Below, one piece after another: positions 1 through 64,000 of a stretch of DNA of 64,000 nucleotides. The position numbers and the translations under genes are program-made. The notes beneath the pieces were generated by a model. That model made no database searches and had not been told where the DNA came from. It saw only the letters and a list, made by a program, of their open reading frames with translations. Within the stretch, counting starts at the first letter, position 1, and every line of letters begins with the position of its first letter. The DNA is from Candidatus Deferrimicrobiaceae bacterium. Its GTDB lineage: Bacteria > Desulfobacterota > Deferrimicrobia > Deferrimicrobiales > Deferrimicrobiaceae. Location of the stretch: positions 64,001 to 128,000 of the forward strand of contig CAWBVY010000004.1 of the NCBI GenBank assembly GCA_963792415.1, in the 5' to 3' direction.

Positions 1-140
1 TACTTCGTCCACAGCAGGTACGACAGCGGCGCCAGCCCCATCGGCGCGCCGGGGTGCCCCGACTCCGCCTTCTGGACCGCATCGACCGACAGGAACCGGA
101 TGGTGTTGATCGCCCGCAACGCAAGCGCGTTGTTCTCCAC
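1..140 (-). CDS. tkt: Transketolase, N-terminal fragment (continues beyond window start)
   Basis: Hand translation (V)[37 protein letters not shown] matches the transketolase N-terminal motif; GTG at 140 with GGAGG 5 nt upstream (alternative ATG at 152). Confidence 0.9.
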
Positions 141-200
141 GGTGGCCTCCATTGATTGGGTCAGCGAAGATTCATCTTATCATCGCCGATCCCCTTCATT

Positions 201-893
201 TTAATCCCCCGCCATGGAAATATTGAATTCGACGACCGAGGCCAGCCCGAGGAGGGTTTTCGACAATTTCTCGATATTGTCGCCATCCATGGTTCGAACG
301 GTCATGCGATATTCCAGCTGCTCCCCCTTTTCCAACAGTCGGTAGCTGACCTTGGCGACGGAAAACCCGTTTTTTTCATGCAATTCCCTGATTTCCGTCT
401 CGGACAGATAGTTGTCCCGACCGAAGACGATGGTGTTGTTCGCGAATATCTGCACAGGCATCCTGTTTTCCACCTTCCGGAAAACCGTCAATATCCCGAC
501 CGTGATGACGGATCCGACGAGGACGACGCTGTAGAAACCTACCCCGGCGAGAATTCCTATCGCAGCCGTAATCCAGATGGAAGCCGCGGTCGTCAACCCC
601 CGCACGGTAAGTCCTTCCCGCACGATAACGCCCGCACCGAGAAAGCCGATTCCGGTCATGACCCCCTGCGCCATGCGCGTCGGGTCGATTCGAACGGTCT
701 CGAGCGGCGCACCGGCAAACCATTTCGCCTGGTACATCGTGACGAGCATCAGCAGGCTCGATGCGAGACAAACCAGCGTATGCGTCCTGAAACCGGCCGG
801 GCGGCCATGATAACTCCGCTCCAGCCCGATGATCCCGCCGGCCAGGGTCGCAACCAGCAGATGCGTCAATATATCGAGCCATTCCCGCTCCAT
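201..893 (-). CDS. mgtC: MgtC/SapB family membrane protein
   Basis: GGIIGLERSYHGRPAGFRTH and AQGVMTGIGFLGAG motifs; ATG at 893 within ORF 201..1277. Confidence 0.85.
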   Translation of the reverse strand: MEREWLDILTHLLVATLAGGIIGLERSYHGRPAGFRTHTLVCLASSLLMLVTMYQAKWFAGAPLETVRIDPTRMAQGVMTGIGFLGAGVIVREGLTVRGLTTAASIWITAAIGILAGVGFYSVVLVGSVITVGILTVFRKVENRMPVQIFANNTIVFGRDNYLSETEIRELHEKNGFSVAKVSYRLLEKGEQLEYRMTVRTMDGDNIEKLSKTLLGLASVVEFNISMAGD

Positions 894-916
894 GCCGTGA
901 ACTCCTTTCCGTTGCG

Positions 917-1486
917 TTACCCCCGGTAATGGTCGAACAGGATCTTCACGCCGATGGCGACGAGGACGAGGCCGCCGACGACCTCCATCCGACTGCCGAA
1001 GACCGTGCCCAGGCGCTTGCCGAGATGGAGCCCCGCGGCGGTGAAGGTGCACGCCACGATCCCGATCACGATTCCCGGGTAGACGATCCCCTCGCTGTGG
1101 AGCACGCCGAGGCTGATCCCCACCGCGAGCGCGTCGATGCTGGTCGCCACCGACAGGACGACCAGGGACATCCCGCGCGTGGGATCCTTCCCGCCGCCGC
1201 CTTCCTCCCCGCCTCCCCATCCCCCCTCGTACATCATCTTCCCGCCGATGTACCCGAGCAGGGCGAAGGCGAGCCAATGGTCGTACCCCTTGATGTACCT
1301 CTCCACGGTCATCCCCGCAAGGTACCCGACCACGGGCATCAGGAACTGGAAGAGGCCGAAGTGAAAGGCGAGGCGGAAGGTCTGCCGGCCGGACACCGAC
1401 CCGAGAACGATCCCCGTGGCGATCGCCACGGCAAAGGCGTCCATCGCCAGACCCACCGCGACCCCGAGAAGCGTCAGGGTGTCGAT
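917..1486 (-). CDS. mntP: Manganese efflux pump MntP family
   Basis: GLAMDAFAVAI and ATSIDALAVG motifs; probable non-canonical ATC start at 1486 after GGGAGGT (the ORF track starts at GTG 1456). Confidence 0.85.
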   Translation of the reverse strand: MDTLTLLGVAVGLAMDAFAVAIATGIVLGSVSGRQTFRLAFHFGLFQFLMPVVGYLAGMTVERYIKGYDHWLAFALLGYIGGKMMYEGGWGGGEEGGGGKDPTRGMSLVVLSVATSIDALAVGISLGVLHSEGIVYPGIVIGIVACTFTAAGLHLGKRLGTVFGSRMEVVGGLVLVAIGVKILFDHYRG

Positions 1487-1554
1487 CGGAACCTCCCTCG
1501 GAGTGCTACCATTAGGTCATTGCTTAAAGATACCGCGTGGGAGGTCGGGACGCC

Positions 1555-4329
<2,775 letters not shown>

Positions 4330-4353
4330 CGGGACGCTCCGAGCCGGGTCGGC

Positions 4354-4983
4354 TCAGAGACCGGAAACCTGCTCTGAGATCACGAAGCCGCGTTCCCGGA
4401 GCGCCCGGCGGACCGCCGGGCCGTCGATCGTGGCGACCCGCAGGTGGGCGTTCAGCGCCCCGATCTCGCCCTGCGGCGCGATCAGGACGCTGCGGACCTC
4501 GACGCCCATCCCCCCGAAGACGTCGATCAGCTCCTCGAACCGGGCCATGTTCCGGGGAAAGGTGACGTCGACGCAGAAGCAGACCTCGTTCACGTCGAGG
4601 AGGTCGACGAAGGCCTTCAGCAGGTCGGCTCTCGTGATGATCCCTACCAGGCGGTCCCCGGAGAGCACGGGGAGGGCACCGAACTTTTCCCGGGTGAGGA
4701 TGAGGAGCGCGTCCTCGACCGAATCGTCGGGGGTGACGGACCAGACCTCCGTCCGCATCGCCTCCCGAACCGGCAGGTCTTCCGCCGTGCCCCCTTCCGC
4801 GGGCATCGTGCCGTACGAGGCGTTCCGCAGGTCCGCGTCGGACAGGATCCCGACCAGTCTCCCGCCCTCGACCACCGGAAGGTGGTGGAACCGGTGCTCC
4901 CGGAGGATCCTCGCAGCGAACGAGAGCGGGTCGTCCGGCGACACCGTCTTCGGATCCCTCGTCATCCGCTTCCCGACGTACAT
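4354..4983 (-). CDS. CBS-domain pair plus ACT-like domain protein (AcuB-like)
   Basis: Tandem CBS motifs (HLPVVEGGRLVGILS, LPVLSGDRLVGIITRAD) and a C-terminal ACT-like segment. Confidence 0.8.
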   Translation of the reverse strand: MYVGKRMTRDPKTVSPDDPLSFAARILREHRFHHLPVVEGGRLVGILSDADLRNASYGTMPAEGGTAEDLPVREAMRTEVWSVTPDDSVEDALLILTREKFGALPVLSGDRLVGIITRADLLKAFVDLLDVNEVCFCVDVTFPRNMARFEELIDVFGGMGVEVRSVLIAPQGEIGALNAHLRVATIDGPAVRRALRERGFVISEQVSGL

Positions 4984-5166
4984 CCGACCCTCCTGCGCAC
5001 CGCGAAGGGACCACCGGGCCCTTTGCAAACCGGCTGCCCGGCTTTAATGTAACGCATCCCCCCCGGCCTGCACAAGGGCGCCCTCCGGATCGAAAAAGAC
5101 GGATATTCCGGCACGTCGAACCGGGATAGAATGCCGGGGTATCCGTTCGGCAACTGCGACAAGGAG

Positions 5167-5230
5167 GGCGCCCCACTCCCGTATGAAATACGCTCCCTGG
5201 GGTACCCTCACTACAGGAAAAACGGAGGGC
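5167..5230 (-). repeat. Diverged single copy of the 60-bp repeat unit, inverted relative to the 8391 array
   Basis: ggcgccccactccc..aaata.cgctccctggggtaccc..aggaaaaacgg matches the reverse complement of the 8391-8450 unit. Confidence 0.8.
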
Positions 5231-5236
5231 AACACG

Positions 5237-5734
5237 ATGCAGACGAAACGATGGACGATTCTCGCGCTAGCGGTCGGGATCCTGCTGGTGGCGGGGGGGC
5301 CGTTCCCGGCGGTCACGGCCGTCCGGGCGGACCCGGGATGCGGCCACCATGCAGGGTGCGGTCCGGGTTGCCCCCACCACGGCGAGCGCCCGGGGTGCCC
5401 CGGGTGCGGGGGCGAGCGCGGCTGCCCCAAGGGTGCGGGGCAGGCGGTTCCCCCCTGCATGCAGGACAACGCGGCCGCCGTCCCCGGGGGGATGCACCGG
5501 AGGATGCACGGCGGCGAAGGGGCTCCGCCGATGCGGAATGCGATGGGGCAGCATATGGAGGAGATGCGGGCCACGGTGGGGCAACTGCGCGCGCTCGAAG
5601 CGAAGATGGAGAGCCTGAAATCGAAGGACGACGCGGCCGCCTTCCGCGCCGCCTCCCTCGAGCATTCGAAACTGCTGACCGACCTCCAGGCGTCGCACCT
5701 GAAGCACATGGAAGAGATGATGGGCGGGAGATGA
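5237..5734 (+). CDS. Secreted Cys/His/Gly/Met-rich hypothetical protein
   Basis: Signal-peptide-like N-terminus, GGAGG RBS, CGHHAGCGPGCPHHG segment and helical C-terminus. Confidence 0.65.
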   Translation: MQTKRWTILALAVGILLVAGGPFPAVTAVRADPGCGHHAGCGPGCPHHGERPGCPGCGGERGCPKGAGQAVPPCMQDNAAAVPGGMHRRMHGGEGAPPMRNAMGQHMEEMRATVGQLRALEAKMESLKSKDDAAAFRAASLEHSKLLTDLQASHLKHMEEMMGGR

Positions 5735-5803
5735 ACCGGGCGGCTCCAACCCGGCGCGCCCCCGCCCACGGATAGCCGAAGGAAGGAAAATTTTCCCGGG
5801 AGG

Positions 5804-5834
5804 CCCCGGCGGGGAGGCAAGCCCCCCGCCGGGG
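5804..5834. terminator. GC-rich hairpin between convergent genes
   Basis: ccccggcgggg...ccccgccgggg inverted repeat. Confidence 0.5.
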
Positions 5835-5860
5835 AATGGTACCGCGCCCGATCCGCCCGG

Positions 5861-8366
<2,506 letters not shown>

Positions 8367-8390
8367 TGTTGCATTTCATACGGCTGTGGC

Positions 8391-8630
8391 CCCCGTTCTC
8401 CTACTGCGGGGGTACCCCAGGGAGCGCATTTCGTCCGGGAGTGGGGTGCCCCCCGTTCTCCTACTGCGGGGGTACCCCAGGGAGCGCATTTCGTCCGGGA
8501 GTGGGGTGCCCCCCGTTCTCCTACTGCGGGGGTACCCCAGGGAGCGCATTTCGTCCGGGAGTGGGGTGCCCCCCGTTCTCCTACTGCGGGGGTACCCCAG
8601 GGAGCGCATTTCGTCCGGGAGTGGGGCGCC
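8391..8630. repeat. Tandem array of 4 x 60-bp units, preceded by a MITE-end-like sequence at 8366
   Basis: Units at 8391, 8451, 8511 and 8571 are identical except one base in the last; each contains the palindrome GGGGTACCCC; there are no spacers. Confidence 0.95.
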
Positions 8631-8658
8631 CCCCCTCCTGCGGCGACTCCGCCGAAGG

Positions 8659-11295
8659 TTACGATTCCTTCCCCGGGGAGGCCAAGTAGCAGACGACCCG
8701 CTGGCGGAACGAATTGGCGTTCAGGTACAGGCGCCGCCCGCCTCCCGCGTCGGGGAAATCGATGACGCGGACGACCCCCTCCCACTCCGTATCCTCGGGG
8801 AGCAGTTCGGCGAGGCGGTTCGGGGCGCCCGCGAGGAACTTCAGGTTCAGGGAATCCCCGCGCCTCGTCGGGTGGACCGCAAGGTACAGCATGTTCGCCT
8901 CGACCAGGTCGTTGAAAAAGTGGGTCCCGAGCGACATGTCGGGAACCACGGGCATCCCCACCCCGATGATCTCGCAGATCGCCGACACCTTGTCGATCTC
9001 GGCGAACGATACGGGCACCCCGAGGGACGACGTGCTCGTCCCCCAGCGGCCGGGGCCCAGCAGCAGGGTGTTGCGGTCCCCCCCTTCCCGTGGAAGATGG
9101 ACGATCCGGCCGATGAGACGTCCGACGGAGGGTCGGTCCCGCAGCGGGAGCGCCGAGTAGGCCGCGGGGTCGACGAAGATCACGCGGTCGAGGCGGGACA
9201 GGGAGCTTTGCCCGATGACCGGCCCGCGCGACTCGAGCAGGAGGGCGCCCCGCGGGATCCGCTTCGGCGGGTCGACGATGTTCCCCCCCTCCTTCACCTG
9301 CAGCGGCCGGCATTGCACGAGATTCACGAGACACCGCCCGTCCGGAAGGAAGTTCGCCGTAAACTCGGTGTCCACCGGGTATTCGTAGGCGTCCCGGAGG
9401 ATCCCCAGCATCTCCCGCAGGTACGGGACGAACGGGGTCTCGGAAAGGAGTTTCCCGAACGTGAGGACCCATCCTTCTCCGGAGGACCGGGGAGGCGCTC
9501 CCTCGGAGCGCGGCGGGGCGCTCCGGGGCACGGCGTAAAGGTCGATCGGCAGGTCGGGGGAGGCGCGCGCCACGTCGTCGATCCTCTCCGACGTGAACCG
9601 GTTCTCCCGCAGGTCGAGAAGGTCCACCCGGCGCTGTGAAAAGGCCGGGGAGCCGGACCGTTCCGCGTCGGGGCGGCGCTGCGGCGCGTTCAGCGCCACC
9701 AGGCGGGTGTAGTCGTCGTCGGACCGGTCGACCGCCCGGGTCCCCAGCCCGAACACCAGGCGCAGCACCCCGGCCTCGGGGTCGATCTGCTGGCTCCAGA
9801 CGTACGGGTTGTACGACAGGCCCACCCCCGCCACCTGCGGGTAGAACAGGTGCCCGTGGACCGCCCCCGACACGCGCTGGACGAGGATCGCCATCTGCTC
9901 GTCCCGGTCGATCAGCCCCCGGTGCGCGCGGTACAGAAGCGCCTCGGGGCTCATCGTGCTGGCGTACACGGTGCGGACCGCCGAGAGGAACGCGTCGAGG
10001 CGCTCCTTCGGCGACCCCTGGTTCGGGCAGAAAACGCTGTCGTACTTCCCCGTGAAGGCGTTGCCGAAGCCGTCCTCGAGAAGCGAGCTCGACCGGACGA
10101 TGATCGGCGACTGGCCGAAATACTCGAGCATCGCCACGAACTGCTCCTGGAGGAATCCCGGGAAAGTTCCCGACAGGATCCGCTCCCTCGCCACGTCGGC
10201 CCCGTCCATGAAGGTGTCGATGTTGCGTTGGTCCCTCCGTGCGCGCCAGCACCCGTTGCGGACGAGGAACGTGTAGAAGAAGTCGGAGCCGATGTAGAAC
10301 GAGTCGTGCGTCTCCAGCCGGTCCTTCCAGCGGGGATCCGTTCTGCAGAGGATCGCGCGGGCGAGAAGCATCCCTACCGACTTCCCGCCGATCAGCCCCG
10401 TGCCGATCATCCGTTTCCGGAGGGCGAGCAGGTCGTCGAGATCGAACCACCGGGAGGCGAGGCCCACCAGCCGCTCGTCGCGGGTGATGATCATCCGGAG
10501 GAGCCGCCCGAAGATCTCCGGCGCGTCCTTCCCGGGGCGCGCGCCGAGCCGGACCTCGTCGATCACCTCCCTCGCCTGGAGGAGCTTCCGGTCCCAGATG
10601 TCGAGCGTGCGCGAGGCGGCGTCCACGCGCCGCTTCGAGAGGTCCTCCAGCACCTCGGAGAGGACCGCGCTCTCCGTGAGGGGGCGGAACGCCTTCCCGT
10701 CGCGGACGTGGGGTAGATACATCGTCGGGGAGGAGCGCCGGTCGACCTTCAGCGGGTGGACGTAGAGGCGGTCCTTGTGGCGGAAGACGTCGATCAGCAA
10801 CTGCGTCGTGCCGCGGATCGACGAGACGGCGTGGAACGAGTGTCCGTCGCGCAGAAGGGCGAAGTAGGTCACCGTGTCGAGGTCGTACAGGTACGGGCAG
10901 GTGACCATGAAGAAGTTGCCCAGCATCAGGTCGCTGTACCAGTCTGCCGCAAGGTCCGAAAGGCAGTCGAAGACGTAGAAGGCGCCCCGCCCCGCCTCCT
11001 CGATCACCTTGTGGATCCGGGCGGTGAACGTCTCGAAGCCCACTTCGGGATGGAGGGTGTGGATCTCCGCGCCGATCCCCCGGGGGACGAGCTCGGGGTG
11101 GCGTGCGAAGCGGAAGTAGACGAGACGTTTCCCGCGGGCGATCGCGTCGCGGACGAACGGGTCGACGAAGGGACGGTAATCCTCGACGGCGTCCACCTGC
11201 CAGACGATGTTGTCGCCGGGGAGGATCCCCGTGAAAACCCGGTCCAGGCCGGGCAACCCGGTGCTCAATATCTCCGATTTCCGGCGCGCGGCCAG
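8659..11295 (-). CDS. PEP synthase/PPDK-like ATP-grasp protein with N-terminal KaiC/RecA-like domain
   Basis: IGGKS, VRSSSLLEDG...FTGKYDS, MAILVQRV and LVQCRP motifs; N-terminal STGLPGLDRV; start uncertain (CTG 11295 or TTG 11268). Confidence 0.8.
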   Translation of the reverse strand: MAARRKSEILSTGLPGLDRVFTGILPGDNIVWQVDAVEDYRPFVDPFVRDAIARGKRLVYFRFARHPELVPRGIGAEIHTLHPEVGFETFTARIHKVIEEAGRGAFYVFDCLSDLAADWYSDLMLGNFFMVTCPYLYDLDTVTYFALLRDGHSFHAVSSIRGTTQLLIDVFRHKDRLYVHPLKVDRRSSPTMYLPHVRDGKAFRPLTESAVLSEVLEDLSKRRVDAASRTLDIWDRKLLQAREVIDEVRLGARPGKDAPEIFGRLLRMIITRDERLVGLASRWFDLDDLLALRKRMIGTGLIGGKSVGMLLARAILCRTDPRWKDRLETHDSFYIGSDFFYTFLVRNGCWRARRDQRNIDTFMDGADVARERILSGTFPGFLQEQFVAMLEYFGQSPIIVRSSSLLEDGFGNAFTGKYDSVFCPNQGSPKERLDAFLSAVRTVYASTMSPEALLYRAHRGLIDRDEQMAILVQRVSGAVHGHLFYPQVAGVGLSYNPYVWSQQIDPEAGVLRLVFGLGTRAVDRSDDDYTRLVALNAPQRRPDAERSGSPAFSQRRVDLLDLRENRFTSERIDDVARASPDLPIDLYAVPRSAPPRSEGAPPRSSGEGWVLTFGKLLSETPFVPYLREMLGILRDAYEYPVDTEFTANFLPDGRCLVNLVQCRPLQVKEGGNIVDPPKRIPRGALLLESRGPVIGQSSLSRLDRVIFVDPAAYSALPLRDRPSVGRLIGRIVHLPREGGDRNTLLLGPGRWGTSTSSLGVPVSFAEIDKVSAICEIIGVGMPVVPDMSLGTHFFNDLVEANMLYLAVHPTRRGDSLNLKFLAGAPNRLAELLPEDTEWEGVVRVIDFPDAGGGRRLYLNANSFRQRVVCYLASPGKES

Positions 11296-11365
11296 GGCGT
11301 CACCCCCCGTACGGATCGATCCGTTCCGAAGTACGTTACCACGACTCCCGGCATACAATGCGCAC

Positions 11366-11737
11366 ATGAGGGAGAGAGCGGCCATCCTGGTCTTCGATGC
11401 GGATTGCCCCGTGTGCCGCGCGGCCGCCGACTGGGTCCGGCGCAGCGCCGCCGTTCCCGACGCCTTCGAATATCTCCCCTGCCGCTCCGCGGAAACCCGT
11501 TCGCGATTCCCCGCGATCTCCGAGGCCGCATGCCTTGAGGCGATGCACCTCGTCCTGCACGACGGAACGATTCTCGCCGGGGAACAGGCGCTCCCCGAGA
11601 TCCTGCGCCGCACGCGGCGATACCGGTGGGCCGCCGTCCTCTTCCGGCTCCCCGGCGCCGGGATCGTGTCGCGCCTCCTCTACCGCGCCTTCGCGCGCCG
11701 ACGCCACGGGGTCTCCCGCCTTTTGCCTCCGAGGTGA
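11366..11737 (+). CDS. DCC1-like thiol-disulfide oxidoreductase (DUF393)
   Basis: VFDADCPVCR (DxxCxxC) motif. Confidence 0.8.
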   Translation: MRERAAILVFDADCPVCRAAADWVRRSAAVPDAFEYLPCRSAETRSRFPAISEAACLEAMHLVLHDGTILAGEQALPEILRRTRRYRWAAVLFRLPGAGIVSRLLYRAFARRRHGVSRLLPPR

Positions 11738-11921
11738 ATCGTCCCCGTGCCTGGAAGGGAGCCGGGAAATCCTGCTGGGAAAACCCCGGGAATGCCACGT
11801 CTCCCCCCCCCCACCCCCCAAAAAATTCTCGTGGGTGCGATGGTGGCCGGATCATGTATAATCAGCGGACGCGGGGTAGAGGCAGCGGTTCCGCAGCCCG
11901 GGGAATGGACGGGGAGGGGCG

Positions 11922-12656
11922 ATGATCCGGTTCGAGGGCGTCCACAAATGGTTCGACAAGCTGCACGTGCTGAACGACATCAACCTTCATGTGCGGACGG
12001 GCGAGGTCGTCGTGGTCTGCGGCCCCTCCGGCTCCGGGAAGTCCACCCTCATCCGGACGATCAATGACCTCGAGCCGATCAACGAGGGGAAGCTGTTTGT
12101 CGACGGGAAGGACCTCTCGGACAAGAAGACCGACATCAACAAGCTGCGGGCGGAGATCGGCTTCGTCTTCCAGCAGTTCAACCTCTACCCCCACCTCTCG
12201 GTCCTCAAGAACATCACCCTGGCCCCCATGAAGATCCGCAACAAGAGCCGGCAGGAGGCGGAAAAGAAGGCCCTCGCGCTCCTCGAGCGCGTCGGGTTGT
12301 CCGAGAAGCGGGACGCCTACCCGTCGCAGCTCTCGGGCGGCCAGCAGCAGCGGGTGGCGATCGCGCGGGGGCTCGCGATGGACCCGAAGATCATGCTCTT
12401 CGACGAGCCGACATCGGCCCTCGACCCCGAGATGATCGGCGAGGTTCTCCAGGTCATGAAGGACCTGGCGCTCTCGGGGATGACGATGGTCGTGGTCTCG
12501 CACGAAATGGGGTTCGCCCGGGAGGTCTCCCAACGCATCATCTTCATGGACTTCGGGACGATCCTGGAGGAGGCCCCTCCGGAGCAGTTCTTCAAGAACC
12601 CGCAACACGACCGGGCGAAGCAGTTCCTGAAGCAGATCCTTTCGCCCATGCACTGA
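11922..12656 (+). CDS. Polar amino acid ABC transporter ATP-binding protein (GlnQ-like)
   Basis: [17 protein letters not shown] and [11 protein letters not shown] motifs. Confidence 0.93.
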
Positions 12657-12685
12657 CCCACCACCAACAGGAGGAGGAAAGAACG

Positions 12686-13531
12686 ATGGCGAGAAAAATC
12701 GGGTTGTTCATCGTGGCGCTCGCGATGGTCGGAGCGATGTGCGGCGCGGCGCTGGCGGGCGACACGCTGGCGGAGGTGAAGAAGAGCGGCGTGCTGGTGG
12801 CGGGCGTGAAGGACTCCCTGCCGCCGTTCGGGTCCGTGGACCCGAACACCAAGGAGTTCGTCGGGTACGACATCGATTTCGTCAAGTACATCGCCAAGAA
12901 GCTGGGCGTGAAGGTGGAGTACAAGCCGGTCTCCTCCGCGAACCGGATGCCGATGCTGATGGAGGGGCGCATCGACCTGATCGCCGCAACGATGACGAAG
13001 AACCCGGAACGGGCGAAGCAGATCGATTTCAGCTACACCTACTTCCTCACCGGCCAGAAGTTCCTCACGAAGAAGGGGACGGTCAAGAGCCTGAAGGACC
13101 TCGAGGGGCAGAAGATCGGGACGGCGAAGGGATCCACCTCGGAGCAGAACGTGAAGAAGGCGGTCCCGTCCGCCACGGTCCTCTCCTTCGACGACTATCC
13201 GCAGGGGGCTCTCGCGCTGCAGCAGGGGAAGGTCATCGCCGTGACCACGGACGAGTCGATCCTGGCCGGCCAGCTCGGCAAGTTCGAGAAGAACCCCGCG
13301 TCGAAGGGGAAGTTCGAGATCCCCGACCTCGCGATCTCCGAGGAGCCTTACGGCATAGGGATGCGGAAGGGCGACACGAACTTCGTGAAGTTCGTCAACG
13401 ACACGATCCTGGAGATGGAGAAGAACGGCGAGGCGGCGAAGATCTTCCAGAAGTGGTTCGGCCCGGACTCGGACAGCCCGATCGCGCGGGGAACGTTCAA
13501 GATCACCGCCGACAAGCGCGGGACCGAGTAG
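12686..13531 (+). CDS. Polar amino acid ABC transporter substrate-binding protein 1 (Glu/Asp/Gln type)
   Basis: Signal peptide; family 3 SBP motifs GYDIDF, ERAKQIDFS and EPYGIG. Confidence 0.9.
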   Translation: MARKIGLFIVALAMVGAMCGAALAGDTLAEVKKSGVLVAGVKDSLPPFGSVDPNTKEFVGYDIDFVKYIAKKLGVKVEYKPVSSANRMPMLMEGRIDLIAATMTKNPERAKQIDFSYTYFLTGQKFLTKKGTVKSLKDLEGQKIGTAKGSTSEQNVKKAVPSATVLSFDDYPQGALALQQGKVIAVTTDESILAGQLGKFEKNPASKGKFEIPDLAISEEPYGIGMRKGDTNFVKFVNDTILEMEKNGEAAKIFQKWFGPDSDSPIARGTFKITADKRGTE

Positions 13532-13550
13532 CCGGAGCGGGAAGCCACCG

Positions 13551-14258
13551 TTGCTGACCTACAAGTTCGACTGGGCGATCGTCACCTCCGGGAAGTATTT
13601 CGATTGGATCGTTTCCGGATTCTACGTCACGATCAAGCTCTCGACGGTGTCGATCGCCCTGTCGTTCCTGCTCGGGTTGATCATCGCGATCATGCGGATG
13701 AGCCACCTCCGGCCGATCCGCTGGTTCGCCCACGGGTACCTCGAGTTCTTCCGCAACACCCCGCTGCTGGTCCAGATCTTCTTCTGGTACTTCGGTTCCT
13801 ACAAGGTGCTCCCGGCGGTGGCGAACGACTGGCTGGTCACGCAGGACTTCGAGTTCGCCGCCGCCGTGATCGCCCTTACGATCTACACCTCCGCCTTCAT
13901 CGCGGAGGACATCCGGTCCGGGGTCCGCTCCATCCCGAAGGAGCAGATGGAGGCGGCCCGCAGCTCCGGCTTCTCCTATATCCGTTCGATGCAGTACATC
14001 ATCCTGCCGCAGGCGGTGCGCCTCACGATCCCGCCGCTCATCAACCAGTTCCTGAACCTGATGAAGAACTCGTCGCTGGCGATGACGATCGGCGTCGCCG
14101 AACTGATGTACCAGGCGCGGCAGGTGGAGAGCTACACCTTCAAGGGGTTCGAGGCGTTTTCCGCGGCGACCCTGGTATACCTGACGCTCTCCTTCACCAT
14201 CACCGGGCTGATGACCCTCTACGACAAGAAGGTCCTCCAGCCCCTCAAGGGGCGATGA
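13551..14258 (+). CDS. Amino acid ABC transporter permease
   Basis: FRNTPLLVQ and EAARSSG (EAA loop). Confidence 0.9.
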   Translation: MLTYKFDWAIVTSGKYFDWIVSGFYVTIKLSTVSIALSFLLGLIIAIMRMSHLRPIRWFAHGYLEFFRNTPLLVQIFFWYFGSYKVLPAVANDWLVTQDFEFAAAVIALTIYTSAFIAEDIRSGVRSIPKEQMEAARSSGFSYIRSMQYIILPQAVRLTIPPLINQFLNLMKNSSLAMTIGVAELMYQARQVESYTFKGFEAFSAATLVYLTLSFTITGLMTLYDKKVLQPLKGR

Positions 14259-14259
14259 C

Positions 14260-14961
14260 GTGATCGGCGGGCTCGACTTTTCCGTCGTCTGGGACAATCT
14301 GTCCTACTTCTTCATCGGCCGGTACCCGAAGGGGCCGCTCGGCGGCGTGGGGCTCACCCTGTACCTCGCCGTGGTGTCCCTCGCCCTCTCCTTCCTCGGC
14401 GGGCTGATCCTCGGGCTCTTGAGCGTCTCACGGAACCGCGTGGTCAAGTGGGGATCGACGTCCTTGATCCAGATGATCCGCGGGATGCCGCTGCTGATGG
14501 TCATCTTCTGGATGTTCTTCCTTCTCCCGGCGATGCTGGGGGGAGGGATCTCCGCGTCGTGGACCATCATCGTGGCGCTGACCCTGTTCACCTCCGCCTA
14601 CATGTCCGAGATCGTGCGCGCGGGGATCGTGGGGATCCCGAAGGGGCAGACGGAGGCGGCGATCTCGACCGGGTTGTCCCACGGGCAGGCGATGTTCTAC
14701 ATCATCCTCCCGCAGGCGCTGCGGAACATGATCCCGTCCTTCGTCAACCAGTTCGTGTCGATGATCAAGGACACCTCGCTGGCGTTCATCGTGGGGGTGA
14801 CGGAGCTCACCCAGATCGCCACCCAGATCAACAACCGGACGATGCTGTACCCCACCGAGATCTTCATCTTCATCGCGGTCATCTACTTCATCATGTGCTT
14901 CGCCTTCACGGAGCTGTCCCGCTGGCTGGAGCGCCGGTTGGCCTATCGCAAAGCGATCTGA
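14260..14961 (+). CDS. Amino acid ABC transporter permease
   Basis: IRGMPLL, GQTEAAISTG and IKDTSL motifs. Confidence 0.9.
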   Translation: MIGGLDFSVVWDNLSYFFIGRYPKGPLGGVGLTLYLAVVSLALSFLGGLILGLLSVSRNRVVKWGSTSLIQMIRGMPLLMVIFWMFFLLPAMLGGGISASWTIIVALTLFTSAYMSEIVRAGIVGIPKGQTEAAISTGLSHGQAMFYIILPQALRNMIPSFVNQFVSMIKDTSLAFIVGVTELTQIATQINNRTMLYPTEIFIFIAVIYFIMCFAFTELSRWLERRLAYRKAI

Positions 14962-15232
14962 CGCCGCGCGGTTTCCCTTGACATCCATTCGCCCGAGCAC
15001 GGATCCCCCTTGACCATCGGGCCCGCGCCCGGGAGATCCGGTCACGAGCACGGCTGCTTCCGCTGTCCGCCCACCTCCCCCGCACGGGCGGGGAGCACGA
15101 CCTCGAATCCCTCTGAGGACCGCGGGCGGTGGTGAATTTTTCCCCTGGTTCGGGCGATAAGGGAGGAAAGGGGCGGCAGGATCGCGACCCCTGGACCGAT
15201 TGCCGGATCCACCATCCGAAGGAGGAGAAAAA

Positions 15233-16078
15233 ATGGCAAGGAAAACAGGGGTGTTCGTTCTGGCGCTGGCCATGGTCGGCGCGCTGTGCAGCGCGGCGCT
15301 GGCGGGCGACACGCTGGCGGAGGTGAAGAAGAAAGGCGTGCTGGTGGCGGGCGTGAAGGACTCCCTGCCGCCGTTCGGGTCCGTGGACCCGGACACGAAG
15401 AAGTTCGTCGGGTACGACATCGACTTCATCAAGTACATCGCCACGAAACTGGGCGTGAAGGCGGAGTACAAGACCGTCTCCTCCGCGAACCGGATGCCGA
15501 TGCTGATGGAGAGCCGCGTCGACATCCTCGCGGCGACGATGACGAAGACCCCCGAGCGGGCGAAGCAGATCGACTTCAGCTACACCTACTTCCTGACCGG
15601 CCAGAAGTTCCTGACGAAGAAGGGGACGGTCAAGACGCTGAAGGATTTCGAGGGGAAGAGGATCGCGACGGCGAAGGGCTCCACCTCGGAGCAGAACGTG
15701 GCGCAGGCGGTTCCCTCGGCCATCGTCCTCTCCCTCGACGACTATCCGCAGGGAATCCTCGCCCTGCAGCAGGGGAAGGTCGCCGCCGTGACCACGGACG
15801 AGTCGATCCTGTCGGGGCAGCTCGGCATGCTCGAGAGGAAACGCGCCACCAAGGGGAAGTACGAGATCCCGGACCTTCAGATCTCCATGGAGCCCTACGG
15901 CCTCGGGATGCGGAAGGGCGACGCGAACTTCGTCAAGTTCGTCAACGATACGCTCCTGGAGATGGAGAAGAACGGCGAGGCGAAGAAGATCTTCCTGCGC
16001 TGGTTCGGGCCGAATTCGGAAAGTCCGATCAATCGCGGCAGTTTCATGATCACGGCCGACCGGATGGGGCTGGAGTAG
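15233..16078 (+). CDS. Polar amino acid ABC substrate-binding protein 2 (close paralog of 12686..13531)
   Basis: Long identical stretches with SBP1; GGAGG RBS. Confidence 0.9.
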   Translation: MARKTGVFVLALAMVGALCSAALAGDTLAEVKKKGVLVAGVKDSLPPFGSVDPDTKKFVGYDIDFIKYIATKLGVKAEYKTVSSANRMPMLMESRVDILAATMTKTPERAKQIDFSYTYFLTGQKFLTKKGTVKTLKDFEGKRIATAKGSTSEQNVAQAVPSAIVLSLDDYPQGILALQQGKVAAVTTDESILSGQLGMLERKRATKGKYEIPDLQISMEPYGLGMRKGDANFVKFVNDTLLEMEKNGEAKKIFLRWFGPNSESPINRGSFMITADRMGLE

Positions 16079-16149
16079 ACGGCGGTGCGGAAAGCGTTCC
16101 CTGCTGGAGCGGCGGCTGGCCTGGCGCAGGGCGATCTGACGCCCCTCCC

Positions 16150-17502
16150 GTGAACCCGCCGGAGAAAGTTCGGCTGCTGGGTTCCTTCGGTGCCGCCGTG
16201 GAGGCGGTCGACCCGGCGCGCCTCGTCTCGGCCGCTCTCCGCGTGGAAGGGGATGCCGTTGTGCTCGACGTCGCGGGCGTCCGGGGGGAGATCCCCCTTT
16301 CGTCCCTGCGGAAGATCCACCTCGTCGGTGCCGGAAAGGCGGGGAGGGCGATGGGGGAGGCGGCTCTCGCGGCGCTCGGGAAGCGTGTCGCGGACGGGGT
16401 GATCGCCGTGCCGCGCGGCGCGGATGGGCGGTCGGGGCCGGTGCGATTCGCGGCCGCCGGGCACCCGGTCCCCGACATCTACAGCCTCGCGGCCGCGCGC
16501 GAGATCCTGTCCGTCATGGAACGCGCCGGGAAAGGGGACCTCGTGATCGCCCTCGTGTCGGGCGGCGGGTCCGCCATGCTCTCCGCGCCGGCCGCGGGGA
16601 TCACGATGGAAGGGAAGGCGGAAACGTTCCGTCTCCTCCTGCGGGCGGGGGCCGACATCGCGTCGTTCAACGCGGTGCGCAAGCATCTCTCCGAGGTCAA
16701 GGGAGGACTGCTTGCCCGGGCCGCACAGCCCGCAACCGTATGGGCGCTGCTCCTGTCGGATGTTCCCGGCGACGACCCGTCCGTGATCGCCTCCGGCCCT
16801 TTTTCCCCGGACCCGACGACGTATGCGGACGCAATCGGGGTCCTCGAGCGGTACGGTATCAATTACGCGGTCCCCTCCGCGGTGCGTCGACACCTTGTCG
16901 AAGGCGCGGCCGGCGTCCTCCCCGAAACCCCGAAACCGGACGATCCCGCTTTCCTCGGGACCACCTCCGCCCTCCTCGGAACGAACCGGATGGCGATGGA
17001 CGCGGCGGCGCTGCGGATGGCGCGGGAACGGGACGCAGCCCCCACCGCGATCGTCCTCCTTCCCGGCTACCTTCGCGGGGAGGCGAGGGAGTGCGCCCGT
17101 TCGTTCTGTGCCCGGTTGCGGAAGGCCGCGGAGGCGCTTTCCCCGGGACACGCGGTCGCGATGATCGCCGGCGGGGAGACGACGGTGAATGTCCTCGGGA
17201 GCGGAAAAGGTGGACGGAACCAGGAGTTCGCCCTTGCAGCGGCGATGGAACTTGCCGGCGAGGGTGCGATGGCCGTCCTGGCCGCGGGGACGGACGGGAT
17301 CGACGGGCCCACCGACGCCGCGGGGGCGTACGTCGACGGAACCACCGTCGCGCGCGCCGCGTCCCTCGGGCTCGACCCCGGCGTCCACCTCGGGAACAAC
17401 GACGCCTACCCCTTCTTCGAGGCGTTGGGAGACCTGGTCGTCACCGGCGCGACGGGCACCAACGTCGCCGACCTCGCGATCGGATGGGCGCGGAGGCCTT
17501 AA
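16150..17502 (+). CDS. Glycerate 2-kinase, MOFRL family
   Basis: GAGKA, SGGGSA, GGETTV, GGRNQE, GTDGIDG and TGTNVAD motifs; start approximate. Confidence 0.88.
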   Translation: MNPPEKVRLLGSFGAAVEAVDPARLVSAALRVEGDAVVLDVAGVRGEIPLSSLRKIHLVGAGKAGRAMGEAALAALGKRVADGVIAVPRGADGRSGPVRFAAAGHPVPDIYSLAAAREILSVMERAGKGDLVIALVSGGGSAMLSAPAAGITMEGKAETFRLLLRAGADIASFNAVRKHLSEVKGGLLARAAQPATVWALLLSDVPGDDPSVIASGPFSPDPTTYADAIGVLERYGINYAVPSAVRRHLVEGAAGVLPETPKPDDPAFLGTTSALLGTNRMAMDAAALRMARERDAAPTAIVLLPGYLRGEARECARSFCARLRKAAEALSPGHAVAMIAGGETTVNVLGSGKGGRNQEFALAAAMELAGEGAMAVLAAGTDGIDGPTDAAGAYVDGTTVARAASLGLDPGVHLGNNDAYPFFEALGDLVVTGATGTNVADLAIGWARRP

Positions 17503-17744
17503 GTGTTGCGCTTCATAAATACGGTGTCGCACCGAGAGGGCCGATGCGCCGCATCCGGCAAGGCGTCGCGACCGAGGCGTACTGAGCAAGTACGGTGAGG
17601 GAGCGCCCCACTTCCGGACGAAATACTCTCCCTGGGGTACCCCGGACTGCCGATACCATGTTCTTCGATCGGCATGAGGGGCACAACTTCGCCGGGGCGG
17701 ATGCAGCGGGCCTCGAATGCAACCGTATTTATGAAACGCAGCAC
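17503..17744. mobile_element. Non-autonomous MITE-like element, 242 bp
   Basis: 23-bp terminal inverted repeats GTG(T/C)TGCG(C/T)TTCATAAATACGGT (21/23 match); flanked by TAA direct repeats at 17500-17502 and 17745-17747; no transposase. Confidence 0.75.
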
Positions 17745-18241
17745 TAAACCAGGATGATGTCGAGCTTCTCCGGGCCGTGCACGCCGATCGCCAGGGTGAG
17801 CTCGATGTCGGCCGTGCGGCTGGGTCCCGTGACCAGGGTCAGGTTCGTGGGCGGGGCGCCGGAGAGCGCCGCGAAGAAATCGTCCAGCGTGTCGAAGATC
17901 CGGTCCCGACGCACGATCGCCACGTGGTGCGCGGGGAGCAGTCCCGCCTGGACCGCCCGGCCTCCCTCGCTCGAGCAGACGAGCGTGCCGGTCTCGGCGA
18001 TCGCTCCGAACACCTCCTCCACCGTCACCGTCGCGGCGGCGGTATCGGACACGCGGTTCGTAAAGAGCGTCTGGACCGCCCGCTCGATCGGCGTGACGCC
18101 CGGGCAGTAGACCGGCGAATCGATCGCGACGACCCGTCGGAGCGCCGCGAGAAGATCCCCCGTGTCCGACGCGGAGTGGGTACCGGCGGCCGTGGTCGCG
18201 GCGTTCTCGAGGAAGAGCCGTCCCCTGTCCTCGGCGCTCAC
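17744..18241 (-). CDS. lutC: Lactate utilization protein C (LUD domain)
   Basis: AIAETGTLV and TGPSRTADIELTLAIGVHGP motifs. Confidence 0.85.
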   Translation of the reverse strand: MSAEDRGRLFLENAATTAAGTHSASDTGDLLAALRRVVAIDSPVYCPGVTPIERAVQTLFTNRVSDTAAATVTVEEVFGAIAETGTLVCSSEGGRAVQAGLLPAHHVAIVRRDRIFDTLDDFFAALSGAPPTNLTLVTGPSRTADIELTLAIGVHGPEKLDIILV

Positions 18242-19605
18242 GGCAGCCTCCGGCGCAGCGGGGTCTTCGCGGGCGCCGGCATCCTCCCCGCGACGTCTTT
18301 CCCGCCCAGCGCGCGCACCACCGGCCAGAACGCGCCGGCGAGCCGCTGTCCGAGGGTAAACAGCGCCGGTGATACGGCCGCCTTCCCGAACGCCTCCATC
18401 CCCCGGCGCTCCCTCGGGTCGGAGAACCGCTCGCGCACCTTCCGCTGCCGGAGACCAAGGATCAGGTCGGCGAGCGGGACGCGCACCGGGCACACCTCGA
18501 CGCACGCTCCGCACAAGGTGCTCGCATCCACAAGGGGATGCGACTTCTTCATCCCGGTAAGCAGGGTCGTAAGGACGATCCCCATCGGCCCGGGGTATGT
18601 CCACCCGTAGGCGTGCCCCCCCACTGCCCGGTAGACGGGGCAGACGTTCATGCAGGCGCCGCACCGGATGCACTTGAGGATGTCGCGCGACTCCCCGGCG
18701 AGGATCTCCGTGCGGCCGTTGTCGAGGAGGACGATGTGCAACTCCTTCGCCCCGGTCGCGTCCCCCTCCTTGCGCGGCCCGGTGATGACGGAGACGTAGC
18801 TGGTCATCGTCTGCCCCGTCGCGGACCGGGGAAGCAGGCGGAGGAACGCCGGCAGGTCGGCGAGCGACGGGAGCATCTTTTCGACGGAGAGGATCGCGAC
18901 GTGCAGGGGGGGAACGGTCGTCACCATCCGCCCGTTCCCCTCGTTCGTCACCAGGACGAGACTCCCCGTGTCCGCGACGGCGAAGTTCGCCCCCGAGACC
19001 CCGGCGTCGGCGGAGAGGAACTTCTCCCGGAGCGCCCTGCGGGCGATCTTCGTCAGCGCCTGGGGATCCTCGGTATACGGCACCCCGAGACGGTCCGCGA
19101 AGAGCCTGCCCACCTGGCGCCGGTTCTTGTGGATCGCCGGGACGATGATGTGGGACGGCGTCTCCCCTTCCATCTGGATGATGTATTCGCCGAGGTCGGT
19201 CTCCACGACCTCCATCCCCGCGGCCTCGAGGTGGGAATTCAGGTCCACCTCCTCGGAGACCATCGATTTCCCCTTCACGATCCGCTTCGCTCCGCGGTCG
19301 GACAGGACCCTCGCGATGATCTCCCGGGCTTCGGTTGCGTCCTTCGCCCGGTGGACCGTCGCCCCGGCGCGGGTGGCGGCGGCGGCGAACCGGTCCACGT
19401 ACATCGGCAGGTTCGCCAGCACGTCGTCCCGGATCGCGGAGGCCCGGTCGCGCAGCGCCTCGAGGTCCGCCACGGGGGCGAACGCGTCGGCGCGCTTCGT
19501 CCCGAACGTGTCGGCCGCCTGCTTCATCGCGGCCCGCAGGGCGGAATCCTCCAGCGCACGCACGCTGTTTTCGCGGAACACCAGGCTCGTCTGTTCGTGG
19601 CTCAC
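18238..19605 (-). CDS. lutB: Lactate utilization Fe-S protein B
   Basis: ETDLGEYI, PSHIIVPAIH, CIRCGACMNVCP and STLCGACVEVCP motifs. Confidence 0.9.
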   Translation of the reverse strand: MSHEQTSLVFRENSVRALEDSALRAAMKQAADTFGTKRADAFAPVADLEALRDRASAIRDDVLANLPMYVDRFAAAATRAGATVHRAKDATEAREIIARVLSDRGAKRIVKGKSMVSEEVDLNSHLEAAGMEVVETDLGEYIIQMEGETPSHIIVPAIHKNRRQVGRLFADRLGVPYTEDPQALTKIARRALREKFLSADAGVSGANFAVADTGSLVLVTNEGNGRMVTTVPPLHVAILSVEKMLPSLADLPAFLRLLPRSATGQTMTSYVSVITGPRKEGDATGAKELHIVLLDNGRTEILAGESRDILKCIRCGACMNVCPVYRAVGGHAYGWTYPGPMGIVLTTLLTGMKKSHPLVDASTLCGACVEVCPVRVPLADLILGLRQRKVRERFSDPRERRGMEAFGKAAVSPALFTLGQRLAGAFWPVVRALGGKDVAGRMPAPAKTPLRRRLP

Positions 19606-20324
19606 AGTCCCTCCGCCAGCAGCTGCGCGATGTGGGCGACCCGGATCTTCGTCCCCCGCCGCCGCATCGCGTCCACGATGTTCATGAGGCAGCCGGAATC
19701 GCACCCCGTCACCGTGTCGGCCCCCGTCGCCTCGATGGACGCGGCCTTCTCGTCCGCCAGCGCGCAGGAGATCTCCGGCAGTTTCGCCATGAACGTCCCC
19801 CCGAAGCCGCAGCAGCGGGCGGCGTCGGGCATCGGGAGGAAGGTCGCGCCTTTCAGCGAAGACAGGAGCGTCAGCGGCTCCTCCCGGACGCCCAGCGACC
19901 GGGTCAGGTGGCACGATGCGTGGTAGGTGACCGTTCCCTTCCCGCGCAGCCCCGCCTCGTGGGCTTTCGCAACGTGGACCAAAAACTGCGTGAGCTCGTA
20001 GATCCGCTCCCCCGCCCGCACCGCCTTCGCGAGCCGTGTAGGATCGTCGCGGAACAGCCGGGGGTAATGGTGCTTGACCATCGCCGCGCAGGAGCCCGAC
20101 GGGGTGACGATGGGGTCGTCGCCGTCGAACTCCCAGAGGAAATGCTCGGCCGCAGCGCGGGCCTGCGCCTCGTATCCGGCGTTGAACGCCGGCTGACCGC
20201 AGCACGTCTGCCCCTTCGGGAAGACCGGCTCGGCACCGAACCGCTGCAGCAGCCGCACCGTCGCCTCCCCCGCCTCGGGAAAGAAGGTGTCGACCAGGCA
20301 CGTGCCGAAGAGCAGAACTCTCAT
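19602..20324 (-). CDS. lutA: Lactate utilization protein A (CCG domain)
   Basis: TCLVD, QTCCGQP, YHASCH and CCGFGG motifs. Confidence 0.9.
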   Translation of the reverse strand: MRVLLFGTCLVDTFFPEAGEATVRLLQRFGAEPVFPKGQTCCGQPAFNAGYEAQARAAAEHFLWEFDGDDPIVTPSGSCAAMVKHHYPRLFRDDPTRLAKAVRAGERIYELTQFLVHVAKAHEAGLRGKGTVTYHASCHLTRSLGVREEPLTLLSSLKGATFLPMPDAARCCGFGGTFMAKLPEISCALADEKAASIEATGADTVTGCDSGCLMNIVDAMRRRGTKIRVAHIAQLLAEGL

Positions 20325-21238
20325 GGGGCAGAACACTCCTTCCCGCGGAGGAGGTGGCGCAACGCGGCGGGAAGCTCCGGGAAGCGGAAGGGGTAGCCGG
20401 TCGCCTCGAGGCGGCGCGGGGCCACCCGCGTGCTTGCCAGCAGCAGGGCGTCCGCCATCTCGCCCACCGCGAGGCGAAGGGCAAAGGCAGGGACCGGAAG
20501 CAACGTCGGGCGCGAGAGGACCTTTCCCAGCGCTTCGGTGAACTCCCGGTTGGTGACAGGAACCGGCGCGACGACGTTCACCGGGCCGCGCAGCTCTACG
20601 GATTGCAACGCGTGGAGGACGATACCGACAAGGTCGTCGAGGGCGACCCAGCTGACGTACTGACGCCCGCCGCCGATCACCCCCCCGAGCCCCGCCCGGA
20701 ACAGCGGGAGCATCCGGGAGAGCGCTCCCCCCCTCGGCGAGAGCACAACCCCGATCCGCAACAATACGACACGGATCCCCTTCCGCGCGGCCGGCGCGGA
20801 GGCCGCCTCCCACTCCCGGCAGACCTCGGCGAGAAATCCCTTGCCGGGCGGACTCTCCTCGGTCAACGGTTCCCCTCCACGGTCTCCGTAATAGCCGATC
20901 GCGGAGGCGCACACGAGCGTCCTCGGCGGGCGGGCGAGCCCCGCGAGTGCGTCGCAGAGAAGGCGCGTCCCGTTCACGCGGCTGTCGCGGATGGAGGTCT
21001 TCCGAGCGGCGTTCCACCTTCCGGAAGCGATGTTCTCCCCCGCGAGGTGGACGACGGCGTCGAGGCCCTCGAGCCCCGCCGCGTCGACCTCCCCCTTCTC
21101 CGGGTCCCACCGGACGGCCTTCTCCCCCGGGGCGGGGGCGCGCCGGACGAGCCGGACGACCGCATGCCCCGCGGCGGAAAGAGAGGCCACCACCTGTGAA
21201 CCGACGAGTCCAGTGGACCCGGAAACGGCGACGCGCAT
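20321..21238 (-). CDS. TIGR01777/YfcH family NAD-dependent epimerase-like oxidoreductase
   Basis: SGSTGLVG, VHLAGENI, ASAIGYYG and LRIGVVLS motifs. Confidence 0.88.
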   Translation of the reverse strand: MRVAVSGSTGLVGSQVVASLSAAGHAVVRLVRRAPAPGEKAVRWDPEKGEVDAAGLEGLDAVVHLAGENIASGRWNAARKTSIRDSRVNGTRLLCDALAGLARPPRTLVCASAIGYYGDRGGEPLTEESPPGKGFLAEVCREWEAASAPAARKGIRVVLLRIGVVLSPRGGALSRMLPLFRAGLGGVIGGGRQYVSWVALDDLVGIVLHALQSVELRGPVNVVAPVPVTNREFTEALGKVLSRPTLLPVPAFALRLAVGEMADALLLASTRVAPRRLEATGYPFRFPELPAALRHLLRGKECSAP

Positions 21239-21361
21239 CCTCTACCCCTCCCTGTCCCGCTCCTTGCCATGGTACCGCGATTGCAGGTGGATCGGCATCG
21301 TCCCGTCCGTTTTCCGCGAACGGATCCGCCAAGGCGGACCGGGACCGGCACCATCACGTTC

Positions 21362-22546
21362 TCACGGGGTAAGGATCTGCAGGAGTTCGCCGGTCGCGAA
21401 ATTCGCCACATAGACGTTTCCCGCCTCGTCTTCGCCAAAGGTGGTGATGGTCAACGTCGCGTCCGCAAGCAGCGCGTTGTCCCAGGCGGCGCCGTTCTTC
21501 CTGATCCCCCAGATCCGGCCGCTGCAGAAGTCCCCGAAGAGATAAATCCCCTGCAGGGAGGGGAGTGCCGAACCACGGTACACATGGCCGCCGGTCACGG
21601 AGCACCCGAGCGCGTGATCGTACACGACGACCGGGAGGGCAAGGCCGGCGCGGATGCAGCCGACGGTCCCGGGAGGGTAGCAACTGTCGCCCTCCATGAT
21701 GTTCCAGCCGTAGTTCCCGCCCCCAGGATCTCCGGCCGGCTGGAAATCGATCTCCTCGAAGTTCCCCTGCCCCACGTCGCCGATATACAGGTCCCCCGTC
21801 ACGCGGTCGAAGGAGAAGCGCCACGGGTTCCGCAGCCCCAGCGCCCAGATCTCCGGAAGGTAGCCGGCGGAGAGGAGAAACGGGTTGTCCGGGGGAACCT
21901 TGTACGGTTGCACGCCGGACTCGACGTCGATTCGCAGGAGCTTCCCCAGAAGGGTGCCGGGGGTCTGGCCGTTGTTCAGTGGATCCCCGCCCGAGCCCCC
22001 GTCCCCCATCCCGATGTAGAGGTATCCATCGGGACCGAAGGCGAGCTGTCCGCCGTTGTGGTTCGCAAACGGCTGGGGGATTGTCAGGATCACTTCCTCG
22101 CTCACGGGATCGGCCGCGTTCGCGTCGCCGGTGGAAACGCGGTAGCGGGCGACCACCGTCGCGCCGTCCGGGGCCCTGGTGTAATTCACGTAGAAATACC
22201 TTTTCGCAGCGAAACCGGGGGGGAACGCCGCGCTCAGGAGGCCCTGCTCCCCGCAGCAGACCAGCTTGGCGGAGATGTCCAGAAATGGGGAAGAGAGCAC
22301 GGCTCCGTTGTCGAGGATCCGGATCCTCCCAGCCTGCTCCACGACGAAGATCCTGCCGCTCCCGTCCCCGGCATGGGTTACGTGGACAGGCTGTGCGAAT
22401 CCGCCCGCCACCACGGCCAGGGAGATCTGCGGCCAGCCCGCGGGGGCGGGCACGGAGCCGGGGGCAGACGGGGTCCCGGACCCCCCAGAGCATCCGACCA
22501 TCGCGATTAGCGCTCCGCAAGCGACGAGAATTCGCGTGTTCGACAA
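21362..22546 (-). CDS. PQQ-dependent glucose/sorbosone dehydrogenase family lipoprotein
   Basis: NHNGGQLAFGPDGYLYIGMGDGG, GLRNPWRFSFD and GNYGW motifs; lipobox-like MVGC; TTG start with GGAGG. Confidence 0.85.
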   Translation of the reverse strand: MSNTRILVACGALIAMVGCSGGSGTPSAPGSVPAPAGWPQISLAVVAGGFAQPVHVTHAGDGSGRIFVVEQAGRIRILDNGAVLSSPFLDISAKLVCCGEQGLLSAAFPPGFAAKRYFYVNYTRAPDGATVVARYRVSTGDANAADPVSEEVILTIPQPFANHNGGQLAFGPDGYLYIGMGDGGSGGDPLNNGQTPGTLLGKLLRIDVESGVQPYKVPPDNPFLLSAGYLPEIWALGLRNPWRFSFDRVTGDLYIGDVGQGNFEEIDFQPAGDPGGGNYGWNIMEGDSCYPPGTVGCIRAGLALPVVVYDHALGCSVTGGHVYRGSALPSLQGIYLFGDFCSGRIWGIRKNGAAWDNALLADATLTITTFGEDEAGNVYVANFATGELLQILTP

Positions 22547-22650
22547 ACCCGCCTCCAGGAGATCCGTCGTCGGATCCGTTGTTTCGACGCAGGCCGGCCG
22601 TCCCGTTCGTTCATGGGATGACGACAGGGCTCGGACCGTTCCCTCGTAGT

Positions 22651-24102
22651 TCAGGGAATCCGGCGCGGAAGGGCGGCGAGGGCGCGGAGCCGGGCGGCGG
22701 CGTGGTCGACGATCGGGGGGGGGTACGTCTTTCGGGGCGTCACCCCCGCCCCGGACAGCACGGAAGCAGGCGCTTCCCAGGGCCGATGGATCCACCGGTC
22801 CGGCAGCCGGGAGAGTTCGGGCACCCACGTCCGGACATAGTTCCCCCGGGGATCGAACTTCCCCCCCTGCAACACCGGGTTGAAGACGCGGAAAAACGGC
22901 GAGGCGTCCGCGCCGCACCCGGCGACCCACTGCCAGCCGAACGTGTTGTTCGCGAGGTCGGCATCGACCAGGGTATCGAAGAACCAGGCGGCTCCCGCCC
23001 GCCACGGGAGGAGCAGGTCCTTCACCAGGAACGAAGCGACCACCATCCGGACCCGGTTGTGCATCCACCCGGTCTTCCAGAGCTGCCGCATCCCAGCGTC
23101 CACCAGCGGGTAGCCGGTGCGTCCCTTCTGCCAGGCGACGAGGGCGGCGGGGTCGTCCCTCCAGGGGAAGGCGGTGAACTCCTCCCGCAGCGGCGAGTGG
23201 ACGGTGGCGGGAAAGTGGAACAGGAGGTGATGGGCGAACTCCCGCCACGCCAGCTGGCGGAGAAACGCCTCCGCGCCGCGCGCGGAACCCGGCGAGCTGT
23301 CGGCCCCCGCGCGCGCCTGGACCGCGTGCCACGCCTGGCGCACGCTGACGCAGCCGAGGTGCAGGTACGGGGAGAGCCGGGACGTCCCGTCCCGATCCGG
23401 CCGGTCGCGGTCGTCGGGATAGGCGGCCATCGCGTCGTCGAGAAATCCGGATAGGCGATCCCCCCCCGCCTTCTCGCCCGCCGGCCAGGCGGCATGGATC
23501 CCGTCGTCCCATGGCACGGACGGGCGGAGCCGGAGATCCGGCAGCGGCCAGGAAGGAGGAGGCGTCCCCGTGGAAGGGATCCGCAACGGCGACGGTCGCG
23601 ACGCCTCTGGGACCGGGGAAGACCGGCACTTCCGCCAGAACGGCGTGAAGACCCGGAACGGGCCGCCGGCAGCCGTCTTCATGGCATCGGGCGGGAAGAG
23701 GAGGCCGTCGTCGAACAGGCGCGCCTCGAGTCCGTTGGCCCGCAGCGCCGCGATCGTTTTCGCGTCCCTCGCCAGGAGCGCAGGCTCCCAAACCCGGTTG
23801 GCGTAGACCGTGTCCGCTCCCGTCTCCCGGGCGAGGTCGATCAGCGCCTTGATCGTGGGGCCGCGCCGAAGAACGAGACGGCTTCCCCGGGCTTCGAGCG
23901 ACTCCGCAAGAGATTGAAGGGCGTCGTGGAGAAAGACGCGCGCGGCGGCGCCCGCGGCGGAGTCCCCTTCCTCCCCCGGGGCGTGCACCCACGCGGCGAC
24001 CACCGGGGCGCCGCGCGCGACCGCCGCCTCGAGCGCCGGGTTGTCCGACAGCCGCAGGTCGCGGCGGAACCAGACGACGGTCGCAGGAGGTATACTTTGC
24101 AT
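22651..24102 (-). CDS. phrB: Deoxyribodipyrimidine photolyase (class I)
   Basis: WFRRDLRLSDN, TSRLSPYL, WREF, TGYPLVDAGMRQL and WMHNRVRM motifs. Confidence 0.93.
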   Translation of the reverse strand: MQSIPPATVVWFRRDLRLSDNPALEAAVARGAPVVAAWVHAPGEEGDSAAGAAARVFLHDALQSLAESLEARGSRLVLRRGPTIKALIDLARETGADTVYANRVWEPALLARDAKTIAALRANGLEARLFDDGLLFPPDAMKTAAGGPFRVFTPFWRKCRSSPVPEASRPSPLRIPSTGTPPPSWPLPDLRLRPSVPWDDGIHAAWPAGEKAGGDRLSGFLDDAMAAYPDDRDRPDRDGTSRLSPYLHLGCVSVRQAWHAVQARAGADSSPGSARGAEAFLRQLAWREFAHHLLFHFPATVHSPLREEFTAFPWRDDPAALVAWQKGRTGYPLVDAGMRQLWKTGWMHNRVRMVVASFLVKDLLLPWRAGAAWFFDTLVDADLANNTFGWQWVAGCGADASPFFRVFNPVLQGGKFDPRGNYVRTWVPELSRLPDRWIHRPWEAPASVLSGAGVTPRKTYPPPIVDHAAARLRALAALPRRIP

Positions 24103-24179
24103 TGGCTCAGTATAACCGAACGCCTCCTGGAGTCGTCCCTTAGCGCCACCGAATCCGGTGGCGGATCGGAGGAACCGCG

Positions 24180-26573
24180 ATGCAGCCGACCGTTGAACGA
24201 TCGAACCCCGAGGGGTATCCCCTGACGGAAGAGGTGCTGCGACGGATGGACGCCTACTGGCGCGCGGCCAACTACCTCTCCGTCGGCCAGATCTACCTGC
24301 TCGCCAACCCGCTGCTGCGGGAGCCCCTTCGCATGGAGCACGTGAAGCCGCGGCTGCTCGGCCACTGGGGAACCACCCCGGGGCTCAACTTCATCTACGT
24401 CCACCTGAACCGGGTGATCCGCGCGAACGACCTGAACATGATCTATATCGCGGGTCCCGGGCACGGCGGCCCGGCCCTGGTGGCGAACACCTGGCTCGAG
24501 GGGACGTACAGCGAGGTGTACCCCGACGTCCCGCGGAACGAAGAGGGGATGCGGACGCTGTTCCGGCAATTCTCCTTCCCCGGCGGGATCCCCAGCCACG
24601 TGGCCCCCGAAACCCCGGGATCGATCCACGAAGGGGGGGAGCTGGGGTACGCCCTCTCCCACGCCTTCGGGGCGGCCTTCGACAACCCCGACCTGATCGC
24701 GGCGTGCGTGGTCGGCGACGGCGAGGCGGAGACCGGACCGCTCGCCGCGTCGTGGCACTCCAACAAGTTCCTGAACCCGATCACGGACGGGGCGGTCCTG
24801 CCGATCCTGCACCTCAACGGGTACAAGATCGCCAATCCCGCGATCCTCGCGCGGATCCCCCCGCAGGAGCTCGCCAACCTGTTCGACGGCTACGGATACG
24901 AGCCGTGGTTCGTCGAAGGGGACGACCCCGCGACGATGCACCGGAAGATGGCGTCGGCGCTGGACACGGTGATCATGAAGATCCGCTCCATCCAGATGGA
25001 AGCGCGCACCACCGGGAAGACGGCGCGTCCCCGGTGGCCGATGATCATCCTCCGCACGCCGAAAGGGTGGACGGGCCCGAAAACCGTGGATGGAAAACAG
25101 ACGGAAGGCTCCTGGAGGTCCCACCAGGTCCCCTTCGGGGCCATGGCGGGAAAGCCCGATCGCCTCCGGATGCTGGAGGAGTGGATGAAGGGGTACCGGC
25201 CGGAGGAGCTCTTCGACGAGGGCGGCCGGCTGCGGCCGGAACTCGCGGAGTTGCCGCCGGAGGGAAACCGGCGGATGGGGGCCAACCCCCACGCCAACGG
25301 GGGCGTCCTGCTCAAGGATCTCGCGATGCCCGATTACCGGGAGTACGCCGTAGAGGTTCCGAAGCCGGGGGGGGCGACGGCGGCGGCGACCCGCGTGATG
25401 GGGAGGATGCTCCGCGACGTGATGAAGCGGAACGCCGAGGCGAGGAACTTCCGGGTGATGGGTCCGGACGAGACCGCATCGAACCGTCTCGACGCACTCT
25501 TCGAGGCGACCGACCGCACCTGGGTGGCCGCGACGCTCCCCGGCGACGACCACCTCTCCCCCGACGGGCGGGTGATGGAGATCCTGAGCGAGCACACGTG
25601 CCAGGGGTGGCTCGAGGGATACCTCCTCACCGGCCGGCACGGCCTCTTCTCCTGCTACGAGGCGTTCATCCACATCGTGGACTCGATGTTCAACCAGCAC
25701 GCCAAGTGGCTGAAGACGACGTCGACGGAGATCCCCTGGCGCCGCCCGATCGCCTCGCTCAACTATCTCCTGACCTCCCACGTCTGGCGGCAGGACCACA
25801 ACGGCTTCTCCCACCAGGACCCCGGCTTCATCGACCACGTGGTGAACAAGAAGGGGAACGTCATCCGGGTGTACCTGCCCCCCGACGCCAACTGCCTGCT
25901 GTACGTGACCGACAAGGTCCTGCGAAGCCGGAACCGGATCAACGTGATCGTCGCGGGGAAGCAGCCCTCCCCGCAGTGGCTGGACATGGACGCCGCCATC
26001 CATCACTGCACCGCCGGGATCGGGATCTGGAGGTGGGCGAGCAACGACGAGGGGGCGGAGCCGGACGTGGTGATGGCGTGCGCGGGGGACGTGCCGACGC
26101 TGGAGACGCTGGCGGCGGTCGACCTGCTCCGGAAACTCCTGCCCGACCTCCGCGTCCGGGTCGTGAACGTCGTGGACCTGATGACCCTGCAGCCCCGGGA
26201 GGAGCACCCCCACGGCCTGACGGACATCGAGTTCGACACCCTCTTCACCACGGACAAGCCGATCCTCTTCGCCTACCACGGCTACCCGTGGCTGATCCAC
26301 CGCCTGACGTACCGGCGGACGAACCACGGGAACCTCCACGTCCGGGGGTACAAGGAGGAGGGAACCACCACCACGCCGTTCGACATGGTGGTGCGCAACG
26401 ACCTGGACCGGTTCCACCTGGTGAACGACGTGATCGACCGGGTGCCCGGGCTCGCGGCCCGCGCGGCCTACACCAAGCAGGCCCTCCGGGACAGGCTGAT
26501 CGACCACCGGCAGTACATCACGCTCCACGGGGAGGACATGCCCGAGGTGCGGGAGTGGACGTGGCCGTACTGA
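24180..26573 (+). CDS. xfp: Phosphoketolase (Xu5P/F6P)
   Basis: [24 protein letters not shown] and [12 protein letters not shown] motifs. Confidence 0.95.
26510..26569 (+). repeat. Direct repeat copy A (xfp 3' end)
   Basis: 54/60 identical to 31067-31126 (hand count). Confidence 0.85.
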
Positions 26574-26634
26574 CGCGCGCGCGGGAGGCTACCCCGGGCC
26601 CGGAAGAAGACGACTGTAATAGGCACGCGCCCCT

Positions 26635-29088
26635 TTAGCGTGCCGGTGCGTTTCCGCCCTTGCCGTCCTGCCAGTACGGATACCAGGCCAGCGATATCAT
26701 GGAGACCGCGATGTCGGTCTTTTTCGGGCGAACCTCGCACGTCTCCAGTTCCTCGGCGAGGGGGTCACCGGCCGCGCCGACCTCGGCCATTTCCTGTTCC
26801 ATGAGCGCCTGGAGCTCGTCCTGCTGCTTCTGCAGCGCCTCGAGGTTTTCCTGGGCCCGCGCGACGTCTTGCGATTCCTTCAACGTGCGGCCCGCCCCGC
26901 GGGCGGTGGTTGCTGCCCGCCCGAGCGTCGACTGGCTAAATGCTTTCCTGCCGGTCAGCGCCGTCAGGATGGCCGTCCCGAAAGAGATGGCGGTCTGCAG
27001 CTTCTGCTGGCTCGCCTGGGTCTTTTCCCGCTCGGTGGCCAGCCCGGCGCGCCGGACCCGGTCCTGGAGCGCCGCGATTTTGGGGGCGTACTTTTGCCGC
27101 AGGCGCTCAACTTGCTGGTCCCGCTTCTCCCTGCCGGCCTGCTGCAGCCGGATGCGGAAGGCGCGCTCCGGCTCCCCGGGTCCGGAAAGCATCCCGGTGG
27201 CCGGGCTTTTCAGCAGCTCCAGCTTCCGGTTCCGGTAGACCCATTCCTTGAAGGCGTTCCCCCACCCGGCGTAATTCTTCGCGCCGGAGGCCTCCCCGCA
27301 CGGTGCGCTGAAGGTGGCGTCGGGGGCGTGCGGGAATTTCTCGAGATCGGCTTCCTTCATCTCCTCCTCCCGCGCTTCCCCCCAGTCGATCCGGGAGGGG
27401 GATTCGGAAAACTCGGCGAGGAGACAGATGTCTTTCCGGGCGGAGACCCCGATTTTTGCATTGCTGTAGTAGACCGTTCCCATCCCCAGCAGCATCGGTT
27501 CGTAGTGGAGGAGGGCCCCTTCGGGCGGCGGCACGCGCACGGACAGGTACCCCTGGGGGACTCCCGGAGGCAGCACGGGACGCGCGGTGGCGGGAGCGGC
27601 GGCGCGGGGTTTCGCGGCGGAAGGGCCGGCGGCCGCGGGCGGCGGAACAACCGGCGGAGCGGTGGTGCGCTCCGATTTGAACGGATCCATCAGCTGCTTG
27701 ACCTGGGTCCGTGTCAGGGGGCCGCGAAGGTACGACATCGCCCAGCGGGACTGGAAGACGACCGGCGCATCCTCGTGGACGTTGTTCATCAGGAACACCC
27801 GCTGGCCCAGCCCCGCGAGGAGCTGCTCCATCCGTTTCCGGTCGAACCGGCCGGCTCCCGTGGCGGCCGCCCCTTCCAGCCCGTCCAGCACCCGCTCCTT
27901 GTCGCGCTCGGTCTGCAGGCGTCCGAGGAACCAGGTCCCGGTGTTGGACAGCCCCTTGTAATCCAGGTCCACCGGGTTCTGCGTGGCGAGAACGATCCCC
28001 AGCCCGAACGCCCGGGCCTGCTTCAGGAGCGTCAGGAGGGGAGCTTTCGACGGCGGATTCGCCACGGGAGGGAAGTACCCGAAGATCTCGTCCATGTAGA
28101 ACAGCGCCCGCAGGCTGGTCGTGCCCGGCTGGGCCCGCATCCACCCCAGCAGCTGGGCGAGGAGCAGGGAAACGAAGAACATCCGCTCGGTATCGTTCAT
28201 GTGGGCGATGGAAAAGATCGACACCCGTGGTTTCCCGGCCGCCGTGTGGAACATCCGGTCGATGTCCAGCGGATCCCCCTCGAGCCACGCGGAGAATCCG
28301 GGCGCGGCCAGGAGATTGTTGAGCTTCATGGCGAGCGCGAACCGGTCCTTGGAGGGGAAGAACGATTCGAGGTCGAAGACGCCGATGCGGGTTACGGGCG
28401 GGGACTGGATCGCCTGGATGAATCCGGCCAGGTCCAGGTCCTGCCGCTGCTTCCATGTATTGTCGAGGATCGTGGAGAGGAGAATATGCTCCCGGCTCTG
28501 GACCGGGTCGCCCTCGATCCCCAGGAGATTCAGCAGGCCGGTGACCGTCGTGCCGATCCGCTCCCCGAGCAGTTCGTTATCCGCGACGACGGCGTCTCCC
28601 GGGAACGCGAACGATTTCAGGATCGACACCGGGATCCCGGCGGTGCTTCCCGGCGTGTAGATGGCGAACTCCGCGGCTTCCTTGAGCTTCCGGATCCTCT
28701 CCCCGTCCTGGCCCCAGTCGGCCAGCCCCTTCTTCCAGAGGGCGGCCTGCCCCGCCGCATACTCCTGCGGCGAGACCCCTTTCCTGCGCGCGTCCTCCTC
28801 GTTGATCCACGGAAGAAAATCCTCTTCCCGGAGATCGGGGAAGGTCAGCAGCAGGTTGGCCAGGTCCCCCTTGGGATCCAGCACGATGGCGGGGACGCCG
28901 TCGATCACCGCTTCCTCCAGGAGGGAGATGCACAGCCCCGTCTTGCCGCTCCCCGTCATCCCCACGCAGACCGCGTGGGTCACGAGATCCCGGGAATCGT
29001 AGAGGACCAGGTTTTCCCCGGGAGCGTTCTTGCCCAGATCGAATTCGCGTCCGAGGTAGAAAACTCCCAGTTTCTCGAAGTCCTGCAT
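26635..29088 (-). CDS. HerA/FtsK-like (DUF87-type) P-loop ATPase with coiled-coil C-terminus
   Basis: Walker A GMTGSGKT, DPKGD, Walker B FYMDE, RAFG and LATQNP motifs. Confidence 0.8.
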   Translation of the reverse strand: MQDFEKLGVFYLGREFDLGKNAPGENLVLYDSRDLVTHAVCVGMTGSGKTGLCISLLEEAVIDGVPAIVLDPKGDLANLLLTFPDLREEDFLPWINEEDARRKGVSPQEYAAGQAALWKKGLADWGQDGERIRKLKEAAEFAIYTPGSTAGIPVSILKSFAFPGDAVVADNELLGERIGTTVTGLLNLLGIEGDPVQSREHILLSTILDNTWKQRQDLDLAGFIQAIQSPPVTRIGVFDLESFFPSKDRFALAMKLNNLLAAPGFSAWLEGDPLDIDRMFHTAAGKPRVSIFSIAHMNDTERMFFVSLLLAQLLGWMRAQPGTTSLRALFYMDEIFGYFPPVANPPSKAPLLTLLKQARAFGLGIVLATQNPVDLDYKGLSNTGTWFLGRLQTERDKERVLDGLEGAAATGAGRFDRKRMEQLLAGLGQRVFLMNNVHEDAPVVFQSRWAMSYLRGPLTRTQVKQLMDPFKSERTTAPPVVPPPAAAGPSAAKPRAAAPATARPVLPPGVPQGYLSVRVPPPEGALLHYEPMLLGMGTVYYSNAKIGVSARKDICLLAEFSESPSRIDWGEAREEEMKEADLEKFPHAPDATFSAPCGEASGAKNYAGWGNAFKEWVYRNRKLELLKSPATGMLSGPGEPERAFRIRLQQAGREKRDQQVERLRQKYAPKIAALQDRVRRAGLATEREKTQASQQKLQTAISFGTAILTALTGRKAFSQSTLGRAATTARGAGRTLKESQDVARAQENLEALQKQQDELQALMEQEMAEVGAAGDPLAEELETCEVRPKKTDIAVSMISLAWYPYWQDGKGGNAPAR

Positions 29089-29206
29089 GGTTTCCCCCTT
29101 CGGCGGGTGGGAATGCTTAGGGCATTATATTTATTTCCGGGGGGCTGGCGCCCCGGTTATCCCCGGGGGTTGTCGATCAGGGGAAACGTTTTTCCGAACA
29201 CGTACG

Positions 29207-29343
29207 GCCGCCGCTGCCGCCGATCGTGGTATCGCGCGTGCTGAGAAGACCGGCGACTGCCGCAAGGATCTGCGGATTCCTGGTCACCAGATCCATCAGC
29301 CCCCCCATCGCGCTGCCACCCTGCCCGGCGCCACCGCTGGCGT
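29207..29343 (-). pseudogene. Possible gene remnant (YidB/DUF937-like fragment)
   Basis: Hand translation GGSAMGGLMDLVTRNPQILAAVAGLLSTRDTTIGGSGG looks protein-like; an in-frame stop lies just upstream and similarity is lost downstream. Family resemblance is from memory. Confidence 0.3.
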
Positions 29344-29561
29344 TGGGTGAATTCTACCATCCCGCAATGGATTCCGTGACCGCAGGCTTCCCCCTCGTGA
29401 TCCCCCGGCGCACGGAGACAGGCTTTCCTTGGACGGACCAAGCGATGTAAGTGGTATATCCCTTCGGGTTTGCAGAAAAAAAAAACGGAACTTCCCAGGA
29501 GTTATCGACGAATGTTAATATTTAGTTCTGCGTTTCAGATCCGAGGGACAAGGAGAATCCG

Positions 29562-29960
29562 ATGGACGGGAAGAAAAGATCGAACCGGCAGGTGTTCGTT
29601 GTCGTAACGATCATTGGGCTGCTGTTCGCGGCCGGATGCGGCTCCTCGAATAAAATGACCGCCCAAACGTCCGGGGAGAAGATCTTCGGGGCGGACAAAG
29701 CGTTCTCGGATGCCAGAGAGAGCAATGCGTCCCGGAACGCGAAGGAGGCTCTTGCGGTTGCGGAAGGAAAACTCGCGAAAGCCAAGGATGCCTTTGCCAA
29801 TAAGAACTATGAAGAGGCCGCCGACCTGGCGGACCAGGCTGTGATCGACGCGGAGTACGCCAAGGCCCGGGCCACGACCCAGAAGAACCTGGAGATCGCG
29901 GAAGGAATAAAGAAAGAGACCAACGACCTGCGCCAGGAAATCGAGCGGATGTCCAAATAA
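29562..29960 (+). CDS. DUF4398-like lipoprotein
   Basis: Lipobox AAGC, Ala-rich helices, located upstream of an OmpA-domain gene. Confidence 0.7.
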   Translation: MDGKKRSNRQVFVVVTIIGLLFAAGCGSSNKMTAQTSGEKIFGADKAFSDARESNASRNAKEALAVAEGKLAKAKDAFANKNYEEAADLADQAVIDAEYAKARATTQKNLEIAEGIKKETNDLRQEIERMSK

Positions 29961-29985
29961 CATTTCTTCACGGAGGGATCGGAAG

Positions 29986-30951
29986 ATGAATCATATTCAA
30001 TGGATCCGGATCAAAAGCGGGATGGGCATCCTCCTTCCGTTCGGTTTGCTCCTTCTCTTCGTCGCGGCGTGCGGCCCCTCCCAGAAGGAGATGATGGCCA
30101 AGGACCAGATGGACCGTGCCAAGAAAGCCTACGCGGAGGCCAAGGCCAACCCGAACGTGGAAGCCTATGCGCCGATGGAGCTGCAGGAAGCGGGCAAGGC
30201 CGTCCAGGTGGCCGAGAATGCGAAGGAAACGGACGACATTCTCCAGCTTGGCTACATCGCGGAGAGGAAGACGCAGGTTGCCGTGACCATCGCGGACGGC
30301 AAGGTGGCGGAGAGGGACATCGATAAGCTCAACGTGGAAAAAGCCCAGATGAACGCCAGGAAACAGACCCTGGAGGCGGAGCGCGCCAAGCAGGAAGCCG
30401 GAAAGGCGATGGACGAGGCGGAGCGGGCCCGGATGGCGGCGGCTGCCGAAGCGGAGAGGGCTGCGATCGCGAAACGGCAGGCGGATGCCGAAGCGGCGAA
30501 GGCAGCCAAGGCGAAAGCCGAATCCGACAAGCTCATGAAAGAGCTTGCGAGTCTCAAAGCCCAGCAGACGGAGCGGGGGATCGTCCTGACGATCGGAGAC
30601 GTGCTGTTCGCCACCGGCAAGGCGGATCTGTCGGTGAGCGCGAAAAAGAGCGTGGGGACCCTGGCCGAATTTTTACAGAAGAATCCGAACCGGAACGTGC
30701 TGATCGAGGGCCACACGGACAGCGTCGGGGCGGATGACTACAATCTGGCCCTTTCCCAGAGGAGAGCGGATTCGGTGAAAGACGATCTGTTGGAGAACGG
30801 GATCTATGCAGGCCGGATCACTGCCGTGGGGTATGGAAAGAAGTACCCCGTGGCCAGCAACGACACCGCGGCCGGCAAGGCGCAGAACCGTCGTGTGGAT
30901 GTGATCATCCTGAACGAAGGAGTCAAGGCGGAGAGCCAGATGCGAAAGTAA
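29986..30951 (+). CDS. OmpA-domain lipoprotein with DUF4398-like coiled-coil
   Basis: Lipobox VAAC; IEGHTDSVG, NLALSQRRA and NRRV OmpA_C motifs. Confidence 0.88.
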   Translation: MNHIQWIRIKSGMGILLPFGLLLLFVAACGPSQKEMMAKDQMDRAKKAYAEAKANPNVEAYAPMELQEAGKAVQVAENAKETDDILQLGYIAERKTQVAVTIADGKVAERDIDKLNVEKAQMNARKQTLEAERAKQEAGKAMDEAERARMAAAAEAERAAIAKRQADAEAAKAAKAKAESDKLMKELASLKAQQTERGIVLTIGDVLFATGKADLSVSAKKSVGTLAEFLQKNPNRNVLIEGHTDSVGADDYNLALSQRRADSVKDDLLENGIYAGRITAVGYGKKYPVASNDTAAGKAQNRRVDVIILNEGVKAESQMRK

Positions 30952-31066
30952 CCATTGGGTCCCCCCGGGGGATCCCCTGGGGATCAGCGATCGGGGAGAG
31001 GGCGGGAGATACCCCGCCCTCTCCGTTTTTTTCCCGGAAGATCGACCGGCCCGACCATGCCGCGAT

Positions 31067-31126
31067 GCAGTTCATCACGCTCCACAGGGAAGAGATTCCC
31101 GAGGTGCGGGAGCGGACGTGGCCGTA
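31067..31126 (+). repeat. Direct repeat copy B (degenerate xfp 3' end)
   Basis: Translates QFITLHREEIPEVRERTWP versus xfp [19 protein letters not shown]. Confidence 0.85.
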
Positions 31127-31170
31127 TTCGCCCGAATTTCTCGCCAGGCGAGTGCCGTGCTCCGGGGAGG

Positions 31171-32826
31171 CTACCCCCGACCCGTTGAGGAGAGGACCCG
31201 CGCGATGAGGGCCTGGGCCTCCTCCTGGATTTTCCGCAGGTGGTCCTCGCCCAGGAAGCTTTCGGCGTACAGCTTGTAGACGTCCTCGGTCCCCGAGGGA
31301 CGGGCGGCGAACCAGCCGTTCGCGGTGACCACCTTCAGGCCGCCGATCGCGGCGCCGTTCCCGGGGGCGGTCGTGAGCATCGCCTCGATCCGCTCCCCCG
31401 CCAGCGTATCCGCGGTCACCTGGGAAGGCGACAGCCTCGACAGCGCGGCTTTCTGCTCCATCGTCGCGGGGGCGTCGATCCGCTCGTATACCGGGGCGCC
31501 GAACTCCCGGGTAAGATCGGCGTACTGCTCGCCCGGGTCCCTGCCGGTGGTCGCCATCACCTCCGCCGCGAGCAGCCCGAGGATCAGCCCGTCCTTGTCG
31601 GTACTCCACGCCGTCCCGTCCTCCCGCAGGAACGAGGCGCCCGCGCTTTCCTCGCCGCCGAACCCGAGCGTGCCGTCCGACAGCCCCTCGACGAACCATT
31701 TGAACCCCACCGGCACCTCGTGGAGCCGGCGCGACAGGCGCGCCGCCACGCGATCGATCATCCCGCTGCTCACGACGGTCTTGCCGATCCCCGCATCGCT
31801 GCGCCACCCGGCCCGGTTCCGGAATAGGTAGTCGATCGCGACCGCAAGATAATGGTTCGGATTGAGCAGGCCGGCAGTCGGCGTCACGATCCCGTGCCGG
31901 TCGGCGTCCGTGTCGTTCCCGAAGGCGACGTCGAACCGGTCGCGCATGGCGATCAGCCCGGCCATCGCGAACGGGGAGGAGCAGTCCATCCGGATCTTCC
32001 CGTCCCAGTCGAGCGGCATGAACCGGAACGTCGGATCGACGATGGGGTTCACCACCGTGAGATCCAGGCCGTACCGATCGGCGATCGGCTCCCAGTACGC
32101 GGTCGCGGAGCCGCCCAGCGGGTCGACGCCGATCCGGATGCCGGCCCCGCGGATCGCCTCGAGGTTGAGCACCGCGCCGAGGTCGGCGACGTAGGAGCCG
32201 ACATAATCGTGAGAAACGGTCGTGCCCGCCGCAGCGGCACGCTCGAACGGAATCCTGCGGACCTCTTCGCGACCGGACCGCAGGATCGCGTTGGCGCGTT
32301 CCTCGATCGCTCGGGTGACCCCCGCATCCGCCGGACCTCCGTGCGGGGGGTTGTACTTGAACCCGCCGTCCTCGGGAGGATTGTGGGACGGGGTGATCAC
32401 GATCCCGTCGGCCAGGCCCTCCTTCCGTCCCCGGTTGTGGGAGAGGATGGCGTGGGAGATGACCGGCGTGGGGGTGCAGACCCCGTCACGGTCCACCATC
32501 ACCGTGACGCCGTTCCCCGCCAGCACCTCGAGCGCGCTGCGGAACGCCGGCTCCGAGAGGGCGTGGGTGTCCACCCCGAGGAAGAGCGGGCCCGTCGCCC
32601 CCCCCGACCCACGGCGCTCGCAGATCGCCTGTGTCACGGCGAGGATGTGGTCCTCGTTGAAGGAACGGGAGAAGGACGAACCGCGATGGCCGGACGTTCC
32701 GAAGGAGACCCGCTGCGAAGGCTCGGACGGGTCGGGATGTTCGATGAAATAGGCAGCGACCAGCCGCGGAACGTTGACGAGGTTCCTGGAACCGGTCCTT
32801 TTCCCTGCATTCGGGTGTCTCCCCAC
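31171..32826 (-). CDS. pgm: Phosphoglucomutase (alpha-D-glucose-1,6-bisphosphate-dependent)
   Basis: [21 protein letters not shown] and GEESAG motifs. Confidence 0.95.
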
Positions 32827-32969
32827 GGCTCGCTCTCCTTAAGAAACGCGCTCGATGAGAACAGGGTACGACAGAACGGCGGCGCGCGCACGCCAGTATG
32901 TTGTCGACACGTTCTCGTGGCATAATATCTGGTTCAACCAGAATCACCCGTACGGAGAGGGCGGCTGAC

Positions 32970-35900
32970 ATGACAGCGAAGAGGAAATCGTTTCGCATAA
33001 ACGCCTCCGGCGTCCCGAAACCGACCGGGCTGTACGACCCGAAGAACGACCACGACAGCTGCGGCGTCGGGTTCATCGCGCGCATCGACGGCGTGTCCCT
33101 GCACGCCGTCGTCGAGCAGGGGATCCGGATCCTGGTCAACCTGGAGCACCGCGGCGCCCTGGGGGGCGACAAGTCCACCGGCGACGGGGCCGGCCTCCTC
33201 CTCGAGGTCCCCGACACCTTCTTCCGCCAGGTGTGCCCGGGGGACGGACTCTACCTTCCCGCGCGGGGCGAGTACGCCGCGGGGATGGTCTTCCTCCCCA
33301 TGGACGAAGCGCTTGCCGAGCGGTGCTCCGGGGCTCTCGAACAGATCGCCAACGCGGAAGGGTGCCCGGTCCTCGGGTGGCGCGAGGTGCCGGTCGACCC
33401 ATCGTTCCTCGGGGATCTCTCCGGGTCCACCCGGCCCCGGATCCGCCAGCTGTTCCTCGGGCGCGGAACCCACGAGGAAGATGCCTTCGAGCGGAAGCTG
33501 TATGTCATCCGCCGCCTCGCCGAGAAGGAGGTCGCCTCCTGGGACAATGTCGACACCAGCCAGTTCTACATTTCCAGCCTCTCCAGCCGGACGATCGTCT
33601 ACAAGGGGCTCCTGACCGGATCCCAGCTCCCGCGGTTCTACCCGGACCTGAACAACGAGCTCTTCATGAGCCCGTACGCGGTGGTCCACCAGCGATACAG
33701 CACGAACACCCTCCCCACCTGGCACCTGGCGCACCCGTTCCGGTTCGCCGCCCACAACGGGGAGATCAACACGCTGCGGGGGAACATCAACCGGATGCGG
33801 GCGCGGGAGGCGATCCTCGCCTCGCCGCTGTTCGGCGACGACATCGCGAAGCTGCGCCCCGTCATCAACGAGACGGGGAGCGACTCCGCCATCTTCGACA
33901 ACGTCCTCGAGCTGCTCGTGATGTCGGGACGGTCGCTGCCGCACGCCGTGATGATGATGATCCCCGAGGCGTGGGGCCCCAAGTTCCAGATGAGCGAGGA
34001 CAAGCGGTCGTTCTACGAGTACCACTCCACCATCATGGAGCCGTGGGACGGGCCGGCGGCGATGGTCTTCTGCGACGGGCGATACCTCGGCGCCACCCTC
34101 GACCGGAACGGACTGCGTCCCGCGCGGTACACCGTGACACGCGACGGGATGATCGTCCTCGCCTCGGAGACCGGGGTGATGGACATCCCGGCCGGCCGGA
34201 TCGTCCGGCGCGGCCGACTTCAGCCCGGGAGGATGCTCCTCCTCGACCTGCAGCAGAAGCGGATCGTCCCCGACAACGAGATCAAGGCGGCCATCTCCCG
34301 CCAAAAACCGTACCGGAAGTGGGTCAAGGACAACAAGATCGAGCTGCGGGGGCTCTTCGTCCCTTCCGAGATCCCCGCCGAAGACCCGGAAACGCTGCGA
34401 CGCAAGCAGCACGCCTTCGGATACACCGAGGAGGAGATCCGGCTCATCATCACGCCGATGGCGTCCCGGGGGCAGGAGGCGATCGGCTCGATGGGGGACG
34501 ACGCCGCGCTGGCGGTCCTGTCGAACCGGCCGCAGTCGCTCTTCGCCTACTTCAAGCAGCTCTTCGCCCAGGTGACGAACCCCCCGATCGACCCGCTCCG
34601 CGAGGAACTGGTGATGTCGCTGAACGGCTTCGTCGGGAAGGAGCGGAACCTTCTGGACGAGACCCCGGAGCATTGCCGCATGCTCCGCCTCATCCAGCCG
34701 ATCCTCACTCCGGAGGACATGCTCCGGCTTCGCGGCTCGACCCATCCGGACCTCGTCGCAGCCGACCTCGACATGCTCTTCCCGGCGGGCGGGGACGGCA
34801 AGGCTCTCCAGACGTCGCTGGCCAGGCTCTTCGTCCAGGCCGACAAGGCGGTCCGGGGGGGAGCGACCCTTCTCATCCTGACCGACAGGAACATGAACGC
34901 CGGCAACGCGCCGATCCCGTCGCTGCTCGCCACCGCGGGGCTGCACCATCACCTGATCCGCAGGGGTCTGCGGACGCAGGCGTCGATCGTCGTGGAAAGC
35001 GGCGAGCCCCGGGAGGTCATCCACTTCGCGCTCCTCCTCGGGTACGGCGCCAACGCGATCTGCCCCAGCACGGCCCTCTCCACGATCCGCGAGCTCGCCG
35101 AGAGCGAATCGCTGGAGGCTCCGCTGCTTCCGGGGGAGGCGGTGGACAAGTACGTCACCTCGGTGAAGAAGGGGCTCCTCAAGACCTTCAGCCGGATGGG
35201 GATCTCCACCCTGCGCAGCTTCCTCGGCTCCCAGATCTTCGAGGCGGTGGGGCTCGGGAAGGGGGTGGTGGAGAAATTTTTCACCAACACCGCCTCCCGC
35301 ATCGCCGGGATCGGGCTTTCCGAGATCGCCGCGGAAACCGTGGCGCGGCACCGGCGCGGCTTCCCGGCCGACGGCCGCTGGCGGAACGCGGACAACCTTC
35401 TCGACGTGGGCGGCGTCTACCAGCTCCGGGTCGACGGCGAGCGCCACCTGTGGACCCCGGAGTCGGTCTACAAGCTCCAGAGCGCGACCCGCCTGGACGA
35501 CTACGGGGTCTACAAGGAGTACGCGGCGCTCATCAACGACCAGTCGCTCGCGCACGCCACGCTGCGCTCGTTGTTCCGCTTCCGCAAGGGAACCCCGGTT
35601 CCCCTCGACGAGGTGGAGCCGGTCGAGAAGATCCTGCCGCGCTTCGTCACCGCGGCGATGTCGTTCGGCTCCATCAGCAAGGAGACCCACGAGACGATCG
35701 CCATCGCGATGAACCGGATCGGCGGGCGGAGCAACTCCGGGGAGGGCGGGGAGGATCCCGATCGGAACATCCCGCTACCGAACGGGGACAGCATGCGGTC
35801 CCGGATCCGGCAGGTCGCCTCCGCGCGCTTCGGGGCGACGACCGAGTACCTGGTGAACGCCGACGAGCTGCAGATCAAGATGGCGCAGGGGGCCAAGCCC

Positions 35901-37562
35901 GGCGAAGGCGGGCAGCTTCCCGGCCACAAGGTAAGCCCCGAGATCGCCCGGATCCGCCACACGATGCCGTACGTGACGCTCATCTCGCCGCCGCCGCACC
36001 ACGACATCTACTCCATCGAGGACCTCGCGCAGCTCATCTACGACCTGAAATCGGTCAACCCGCGGGCGGACGTCTCCGTCAAGCTCGTCTCCGAGGTCGG
36101 CGTCGGCACGATCGCGGCGGGGGTCGCCAAGGCGAAAGCCGACCTCGTGCTCATCGCGGGGAGCGACGGCGGCACGGGCGCCTCGCCGCTCACATCCATC
36201 AAGCACACGGGCCTTCCGTGGGAGCTCGGGCTGGCCGAGACCCAGCAGGCGCTGATCTACAACCGGCTTCGGGACCGGATCCGGGTGCAGGTCGACGGGC
36301 AGCTGAAGACCGGCCGGGACCTCGCCATCGCGGCGCTGATGGGGGCCGAGGAGTTCGGGTTCGGTACCGCCGTGCTCGTGAGTCTCGGGTGCATCATGAT
36401 GCGGAAGTGCCACCTGAACACCTGCCCGGTGGGGGTGGCGACCCAGGACCCGGTCCTGCGCGCGCGGTTCGGCGGCGCGCCCGAGTACGTCGTGCGCTTC
36501 CTCCGCTTCGTTTCCGAGGAGCTGCGCGAATACATGGCGGAGCTCGGGTTCCGCACGCTCGACGAGATGGTGGGCCGGGTCGACCTGCTGGAGGTCCAGC
36601 CGGCGATCGAGCACTGGAAGGCCCAGGGGCTCGACTTCTCCGCCATGCTTCTGCCCCCCGACAACGGACAGAAGAGCCCGCGGCACCGCGTGCGTCCGCA
36701 GGAGCACGAGGTCGGAAAGGCCCTCGACCACGAGATCATGGCGCTCGCCCGGTGCGCCCTGGACCGGAAGGAGCCCGTTCGGATCGAGCTGCCGATCCGG
36801 AACGTCCACCGGTCGGTGGGCGCGGCGCTCTCCGGCGAGATCACCCGCCGCTACGGGGCCGCGGGACTGCCCGACGACACGATCCACCTCACCCTCCTGG
36901 GCTCCGCGGGCCAGAGCTTCGGGGCGTTCCTGGCCCCCGGCGTCACGATGCACGTGTACGGGGACGCCAACGACTACCTCGGCAAGGGGATGTCGGGGGG
37001 ACGGATCGTCGTGACCCCCCCGGAGGGAGCGACCTTCCTCCCGCACAATAACGTGATCGTCGGAAACGTCGTGCTCTACGGCGCCACGGGCGGCGAGGTT
37101 TACTTCCACGGGACCGCCGGGGAGCGGTTCGCGGTCCGCAACAGCGGCGGGAGCGCCGTCGTGGAAGGCGTCGGTGACCACGGGTGCGAATACATGACCG
37201 GCGGGGTCGTCGTGGTGCTGGGGCCGACCGGGGTCAACTTCGCCGCCGGGATGAGCGGGGGGCTCGCCTACGTCTACGACGAGACGGAGCTGTTCGACAC
37301 CCGCTGCAACCTCGACATGGTCGACGTGGAGAGCGTCTGGCAGGAGGAGGACGTGAAGCGCCTCCACGCCATGATCGAGAGCCACTTCCGGTACACGGGG
37401 AGCCAGCGGGCCGCGCAGATCCTCGAGAACTGGGAGTCCCGCCTCCCCCTGTTCGTCAAGATCATGCCGATCGAGTACCGGAAGTCGCTGGAGCGGATGC
37501 GCATGGAGGAGGAGATGAACACCGAGAGCGTCTCCGCCACCGAGGAGGTCTACCGTGGCTAA
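32970..37562 (+). CDS. gltB: Glutamate synthase large subunit
   Basis: [27 protein letters not shown] and CHLNTCPVG motifs. Confidence 0.97.
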
Positions 37563-38985
37563 GCCGACCGGGTTCATGGAGCACGATCGGGAGGAACCGA
37601 TCCACCGGCCGGTGACCGAACGGGTCGGGGACTACCGCGAGATCGAGGAACTGCTCCCCGAGGAGGGGATCTACCGCCAGGCGGTGCGCTGCATGGATTG
37701 CGGGATCCCGTTCTGCCACTCCTACGGCTGCCCCGTGAAGAACCGGATCCCCGACTGGAACGAGATGGTCTACCGGAAGAACTGGCGGAAGGCGCTCGAC
37801 CTGCTGCACGCCACCTGCAACCTTCCGGAGATCACGGGCCGGGTATGTCCCGCCCCGTGCGAGGCCGCGTGCACCCTGGCGATCAACCTCCCCGCGGTCA
37901 CCATCCGCCACCTCGAGCTTCAGATCGTGGAGCACGGCTGGCGGGAGGAGTGGATCCGGCCGGAGCCGGCGGGGTTTTCGACCGGCAAGCGCGTGGCCGT
38001 CGTGGGATCCGGTCCCGCGGGGCTCCCCGCCGCCCAGCAGCTCGCGCGCAACGGCCACGAGGTGGTCGTCTTCGAGAAGGCGGACCGGATCGGGGGGCTT
38101 TTGCGGTACGGCATCCCCGACTTCAAACTCGAGAAGTGGGTCATCGACCGTCGGCTCGACCAGATGCGGGCCGAGGGGGTGGTCTTCGAAACGGGCGTCA
38201 ACGCGGGGGTGGACGTCTCCGCCGCGTACCTGCGCCGATCCTTCGACGCGATCGTCCTGGCCGCCGGGGCGACGTCGGCGCGCGACCTGCCCGTCCCCGG
38301 GAGGGACCTCAAGGGGGTCCACTTCGCGATGGAGTTCCTCACGCAGCAGAACCGGCGGAACGCCGGAGACACGATCCCCGAGGGGGAAGGGATCTCCGCG
38401 ACGGGGAAGCACGTGGTGGTGATCGGCGGGGGGGACACGGGATCGGACTGCATCGGCACCAGCCGCCGGCAGGGGGCCGCCTCGATCACCCAGATCGAGC
38501 TGCTGCCGATGCCTCCGGAGGAACGGCTCCCGACCAACCCGTGGCCCACGTGGCCGGTCGTCCTGCGGACCTCTTCTTCCCAGGAGGAAGGGTGCGAGCG
38601 GATGTGGAGCGTCCAGACGAAGGCGTTCCTCGGCGAAAAGGGAGCGGTCCGGAAGATTTCCTGCGTGGAACTGGATTGGACCGGGCCGGACGCCGCGGGG
38701 AGTCGTTCGTTCAAGGAGATCCCCGGCTCCGCGTTCGAGCTGCGGGCGGACCTCGTGCTCCTGGCGATGGGGTTCGTCCACGTGGAGCACGGCCCGCTGG
38801 TCCGGGACCTGGGCGTTGCGACGGACGGGCGGGGGAACCTGGTTTCCGACGGGAACTGCATGACGAACGTCCCCGGCGTCTTCGGGGCGGGGGACGCCGT
38901 CATCGGCGCCTCTCTCGTGGTGCGAGCGATCGACCTCGGCCGGCTGGCCGCGGCGGGGGCGGACCGGTACCTCGTCGGGCGCTGA
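37555..38985 (+). CDS. gltD: Glutamate synthase small subunit
   Basis: [16 protein letters not shown] and GGGDTGSDC motifs; overlaps the gltB stop. Confidence 0.95.
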
Positions 38986-39063
38986 CCCGCGAAACGATCC
39001 GCTCCTTCCGGGAATCCCTTTTTTGAATTGGCGGACAATCAACCTGTCAAGAAGGAGGAACTT

Positions 39064-39660
39064 ATGCGTCGAAGGATGATTCTTGTGGCGGCGGTCCTGT
39101 GTCTCGTGGCGCCGGGACTTCTACATGCGGCCCCCTGGGAGTTCGACCCGGCCCACACCGGGGTCCAGTTCAAGGTACGTCACCTGATGATCTCCTCGGT
39201 GCGGGGGGAGTTCGAAAAAGTCACCGGGAAGATCGTGTACGACGAGGCGGACGTGACGAAATCGACGGCCGACATCACCATCGACGCGGCCTCGATCAAC
39301 ACGCGCGTGGCGAAACGCGACGAGCACCTGCGCAGCCCCGATTTCCTCGACGTGGCGAAGTACCCCGCGATCACCTTCAGGTCGAAGCGGGTCGAAAAGA
39401 CGGGGAACGGAGCACTGAAGATGACCGGAGACCTTACGATCCGGGGCGTGACGAAAGAGGTGGTCCTTGCCGTCGAGGGGCCCTCCCCGGAGATCAGGGA
39501 CCCGGAAGGCAACCTCCGCGTGGGCGGACAGGCGACCACGAAAATCCACCGGAAGGATTTCGGGCTGACGTGGAACAAGACGGTCGATGGGGGAGGGGTC
39601 GTCGTGGGCGACGAGGTGGAGATCACCATCGACGTGGAGATTTACAGGAAGCCGGCGTGA
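39064..39660 (+). CDS. YceI family periplasmic protein
   Basis: DPAHT..F.VRHL, RDEHLRSPDF and GDLTIRGVTK motifs. Confidence 0.9.
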   Translation: MRRRMILVAAVLCLVAPGLLHAAPWEFDPAHTGVQFKVRHLMISSVRGEFEKVTGKIVYDEADVTKSTADITIDAASINTRVAKRDEHLRSPDFLDVAKYPAITFRSKRVEKTGNGALKMTGDLTIRGVTKEVVLAVEGPSPEIRDPEGNLRVGGQATTKIHRKDFGLTWNKTVDGGGVVVGDEVEITIDVEIYRKPA

Positions 39661-39770
39661 CGTGATGGTACGCTCCGAAGGAAGCGGTTGACGTCCCTGC
39701 CGCGTTGCAGGTATGTATGGTGAGTCCGGTTCAGGGATCCGGATTCAATCCATCCTTTCGGAGGGAACCG

Positions 39771-40694
39771 ATGCGCAAGACGATCTCCATTCCGCTCCTC
39801 GCGGCCCTGCTCTTCAGTGTCGCCGGCACCCCGGCGCTGGCGATCAACCAGCCACCGCTGAACCTCGGCCTGACCGATATCCTCGACGGCGCCCTACCGG
39901 GCCCCGGGACGTACCTGACGGAGTACATACAACCGTACAGCGCAAGCAAGATCAAGAAAGTGCTCGGGGGGGGCGACTTGGACGCAGGCGTGTCGAACAC
40001 GCTCGCCATGACCCAGTTCGTGCACGTTTACAAACACAAGGTGCTCGGGGGGAACCTCGGCGCGGACCTGCTCATCCCAGCGGTCACGATCAGCGCGGAC
40101 TCCCCGCTCACCACAAACCCCGGCTGGTTCGGGGACATCACGGTGGGCCCTTTCCTGCAGTGGTTCGACACGAAGCTCTTCGGCATGCCCTACTTTCAAA
40201 GGTTGGAACTGGACTTCTCCATCCCGACCGGGGAGTACGACAAGAAATACACCCTGAACCCGGGCAGCAACCACTGGGTCATCGAGCCGTACTACGCCTT
40301 CACCCTGTTCATGACGCCGAAACTTTCCACCTCATGGCGGATCCACTACACGTACAGTATGGAGAACGACGATGTTGAGCCCTCCCCGCTGAACAACTTT
40401 TCGACCCGTGTGACGCCGGGCCAGGCGTTCCACTTCAACTACTCCTTCGAGTACGAGTTCTTCAAGGACTTCCGGGGGGCGGTGGCAGGGTACTACCTGA
40501 AGCAGATCACGGAAGACGACACCGGCAACGGGACCTTGAGCAACTCCAAGGAACAGGTCTTCGCCGTCGGGCCGGCGGTCTCCTGGGCCGCGTCCCCGAA
40601 CTTCTTCCTGGGTCTGAAGACCCAGTGGGAGTCGTCCGCGGAAAACCGCCCCGAGGGGAACCGGACCACGTTCCGGATGACGTACAAGTTCTGA
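39771..40694 (+). CDS. Outer-membrane beta-barrel, SphA/phenol MetA-pathway family
   Basis: Signal peptide, GDITVGP, PTGEYD, GYYLKQITED and C-terminal Phe. Confidence 0.75.
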   Translation: MRKTISIPLLAALLFSVAGTPALAINQPPLNLGLTDILDGALPGPGTYLTEYIQPYSASKIKKVLGGGDLDAGVSNTLAMTQFVHVYKHKVLGGNLGADLLIPAVTISADSPLTTNPGWFGDITVGPFLQWFDTKLFGMPYFQRLELDFSIPTGEYDKKYTLNPGSNHWVIEPYYAFTLFMTPKLSTSWRIHYTYSMENDDVEPSPLNNFSTRVTPGQAFHFNYSFEYEFFKDFRGAVAGYYLKQITEDDTGNGTLSNSKEQVFAVGPAVSWAASPNFFLGLKTQWESSAENRPEGNRTTFRMTYKF

Positions 40695-40701
40695 CAGCAC
40701 G

Positions 40702-41007
40702 GTGGCGGGCGGGGAGATCGACCTGCACGGCCTGACCGTCGCGGATTCCCTCACCCTCTTCACGGCACATTACAACGCGCGGCTGCGGGCGGGGGACACC
40801 GGCCCGATCCGCGTGATCCACGGCTACGGCTCCTCGGGCCGCGGCGGAGACTTGCGGGCGGCGCTCCGCGAGCTGCTCTCCCGCCACGCCGCCCGCCTCG
40901 AATTCGTTCCCGGCGAGACGTACTTCAACAATCCCGGCGTTACGGTCGTCTACCCGAAGCACCCGCTCCCGGCACCTTCCCGGAACCCCCGGGCGGGACG
41001 CCGCTAG
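40702..41007 (+). CDS. Stand-alone Smr domain protein
   Basis: IDLHG and VIHGYGSSG motifs. Confidence 0.8.
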   Translation: MAGGEIDLHGLTVADSLTLFTAHYNARLRAGDTGPIRVIHGYGSSGRGGDLRAALRELLSRHAARLEFVPGETYFNNPGVTVVYPKHPLPAPSRNPRAGRR

Positions 41008-41014
41008 CGCACCG

Positions 41015-41596
41015 TCACCGCTCCCCGGCCAGTCGTTTCAGCAGCCACGCCATGTTCCGCCCGAGGGTTCGCATCGTCGCCACCCCCTCCTCGTCCTTCT
41101 CCACATCGCCGATCTCCCGGCCGACACCGATGTTCCAGTAGCTCGACCCGGGGACGATCATCTCGCCGATGAGGAAGAAGTGGTTCATCGTGTCGAAGGC
41201 GTGGATCGCACCGGCGCGGCGCACCGCCACCACAGCCGCCCCGGCCTTCCGCCGGTACATGTTTCCGTTGGCCCGCCCGACCATCCCCGCGCGGTCGATC
41301 AGCGCCTTCATCTCCGCGGTGACGTCGGTGAAGTAGGTGGGAGATCCGAGCAAGATCCCGTCGGCGGCGTCGATCTTCTCGATGCAGTCGTTCGCCGCGT
41401 CGCCCTCCACCGCGCACCGGCGGTCCTTGTTCGTGAAACATTTGTAGCAGGCGGTGCACCCGCGGATCCTCTTTCCGGCCAGCTCCACGAGTTCGGTTTC
41501 GACCCCCTCCATCTCCAGTTCGGCGAACACATGCCGAAGGAGCAAGGTCGTGTTCCCACCCTTCCGGGCGCTTCCGTTGATCCCCACCACGCGCAT
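41015..41596 (-). CDS. Iron-sulfur flavoprotein / flavodoxin-fold FMN reductase
   Basis: GSARKGGNT, CTACYKC...C and GSPTYF motifs. Confidence 0.85.
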   Translation of the reverse strand: MRVVGINGSARKGGNTTLLLRHVFAELEMEGVETELVELAGKRIRGCTACYKCFTNKDRRCAVEGDAANDCIEKIDAADGILLGSPTYFTDVTAEMKALIDRAGMVGRANGNMYRRKAGAAVVAVRRAGAIHAFDTMNHFFLIGEMIVPGSSYWNIGVGREIGDVEKDEEGVATMRTLGRNMAWLLKRLAGER

Positions 41597-41766
41597 CGGG
41601 ACTCCCCCCATCCGATATTCGGCGGCTCCCGGGACGGGACCGCCCCCGTGCGTAGTGTAGCGGAGAACGGAAAAATCTTCTCCTCCCGTTCCGATCGCCA
41701 CCTCCGGCAGACAATCCCGGGGCGAGGGTGATAAAATGCCCGGAAACACCCGGAGAGGGGATACGG

Positions 41767-42225
41767 ATGAATCGTCTCGGTACATGGATCGTCCTTTGCG
41801 TTTCGATCGTGGTGCTGGCGGCAGGTGGCGATGCGTTTGCGTTCGGGAATGCGGCGAGCGGTGGGAGCAAGGACGCGAAGAAGCAGGCCGCCTCCGAACC
41901 GATCCAGGTGGAAAAGGCGAAGGGAGCGGACGCCTATACCGTGTCCGAGACCTACGAGAATGCCGGCAAACTGGACAAGAAGAACGTCGTCGTCCGGGGG
42001 AAGGTCGTCAAAATCTCCAAAGGGATCATGGGAAAGAACTGGGTCCACCTTCGCGACGGCAGCGGGGATCCGGAAAAGGGAACGAACGACCTGGTGGTCA
42101 CCACGCAGGACGTTCCCAAGGTCGGGGACGTGGTGACGGCCAAGGGAACCCTCTCCAAGGACAAGGACCTCGGGTCGGGGTACAAGTACAAGGTGATCGT
42201 CGAAAAGGCGACCGTCAAACCTTAG
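41767..42225 (+). CDS. Secreted OB-fold-like protein
   Basis: Signal peptide; beta-rich VRGKVVK...GIMGKNWVHLRDGSG segment. Confidence 0.65.
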   Translation: MNRLGTWIVLCVSIVVLAAGGDAFAFGNAASGGSKDAKKQAASEPIQVEKAKGADAYTVSETYENAGKLDKKNVVVRGKVVKISKGIMGKNWVHLRDGSGDPEKGTNDLVVTTQDVPKVGDVVTAKGTLSKDKDLGSGYKYKVIVEKATVKP

Positions 42226-42277
42226 CACCGCGTTTCATAAATTCGGTTGCACTCGAGGCCCGCTGCATCCGCCCCGG
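42225..42277. repeat. Solo end fragment of the 17503-17744 MITE
   Basis: gcaccgcgtttcataaattcggttgcactcgaggcccgctgcatccgccccgg matches the reverse complement of the MITE right end and follows TTA at a stop codon. Confidence 0.85.
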
Positions 42278-42288
42278 ATCGGGGGAAG

Positions 42289-43443
42289 ATGAAATCGACA
42301 TCCTCGAGCATTCGTCCCTGCATCCGGATTTTCGCGGCCCTTGTCTCGGCTGCGGTTCTGTTCTTCGCAACCGGGAGTTCTCCGGCGGCCGATGCCCAGG
42401 GCGGTTCCGCGCCCACCGGAACGGACAACGTCGCGATCCCGGAGGCGCCCGCCGCAACGGACAACGTCCCGATTCCGGAGGCGCCCGCCGTAGCGGACAA
42501 CGTCGTGATTCTGGAAGTGCCCGTCCCAACGGACAACGGGTGGGTGGACCGATCCCATTCCTGGATCGAGACGGGCCTGTTCGACATGGTCGTCTGGTTC
42601 GACCGGTTCTTCGGCGACGAACGGATGAAGATCACGGAACGGCCCGAGTGGTTCCTGCGGTGGAAGACGGAGTTCCGGTGGGACCAGGAGGAGAACTTCA
42701 TCTTCCGCAGCTCGGTCCGGGCCTCCCTGCACCTCCCGAGGCTCAAGAAGCGGTGGCGGCTGGTCTTCACCAGTGAGAGCCGGGGCGATCCGACCGCCGT
42801 CATCCCGGAGGATCCCGGGAACCCGGGAGTGAACCCGGCAAGCCAGGTCCGGTCCAGCTCCACGGAACTGGTCTACAACATCTTCCAGACCCCGCGCTCC
42901 ACCCTCGACGCGGGGGCCGGGGTGCAGGTGAAGATCCCCCCCAACGCTTTTCTCCGGACCCGGTTCCAGCACGCGCGGCCCCTCGCGCCCGACACCCTCG
43001 GCCGGTTCACTGCGACCGCGTACTGGGACCACCGCGACGGTTTCGGCGAATCGAACCAGCTCGACCTCGAACGCTGGCTCGCCCCGCCCACCCTGCTCCG
43101 ATGGTCCAACTCCATGACCATCACGGAGACGGACCGATGGTGGACGTGGGGATCGGAGCTCTCCCTCCTCCACAAACTCTCCCCGAAAAGCGCGATCACC
43201 TTCGCCGGGGGCGCCTCGGGCTCCACGCACCCTTCGTGGGTCGCAACGGATTACCGGATCCTCGCCCGATACCGCAGGAGCATCTGGCGGAAATGGCTCT
43301 TCCTCGAGGGGGAGCCCGACATCCACTGGCCGAGGAAGGAGGACGGGAGTCGTAAGCCGTTGTGGGGCGCGACCTTGCGGGTGGAGGTCCTGTTCGCCGG
43401 AACCGAACCGGATCCGAAGGGCGGCGGAGGGAACAAGCCTTGA
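42289..43443 (+). CDS. Secreted hypothetical protein, probable outer-membrane beta-barrel, with 12-aa repeat linker
   Basis: Signal-like N-terminus, alternating aromatic/hydrophobic strands, xDNVxIxExPxx repeats. Confidence 0.6.
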   Translation: MKSTSSSIRPCIRIFAALVSAAVLFFATGSSPAADAQGGSAPTGTDNVAIPEAPAATDNVPIPEAPAVADNVVILEVPVPTDNGWVDRSHSWIETGLFDMVVWFDRFFGDERMKITERPEWFLRWKTEFRWDQEENFIFRSSVRASLHLPRLKKRWRLVFTSESRGDPTAVIPEDPGNPGVNPASQVRSSSTELVYNIFQTPRSTLDAGAGVQVKIPPNAFLRTRFQHARPLAPDTLGRFTATAYWDHRDGFGESNQLDLERWLAPPTLLRWSNSMTITETDRWWTWGSELSLLHKLSPKSAITFAGGASGSTHPSWVATDYRILARYRRSIWRKWLFLEGEPDIHWPRKEDGSRKPLWGATLRVEVLFAGTEPDPKGGGGNKP

Positions 43444-43488
43444 CGCCGAGGGACCTGGTATGCGGAACCGGAGCGAGGCCCCCGGGAG

Positions 43489-44607
43489 TCAGACGCTTCC
43501 GGGACGATCCAGCCGCGCTTCCAGGATCCCCGCGGCGACGGGGATCACCAGGAGGACCGCCACGAGGGCGACCACCCCCCTCCACCCCGCACAGCGATAC
43601 GCCAGGCCGCTCGCCGTGATCCCCGCCGTCCCCCCCAGATAGTAGAAGAAGACGTACAGGGAGTTCCCCCTCCCGCGACTGGTCGACAGCTTCCGGTTCA
43701 ACGCTCCCACCGCGGCGATATGGACGATGAAAAAACCGGCACACACCCCGACAAGCGCCACGGCCACGGCCTCAACGAACGGGGCCAGCGTGAGGAGGAT
43801 GGAAGCGCCGAATACGGCCCCGCCGACCGCCATCGCGATCCCGTTTCCCAGCCGGTTCCCGAGCCGCCCCGCAAAGGGACCGATCGCGACGCCGACCAGG
43901 TAGGAAAGGTACAGCATTGTGATGAGGTGCGTGGGCAGCAGGAACGGCGGCCCGGCAAGGTGGAACGGCAGGTAGTTGAAAACGGAGGAGAAGGCCCCGA
44001 ACGACGCCGCGCCGACGGAAAAGATCCGCAACAGGTCGTGACGGGAGAGCAGCGCGGCGAACCCCGCCTCTTCCCCTCCGGCATCGGGGATCTTCTCCTC
44101 CCGCGGGAGCCATCGTCCCGCGTCGAGGGTCGCGAGGAGAAGAAAAGCGGAGGCGGTCACGAAGGCGTAGCGCCAGTGAAGGGGCGGATGGAGGAACCCC
44201 GCGAGCAATCTTCCCCCCAGCCCCCCGGCCACGGTGGCGGAGACGTACGCCCCCATCGCAACGTTCAGGCGCTCGGCGGGAAGGCGACGGACGAGATACA
44301 CCACGAGGCACGTGGTGAGCGACGGGACGAACACGCCCTGGAGAAACCTCCCGGCCACCAGGAGCGGAAAGCTGCTCGTGGCCGCGCAGAGGAAGCCGCA
44401 CAGGGAAGCGAGTGTCCCGCCGACGAGGATGATCGGCCTGGCGGGGAAGCGGTCCGCCAGCCGTCCGAACGGCAAGGTGGCCAGCGCGATCCCGAAGATC
44501 ACGGCGGATACCGTGAGGGACGCCTTCGCCGCGTCGACCCCAAACTCTTCCCGCAGGACCGGGAGCACGGGTTGGGTAAGGTAGATCGTCGAAAACGTCG
44601 CGGCCAC
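43489..44607 (-). CDS. MFS transporter (YnfM-like)
   Basis: YLTQPVLP, GRLADRF and GRFLQG motifs, many TM segments; true start probably further upstream. Confidence 0.85.
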   Translation of the reverse strand: MAATFSTIYLTQPVLPVLREEFGVDAAKASLTVSAVIFGIALATLPFGRLADRFPARPIILVGGTLASLCGFLCAATSSFPLLVAGRFLQGVFVPSLTTCLVVYLVRRLPAERLNVAMGAYVSATVAGGLGGRLLAGFLHPPLHWRYAFVTASAFLLLATLDAGRWLPREEKIPDAGGEEAGFAALLSRHDLLRIFSVGAASFGAFSSVFNYLPFHLAGPPFLLPTHLITMLYLSYLVGVAIGPFAGRLGNRLGNGIAMAVGGAVFGASILLTLAPFVEAVAVALVGVCAGFFIVHIAAVGALNRKLSTSRGRGNSLYVFFYYLGGTAGITASGLAYRCAGWRGVVALVAVLLVIPVAAGILEARLDRPGSV

Positions 44608-44684
44608 CAGGAGGAATACCCTCGCCTGGAGCGACGCCGACCCTGCCTCCCGGCCTGCGGATGAAACGGGAATCTTCCCCGGTG

Positions 44685-44891
44685 TTACGAGCGATACTTG
44701 AAGGAGATGTTCACCCGTGCCCGGTAGGCGACGACCTTATTCTTGTCGATCGCCATGTCCAATTTGACGACTTCCGCGACCCTGAGGTCCTCGAGGGACT
44801 TCCCGGCGGTCTCCACCGCGTTTTTCGCGGCTTCCTCCCACGATGTCTTGCTCGTGCCCACGATTTCGATGACTTTGTAAACGCTGTCCAT
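44685..44891 (-). CDS. Dodecin family flavin-binding protein
   Basis: VYKVIEIVGTS.TSWEEAAKNAV...YRARVNISF. Confidence 0.88.
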   Translation of the reverse strand: MDSVYKVIEIVGTSKTSWEEAAKNAVETAGKSLEDLRVAEVVKLDMAIDKNKVVAYRARVNISFKYRS

Positions 44892-45072
44892 GGCTCCTCT
44901 CCTTCCCGGGCGGATTTTGCTCTCATCGGATCGATCAACCACGTTTCATGGTACCACTCTCCCTCTGGAGCCGCGCGCGCTTTCGTTCGCCCCCCTGGGG
45001 ATCACCGCGCGGGGAACCGTCGGGAAATCGACCGGTTCCCCCTTCCTGCCGGGAGGGAACTATGTATACTGT

Positions 45073-46697
45073 ATGCAAAATCGGAGATTCCTCGCAGAAA
45101 TGCCTTGGCGAAAAAGCATAGCAATGAAGATCATCCTGAGCGTCGTCGGGATGATCCTGATCGTGAACGGCGCCCTGGCGTACCTTTTTCTCGACATCCA
45201 GGGGGAAAACCTCAACCACGCGATCCACCGGAACGCCTCGCAGCTCAGCGAGACGATCAAGAAATCGATCCAGAACGACATGCTCGAGAACCGGAAGGAA
45301 GCCGCCTACAAGATCATGGAGACGATCGGAGGGCAGGAGGGGATCGAAAAAGTCCGCGTCTACAGCTCCGAGGGGAAGATCCTCTTCTCCAGCGGCAACC
45401 CGGGCGAGGTCGGCCAGATGGTCAACCAGAAGGCGGAAGCCTGCTTCGGGTGCCACGCGGAAGCCCGCCCGCTCGAGCGGCTGGAGACGTCCGGACGGAG
45501 CCGTGTTTTCTTTTCCGAGCACGGCGACGAGGCGGGCGGCACGAACCACCGCGTCCTCGGGATCATCAATCCGATGTACAACGAGGCTGGCTGCTCCTCC
45601 GCGGCGTGCCACGCCCACCCAATGTCGCTGAAGGTCCTGGGGGTGATCGACGTCACCATGGACCTGAGCGAGGTGGATAACCAGATGACCCTGGCGCGGC
45701 GCCAGGTCCTGGTCGTGAGCGTCGTCTCGCTGGTCGCCATCTGCATCATCGTCGCCCTCATCCTCCTCCACTTCATCGAAAAGCCGGTCAAGGAGTTCGT
45801 CCTCGGCACGAAGCGGATCTCCGGGGGGATCTCGACCATTTCATCAACGTCACGACGAACGACGAGATGGGGCACCTGGCGATGTCGTTCAACCAGATGA
45901 CCCTGGATCTTCAGAACGCGCAGAAGGAGATCCAGGAGGGGATCCGGAACCTGGAGCAGAAGGTGGAGGAGCGGACGCAGGAACTCAAGGCGACCCAGTC
46001 GCAGCTGCTGCATTCGGAGAAGCTTGCGGCCGTGGGGGCGCTGGCGGCGACCGTCGCGCACGAGATCAACAACCCGCTGACCGGCGTCTACACCTACATC
46101 CGGCTCATGGAGAGGAAGCTCGACCTGGGACAGCATGGGCCGGAGGATCTCTCGAGATACAAGGGGTTTCTCGACACGATGCGCAGGGAGGTCGAGCGGA
46201 CGACCGCCATCGTGCAGAACCTTCTCGACTTCACGCGGCCGAAGGACCCGCTCCGCAAGCCGATGAGCCTCGTCAAGGTGCTGGAGGAGTCCCTCGCCCT
46301 CGTCTCGAACAAGCTGAGCCTCAGTAACATCGCGGTGGTGAAGGTTCTGAACCCCCTACCGGATATCCAGGCCGACCCGGCGCACATGAAGCAAGTGTTG
46401 CTCAACCTCCTCATCAACGCCTGCGAAGCGATGGAAGAGGGGGGAACCTTGACGATCCGGTCCGATCACCACCCGGATGCGAACACCGTGACGATGAGCT
46501 TTCACGACACGGGGAACGGAATAGAGGAAAAGGACCTGGCGCGGATCTTCGACCCCTTCTTCTCCACGAAGAAGAAGGGGACCGGGCTGGGCCTCTCGGT
46601 CGTCAACGGCATCGTGACCCGCCACGGCGGCAAGGTGGAAATCGACAGCGCCCCCGGGAAGGGAACCGATTTCCGGGTGACCCTGCCCGTCGGGTAA
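45073..46697 (+). CDS. Sensor histidine kinase with periplasmic heme-c motifs and HAMP domain; frameshifted at G6 (45823-45828)
   Basis: TM, CFGCH, CSSAACH, TM, HAMP; second frame has VAHEINNPL, NLLINA, DTGNG and GTGLGL. One extra G would fuse the two frames. Confidence 0.85.
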
Positions 46698-46712
46698 AGG
46701 AAAGCGGAGAAC

Positions 46713-47267
46713 ATCGGCAACGTCATCTACATCCGGCCTGTCGGGGCTGTGGAACACGGGATCCTCCAATGGCTGAGGAAAGAGATGGGTGACTGCCTCA
46801 TGGCGACCGTACGGACGCTTCCGGCGCTCCCCGTTCCACCCGAAAGCTTCGAGGCCCGCCGGAACCAGTACTATTCGACGAGGATTCTCAAGGAGATGCT
46901 CGGGGAGGTCCCGCAGGACGCGCTCAAGCTCCTGGGGGTGACGGACAAGGACCTGTGCATCCCGATCCTGACGTACGTCTTCGGGGAGGCGCAGGTGGGC
47001 GGGACGGCCGCCGTCGTTTCCCTCGCCCGGCTGCGACAGGAGCATTACGGGCTGACGCCGGACCGGCCGCTGCTCCTGGAGAGACTTCGCAAGGAAAGCC
47101 TCCACGAGCTGGGGCATACGTTCGGCCTCGTTCATTGCCCGTTGAGGGAATGCGTGATGTACCTTTCGAACACCGTGGTGGACGTGGACACCAGGGGGCG
47201 GGATTTCTGCATGGGTTGCCAGACGGTCGTGGCGTCAAAAAACACCGCGGCGGAGAGGCGGGGATGA
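46713..47267 (+). CDS. Archaemetzincin-family Zn metalloprotease (M54)
   Basis: HELGHTFGLVHC...CVM...FCMGC; possible ATC start at 46713 (the ORF track starts at GTG 46749). Confidence 0.85.
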   Translation: MGNVIYIRPVGAVEHGILQWLRKEMGDCLMATVRTLPALPVPPESFEARRNQYYSTRILKEMLGEVPQDALKLLGVTDKDLCIPILTYVFGEAQVGGTAAVVSLARLRQEHYGLTPDRPLLLERLRKESLHELGHTFGLVHCPLRECVMYLSNTVVDVDTRGRDFCMGCQTVVASKNTAAERRG

Positions 47268-48631
47268 CGATGGAGAAGAAGGTCAACATCATGGTGGTGG
47301 ACGACGAGGAAATCGTCCGGGCTTCGCTGACCGGCTGGCTCGAGGAGGACGGGTATCACGTGGAGGCCGTGGAGAGCGGCAGGAAGGCGCTGGAACGCCT
47401 CCCCGAGAGGAGCTGGGACCTGATGCTCGTGGACCTGAAGATGCCCGGGATGGACGGAATCCAGCTGATGGACGAGGTCCACAAGACGGCGCCCGAGATG
47501 CTGGTCATCATCATGACGGCCTACGCGACGGTCGACACCGCCGTGAAGGCGATGAAGAAGGGGGCCTACGACTATTTCGTCAAACCGTTCAACCCCGACG
47601 ACATCTCCCTGACGATCCGGAAGATCGTGGACCATCACAAGCTCGTCCAGGAGAACCTGTTTCTGCGGAAGGAGCTCAAGAAGCAGTACAAGCTGAGGGA
47701 CATGATCAGCAAGAACGAGAAGATGCTGGAGATCTTCGACCTGGCGCGGACCGTGGCGAAGAGCAGCTCGACGGTCCTCATCCAGGGCGAGAGCGGGACG
47801 GGGAAGGAGCTTCTCGCGCGGGCGATCCACGACGAAAGTCCCAGGATGGACGCCCCGTTCATCTCGGTGTCCTGCGCTTCCCTCACGGAATCCCTGCTCG
47901 AGAGCGAGCTCTTCGGGCACGAAAAGGGGGCCTTCACCGGCGCCACCGTCCTGAACCGGGGGAAACTGGAGCTCGCCCAGGACGGGACCCTCTTCCTGGA
48001 CGAGATCGGGGACATCAGCCTGAAGCTGCAGATGGACCTCCTCCGCGTCCTCGAGCAGCGGGAGTTCCGGCGGGTCGGGGGGTCGGAACTGATCCCCATC
48101 AACTCGCGGATCATCGCCGCCACGAACCGGGACCTTTCGGCCGCGATCGCGGAGGAACGGTTCCGCGCCGATCTCTACTATCGCCTGAACGTCATCTCCA
48201 TCCACATCCCGCCGCTGCGGGAGAGGAGGGAGGATATCCCGCTCCTGATCGACCACTTCATCGAGAAATTCAACATCGAGATGGGGAAGGAGATCCGCGG
48301 GATCAGCGAAGGGGCCGTGAGAATCCTGATGGGCAACGATTGGCCGGGGAACGCGCGGGAACTTCGGAACGTCATCGAGAGGGCGGTGGTCGTCGCCAAG
48401 GGGAACATCGTCACCGAGTCCGACATCACCCTTCCGTCCACCGCTTCCGGCGCGAATCACCGGACGAAATCGCTCGAGGAGATCGAGAAGGCGCATATCC
48501 AGGTGGTCCTGAACGAGCACCAGTGGAACATCGTGCGATCCGCCCAGGCGCTCGGGATCGACCGGGTCACCCTCTACAACAAGATCAAGAAATTCGGCTT
48601 GAAGAAGGAAGGGGCGGCACCGAAGGGGTGA
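47264..48631 (+). CDS. Sigma54-dependent response regulator (NtrC/AtoC family)
   Basis: Receiver DLKMP, GESGTGKE, GAFTGA, FLDEIG, WPGN and Fis-type HTH. Confidence 0.93.
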   Translation: MTMEKKVNIMVVDDEEIVRASLTGWLEEDGYHVEAVESGRKALERLPERSWDLMLVDLKMPGMDGIQLMDEVHKTAPEMLVIIMTAYATVDTAVKAMKKGAYDYFVKPFNPDDISLTIRKIVDHHKLVQENLFLRKELKKQYKLRDMISKNEKMLEIFDLARTVAKSSSTVLIQGESGTGKELLARAIHDESPRMDAPFISVSCASLTESLLESELFGHEKGAFTGATVLNRGKLELAQDGTLFLDEIGDISLKLQMDLLRVLEQREFRRVGGSELIPINSRIIAATNRDLSAAIAEERFRADLYYRLNVISIHIPPLRERREDIPLLIDHFIEKFNIEMGKEIRGISEGAVRILMGNDWPGNARELRNVIERAVVVAKGNIVTESDITLPSTASGANHRTKSLEEIEKAHIQVVLNEHQWNIVRSAQALGIDRVTLYNKIKKFGLKKEGAAPKG

Positions 48632-48675
48632 GGAAAAACCCGATAGGCTGTTGAAATCCGCAACACGATAATCCG
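48604..48675 (+). repeat. Direct repeat copy A (regulator 3' end plus downstream DNA)
   Basis: 62/72 identical to 53235-53306 (hand count). Confidence 0.85.
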
Positions 48676-48695
48676 CAGCTGAAGGCCAAGGGACG

Positions 48696-50039
48696 TCATG
48701 CTCCGAGCAAGCGGTCGGGAAGCCACATCACGATGTCCGGGAACATCGCGAGCAGCATGATATAGATCGCCATGATGGCGATGAACGGCAATACCCCCCA
48801 CATGATTTCCCGGAACTTGATGTCCGGCGCGATTCCGTTGATGACGAACAGGTTCAGGCCGACGGGAGGGGTGATCAGCCCCATTTCCATATTGATCGTC
48901 ATCACGATGCCGAACCAGATCGGGTCGAACCCGTGAGCGAGAATTCCCGGCATGACCACCGGCGTCACCATCAGGATGATCGCCACCGGCGGCAGGAAAC
49001 ATCCCAGCACCAGCAGCAAAACGTTCACCCAGAAGAGGTAGGCCCACTTCGACATATGCAATCCGACAAGCCACTCCGTCGCGCTTTGGGAGATGTGAAG
49101 GTAGCTCATCACATAGGTGAAGAGGAAGGCCATGGCGATGATCATCATGATCATGCACGATTCCCGGGCGGTGCCCGCAAGAATCCCCTTGATGTCCTTC
49201 CACCGGTAGGTCCGGTACACGATCGCGACGAGCGCCATCGCCCCGAATGCGCCGACCGCCGCCACTTCCGACGGGGTCGCAAAGCCGCCGTACAGGGCCA
49301 CCATCACGACCAGGACCAGGATCAAAAACGGGAGCAGCCGCGGGAGGGTTTGCAGCCGCTCCCGCCACGTGAAGTTCTCTTCCCTGAGCATCTCTTTCGC
49401 CAGCTCGCCGCCCTGCCCCGCCTGCGCGCGCCGTTTTTCCCGCAGGAACGCGAGCACGACCCAGGCAGCGAACCAGGACGCGAGAAGGAATCCGGGGATG
49501 ACCCCCGCAAGAAACAGCTTCCCGATCGACTGCTCGACGATGATGCCGTAAATGATCAGGGTGATGCTGGGCGGAATGAGGATCCCGAGTGTCCCCCCGG
49601 CCGCGATCAGGCCGGATGCCAGTGCCGGCGAATACCCGCGCCTGCGCATCTCGGGAATGCCCATGCCGCCGATCGCCGCACAGGTGGCCGGACTGGAGCC
49701 GCACATGGCGGCGAAGATGGAACAGCCCGCCACGTTGGCGACGCCCAGGCCGCCCGGCAGCCGGTAAAACCAGCGGTGCATCGACTCGTACAGGTCGACG
49801 GCCGCGCGCGTCTTCCCGACCGCGGAACCCATGAAGATGAACAGGGGAATCGCCAGGAGCGTGAAGTTGTTCAGTTCGCCGTAAATCGTTTCGGCAATGA
49901 TCTGGATGTTGCTGGCGGGAAGGAAGAGAAACATGAACGTGACGGCGACTCCCCCGAGGGCAAACGCGATCGGAATGCCGCTGAGAAGCAGCAGCAGCGC
50001 GGAACCGATATAGAGAACTCCTATGGAAAAAACGTCCAT
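48696..50039 (-). CDS. TRAP transporter large permease (DctM/MatM-like)
   Basis: LLAIPLF, GTLGILIPPS, ATPSE and ITPPVGLNLF motifs. Confidence 0.9.
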   Translation of the reverse strand: MDVFSIGVLYIGSALLLLLSGIPIAFALGGVAVTFMFLFLPASNIQIIAETIYGELNNFTLLAIPLFIFMGSAVGKTRAAVDLYESMHRWFYRLPGGLGVANVAGCSIFAAMCGSSPATCAAIGGMGIPEMRRRGYSPALASGLIAAGGTLGILIPPSITLIIYGIIVEQSIGKLFLAGVIPGFLLASWFAAWVVLAFLREKRRAQAGQGGELAKEMLREENFTWRERLQTLPRLLPFLILVLVVMVALYGGFATPSEVAAVGAFGAMALVAIVYRTYRWKDIKGILAGTARESCMIMMIIAMAFLFTYVMSYLHISQSATEWLVGLHMSKWAYLFWVNVLLLVLGCFLPPVAIILMVTPVVMPGILAHGFDPIWFGIVMTINMEMGLITPPVGLNLFVINGIAPDIKFREIMWGVLPFIAIMAIYIMLLAMFPDIVMWLPDRLLGA

Positions 50040-50040
50040 G

Positions 50041-50550
50041 CTACGCCTTTCGAACGGGAGGAGCGAGCAGGTCGTCAATGATCTGAACGACAAGCTGAAG
50101 GGTCAGCGTGGTCATCCCCAGCGACATGAAGAAGTAGGGGATCCAGAGCCTGGGCGCCCAAATGGAGTCGGTCACCCACCCTCCCTCCCAGGCCTCGAAG
50201 AAATAGCGCCACATGTAGAAGGAAATAAACGCGCAGAACCCGGCCGACAGGATGTCGGCGAGCAGGTGCCGCCACCAGTTCCACCGGGGCGACAGAAGGC
50301 TTTCCAGCACCTCGATCCCGACATGGGCGCGCCATTCCTGCGTAAACGCGGCGGCCATGAAGGTCGAGGCGATCAGCAAAAAGATGTTCAGCTCGAGGTG
50401 CCAGTCATGGGGCGCCCGGAAGAAATAGCGCGCCACGACCTCGAACGAGATCGCGACCGTGGATAAAACGATCAGAAGCGCACTCCCATAGCCCATGACG
50501 AGGTTGACCCGCCGCATCACGAGCTGGAATGGCCCCCAGGCTCGCCGCAT
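50041..50550 (-). CDS. TRAP transporter small permease (DctQ/MatQ-like)
   Basis: Four TM segments, EVVARYFF and AHVGIE. Confidence 0.85.
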   Translation of the reverse strand: MRRAWGPFQLVMRRVNLVMGYGSALLIVLSTVAISFEVVARYFFRAPHDWHLELNIFLLIASTFMAAAFTQEWRAHVGIEVLESLLSPRWNWWRHLLADILSAGFCAFISFYMWRYFFEAWEGGWVTDSIWAPRLWIPYFFMSLGMTTLTLQLVVQIIDDLLAPPVRKA

Positions 50551-50566
50551 GTCGGTACCGCCGGAG

Positions 50567-51595
50567 CTACTTCACCGATACTGCCATGTCGATCAGGCGC
50601 TTCCCGTCCTTGACCTTATCGGCGAAATCCTTCCATGCGCTTTCCGCGGCAATCTTGCGCCACTTCGCGAACATCGCCTCGTCCATGTCGTGAACGGCAA
50701 CACCGGCCTTGGTGTACACGTCGGCCACCCGCTGGTCATCCTCCTTGGCGGATTTCACCGCGAACGCATCCAGGGAAGCGCCCACCTCCGTGACGATCTT
50801 CTGCTGTTCCGGGGTGAGACTGTCGTAGGTGGACTTCGCCATCAGGAGCGGCTCGAACATGTACCAGAAGGTCTTGTTCCGGGCCGTGGTCACGTGCTTT
50901 CCCACCTCGTAGAGCCGGTAGCTCACAAGAGAACCGCTGGAAGTCCAGAGTCCGTCGGCCACCCCGGAATGCAGGGCGCTGTAGGCTTCGTCCGACGGGA
51001 AGCTGACGATCGCGCCACCGGCCGCCTTGAGCATGATCTCGATCGACTTCCCGGCGCCTCGCAACTTCAGGCCTTTTATATCTTCCGGATTGAGAATCGG
51101 TTTGTCCCGGGAGACGTTGCCCCCCGCCTGCCATACCCACGTGATGATCTTGACGCCGTTCTCCTCCACGGCCTTCGTTAGCTCCTGCCCGATGGGAGCC
51201 GTCTTCCACCGCAACCCCTGCTCGTAGCTCGTGATGAGCGCCGGCATGAGCGTGATATTGGCGATCGGCAGTTTCCCGCCCTGGTACGCCAGCGGGAAAA
51301 CGGACATGTCGAGCGCACCCTTCGACATGGCATCGAATTGCAGTCTCGATTTCACCAGCGATCCGGCAGGGTAGATCTCGAACTTCAACGCGCCATTCGT
51401 GCGTTTCTCCACTTCCTGCGCGAACTTCCGCGCCAGGCGATCCCGGAAGTCCCCCTCATCCGCGGTGCCGCCGGGGAACTGATGGGAGATCTTGATGACG
51501 CGTGCATCCTGCGCGTGGGCCGGAGGCGAAGACGGGAAGAGGAACATCCCGGCCAGGATCAAAGGTAGTGCAAACCTCGTTATGCAAGTTTTCAT
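50567..51595 (-). CDS. TRAP substrate-binding protein (DctP/MatP-like)
   Basis: Signal peptide, PEDIKGLKLR and AYSALHSGVADG. Confidence 0.88.
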   Translation of the reverse strand: MKTCITRFALPLILAGMFLFPSSPPAHAQDARVIKISHQFPGGTADEGDFRDRLARKFAQEVEKRTNGALKFEIYPAGSLVKSRLQFDAMSKGALDMSVFPLAYQGGKLPIANITLMPALITSYEQGLRWKTAPIGQELTKAVEENGVKIITWVWQAGGNVSRDKPILNPEDIKGLKLRGAGKSIEIMLKAAGGAIVSFPSDEAYSALHSGVADGLWTSSGSLVSYRLYEVGKHVTTARNKTFWYMFEPLLMAKSTYDSLTPEQQKIVTEVGASLDAFAVKSAKEDDQRVADVYTKAGVAVHDMDEAMFAKWRKIAAESAWKDFADKVKDGKRLIDMAVSVK

Positions 51596-51869
51596 TTCAT
51601 CCCCTCCTTTTGTGGTGCTGGCCTGGCCAGCAGAACCTCAATTCATGCGGGTCAATCCATATTATTGTTCCCCCGCTGAAATGGGAGTAGCGCGAGGATT
51701 TCCGTTACCCCGTTCCGCCGCAGCAAAACGCCGTCTCTGAAAAGGTAATTCGGATTATCCCACAGAAGACGGCTTCTTTCCATCTTCCCGGTGAGAAATC
51801 CGTGCCATGCCGGCACGCGGCATCAAGGACCAGACCCCAACAGAAGGGTTTTCCCCCTATAATGGTGAC

Positions 51870-53216
51870 ATGGGATCGTTGGGCCTGCTTCATACGTTCT
51901 CGAAAACCGTCGGCAGCCTCCGGGACCGCTTCCTTCCGCCCAAGCCAGGGAGGCAGGACATTCTGCGGCTTGCGGAGGCGCTCCTCTCCGGACAGGGGGA
52001 GGCATCCGACGTGGCAGTGGCCAGGAACTTTCTGGCGGCATATGACGCCCTGACGGAAGAAAAAAAACTTTTCTTCCTTACGCTTCTCGATCAGCAATTC
52101 GGCCCGGATCAGGTGCGCCTGGAACGGGCCCTCACGAAGTTCCAGGGGCAGCCGACAGCCCAGGCCGCGCAGGAAATGCGCGAAGCGGCCGAGTCGCGGC
52201 GCGAGGTGCTCTTTCGGCGGATCAACCTTTCTCCCGGCGGAACGAGGGGGCTCCTGCAGATGCGTGAGGATGTCTTGCGCAACCTGCCCGCCGTCCCGGA
52301 GCTGGCCTCCGTTGACGCGGATTTCAAACACCTCTTCTCGTCATGGTTCAACCGCGGATTCCTGGTCCTGCGGCGGATCGACTGGACCACGCCGGCCAAC
52401 ATCCTGGAAAAGATCATCCGATACGAGGCGGTTCATGAGATTGCCAGCTGGGACGATCTTCGCAGGCGGCTGGAACCGACGGACCGGCGCTGTTTCGCCT
52501 TCTTCCATCCAACGATGCAGGACGAACCGCTGATCTTTCTCCAGGTTGCCTTGACATCGGAGGTTCCCGTGGCGATCGTCCCCTTGCTGGCCGACGAAAG
52601 AAATCCGATCCCCCCCGGCAAGGCGACATTCGCCGTTTTCTATTCCATCTCCAACTGCCAGGTGGGGCTGAAGGGGATCCCCCTGGGCGACTTTCTCATC
52701 AAGCAGGTGGTGGAGGACCTGAAACGGGAGTTCCCGTCCCTGAAGACCTTCATCACCCTGTCGCCGGTCCCCGGATTCCTGCGCTGGCTGGCGCAGGAAC
52801 GGGGCAAGGAGGCCTCGCAGTATGTCACGGGCGAGGACAAGGACGTGCTCGCCCTGCTCGACACGCCGGACTGGCACATGGAAGCGAACGCGGCCAACCT
52901 GCTGAAACCCAGGCTTCTATCCGCCGTCGCCGCCTACCTGCTGGCGGTCAAGACGGAATCAGGAAAGCCGATCGACCCGGTTGCGCGCTTTCATCTGGGC
53001 AACGGCGCACGCCTGGAGAGAATTCATTGGCTCAGCGATCTGACCCCCAAAGGGTTAACACAAGCCGCCGGGTTCATGGTCAATTACCTCTACGAGCCTG
53101 ACCGGATCGAACGGAACCAGGACTCCTTCGCCCTGCATGGCGAAATCGTCTCTTCCCACGCCGTGCGGAAATACCTGCGCTCCGATATCCAGAAACGTAT
53201 CCCCTCCCCTTCCTGA
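51870..53216 (+). CDS. Malonyl-CoA decarboxylase (MatA-like)
   Basis: SSWFNRGFL, YEAVHEI, FYSISNCQ, TLSPVPGF and DPVARFHLGNGA motifs. Confidence 0.92.
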   Translation: MGSLGLLHTFSKTVGSLRDRFLPPKPGRQDILRLAEALLSGQGEASDVAVARNFLAAYDALTEEKKLFFLTLLDQQFGPDQVRLERALTKFQGQPTAQAAQEMREAAESRREVLFRRINLSPGGTRGLLQMREDVLRNLPAVPELASVDADFKHLFSSWFNRGFLVLRRIDWTTPANILEKIIRYEAVHEIASWDDLRRRLEPTDRRCFAFFHPTMQDEPLIFLQVALTSEVPVAIVPLLADERNPIPPGKATFAVFYSISNCQVGLKGIPLGDFLIKQVVEDLKREFPSLKTFITLSPVPGFLRWLAQERGKEASQYVTGEDKDVLALLDTPDWHMEANAANLLKPRLLSAVAAYLLAVKTESGKPIDPVARFHLGNGARLERIHWLSDLTPKGLTQAAGFMVNYLYEPDRIERNQDSFALHGEIVSSHAVRKYLRSDIQKRIPSPS

Positions 53217-53234
53217 AACGGCACCCGATGGCCT

Positions 53235-53306
53235 GAAGGAAGGGGCGGCGCCGAAGGGGTGATGATTAACTCAACAGGCTGCTGAATTCCGCAACACAAT
53301 AATCCG
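53235..53306 (+). repeat. Direct repeat copy B
   Basis: Encodes a KEGAAPKG-stop remnant identical to the regulator C-terminus. Confidence 0.85.
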
Positions 53307-53360
53307 TAACAAATTCAACATGTAATCTTTCCCCGCCGGGAAGTGTAAAGAATATCAACA
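53280..53360. promoter_or_regulatory. Putative enhancer (UAS) sites for the sigma54 activator
   Basis: TGCTG-N7-CAACA at 53280 and TGTAA-N7-CAACA at 53344; the duplicated copy at 48649 is the perfect palindrome TGTTG-N7-CAACA. Confidence 0.55.
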
Positions 53361-53460
53361 ATTTCCGGTTTTCCGTCCCTTCCGCCTCCCCGCACACCTC
53401 AGGCCAATTACTCTTTTATTAACAGATGGATATACGGCGCATGCCGATCTGGACCGGAGC

Positions 53461-53475
53461 TGGCACAACCATTGC
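53461..53475 (+). promoter_or_regulatory. Sigma54 -24/-12 promoter
   Basis: TGGCAC-AACCA-TTGC matches the consensus; AT-rich tract upstream. Confidence 0.85.
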
Positions 53476-53523
53476 GGTAGTGAGGTGCGCGGGAGGTCGT
53501 CCCCGCGGAAGGAGGTGGGAACG

Positions 53524-53604
53524 ATGGGGTACCTGGTGATCGGAATCGCGTACATCGTTCTGGCGGTCGTCGCGGTGGTGAAACCGCGGGCGGACCACGC
53601 ATGA
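53524..53604 (+). CDS. Small 26-aa single-TM peptide MGYLVIGIAYIVLAVVAVVKPRADHA
   Basis: AAGGAGGT RBS, ATG, hydrophobic helix; first ORF after the sigma54 promoter; below the ORF-track size cutoff. Confidence 0.55.
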   Translation: MGYLVIGIAYIVLAVVAVVKPRADHA

Positions 53605-53662
53605 AACGTTCCCGGGAGTCGAGCGGGTGAACCGGACCACCGAAAGGAAAAGGGGTGCGCAG

Positions 53663-54373
53663 ATGAAAGAGACGAGATGCCCTTTTCTGGAGACGAAAAC
53701 CGTGACGTTCTGCAAGGCGTTCCCGTCGAAGATGATCCCGGTGGACCGGCTGTACACCTCGGAGAGCCTCTGCACCACCTGCCACTTCGAGGAATGCTCC
53801 CTGTACAACGAGGTGGCCGGCGCCGGCAAGGGGATGGAGAATGTCCGGGGATTTCACCTAAAGTCGGGGTACTACTACCACCCCAAGCACCTGTGGGTCG
53901 CCCCGCACGACGGGGAAGAGGGCGAGGCCCGGGTGGGGATCGACGACTTTTCCGCCCGGCTGGTCGGCAGGGTCGACCGTGCGTCGGTGCCCGCGGTCGG
54001 CGTGGCGGTGAAGGAGAACCACGTCTGCTTCCTCCTCCACTCCGGTCCTCGGACCGCCCACCTGGTTTCGCCCGCCAACGGGGTCGTCAAGGCGGTGAAC
54101 CCGAAGGTGGCCGCGGATCCCTCCCTGCTCAACGACGATCCGTACGGCGAAGGGTGGATCTTCTCCCTGCAGCTCAAAGGGGACGCGGTGAAGGGGCTGT
54201 ACCACGAGACGGTCGCCCGGAAGTGGTACGAGAGCGAGGTCGAACGGCTGCAGCGGGTCTTCTCTTCCGACCTGGGGATGACGGCGACGGACGGCGGGGA
54301 GGCGCTCACGGACATCAGCGGCCGGTTGAACGACGCGCAATGGGGAAAGATCGTCAGCCAATTTCTGGGGTAA
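53663..54373 (+). CDS. GcvH-like protein 1 with Cys-rich N-terminal domain and no lipoyl Lys
   Basis: HLWV, VGIDDF, SPANG and NDDPYGEGW; hairpin HSGPRT instead of ESVK. Confidence 0.8.
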   Translation: MKETRCPFLETKTVTFCKAFPSKMIPVDRLYTSESLCTTCHFEECSLYNEVAGAGKGMENVRGFHLKSGYYYHPKHLWVAPHDGEEGEARVGIDDFSARLVGRVDRASVPAVGVAVKENHVCFLLHSGPRTAHLVSPANGVVKAVNPKVAADPSLLNDDPYGEGWIFSLQLKGDAVKGLYHETVARKWYESEVERLQRVFSSDLGMTATDGGEALTDISGRLNDAQWGKIVSQFLG

Positions 54374-54389
54374 GAGCAGGAGGTGGGCC

Positions 54390-55064
54390 ATGGTAGTCCT
54401 TCTCGTCGTACTCACGGTTCTCGGATGTATCGCGGTGGACCTGGCCCTCAAGCGGAGGGAGAAGGCGGCGGCGGAAGCCCTTGCCGTCCGTGAGCCGGCC
54501 GCGCTGCTCCCTTCCCTGACGGCGCAGGAACTGCCCGGCGGCCTGTTCGTCCACAGCGGCCACACCTGGGCGAGGCTCGATGCCTCGGGCGCGGTGCAGG
54601 TGGGGCTGGACGGCTTCGCGCAGGGGATCCTGGGGAAGGTCGACCGGTTCGAGCTTCCCCCGGACGGGGCGACGCTGCGCCAGGGGGAGCCGGCGTTCGC
54701 CGCCCTCCAGTCGGGGAAACGGATCGAGTTCGTCTCCCCCGTCGACGGCGTCGTCTGCGCGGTGAACGAGGGGATCAACGCCGACCCGGCGGAGGCGCGG
54801 AAGGAGCCGTACGGGAAGGGGTGGGCGTTCCTGCTCCGGCCGTCCAACCTCTCCCGGGACCTGAAGAAGCTCCGGATCGGCGCGGAGGCCGCGGCGTGGC
54901 TGGAAAGGGAGGCGAAGAGCTTCACCGAGTTCCTCTCCCTGCACCGGGCGGTGCCCGTGGAAGTGGGGGCCACCCTGCAGGATGGAGGGATTCACGTCGA
55001 GGGAATCATGGAGAGCATGGACGGAGAGATTCTCCAGATCGCGATCCGGAAGTATTTCCGCTGA
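54390..55064 (+). CDS. GcvH-like protein 2 with N-terminal membrane anchor
   Basis: N-terminal TM, HTWA, VGLDGF, SPVDG and EPYGKGW. Confidence 0.8.
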   Translation: MVVLLVVLTVLGCIAVDLALKRREKAAAEALAVREPAALLPSLTAQELPGGLFVHSGHTWARLDASGAVQVGLDGFAQGILGKVDRFELPPDGATLRQGEPAFAALQSGKRIEFVSPVDGVVCAVNEGINADPAEARKEPYGKGWAFLLRPSNLSRDLKKLRIGAEAAAWLEREAKSFTEFLSLHRAVPVEVGATLQDGGIHVEGIMESMDGEILQIAIRKYFR

Positions 55065-55091
55065 CGCCTCACACCACGGGAGGAAAGAGAG

Positions 55092-56009
55092 ATGACCATC
55101 AGCAGACGGAACTTCCTGAAGGCCGCGGGTGCGGCCGGCGGCGCCCTTCTCGGGGGGGGCGCCGCGTCGGCCCGCGCCGCGCAGGTCCCGCAGACCTCGG
55201 CGGGAGGCGTCGAGTTCGACGGGATGCTCATCGACACGACGAAGTGCATCGGCTGCCGCGCCTGCGAGGAGGCGTGCAACGAGGCGAACCATCTCCCCAA
55301 GCCGAGGGTCTCCTTCTCCACCGAGAGCGTGTTCGAGGAGACGCGGGACACGACCACCGGCGCCTTCACGGTCGTGAACCGGTTCCCAAACGAGAAGAAG
55401 CCGCAGGAGCCGATCTTCGTCCGGAAGGAGTGCATGCACTGCAACCAGCCGGCGTGCGCCTCCGCGTGCCTGTGCCGGGCGATGGAGAAGACCAGGGAAG
55501 CCGCGGTCATCTACCACAAGGACCGGTGCATGGGGTGCCGCTACTGCATGATCGCCTGCCCCTTCGACATCCCGAAGTTCGAGTACGACAGCCCCACGCC
55601 TTTCGTGTGGAAGTGCATCTTCTGCAACGAGCGGCAGATGCGGGGGGAGCCGCCCGCCTGCTCCGAGGTGTGCCCCACCGGCGCGACCCTCTTCGGGAAG
55701 AAGCGCGACCTGCTGGAGATCGCCCGGAGCCGGATCTACACGGAGCCGGACAAGTACGTCCACAGGATCTACGGGGAGCACGAGGTCGGCGGGACCGGAT
55801 GGCTCTTCCTGACGGGCGCTCCGCCGGAGAAGCTGGGCCTGCGGACCAACCTGGGGACGACCCCCTACCCCGAGCTCACCTCCGGGTTCCTGTACGGAGT
55901 GCCCCTGGTGTTCGTGCTCTGGCCGTCGCTCCTCATCGGGCTGAACTACCTCATCAAGGATACCAAGGTCGACGAAACGAAGGAGGCCTCCCATGGCGAA
56001 CAGGACTGA
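55092..56009 (+). CDS. TAT-exported 4Fe-4S protein (HybA/HmcB/FdnH-like)
   Basis: SRRNFLK; CIGCRACEEAC, CMHCNQPACASAC, CMGCRYCMIACP and CIFC...CSEVCP; C-terminal TM. Confidence 0.9.
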   Translation: MTISRRNFLKAAGAAGGALLGGGAASARAAQVPQTSAGGVEFDGMLIDTTKCIGCRACEEACNEANHLPKPRVSFSTESVFEETRDTTTGAFTVVNRFPNEKKPQEPIFVRKECMHCNQPACASACLCRAMEKTREAAVIYHKDRCMGCRYCMIACPFDIPKFEYDSPTPFVWKCIFCNERQMRGEPPACSEVCPTGATLFGKKRDLLEIARSRIYTEPDKYVHRIYGEHEVGGTGWLFLTGAPPEKLGLRTNLGTTPYPELTSGFLYGVPLVFVLWPSLLIGLNYLIKDTKVDETKEASHGEQD

Positions 56010-57288
56010 CGCGGCGCCCGCGAGCGCCGAAGGCACCATGACCTTCCGGGAGGTGGCTCGGGAAACGATCCGGTTCGTCCTGAGCGAATTCAAACCGAAA
56101 GGGAAGATGCTGACGCCGTTCAACGTCATCACCGGGGGGATCATCCTCTCCGGCCTCGTGATGATCGCCATCCGGTTCGCCTACGGCCTGGGCGCCGTCT
56201 CCAACCTCTCCCAGAACTACCCGTGGGGGATCTGGATCGGCTTCGACGTGGTCACCGGCGTGGCCTTCGCCGGAGGCGCCTACGTCCTGACCTTCGTCGT
56301 CCACATCCTGAAGGTGAAGAAGTACGAGCCGATCGTCCGCGTGACCGTCCTCAACGGATTCCTCGCCTACGTCTTCTACGCCGGCGCGCTCCTGCTCGAC
56401 CTGGGGCGCCCCTGGAACGTCATCAACCCCATCATCGGGAACTCCTTCGGGTTGAGCTCCGTCCTCTTCCTGGTCGCCTGGCACTTCCTCCTCTACATGA
56501 TCTGCGAGTTCCTGGAGTTCTCCCCGGTCGTCGCGCAGTGGCTGAACTGGCCGAGGGCGCGCAGGATCCTGGAAGGGCTCACCACCGGCGCCGTCATCTT
56601 CGGGATCACCCTCTCGACGCTCCACCAGTCGGGCCTGGGGGCGCTCTTCCTCCTGGCCCCCTCGAAGATCCACCCGTTGTGGTACTCGGGGAACATCCCG
56701 GTGATGTTCTTCGTCTCCAGCGTCTTCGCGGGCCTTTCCATGGTCATGATCGAGAGCTTCTTCACGCAGAAGGCCTTCAAGGACCGGATCGGGCACGAGC
56801 TCCACGCGGCCCACGACAGCATCCTCCTCGGGCTGGGGAAGGGAGCCGTCGGCGCCCTCTTCGCCTACATCTTCCTCAAGCTCGTCGACTTCGTGCACTA
56901 CAAGCAGTGGGTCTACCTCGACACCCCGATGGGGTACTGGTACCTGTTCGAGATCGTCGGGTTCGTCCTCCTGCCGACCGCCCTCTTCCTCCAGGCGATC
57001 CGGCAGCGCAACCCGAAGCTCGTCCAGTTCACCGCGTTCCTCACGGCGATCGGGGTGATCCTGAACCGGCTCAACGTCTCCGTCATCGCGTTCAAGTGGT
57101 ACGAGGCCGTCCGGTACTACCCCTCCTTCATGGAGATCTGGGTGACGCTGGCGATCATCAGCATGGAACTCTGGGTCTTCCGGTGGGTGATCAACCGGAT
57201 GCCCGTGTTCGGAGAGGCGCATGAGGTGGTGGAGGAAAAAACCGCGGAAGACCTGGAGGTGGTCACATGGAAGGCACCAGCTTTATAG
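55993..57288 (+). CDS. NrfD/PsrC-family membrane protein (HybB/HmcC-like)
   Basis: YPWGIWIGFDV, DLGRPW, STLHQSGLG and KIHPLWYS motifs. Confidence 0.9.
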   Translation: MANRTDAAPASAEGTMTFREVARETIRFVLSEFKPKGKMLTPFNVITGGIILSGLVMIAIRFAYGLGAVSNLSQNYPWGIWIGFDVVTGVAFAGGAYVLTFVVHILKVKKYEPIVRVTVLNGFLAYVFYAGALLLDLGRPWNVINPIIGNSFGLSSVLFLVAWHFLLYMICEFLEFSPVVAQWLNWPRARRILEGLTTGAVIFGITLSTLHQSGLGALFLLAPSKIHPLWYSGNIPVMFFVSSVFAGLSMVMIESFFTQKAFKDRIGHELHAAHDSILLGLGKGAVGALFAYIFLKLVDFVHYKQWVYLDTPMGYWYLFEIVGFVLLPTALFLQAIRQRNPKLVQFTAFLTAIGVILNRLNVSVIAFKWYEAVRYYPSFMEIWVTLAIISMELWVFRWVINRMPVFGEAHEVVEEKTAEDLEVVTWKAPAL

Positions 57289-57959
57289 ACATCTACGCCA
57301 CGAAGGGGATCGAGTACCTGATCGTCATCTCGTTCCTCGCGGCCTTCGTGCTCTTCTGCCGCTACATGTACCAGCCGCGCGAGGGGCAGGCGCGCGCGAG
57401 GATCGCCCCGGAGAGCGAGACCCGGTTCCGGATCCCCGAGGGGCTCTTCTACCACCAGGGGCACGGCTGGCTCCGGCCGGAGCCGGGCTCCATCGGCGTC
57501 GTCGGGCTGGACGACTTCGCCCGGAAGCTCGTCGGGAAGGTGGACGCCGTCGAGCTGCCCGCCGTGGGGTCCCGGCTGGCGCAGGGGGAGAAGGGGTGGA
57601 GCCTCGTGGTCGATTCCGACCGGATCCCGATGCTGTCGCCTGTGGCCGGCGAGGTGGTCGAGGTGAACGACGAGGTTCTCCGGTCCCCCGAGGTCCTGCG
57701 CCAGGACCCGTACGGCAAGGGGTGGCTGCTGAAGGTGAAATCTTCCAGGGTGGCGTCGAACACCCGGAACCTTCTCTCGGGAAAGCTGGCCAGGGCCTGG
57801 ATGGAAAACGCGCTCGACAATCTCCACCCGCTCCACGGCGAAACCATCGGCCCGGTCCTCCAGGACGGCGGTCTCCCCGTGGAGGGGATCGCGCGGATAC
57901 TGGGCGGCCCCGAATGGGTGGAGCTGGCGAAGACGCACCTGCTGACGGACGGGGAGTAA
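57267..57959 (+). CDS. GcvH-like protein 3 with N-terminal TM (possibly HmcD-like) and no lipoyl Lys
   Basis: ATKGIEYLIVISF TM; HGWL, VGLDDF, SPVAG and DPYGKGW. Confidence 0.8.
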   Translation: MEGTSFIDIYATKGIEYLIVISFLAAFVLFCRYMYQPREGQARARIAPESETRFRIPEGLFYHQGHGWLRPEPGSIGVVGLDDFARKLVGKVDAVELPAVGSRLAQGEKGWSLVVDSDRIPMLSPVAGEVVEVNDEVLRSPEVLRQDPYGKGWLLKVKSSRVASNTRNLLSGKLARAWMENALDNLHPLHGETIGPVLQDGGLPVEGIARILGGPEWVELAKTHLLTDGE

Positions 57960-57967
57960 CGCGGACC

Positions 57968-58008
57968 CGGGGGACGCCCGCCGCGCATTGCGCGGCGGGC
58001 GTCCCCCG
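57968..58008 (+). terminator. Near-perfect 20-bp inverted repeat closing the operon
   Basis: cgggggacgcccgccgcgca-t-tgcgcggcgggcgtcccccg followed by cttt. Confidence 0.7.
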
Positions 58009-58111
58009 CTTTCCAAATCCGCCCTCCCGCCCTCCTGCCCGCGTCACGGATCACGCAGACCGCATGCCGGAGCATCGAACGTCCGCGCGAGGACGGGGAC
58101 CCCGCTCCGCT

Positions 58112-58140
58112 TTGACAGCCCGGCCACGGGCCGCTACTTT
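58112..58140 (+). promoter_or_regulatory. Sigma70-type promoter for the glycosyltransferase
   Basis: TTGACA-N17-TACTTT. Confidence 0.6.
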
Positions 58141-58204
58141 ATGAAAGGAGGCGCATCCCGCCTGGTATCGCCTCTGATGACCGCAGACCACGCCGGAGGG
58201 GGAA

Positions 58205-59470
58205 ATGGCCTGGTGGCTTCTCCTGGCGGTCGGGTGGACCGTCGCCGCCGTCTGGGCGGGTTCCGCGGTCCTCACGATCCGCTTTCTCCGCGGGAACAGG
58301 CTCGCGGAAAGGGCCGGGGCGACGGCGGATCCGGCGGTTTGGCCCAAGGTCTCGGTGGTGGTTCCCGCGCGGGACGAGGCGGACCGGATCGAAGAGGCCC
58401 TGGGGTCGCTGGCGAACCTCGACTATCCGGCTTTCGAGGTGATCGCCGTGGACGACCGGTCGACGGACGGAACGGGTGCCATCATCGACCGCGTGGCGTC
58501 CGGGGATCCCCGGGTGCGGGCCCTGCACGTAGCCGAACTGCCCGAGGGGTGGCTGGGAAAGTGCCACGCGATGCAGGCGGGGGCGCGGCTGGCCGGAGGG
58601 GAGCTGCTCCTCTTCACCGACGGCGACGTCGTCTTCGCCCCGGACACCCTCCGTCTCGCGGTCCGCTTCCTCCTCGCGCGGAAACTCGACCATCTGGCCC
58701 TCCTGCCCGGCCTCGTCCGCGGCGGATACTGGGAGGACGCCGCGAAGAGCTACTTCGCGATGCTCTTCATCGTGGGGGTCAGGGCCTGGGCGGCCGGTTC
58801 GGCGTCGAAGGGCGCCTACGTCGGCATCGGGGCCTTCAACCTGCTCCGGCGGGCGGCGTACGAGGCGATCGGCGGTCACGAGGCCCTCCGCCTGGAAGTC
58901 ACCGACGACCTGATGCTCGGGAAGAGGGTCAAGCAGGCCGGGTTCCGGCAGGACGCCCTCACCGCCTCCGACCACCTGCGTCTCCGCTGGCAGAAGGGCG
59001 TCGGGGGATTCGTCCGGGGGCTCGAGAAGAACGGATTCGCCGCGCTCGGGTTTTCGCTCCCCTTTCTCCTCCTCGTCACGGCCCTCGTTTTCCTCTTTTA
59101 CGCGGTCCCCTACCTCGGGGTTCTCTCCCTCCGTGACGCCCGCGTCTCCGGGTACGCCCTTTCCGTACTCCTGATGCACGGGCTCTTCGGGTACTGCGCA
59201 TCGTTCGAGCGGAACGGGTGGCTCCTCGCCCCTGCACTCCCGGTCGCCGCCTTCCTCTACCTCTTCGCCATCTGGCGCTCGGCGGTCGTCACCCTCCGCC
59301 GCGGAGGCGTCCGGTGGAGGGAGACCTTCTACCCTCTCGAGCTCCTGAAGCGCGGACGGGGGCCGCTGAACCACTTCATGTACGCGTATACGGAAGCGGA
59401 AGGGAAACCGCTCAGCGAGGACCTGTACGGGTATAACCCGGGCTGCAAAATCACGTTCCGGGAATTTTGA
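58205..59470 (+). CDS. Family 2 glycosyltransferase (HpnB/CrtQ-like, membrane-associated)
   Basis: VPARDE, DDRSTDGT, GWLGK, FTDGD and TDD motifs. Confidence 0.85.
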   Translation: MAWWLLLAVGWTVAAVWAGSAVLTIRFLRGNRLAERAGATADPAVWPKVSVVVPARDEADRIEEALGSLANLDYPAFEVIAVDDRSTDGTGAIIDRVASGDPRVRALHVAELPEGWLGKCHAMQAGARLAGGELLLFTDGDVVFAPDTLRLAVRFLLARKLDHLALLPGLVRGGYWEDAAKSYFAMLFIVGVRAWAAGSASKGAYVGIGAFNLLRRAAYEAIGGHEALRLEVTDDLMLGKRVKQAGFRQDALTASDHLRLRWQKGVGGFVRGLEKNGFAALGFSLPFLLLVTALVFLFYAVPYLGVLSLRDARVSGYALSVLLMHGLFGYCASFERNGWLLAPALPVAAFLYLFAIWRSAVVTLRRGGVRWRETFYPLELLKRGRGPLNHFMYAYTEAEGKPLSEDLYGYNPGCKITFREF

Positions 59471-59480
59471 CCGCCCCGAA

Positions 59481-59514
59481 AAATCCGGGCACCCCTCGGG
59501 GAGTGCCCGGATTT
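59481..59514. terminator. Hairpin between convergent glycosyltransferase and katG
   Basis: aaatccgggcac...gtgcccggattt followed by a T-rich tract. Confidence 0.65.
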
Positions 59515-59649
59515 CATTCCTTGTTTTGCATTTTTCGCCCGTTTCGCCAATGCCGCCCGGACGGGGGTGCGCCGTCCGCTGGGACCGGCTGTTCGCTGAC
59601 CGTTTCTCTGCCGCCCTGTCAGAAGACCGCGAAGACGTTTCCGCTTCGA

Positions 59650-62404
<2,755 letters not shown>

Positions 62405-62411
62405 GGTTACT

Positions 62412-62440
62412 ATTTAAGAATATATCCTATCTGATGTCAA
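62412..62440 (-). promoter_or_regulatory. perR-katG promoter with overlapping palindromic operator
   Basis: Minus-strand TTGACA-N17-TTAAAT; imperfect palindrome AGGATA/TATTCT in the spacer. Confidence 0.55.
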
Positions 62441-62581
62441 CCGTTTTTCCCAATCCTCCGGGGCAGGCCGTTGCAGACAGAAAGGAAATAATCCGGACAC
62501 CCGAAAAAGAATGCCCGGAACGGTATTGCTGTCTCCCCACCCGGGTGTCCCGTTCACGGCGGATTCCACCGCGGATCCCCC

Positions 62582-63725
62582 TCAATCAAGGGTCCTCCGA
62601 TAGAACTTCACCGCGATCGTCATGACGACGACGGTGAAAACCATCAGGGGCCACAGGTTCGGCCAGAGATCCCACCAGCCGTTTCCCTTGAGGAAGATGC
62701 CGCGGGTCAGCCGGTTGAAATAGGTCAGTGGCAGCAGGTTGCCGATGAACCGCGCCCAGGCCGGCATTCCCTGAAACGGGAACATGAACCCGGAAAGCAG
62801 GATGTTCGGCAGGAAGTAGAAAAAGGTCATCTGCATCGCCTGCAGCTGGTTCTTCGCCAGGGAGGACAGGGTGATCCCCACCGTCAGGTTGGCGGCCACG
62901 AAGAGCAGCGCGGCCACGTACAACATCACGACGCTCCCCGCGAAGGGAACCCGGAAGACAAGGCGGGCCGCCAGGATGATGATCGTTGCCTGGACCAGGC
63001 CGATGGCGACGTAGGGGATGATCTTGCCGGTCATCACTTCGAACGGTTTCACCGGCATGGCAGAGCAGGTTTTCCATCGTGCCGCGCTCGAGCTCCCGGG
63101 TGATGGCCAGCCCGGTCATCAGGACCATCGTCATGGTGAGGATGACGCCCATGAGGCCGGGGATGATGTTGTACTGGGTGATCCCTTCGGGGTTGTACAG
63201 GCGATGGACGCGGACTTCGAATGGCGCCTGCCCTCCCGCGAGGTAGGCGATGGGACCGGTCAGATCCTTGGCCGCGACGACCCGGGCGAGCTGGTCGACC
63301 GCCGCCAGAGCCATCCCGGTCGCCATCGGGTCCGTGGCGTCCGCCTCGACCAGCAGGGCGGGGCGTTCGCCGCGCAGCACCCCGCGGGTGAACCCGGCGG
63401 GAATGTTCAGGACGAACTGCACATCGCCGCGCGCCAGCGCCGCCCGGCCCGCCTCCTCGTCCGGCAGCTCGCCGACGATGTCGAAGTATCCGGAAGTCTT
63501 CATCGCGGCGAGAATCGTTCGGGTCATTTCGCTGTGATCCGCGGCGATGATCGCCGTGGGCATCTGCTTGGGGTCTGTGTTGATGGCGTACCCGAACAGC
63601 GCCAGCTGTACGATGGGTATGCCGACGATCATGGCGAAGGTGAGGCGGTCCCGCCGGAGCTGGCGAAATTCCTTGAGGACGATGCTCCACCACCTCGAAA
63701 GGGAAAGCCCGTCGAGACGACTCAT
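62582..63725 (-). CDS. ABC-2 type permease (YbhR/YbhS-like), frameshifted near 63062
   Basis: N-terminal part ends RELERGTMENLL and continues in another frame as (A)MPVKPFEVMTGK; one extra base in CTC-T-GCC-ATG. Confidence 0.85.
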
Positions 63726-64000
63726 GTCCCGGGCCCGGATCCGGCGGCGGACGTTTTCATCTTGTAGATGAAGACGTCCTCGAGGCCCGTGTTCACCTTT
63801 TCCATGCGGAAGACAGTGCCGGCCGCCGCCGCGCGGAGGGTCCGTTCCAGCAGATCCGCGTCCCTCCCGCTCGCGTGGAGCATCTCCGCGAAAAGGACGG
63901 TCTGCTCCACCCCGGGCAGCTTCTGCAGCCTGTCGGAAAGGCCCGGGAGGTCCTCGCCGTAGACCGCCCACGTGGCCAACCCCTGGGCCGCGATCACCTC
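63722..64000 (-). CDS. ABC transporter ATP-binding protein, C-terminal fragment
   Basis: TGLEDVFI C-terminal motif; overlaps the permease start. Confidence 0.7.
   Translation of the reverse strand, partial: EVIAAQGLATWAVYGEDLPGLSDRLQKLPGVEQTVLFAEMLHASGRDADLLERTLRAAAAGTVFRMEKVNTGLEDVFIYKMKTSAAGSGPGT

Follow-up and report, generated by a model that had tools for sequence, protein, structure and literature searches.

A conserved operon that may encode an undescribed sigma-54-controlled membrane redox complex with GcvH-fold subunits lacking the lipoyl-lysine

A six-gene operon at 53461–58008 of the window (the whole 64,000-nucleotide stretch of DNA analysed) joins an iron–sulfur protein and an NrfD-family membrane protein to three GcvH-fold proteins that lack the lipoyl-lysine. 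The system resembles a respiratory or redox-sensing membrane complex of a kind not yet described, and no published account of it was found; we put at about an even chance the specific reading that the operon encodes a sigma-54-controlled inner-membrane complex in which a quinone-reactive core carries cytoplasmic adaptor or regulatory H subunits. The genes run in the order micro-protein, H1, H2, Fe-S protein, NrfD protein, H3, with a sigma-54 promoter at the head and a 19-bp terminator hairpin at the end; linked kinase, M54 protease and response regulator genes lie at 44.9–48.6 kb:

44890–46697, + strand: sensor histidine kinase whose periplasmic domain carries CXXCH plus CX4CH(AH) (Pfam HisKA and HATPase_c on 45867–46697)
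46749–47267, + strand: archaemetzincin, peptidase M54 (Pfam PF07998, 89.4 bits)
47264–48631, + strand: sigma-54-dependent response regulator with REC, AAA+ and Fis HTH domains (Sigma54_activat, 230 bits; start codon checked)
53461–53476, + strand: sigma-54 (−24/−12) promoter, TGGCAC-N5-TTGC, TGGCACaaccaTTGCg
53524–53604, + strand: 26-aa single-helix membrane micro-protein (ATG start, GGAGG upstream), MGYLVIGIAYIVLAVVAVVKPRADHA
53663–54373, + strand: H1, soluble GcvH-fold protein with an N-terminal Cx10Cx19Cx7C module, a C-terminal DGG extension and the hairpin HSGPR (GCV_H, 71.7 bits)
54390–55064, + strand: H2, N-terminally anchored GcvH-fold protein with a DGG extension and the hairpin QSGKR (GCV_H, 67.6 bits)
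55092–56009, + strand: HmcB/HybA-like 4x[4Fe-4S] protein, TAT-exported and with a hydrophobic tail at the C terminus (SRRNFLK signal)
55993–57288, + strand: NrfD-family integral membrane protein, HmcC/HybB-like (Pfam NrfD)
57267–57959, + strand: H3, N-terminally anchored GcvH-fold protein with a DGG extension and the hairpin VDSDR (GCV_H, 75.4 bits)
57968–58008, + strand: terminator-like hairpin, a 19-bp G+C stem followed by GCUUUCC

A preliminary description of this DNA had proposed the open reading frames, promoter and hairpin of the operon, and all were found where it placed them. The promoter has the GG-N10-GC arrangement and lies 48 nt upstream of the micro-protein ATG; sites scoring at least 10 of 11 occur upstream of 26 of 66 cluster starts, versus 45 of 3000 random 330-nt windows. 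The micro-protein peptide was matched in 23 of the 26 H1-type loci with enough upstream sequence, and the terminator hairpin is strongly folded (−51.8 kcal/mol, z = −8.26, none of 200 shuffles equally good). The genes are tightly packed, which suggests co-translated subunits: two intergenic gaps measure 16 and 27 nt, and two gene pairs overlap, by 17 nt and (NrfD and H3) by 22 nt. Contigs of all four metatranscriptome libraries matched most of 53.5–57.8 kb at 95–100% identity, which is evidence of presence in RNA libraries and not proof of transcription.

The cluster is supported by comparative sequence data as a real conserved unit. Eighty related loci, spanning no fewer than seven groups at phylum level (Deferrimicrobia, Syntrophales, Myxococcota, Bacteroidota, Ignavibacteria, Calditrichota and Gemmatimonadota), were compared; an Fe-S or NrfD gene stands beside the H genes in 71 of them, and both genes are present in 32 of the 36 loci with at least 3.5 kb on both flanks. 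Where arrays consist of H genes only, three of four genomes have an NrfD ortholog elsewhere (E roughly 1e-205 to 1e-217). The genes stand in several orders (H1-H2-B-C-H3, H1-H2-H3-B-C and H-B-C-H-H) while membership is kept, and the same genome carries on contig 6 a second, near-identical copy of the cluster that is rearranged, in a divergent gene order.

The Fe-S and NrfD proteins resemble the two-subunit quinone modules of known respiratory complexes. The former scores 25.2 bits against TIGR01409 (cut-off 16.7) and 62.5 bits against Fer4_11, has sixteen cysteines in four cluster motifs and finds its closest solved chain in FdnH (1kqf_B, E 3.3e-35). The latter scores 47.8 bits against the NrfD family (PF03916, cut-off 25.8) over profile positions 2–303 of 313, and in an alignment of 41 orthologs from several phyla its columns average 63% identity; a profile sequence search for a solved relative gave 0 matches. 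The best NCBIfam matches are HmcB and HmcC of Desulfovibrio HmcABCDEF, at 352.9 and 388.1 bits, which miss the equivalog cut-offs of 420 and 550; the second best, HybA and HybB of E. coli hydrogenase 2, reach 233.7 and 239.9 bits where 263 and 450 are required. This system and Hmc both have a TAT Fe-S subunit that is anchored at its C terminus, together with an NrfD subunit, and the periplasm-facing architecture is also that of HybA/HybB. Unlike hmc, however, the operon has no gene for the HmcA cytochrome, HmcD, HmcE (heme b) or HmcF (CCG), the accessory places being taken by GcvH-fold proteins, and the system occurs mostly in non-sulfate-reducers; unlike hyb, it has no hydrogenase structural or maturation gene between promoter and terminator. 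Conserved neighbors are limited to H, kinase, regulator and M54 genes. Because the scores fall below the cut-offs and the operon holds no further Hmc or hydrogenase gene, the cluster is not a fragment of either characterized complex, a possibility that the preliminary description had raised against itself.

By analogy with Hmc, Hyb, Psr, Nrf and Qrc, the core would most likely exchange electrons with the menaquinone pool on one side and with redox proteins of the periplasm on the other. One core subunit would be the exported, tail-anchored, periplasm-facing protein with four [4Fe-4S] clusters, and the other the cofactor-less NrfD-family protein, which would provide the quinone site; from family membership we infer the quinone reactivity of the pair, and reactivity with cytochromes and the direction of electron flow are likewise matters of prediction. 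Periplasmic partners would probably be multiheme cytochromes c encoded elsewhere; multiheme cytochrome open reading frames adjoin the cluster in four other loci (L059, L040, L082 and L083). It counts against this reading that no redox partner is encoded in the window: as had been claimed for cytochromes, no open reading frame there has two or more CXXCH motifs.

The accessory subunits would be the three GcvH-fold paralogs and the 26-aa micro-protein, with one transmembrane helix each from H2, H3 and the micro-protein. H1–H3 score 67.6–75.4 bits against GCV_H (PF01597, cut-off 22.2) and retain the HxW, SPxxG and PYGxGW motifs. The H-protein fold is modeled with confidence: in Foldseek, the AF2 model of H3 (pLDDT 89.8) matches the Thermus thermophilus H-protein 1onl_A with E 2.4e-13, TM 0.90 and rmsd 1.7 Å, and 3a8i_E also with TM 0.90; rmsd to solved H-proteins is 1.5–1.7 Å. 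Common to all three proteins is the C-terminal W...G....DGG extension noticed earlier, roughly 60 residues, helical and with an invariant DGG, which is absent from the two short GcvH genes of this genome; hydrophobic N-terminal anchors are present in H2 and H3, again as first described, and H1 has four invariant cysteines instead. In two natural fusions (P0184 and P0206), a signal peptide and a cytochrome c domain with four CXXCH motifs precede the same transmembrane helix, which is followed by the H domain. Since this order sets the signal peptide and four-heme domain before the helix, the fusions place the globular H domains on the cytoplasmic side, in agreement with the original proposal; in the preferred reading all three H domains, that of Cys4-bearing H1 included, would lie on the cytoplasmic face. 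The earlier interpretation of the H proteins as a cytoplasmic scaffold or adaptor of a quinone-reactive module accordingly stands in part: the conserved unit, its distinctness from Hmc and Hyb, the non-lipoyl nature of the H proteins and their cytoplasmic domains are borne out, and their physical association with the Fe-S/NrfD module stays a prediction. Cytochrome c-TM-H and REC-H fusions suggest a regulatory or adaptor role, which the H proteins may exert on the NrfD protein through a conserved cytoplasmic LG-x4-DGG loop, a portable motif that recurs on the small transmembrane proteins described below. NqrA and RnfC, peripheral subunits on the cytoplasmic side of membrane redox pumps, contain non-lipoylated barrel-sandwich-hybrid domains and so offer a cofactor-free lipoyl-like fold in a comparable position; they have no detectable sequence relationship to the proteins of the operon, and the resemblance is one of analogy.

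Expression of the complex would be set by the linked two-component system, a kinase with a periplasmic c-heme sensor and a sigma-54 activator. The translated kinase carries the heme-type motifs CFGCH and CSSAACHAH, and the regulator scores 109.6 bits against Response_reg and 49.4 bits against HTH_8. The archaemetzincin (NF033823, 153.1 bits versus a cut-off of 145) has an intact HELGHTFGLVH zinc site (HExxHxxGxxH) with four cysteines downstream, and would probably mature or turn over one component, a predicted regulatory role. Orthologs of the regulator, kinase and protease stand beside the cluster in 51, 49 and 47 of the 80 loci, respectively, so the co-occurrence of M54 and heme kinase genes that had been proposed for checking is frequent. 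The kinase frame is broken in this genome within a G6 run near 45822–45828, so that regulation here may differ. Geobacter CbcBA, an inner-membrane quinol oxidoreductase, is reportedly redox-responsive and under the sigma-54 regulator BccR; the present system would similarly be a quinone-linked inner-membrane module switched on by a sigma-54 activator, but CbcBA is built of different proteins, b- and c-type cytochromes, and lacks subunits of GcvH fold.

The same linkage could be read as that of a signaling device, an unlikely but credible explanation in which the Fe-S/NrfD pair monitors how reduced the quinone pool or periplasm is, the H proteins act as cytoplasmic transducers, and kinase, regulator and M54 protease read or reset the H state, for example by cleavage at the DGG loop, electron throughput being incidental. 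REC-H fusions (P0135, P0213 and L040, the last a TM-REC-H protein inside a cluster with two kinases) agree with this, as do the DGG loop, where an otherwise confident model is at its least certain, and the recurrence of the motif on proteins without an H domain: in loci of the Syntrophales type, 11 small transmembrane proteins encoded ahead of the Fe-S gene have an invariant LG[LF]TMADGG at their end. However, cleavage by M54 is hypothetical, the four-cluster Fe-S protein and highly conserved NrfD protein resemble a working electron-transfer module, and the operon's own sigma-54 promoter is more in keeping with a regulated effector than with a constitutive sensor.

The preferred reading, that of a quinone core with adaptor or regulatory H subunits, is also to be weighed against a transmembrane redox complex, which we regard as distinctly unlikely. 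Here H1, with an Fe-S center at its Cys4 site, would form with H2 and H3 a cytoplasmic redox module that replaces HmcEF or DsrMK and connects the periplasmic clusters with a donor or acceptor in the cytoplasm. Hmc, the closest relative of the Fe-S/NrfD pair, has a cytoplasmic HdrD-like subunit, and the four cysteines of H1 are invariant in 20 of 20 orthologs, with a different Cys4 module on a fourth H paralog in other phyla. Against this, the absence of a heme-b protein and of any conserved histidine in the aligned transmembrane helices of H2, H3 and the micro-protein leaves no trans-membrane wire visible; H2 and H3 have no conserved cysteine, and the Cys4 domain is modeled only at pLDDT 40, an Fe-S and a Zn site both being possible. 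A pure adaptor role does not account for the conserved cysteines of either type, which would fit a redox or metal function. A second observation that runs counter to the adaptor view is P0130, in which a distant GcvH-like triple domain (weak matches to Pfam RnfC_N and DUF2118) is fused to FAD oxidase, Fe-S and CCG protein domains, and which suggests that at least one relative carries out redox chemistry in the cytoplasm.

As to the lipoyl site, H1–H3 are, by their residues, not lipoyl carriers, as the preliminary description had held. Their hairpins stand in place of ESVK exactly as it had read them: the canonical position is Pro in H1 and Arg in H3, and the Lys of H2 lies one position past the lipoyl-lysine of E. 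coli GcvH in the HMMER alignment, the shift by one that had been noticed. Against the gcvH equivalog (TIGR00527, cut-off 115.85) the three proteins score 58.7, 58.9 and 78.7 bits. GcvH, Streptococcus pyogenes GcvH-L and sHdr LbpA share the fold (GcvH-L 5a35, E 1.8e-6), and GcvH-L and LbpA are lipoylated, whereas the H proteins of the operon have no lipoyl-lysine, add an N-terminal anchor or Cys4 module and the DGG extension, and are encoded beside an NrfD module rather than T, P, L or Hdr genes, none of which is in the cluster; neither Hdr nor GDC-P occurs among the conserved neighbors of the 80 loci. As to the earlier remarks that the window has no GcvP or lipoate ligase, GDC-P (PF02347) had no match in the genome (100% complete by markers, all but 72 kb searched), and the genome's only BPL_LplA_LipB match is on contig 1. 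That the H proteins are true lipoyl or acyl carriers, for instance through the offset Lys of H2 in a glycine-cleavage-like or sHdr/LbpA-like reaction, is very improbable despite this Lys and the genome's LipA and single BPL/LplA/LipB-family protein, both encoded on contig 1, given the residues and missing partners above and the 140 family members, of which only 5 have Lys in the canonical column. In work by Wallis and Perham from 1994, moving the lipoyl-lysine by one residue reportedly abolished lipoylation of E2 lipoyl domains. Of the 140 members, 57 carry Arg and 38 Lys in the column after the canonical site, the two being interchangeable.

The cluster at window positions 53461–58008 is one closely packed unit on the plus strand, with intergenic gaps of 16 and 27 nt and gene overlaps of 17 and 22 nt; its last stop codon is followed by a 19-bp G+C hairpin (−51.8 kcal/mol, z = −8.3; none of 200 shuffled sequences was equally stable). 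Its features, and those of a linked sensory block, are:

44890–48631: block of a c-heme sensor histidine kinase (HK), an archaemetzincin protease (M54) and a σ54 response regulator (RR)
53461–53475, plus strand: σ54 element TGGCAC-N5-TTGC, assigned from the sequence
53524–53604, plus strand: ORF of 26 codons with GGAGG ahead, single-helix membrane micro-protein
53663–54373, plus strand: H1, GcvH-fold protein (Pfam GCV_H)
54390–55064, plus strand: H2, GcvH-fold protein (Pfam GCV_H)
55092–56009, plus strand: Fe-S protein (Pfam 4Fe-4S dicluster domains)
55993–57288, plus strand: NrfD-family protein (Pfam NrfD, 47.8 bits against a cut-off of 25.8)
57267–57959, plus strand: H3, GcvH-fold protein (Pfam GCV_H)

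A family 2 glycosyltransferase gene directly downstream of the terminator (58205–59470; top NCBIfam match HpnB at 170.8 bits, far under the cut-off of 379) shows no conservation with the cluster.

Many anaerobic respiratory chains contact quinone through NrfD-type modules, and whether and by what means these conserve energy is debated. To our knowledge, accessory subunits like H1–H3 have never been reported for complexes of this type. The Fe-S protein has 16 Cys forming four cluster motifs, a hydrophobic C-terminal tail and a twin-arginine signal that scores above its NCBIfam cut-off; its closest solved relative is FdnH (1kqf_B, E = 3.3e-35). Its top NCBIfam families are HmcB (352.9 bits, cut-off 420) and HybA (233.7 bits, cut-off 263), and those of the NrfD protein are HmcC (388.1 bits, cut-off 550) and HybB (239.9 bits, cut-off 450); the module is like both Hmc and Hyb, yet it lies under the cut-offs of both families and lacks their partner genes. 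The two proteins would form a familiar periplasm-facing quinone module, and no catalytic or cytochrome subunit appears in the window, where no ORF has at least two CXXCH motifs. We rate the system as a known quinone module joined by a new and widespread set of accessory and control proteins.

H1, H2 and H3 score 67.6–75.4 bits against GCV_H (cut-off 22.2) and retain the fold motifs of the family; aligned with the genome's two short GcvH genes, they carry HSGPR, QSGKR and VDSDR, respectively, at the canonical ESQK site. The preliminary description had the lysine of H2 shifted by one residue, and HMMER alignment bears this out, placing it one position past the lipoyl-lysine of E. coli GcvH. Lipoylation of this lysine is ruled out because Arg and Lys interchange at its column (Arg in 57 and Lys in 38 of 140 family members); in alignment with the three window proteins, the canonical column holds Lys in 5/140. 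Despite their GcvH fold, the H-like proteins lack the defining lysine, the equivalog score and the pathway context of GcvH. LipA and one BPL/LplA/LipB-family protein are encoded on contig 1 of the same genome, and no GcvP was found in the contigs of this genome that were searched. A short GcvH-like gene beside folD (L003, from contig 10, 2894–3295, minus strand) has ESTT for ESVK and thus no lipoyl-lysine; the short GcvH gene on contig 4 (L002, 2982–3362) retains ESQK and adjoins a methylenetetrahydrofolate reductase or homocysteine-methyltransferase-like gene.

From 56 sequences, AlphaFold2 gave a confident model of H3 (pLDDT 89.8, pTM 0.77) that comprises a transmembrane helix (residues 4–35), an H-protein core (61–166) and three additional C-terminal helices, with the invariant D200-G-G in a lower-confidence loop. 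In Foldseek searches the core matched solved H-proteins (1onl_A, E = 2.4e-13, TM 0.90, rmsd 1.7 Å) and, more weakly, GcvH-L of S. pyogenes (5a35, 1.8e-6), and the C-terminal extension gave no structural match. H1 has no membrane anchor; it carries four Cys spaced Cx10Cx19Cx7C that are invariant in 20/20 orthologs. The N-terminal 68 residues that hold this Cys4 module gave an unusable AlphaFold2 model with those 20 orthologs (pLDDT 40), and the ESM Atlas gave no usable match for residues 1–62.

The nearest proteins in the database belong to Candidatus Deferrimicrobium and Deferrimicrobiaceae MAGs, and every named one is called "glycine cleavage system H protein"; because the family is annotated as GcvH, metabolic reconstructions of these sediment and soil lineages would score glycine cleavage wrongly and overlook a component of respiration or redox sensing. 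A profile of the three window paralogs, searched against 1.84 billion cluster representatives (50% identity clusters), matched 10,444 proteins at E ≤ 1e-3, 4,336 at 1e-10 and 614 at 1e-30, and the majority of the best 150 matches are 210–245 aa long with alignments running through the C-terminal extension. In a sample of 40 relatives, full-length orthologs of H3 (E ≤ 1e-60) occur in 20/24 genomes of the genus, 3/7 of a second family in the class and 1/9 of other families of the phylum. A pattern scan seeded with a ten-sequence H3 alignment, covering one genome for each of 185,579 species, matched 599 stretches (about 680 estimated in total), 511 of which encode a relative; with the 614 clusters at E ≤ 1e-30, these numbers mark the module as widespread. 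The best 80 of the 511 loci were retained; seeded on H3-type motifs only, they are biased toward query-like clusters and are not an unbiased sample. They come from Deferrimicrobia, Anaeromyxobacter, Myxococcales, Syntrophus, Syntrophales, Syntrophorhabdus and other Thermodesulfobacteriota, from Chitinophagales and other Bacteroidota, and from Ignavibacteriaceae, Calditrichaceae, Gemmatimonadetes and Limnocylindria-labelled MAGs; the Anaeromyxobacter and Syntrophus relatives are all MAG records.

When all ORFs of these best 80 of 511 loci were clustered, the most frequent partners of the H family (80 loci) were NrfD (68) and the Fe-S protein (64), at least one of which is present in 71/80. Both occur in 32 of the 36 loci that have at least 3.5 kb on each side of H3, and the remaining four are H-only arrays; three of those four genomes encode an NrfD ortholog elsewhere (E about 1e-205 to 1e-217), and the fourth, a MAG whose completeness is unknown, yielded none. 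Conservation of the NrfD protein is unusually high: mean column identity is 63% over 41 sequences from several phyla. The micro-protein is kept as a peptide in 23 of the 26 H1-type loci with sufficient upstream sequence, the three others being Thermodesulfobacteriota-type.

The module is accompanied by a dedicated c-heme sensor kinase, σ54 switch and archaemetzincin: the response regulator is found in 51, the histidine kinase in 49 and peptidase M54 in 47 of the same 80 loci, in the order HK-M54-RR upstream of the cluster in Deferrimicrobia and HK-RR-M54 downstream in other groups. The kinases have a periplasmic CXXCH and CX4CH(AH) motif flanked by two transmembrane segments, and the M54 protein of the window retains HELGHTFGLVH and four Cys. 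Archaemetzincins are a protease family for which we know of no bacterial role. σ54 sites with a score of at least 10 of 11 lie upstream of 26/66 cluster starts, as against 45/3000 random windows, mainly at H1-led clusters; none was found in Syntrophales- and Bacteroidota-type loci under the start definitions used, so that conservation of the promoter holds for part of the family only. Genes of a TRAP transporter (dctM, dctQ, dctP, minus strand) and a malonyl-CoA decarboxylase occupy 48696–53216, between the regulator and the operon that it presumably controls, and have the look of an insertion, because in the closest relative (L004, 91% identical), which has none of these genes, about 265 nt separate the end of the RR gene from the micro-protein gene. 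The kinase gene of the window switches frame within a G6 run near 45822–45828 (in 45780–45920), with the N-terminal sensor part at 44890–45900 and the HisKA/HATPase part at 45867–46697; the L004 ortholog is unbroken, and the change reflects either genuine inactivation by a frameshift or an assembly error in the homopolymer.

Fusions elsewhere in the family bear on where the H domains lie. In two members (P0184 and P0206) a signal peptide is followed by four CXXCH motifs, an H3-type transmembrane helix and the H domain, a layout that implies an N-out/C-in helix and a cytoplasmic H domain; the Arg/Lys-rich segment behind the helices of H2 and H3 agrees with this topology. A REC domain is fused to the H domain in P0135, in P0213 and in two genes of the L040 locus (2752–4818), which would put the H domain where an output or protein-binding domain stands. 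In one L040 case REC follows the membrane anchor and precedes the H domain, and that cluster has two heme kinases. P0130, a protein of 1391 aa from a more distant subgroup, has three Lys-less GcvH domains together with FAD_binding_4, FAD-oxidase_C, 4Fe-4S dicluster and two CCG domains, and is, judged by this domain content, a lipoate-free H-fold array joined to an HdrD- or GlcD-like oxidoreductase. A fourth H paralog in other phyla has a different Cys4 module (CVWM-x13-C-x6-C-x2-C). In 11 Syntrophales-type loci (L038, L043, L044, L051, L052, L054–L056, L059, L067 and L078) a small transmembrane protein of 70–120 aa without an H domain is encoded immediately ahead of the Fe-S gene or the H array; it contains an invariant LG[LF]TMADGG with an acidic or lysine-rich tail behind it. 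The word LG-x4-DGG is common to these proteins and to the H extensions and, because it occurs on transmembrane proteins that have no H domain, would be a portable cytoplasmic motif beyond part of a fold.

The likeliest partners of the Fe-S/NrfD module would be soluble or anchored multiheme cytochromes, because multiheme cytochrome ORFs adjoin the cluster in some lineages, cytochromes are fused to H domains, and Ca. Deferrimicrobium physiology is cytochrome-rich according to its genome paper (PMC9386147). There is no heme-b protein, and no His is conserved across the aligned transmembrane helices, so no electron path to the cytoplasm is visible; the H proteins, in putative association with the module, are thus more likely to be adaptors or regulators than redox subunits. 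Other pointers to such a role are the REC fusions, the close link to a two-component system and a protease, and the flexible, invariant DGG loop. The Cys4 modules, which are conserved, and the fusion in P0130 would instead fit a cytoplasmic redox or metal function of the H proteins, a less likely reading. A specific form of the adaptor or regulatory role, which we consider improbable, is that the GcvH fold is re-used as a phospho- and protease-controlled cytoplasmic lid: the invariant LG-x4-DGG loops of the H paralogs and, in some lineages, of the bare small transmembrane proteins would dock on the cytoplasmic side of NrfD and gate a proton or ion path or quinone turnover, and the co-conserved archaemetzincin would trim these tails at the Gly-Gly. 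A complex prediction for the NrfD protein with H3 gave a score of 0.01 (mark 0.32), which speaks neither for binding nor against it. If true, the lid would supply the first physiological substrate for any bacterial M54 protease, and the H-protein fold would gain a new function that needs no cofactor. The system is a defined gene set for testing the function of lipoate-free H-fold proteins.

A literature search, with most subscription journals outside it, found no papers tying GcvH-like proteins, NrfD modules or archaemetzincin together. The available part of the Ca. Deferrimicrobium (MBNT15) genome paper describes other Fe-S/NrfD-cytochrome clusters and holds no description of this one (PMC9386147).

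A rearranged second copy of the whole cluster lies on contig 6 (L001, G000:C6:276000-293000, positions 7040–12056) and is 94.6–99.9% identical. The micro-protein, H1 and H2 genes (99.94% identity over 1581 nt) are directly followed by H3 (94.6% over 771 nt), and the Fe-S and NrfD genes (99.24% over 2236 nt) are divergent, about 430 nt from the H array; some 100 nt corresponding to window 57196–57298 occur twice, at the rearrangement junction. The H array of this copy carries a TGGCAT-N5-ATGCT element of its own. Ahead of the Fe-S gene there (L001 9750–9790), a perfect palindrome, TTGTATACAGTATACAA (TTGTATAC-A-GTATACAA), is followed by TATAAT and looks like a candidate operator over a σ70 promoter. 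No kinase, M54 or regulator gene was found in the 17 kb around this copy. Contigs from 4/4 estuary metatranscriptome libraries match most of 53.5–57.8 kb at 95–100% identity, carry window-type as well as contig-6-type junctions, and have no cover at 57817–58300 and almost none at 53200–53540, uncovered stretches that say nothing of transcript ends; the matches are near-identical sequence in RNA libraries, short of proven transcription, and contigs give neither strand nor level. An assembly artefact on contig 6 is rejected because both gene orders recur in related genomes, whose coordinates show H1-H2 about 2.2 kb from H3 or a contiguous H1-H2-H3, and because RNA-library contigs have the contig-6-type H2-H3 junction (55066 to 57196) beside the window-type order. 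Relatives G021, G011 and G002 likewise hold paralogous copies that are nearly identical within each genome, a pattern suggestive of recent duplication or gene conversion. Oxidative-stress genes lie near both copies, namely a pyridine nucleotide-disulfide oxidoreductase, rubrerythrin and tandem universal stress protein on contig 6 (L001 151–5616) and KatG in the window (59650–61923); this may hint at oxidant sensing by the heme kinase or be coincidental.
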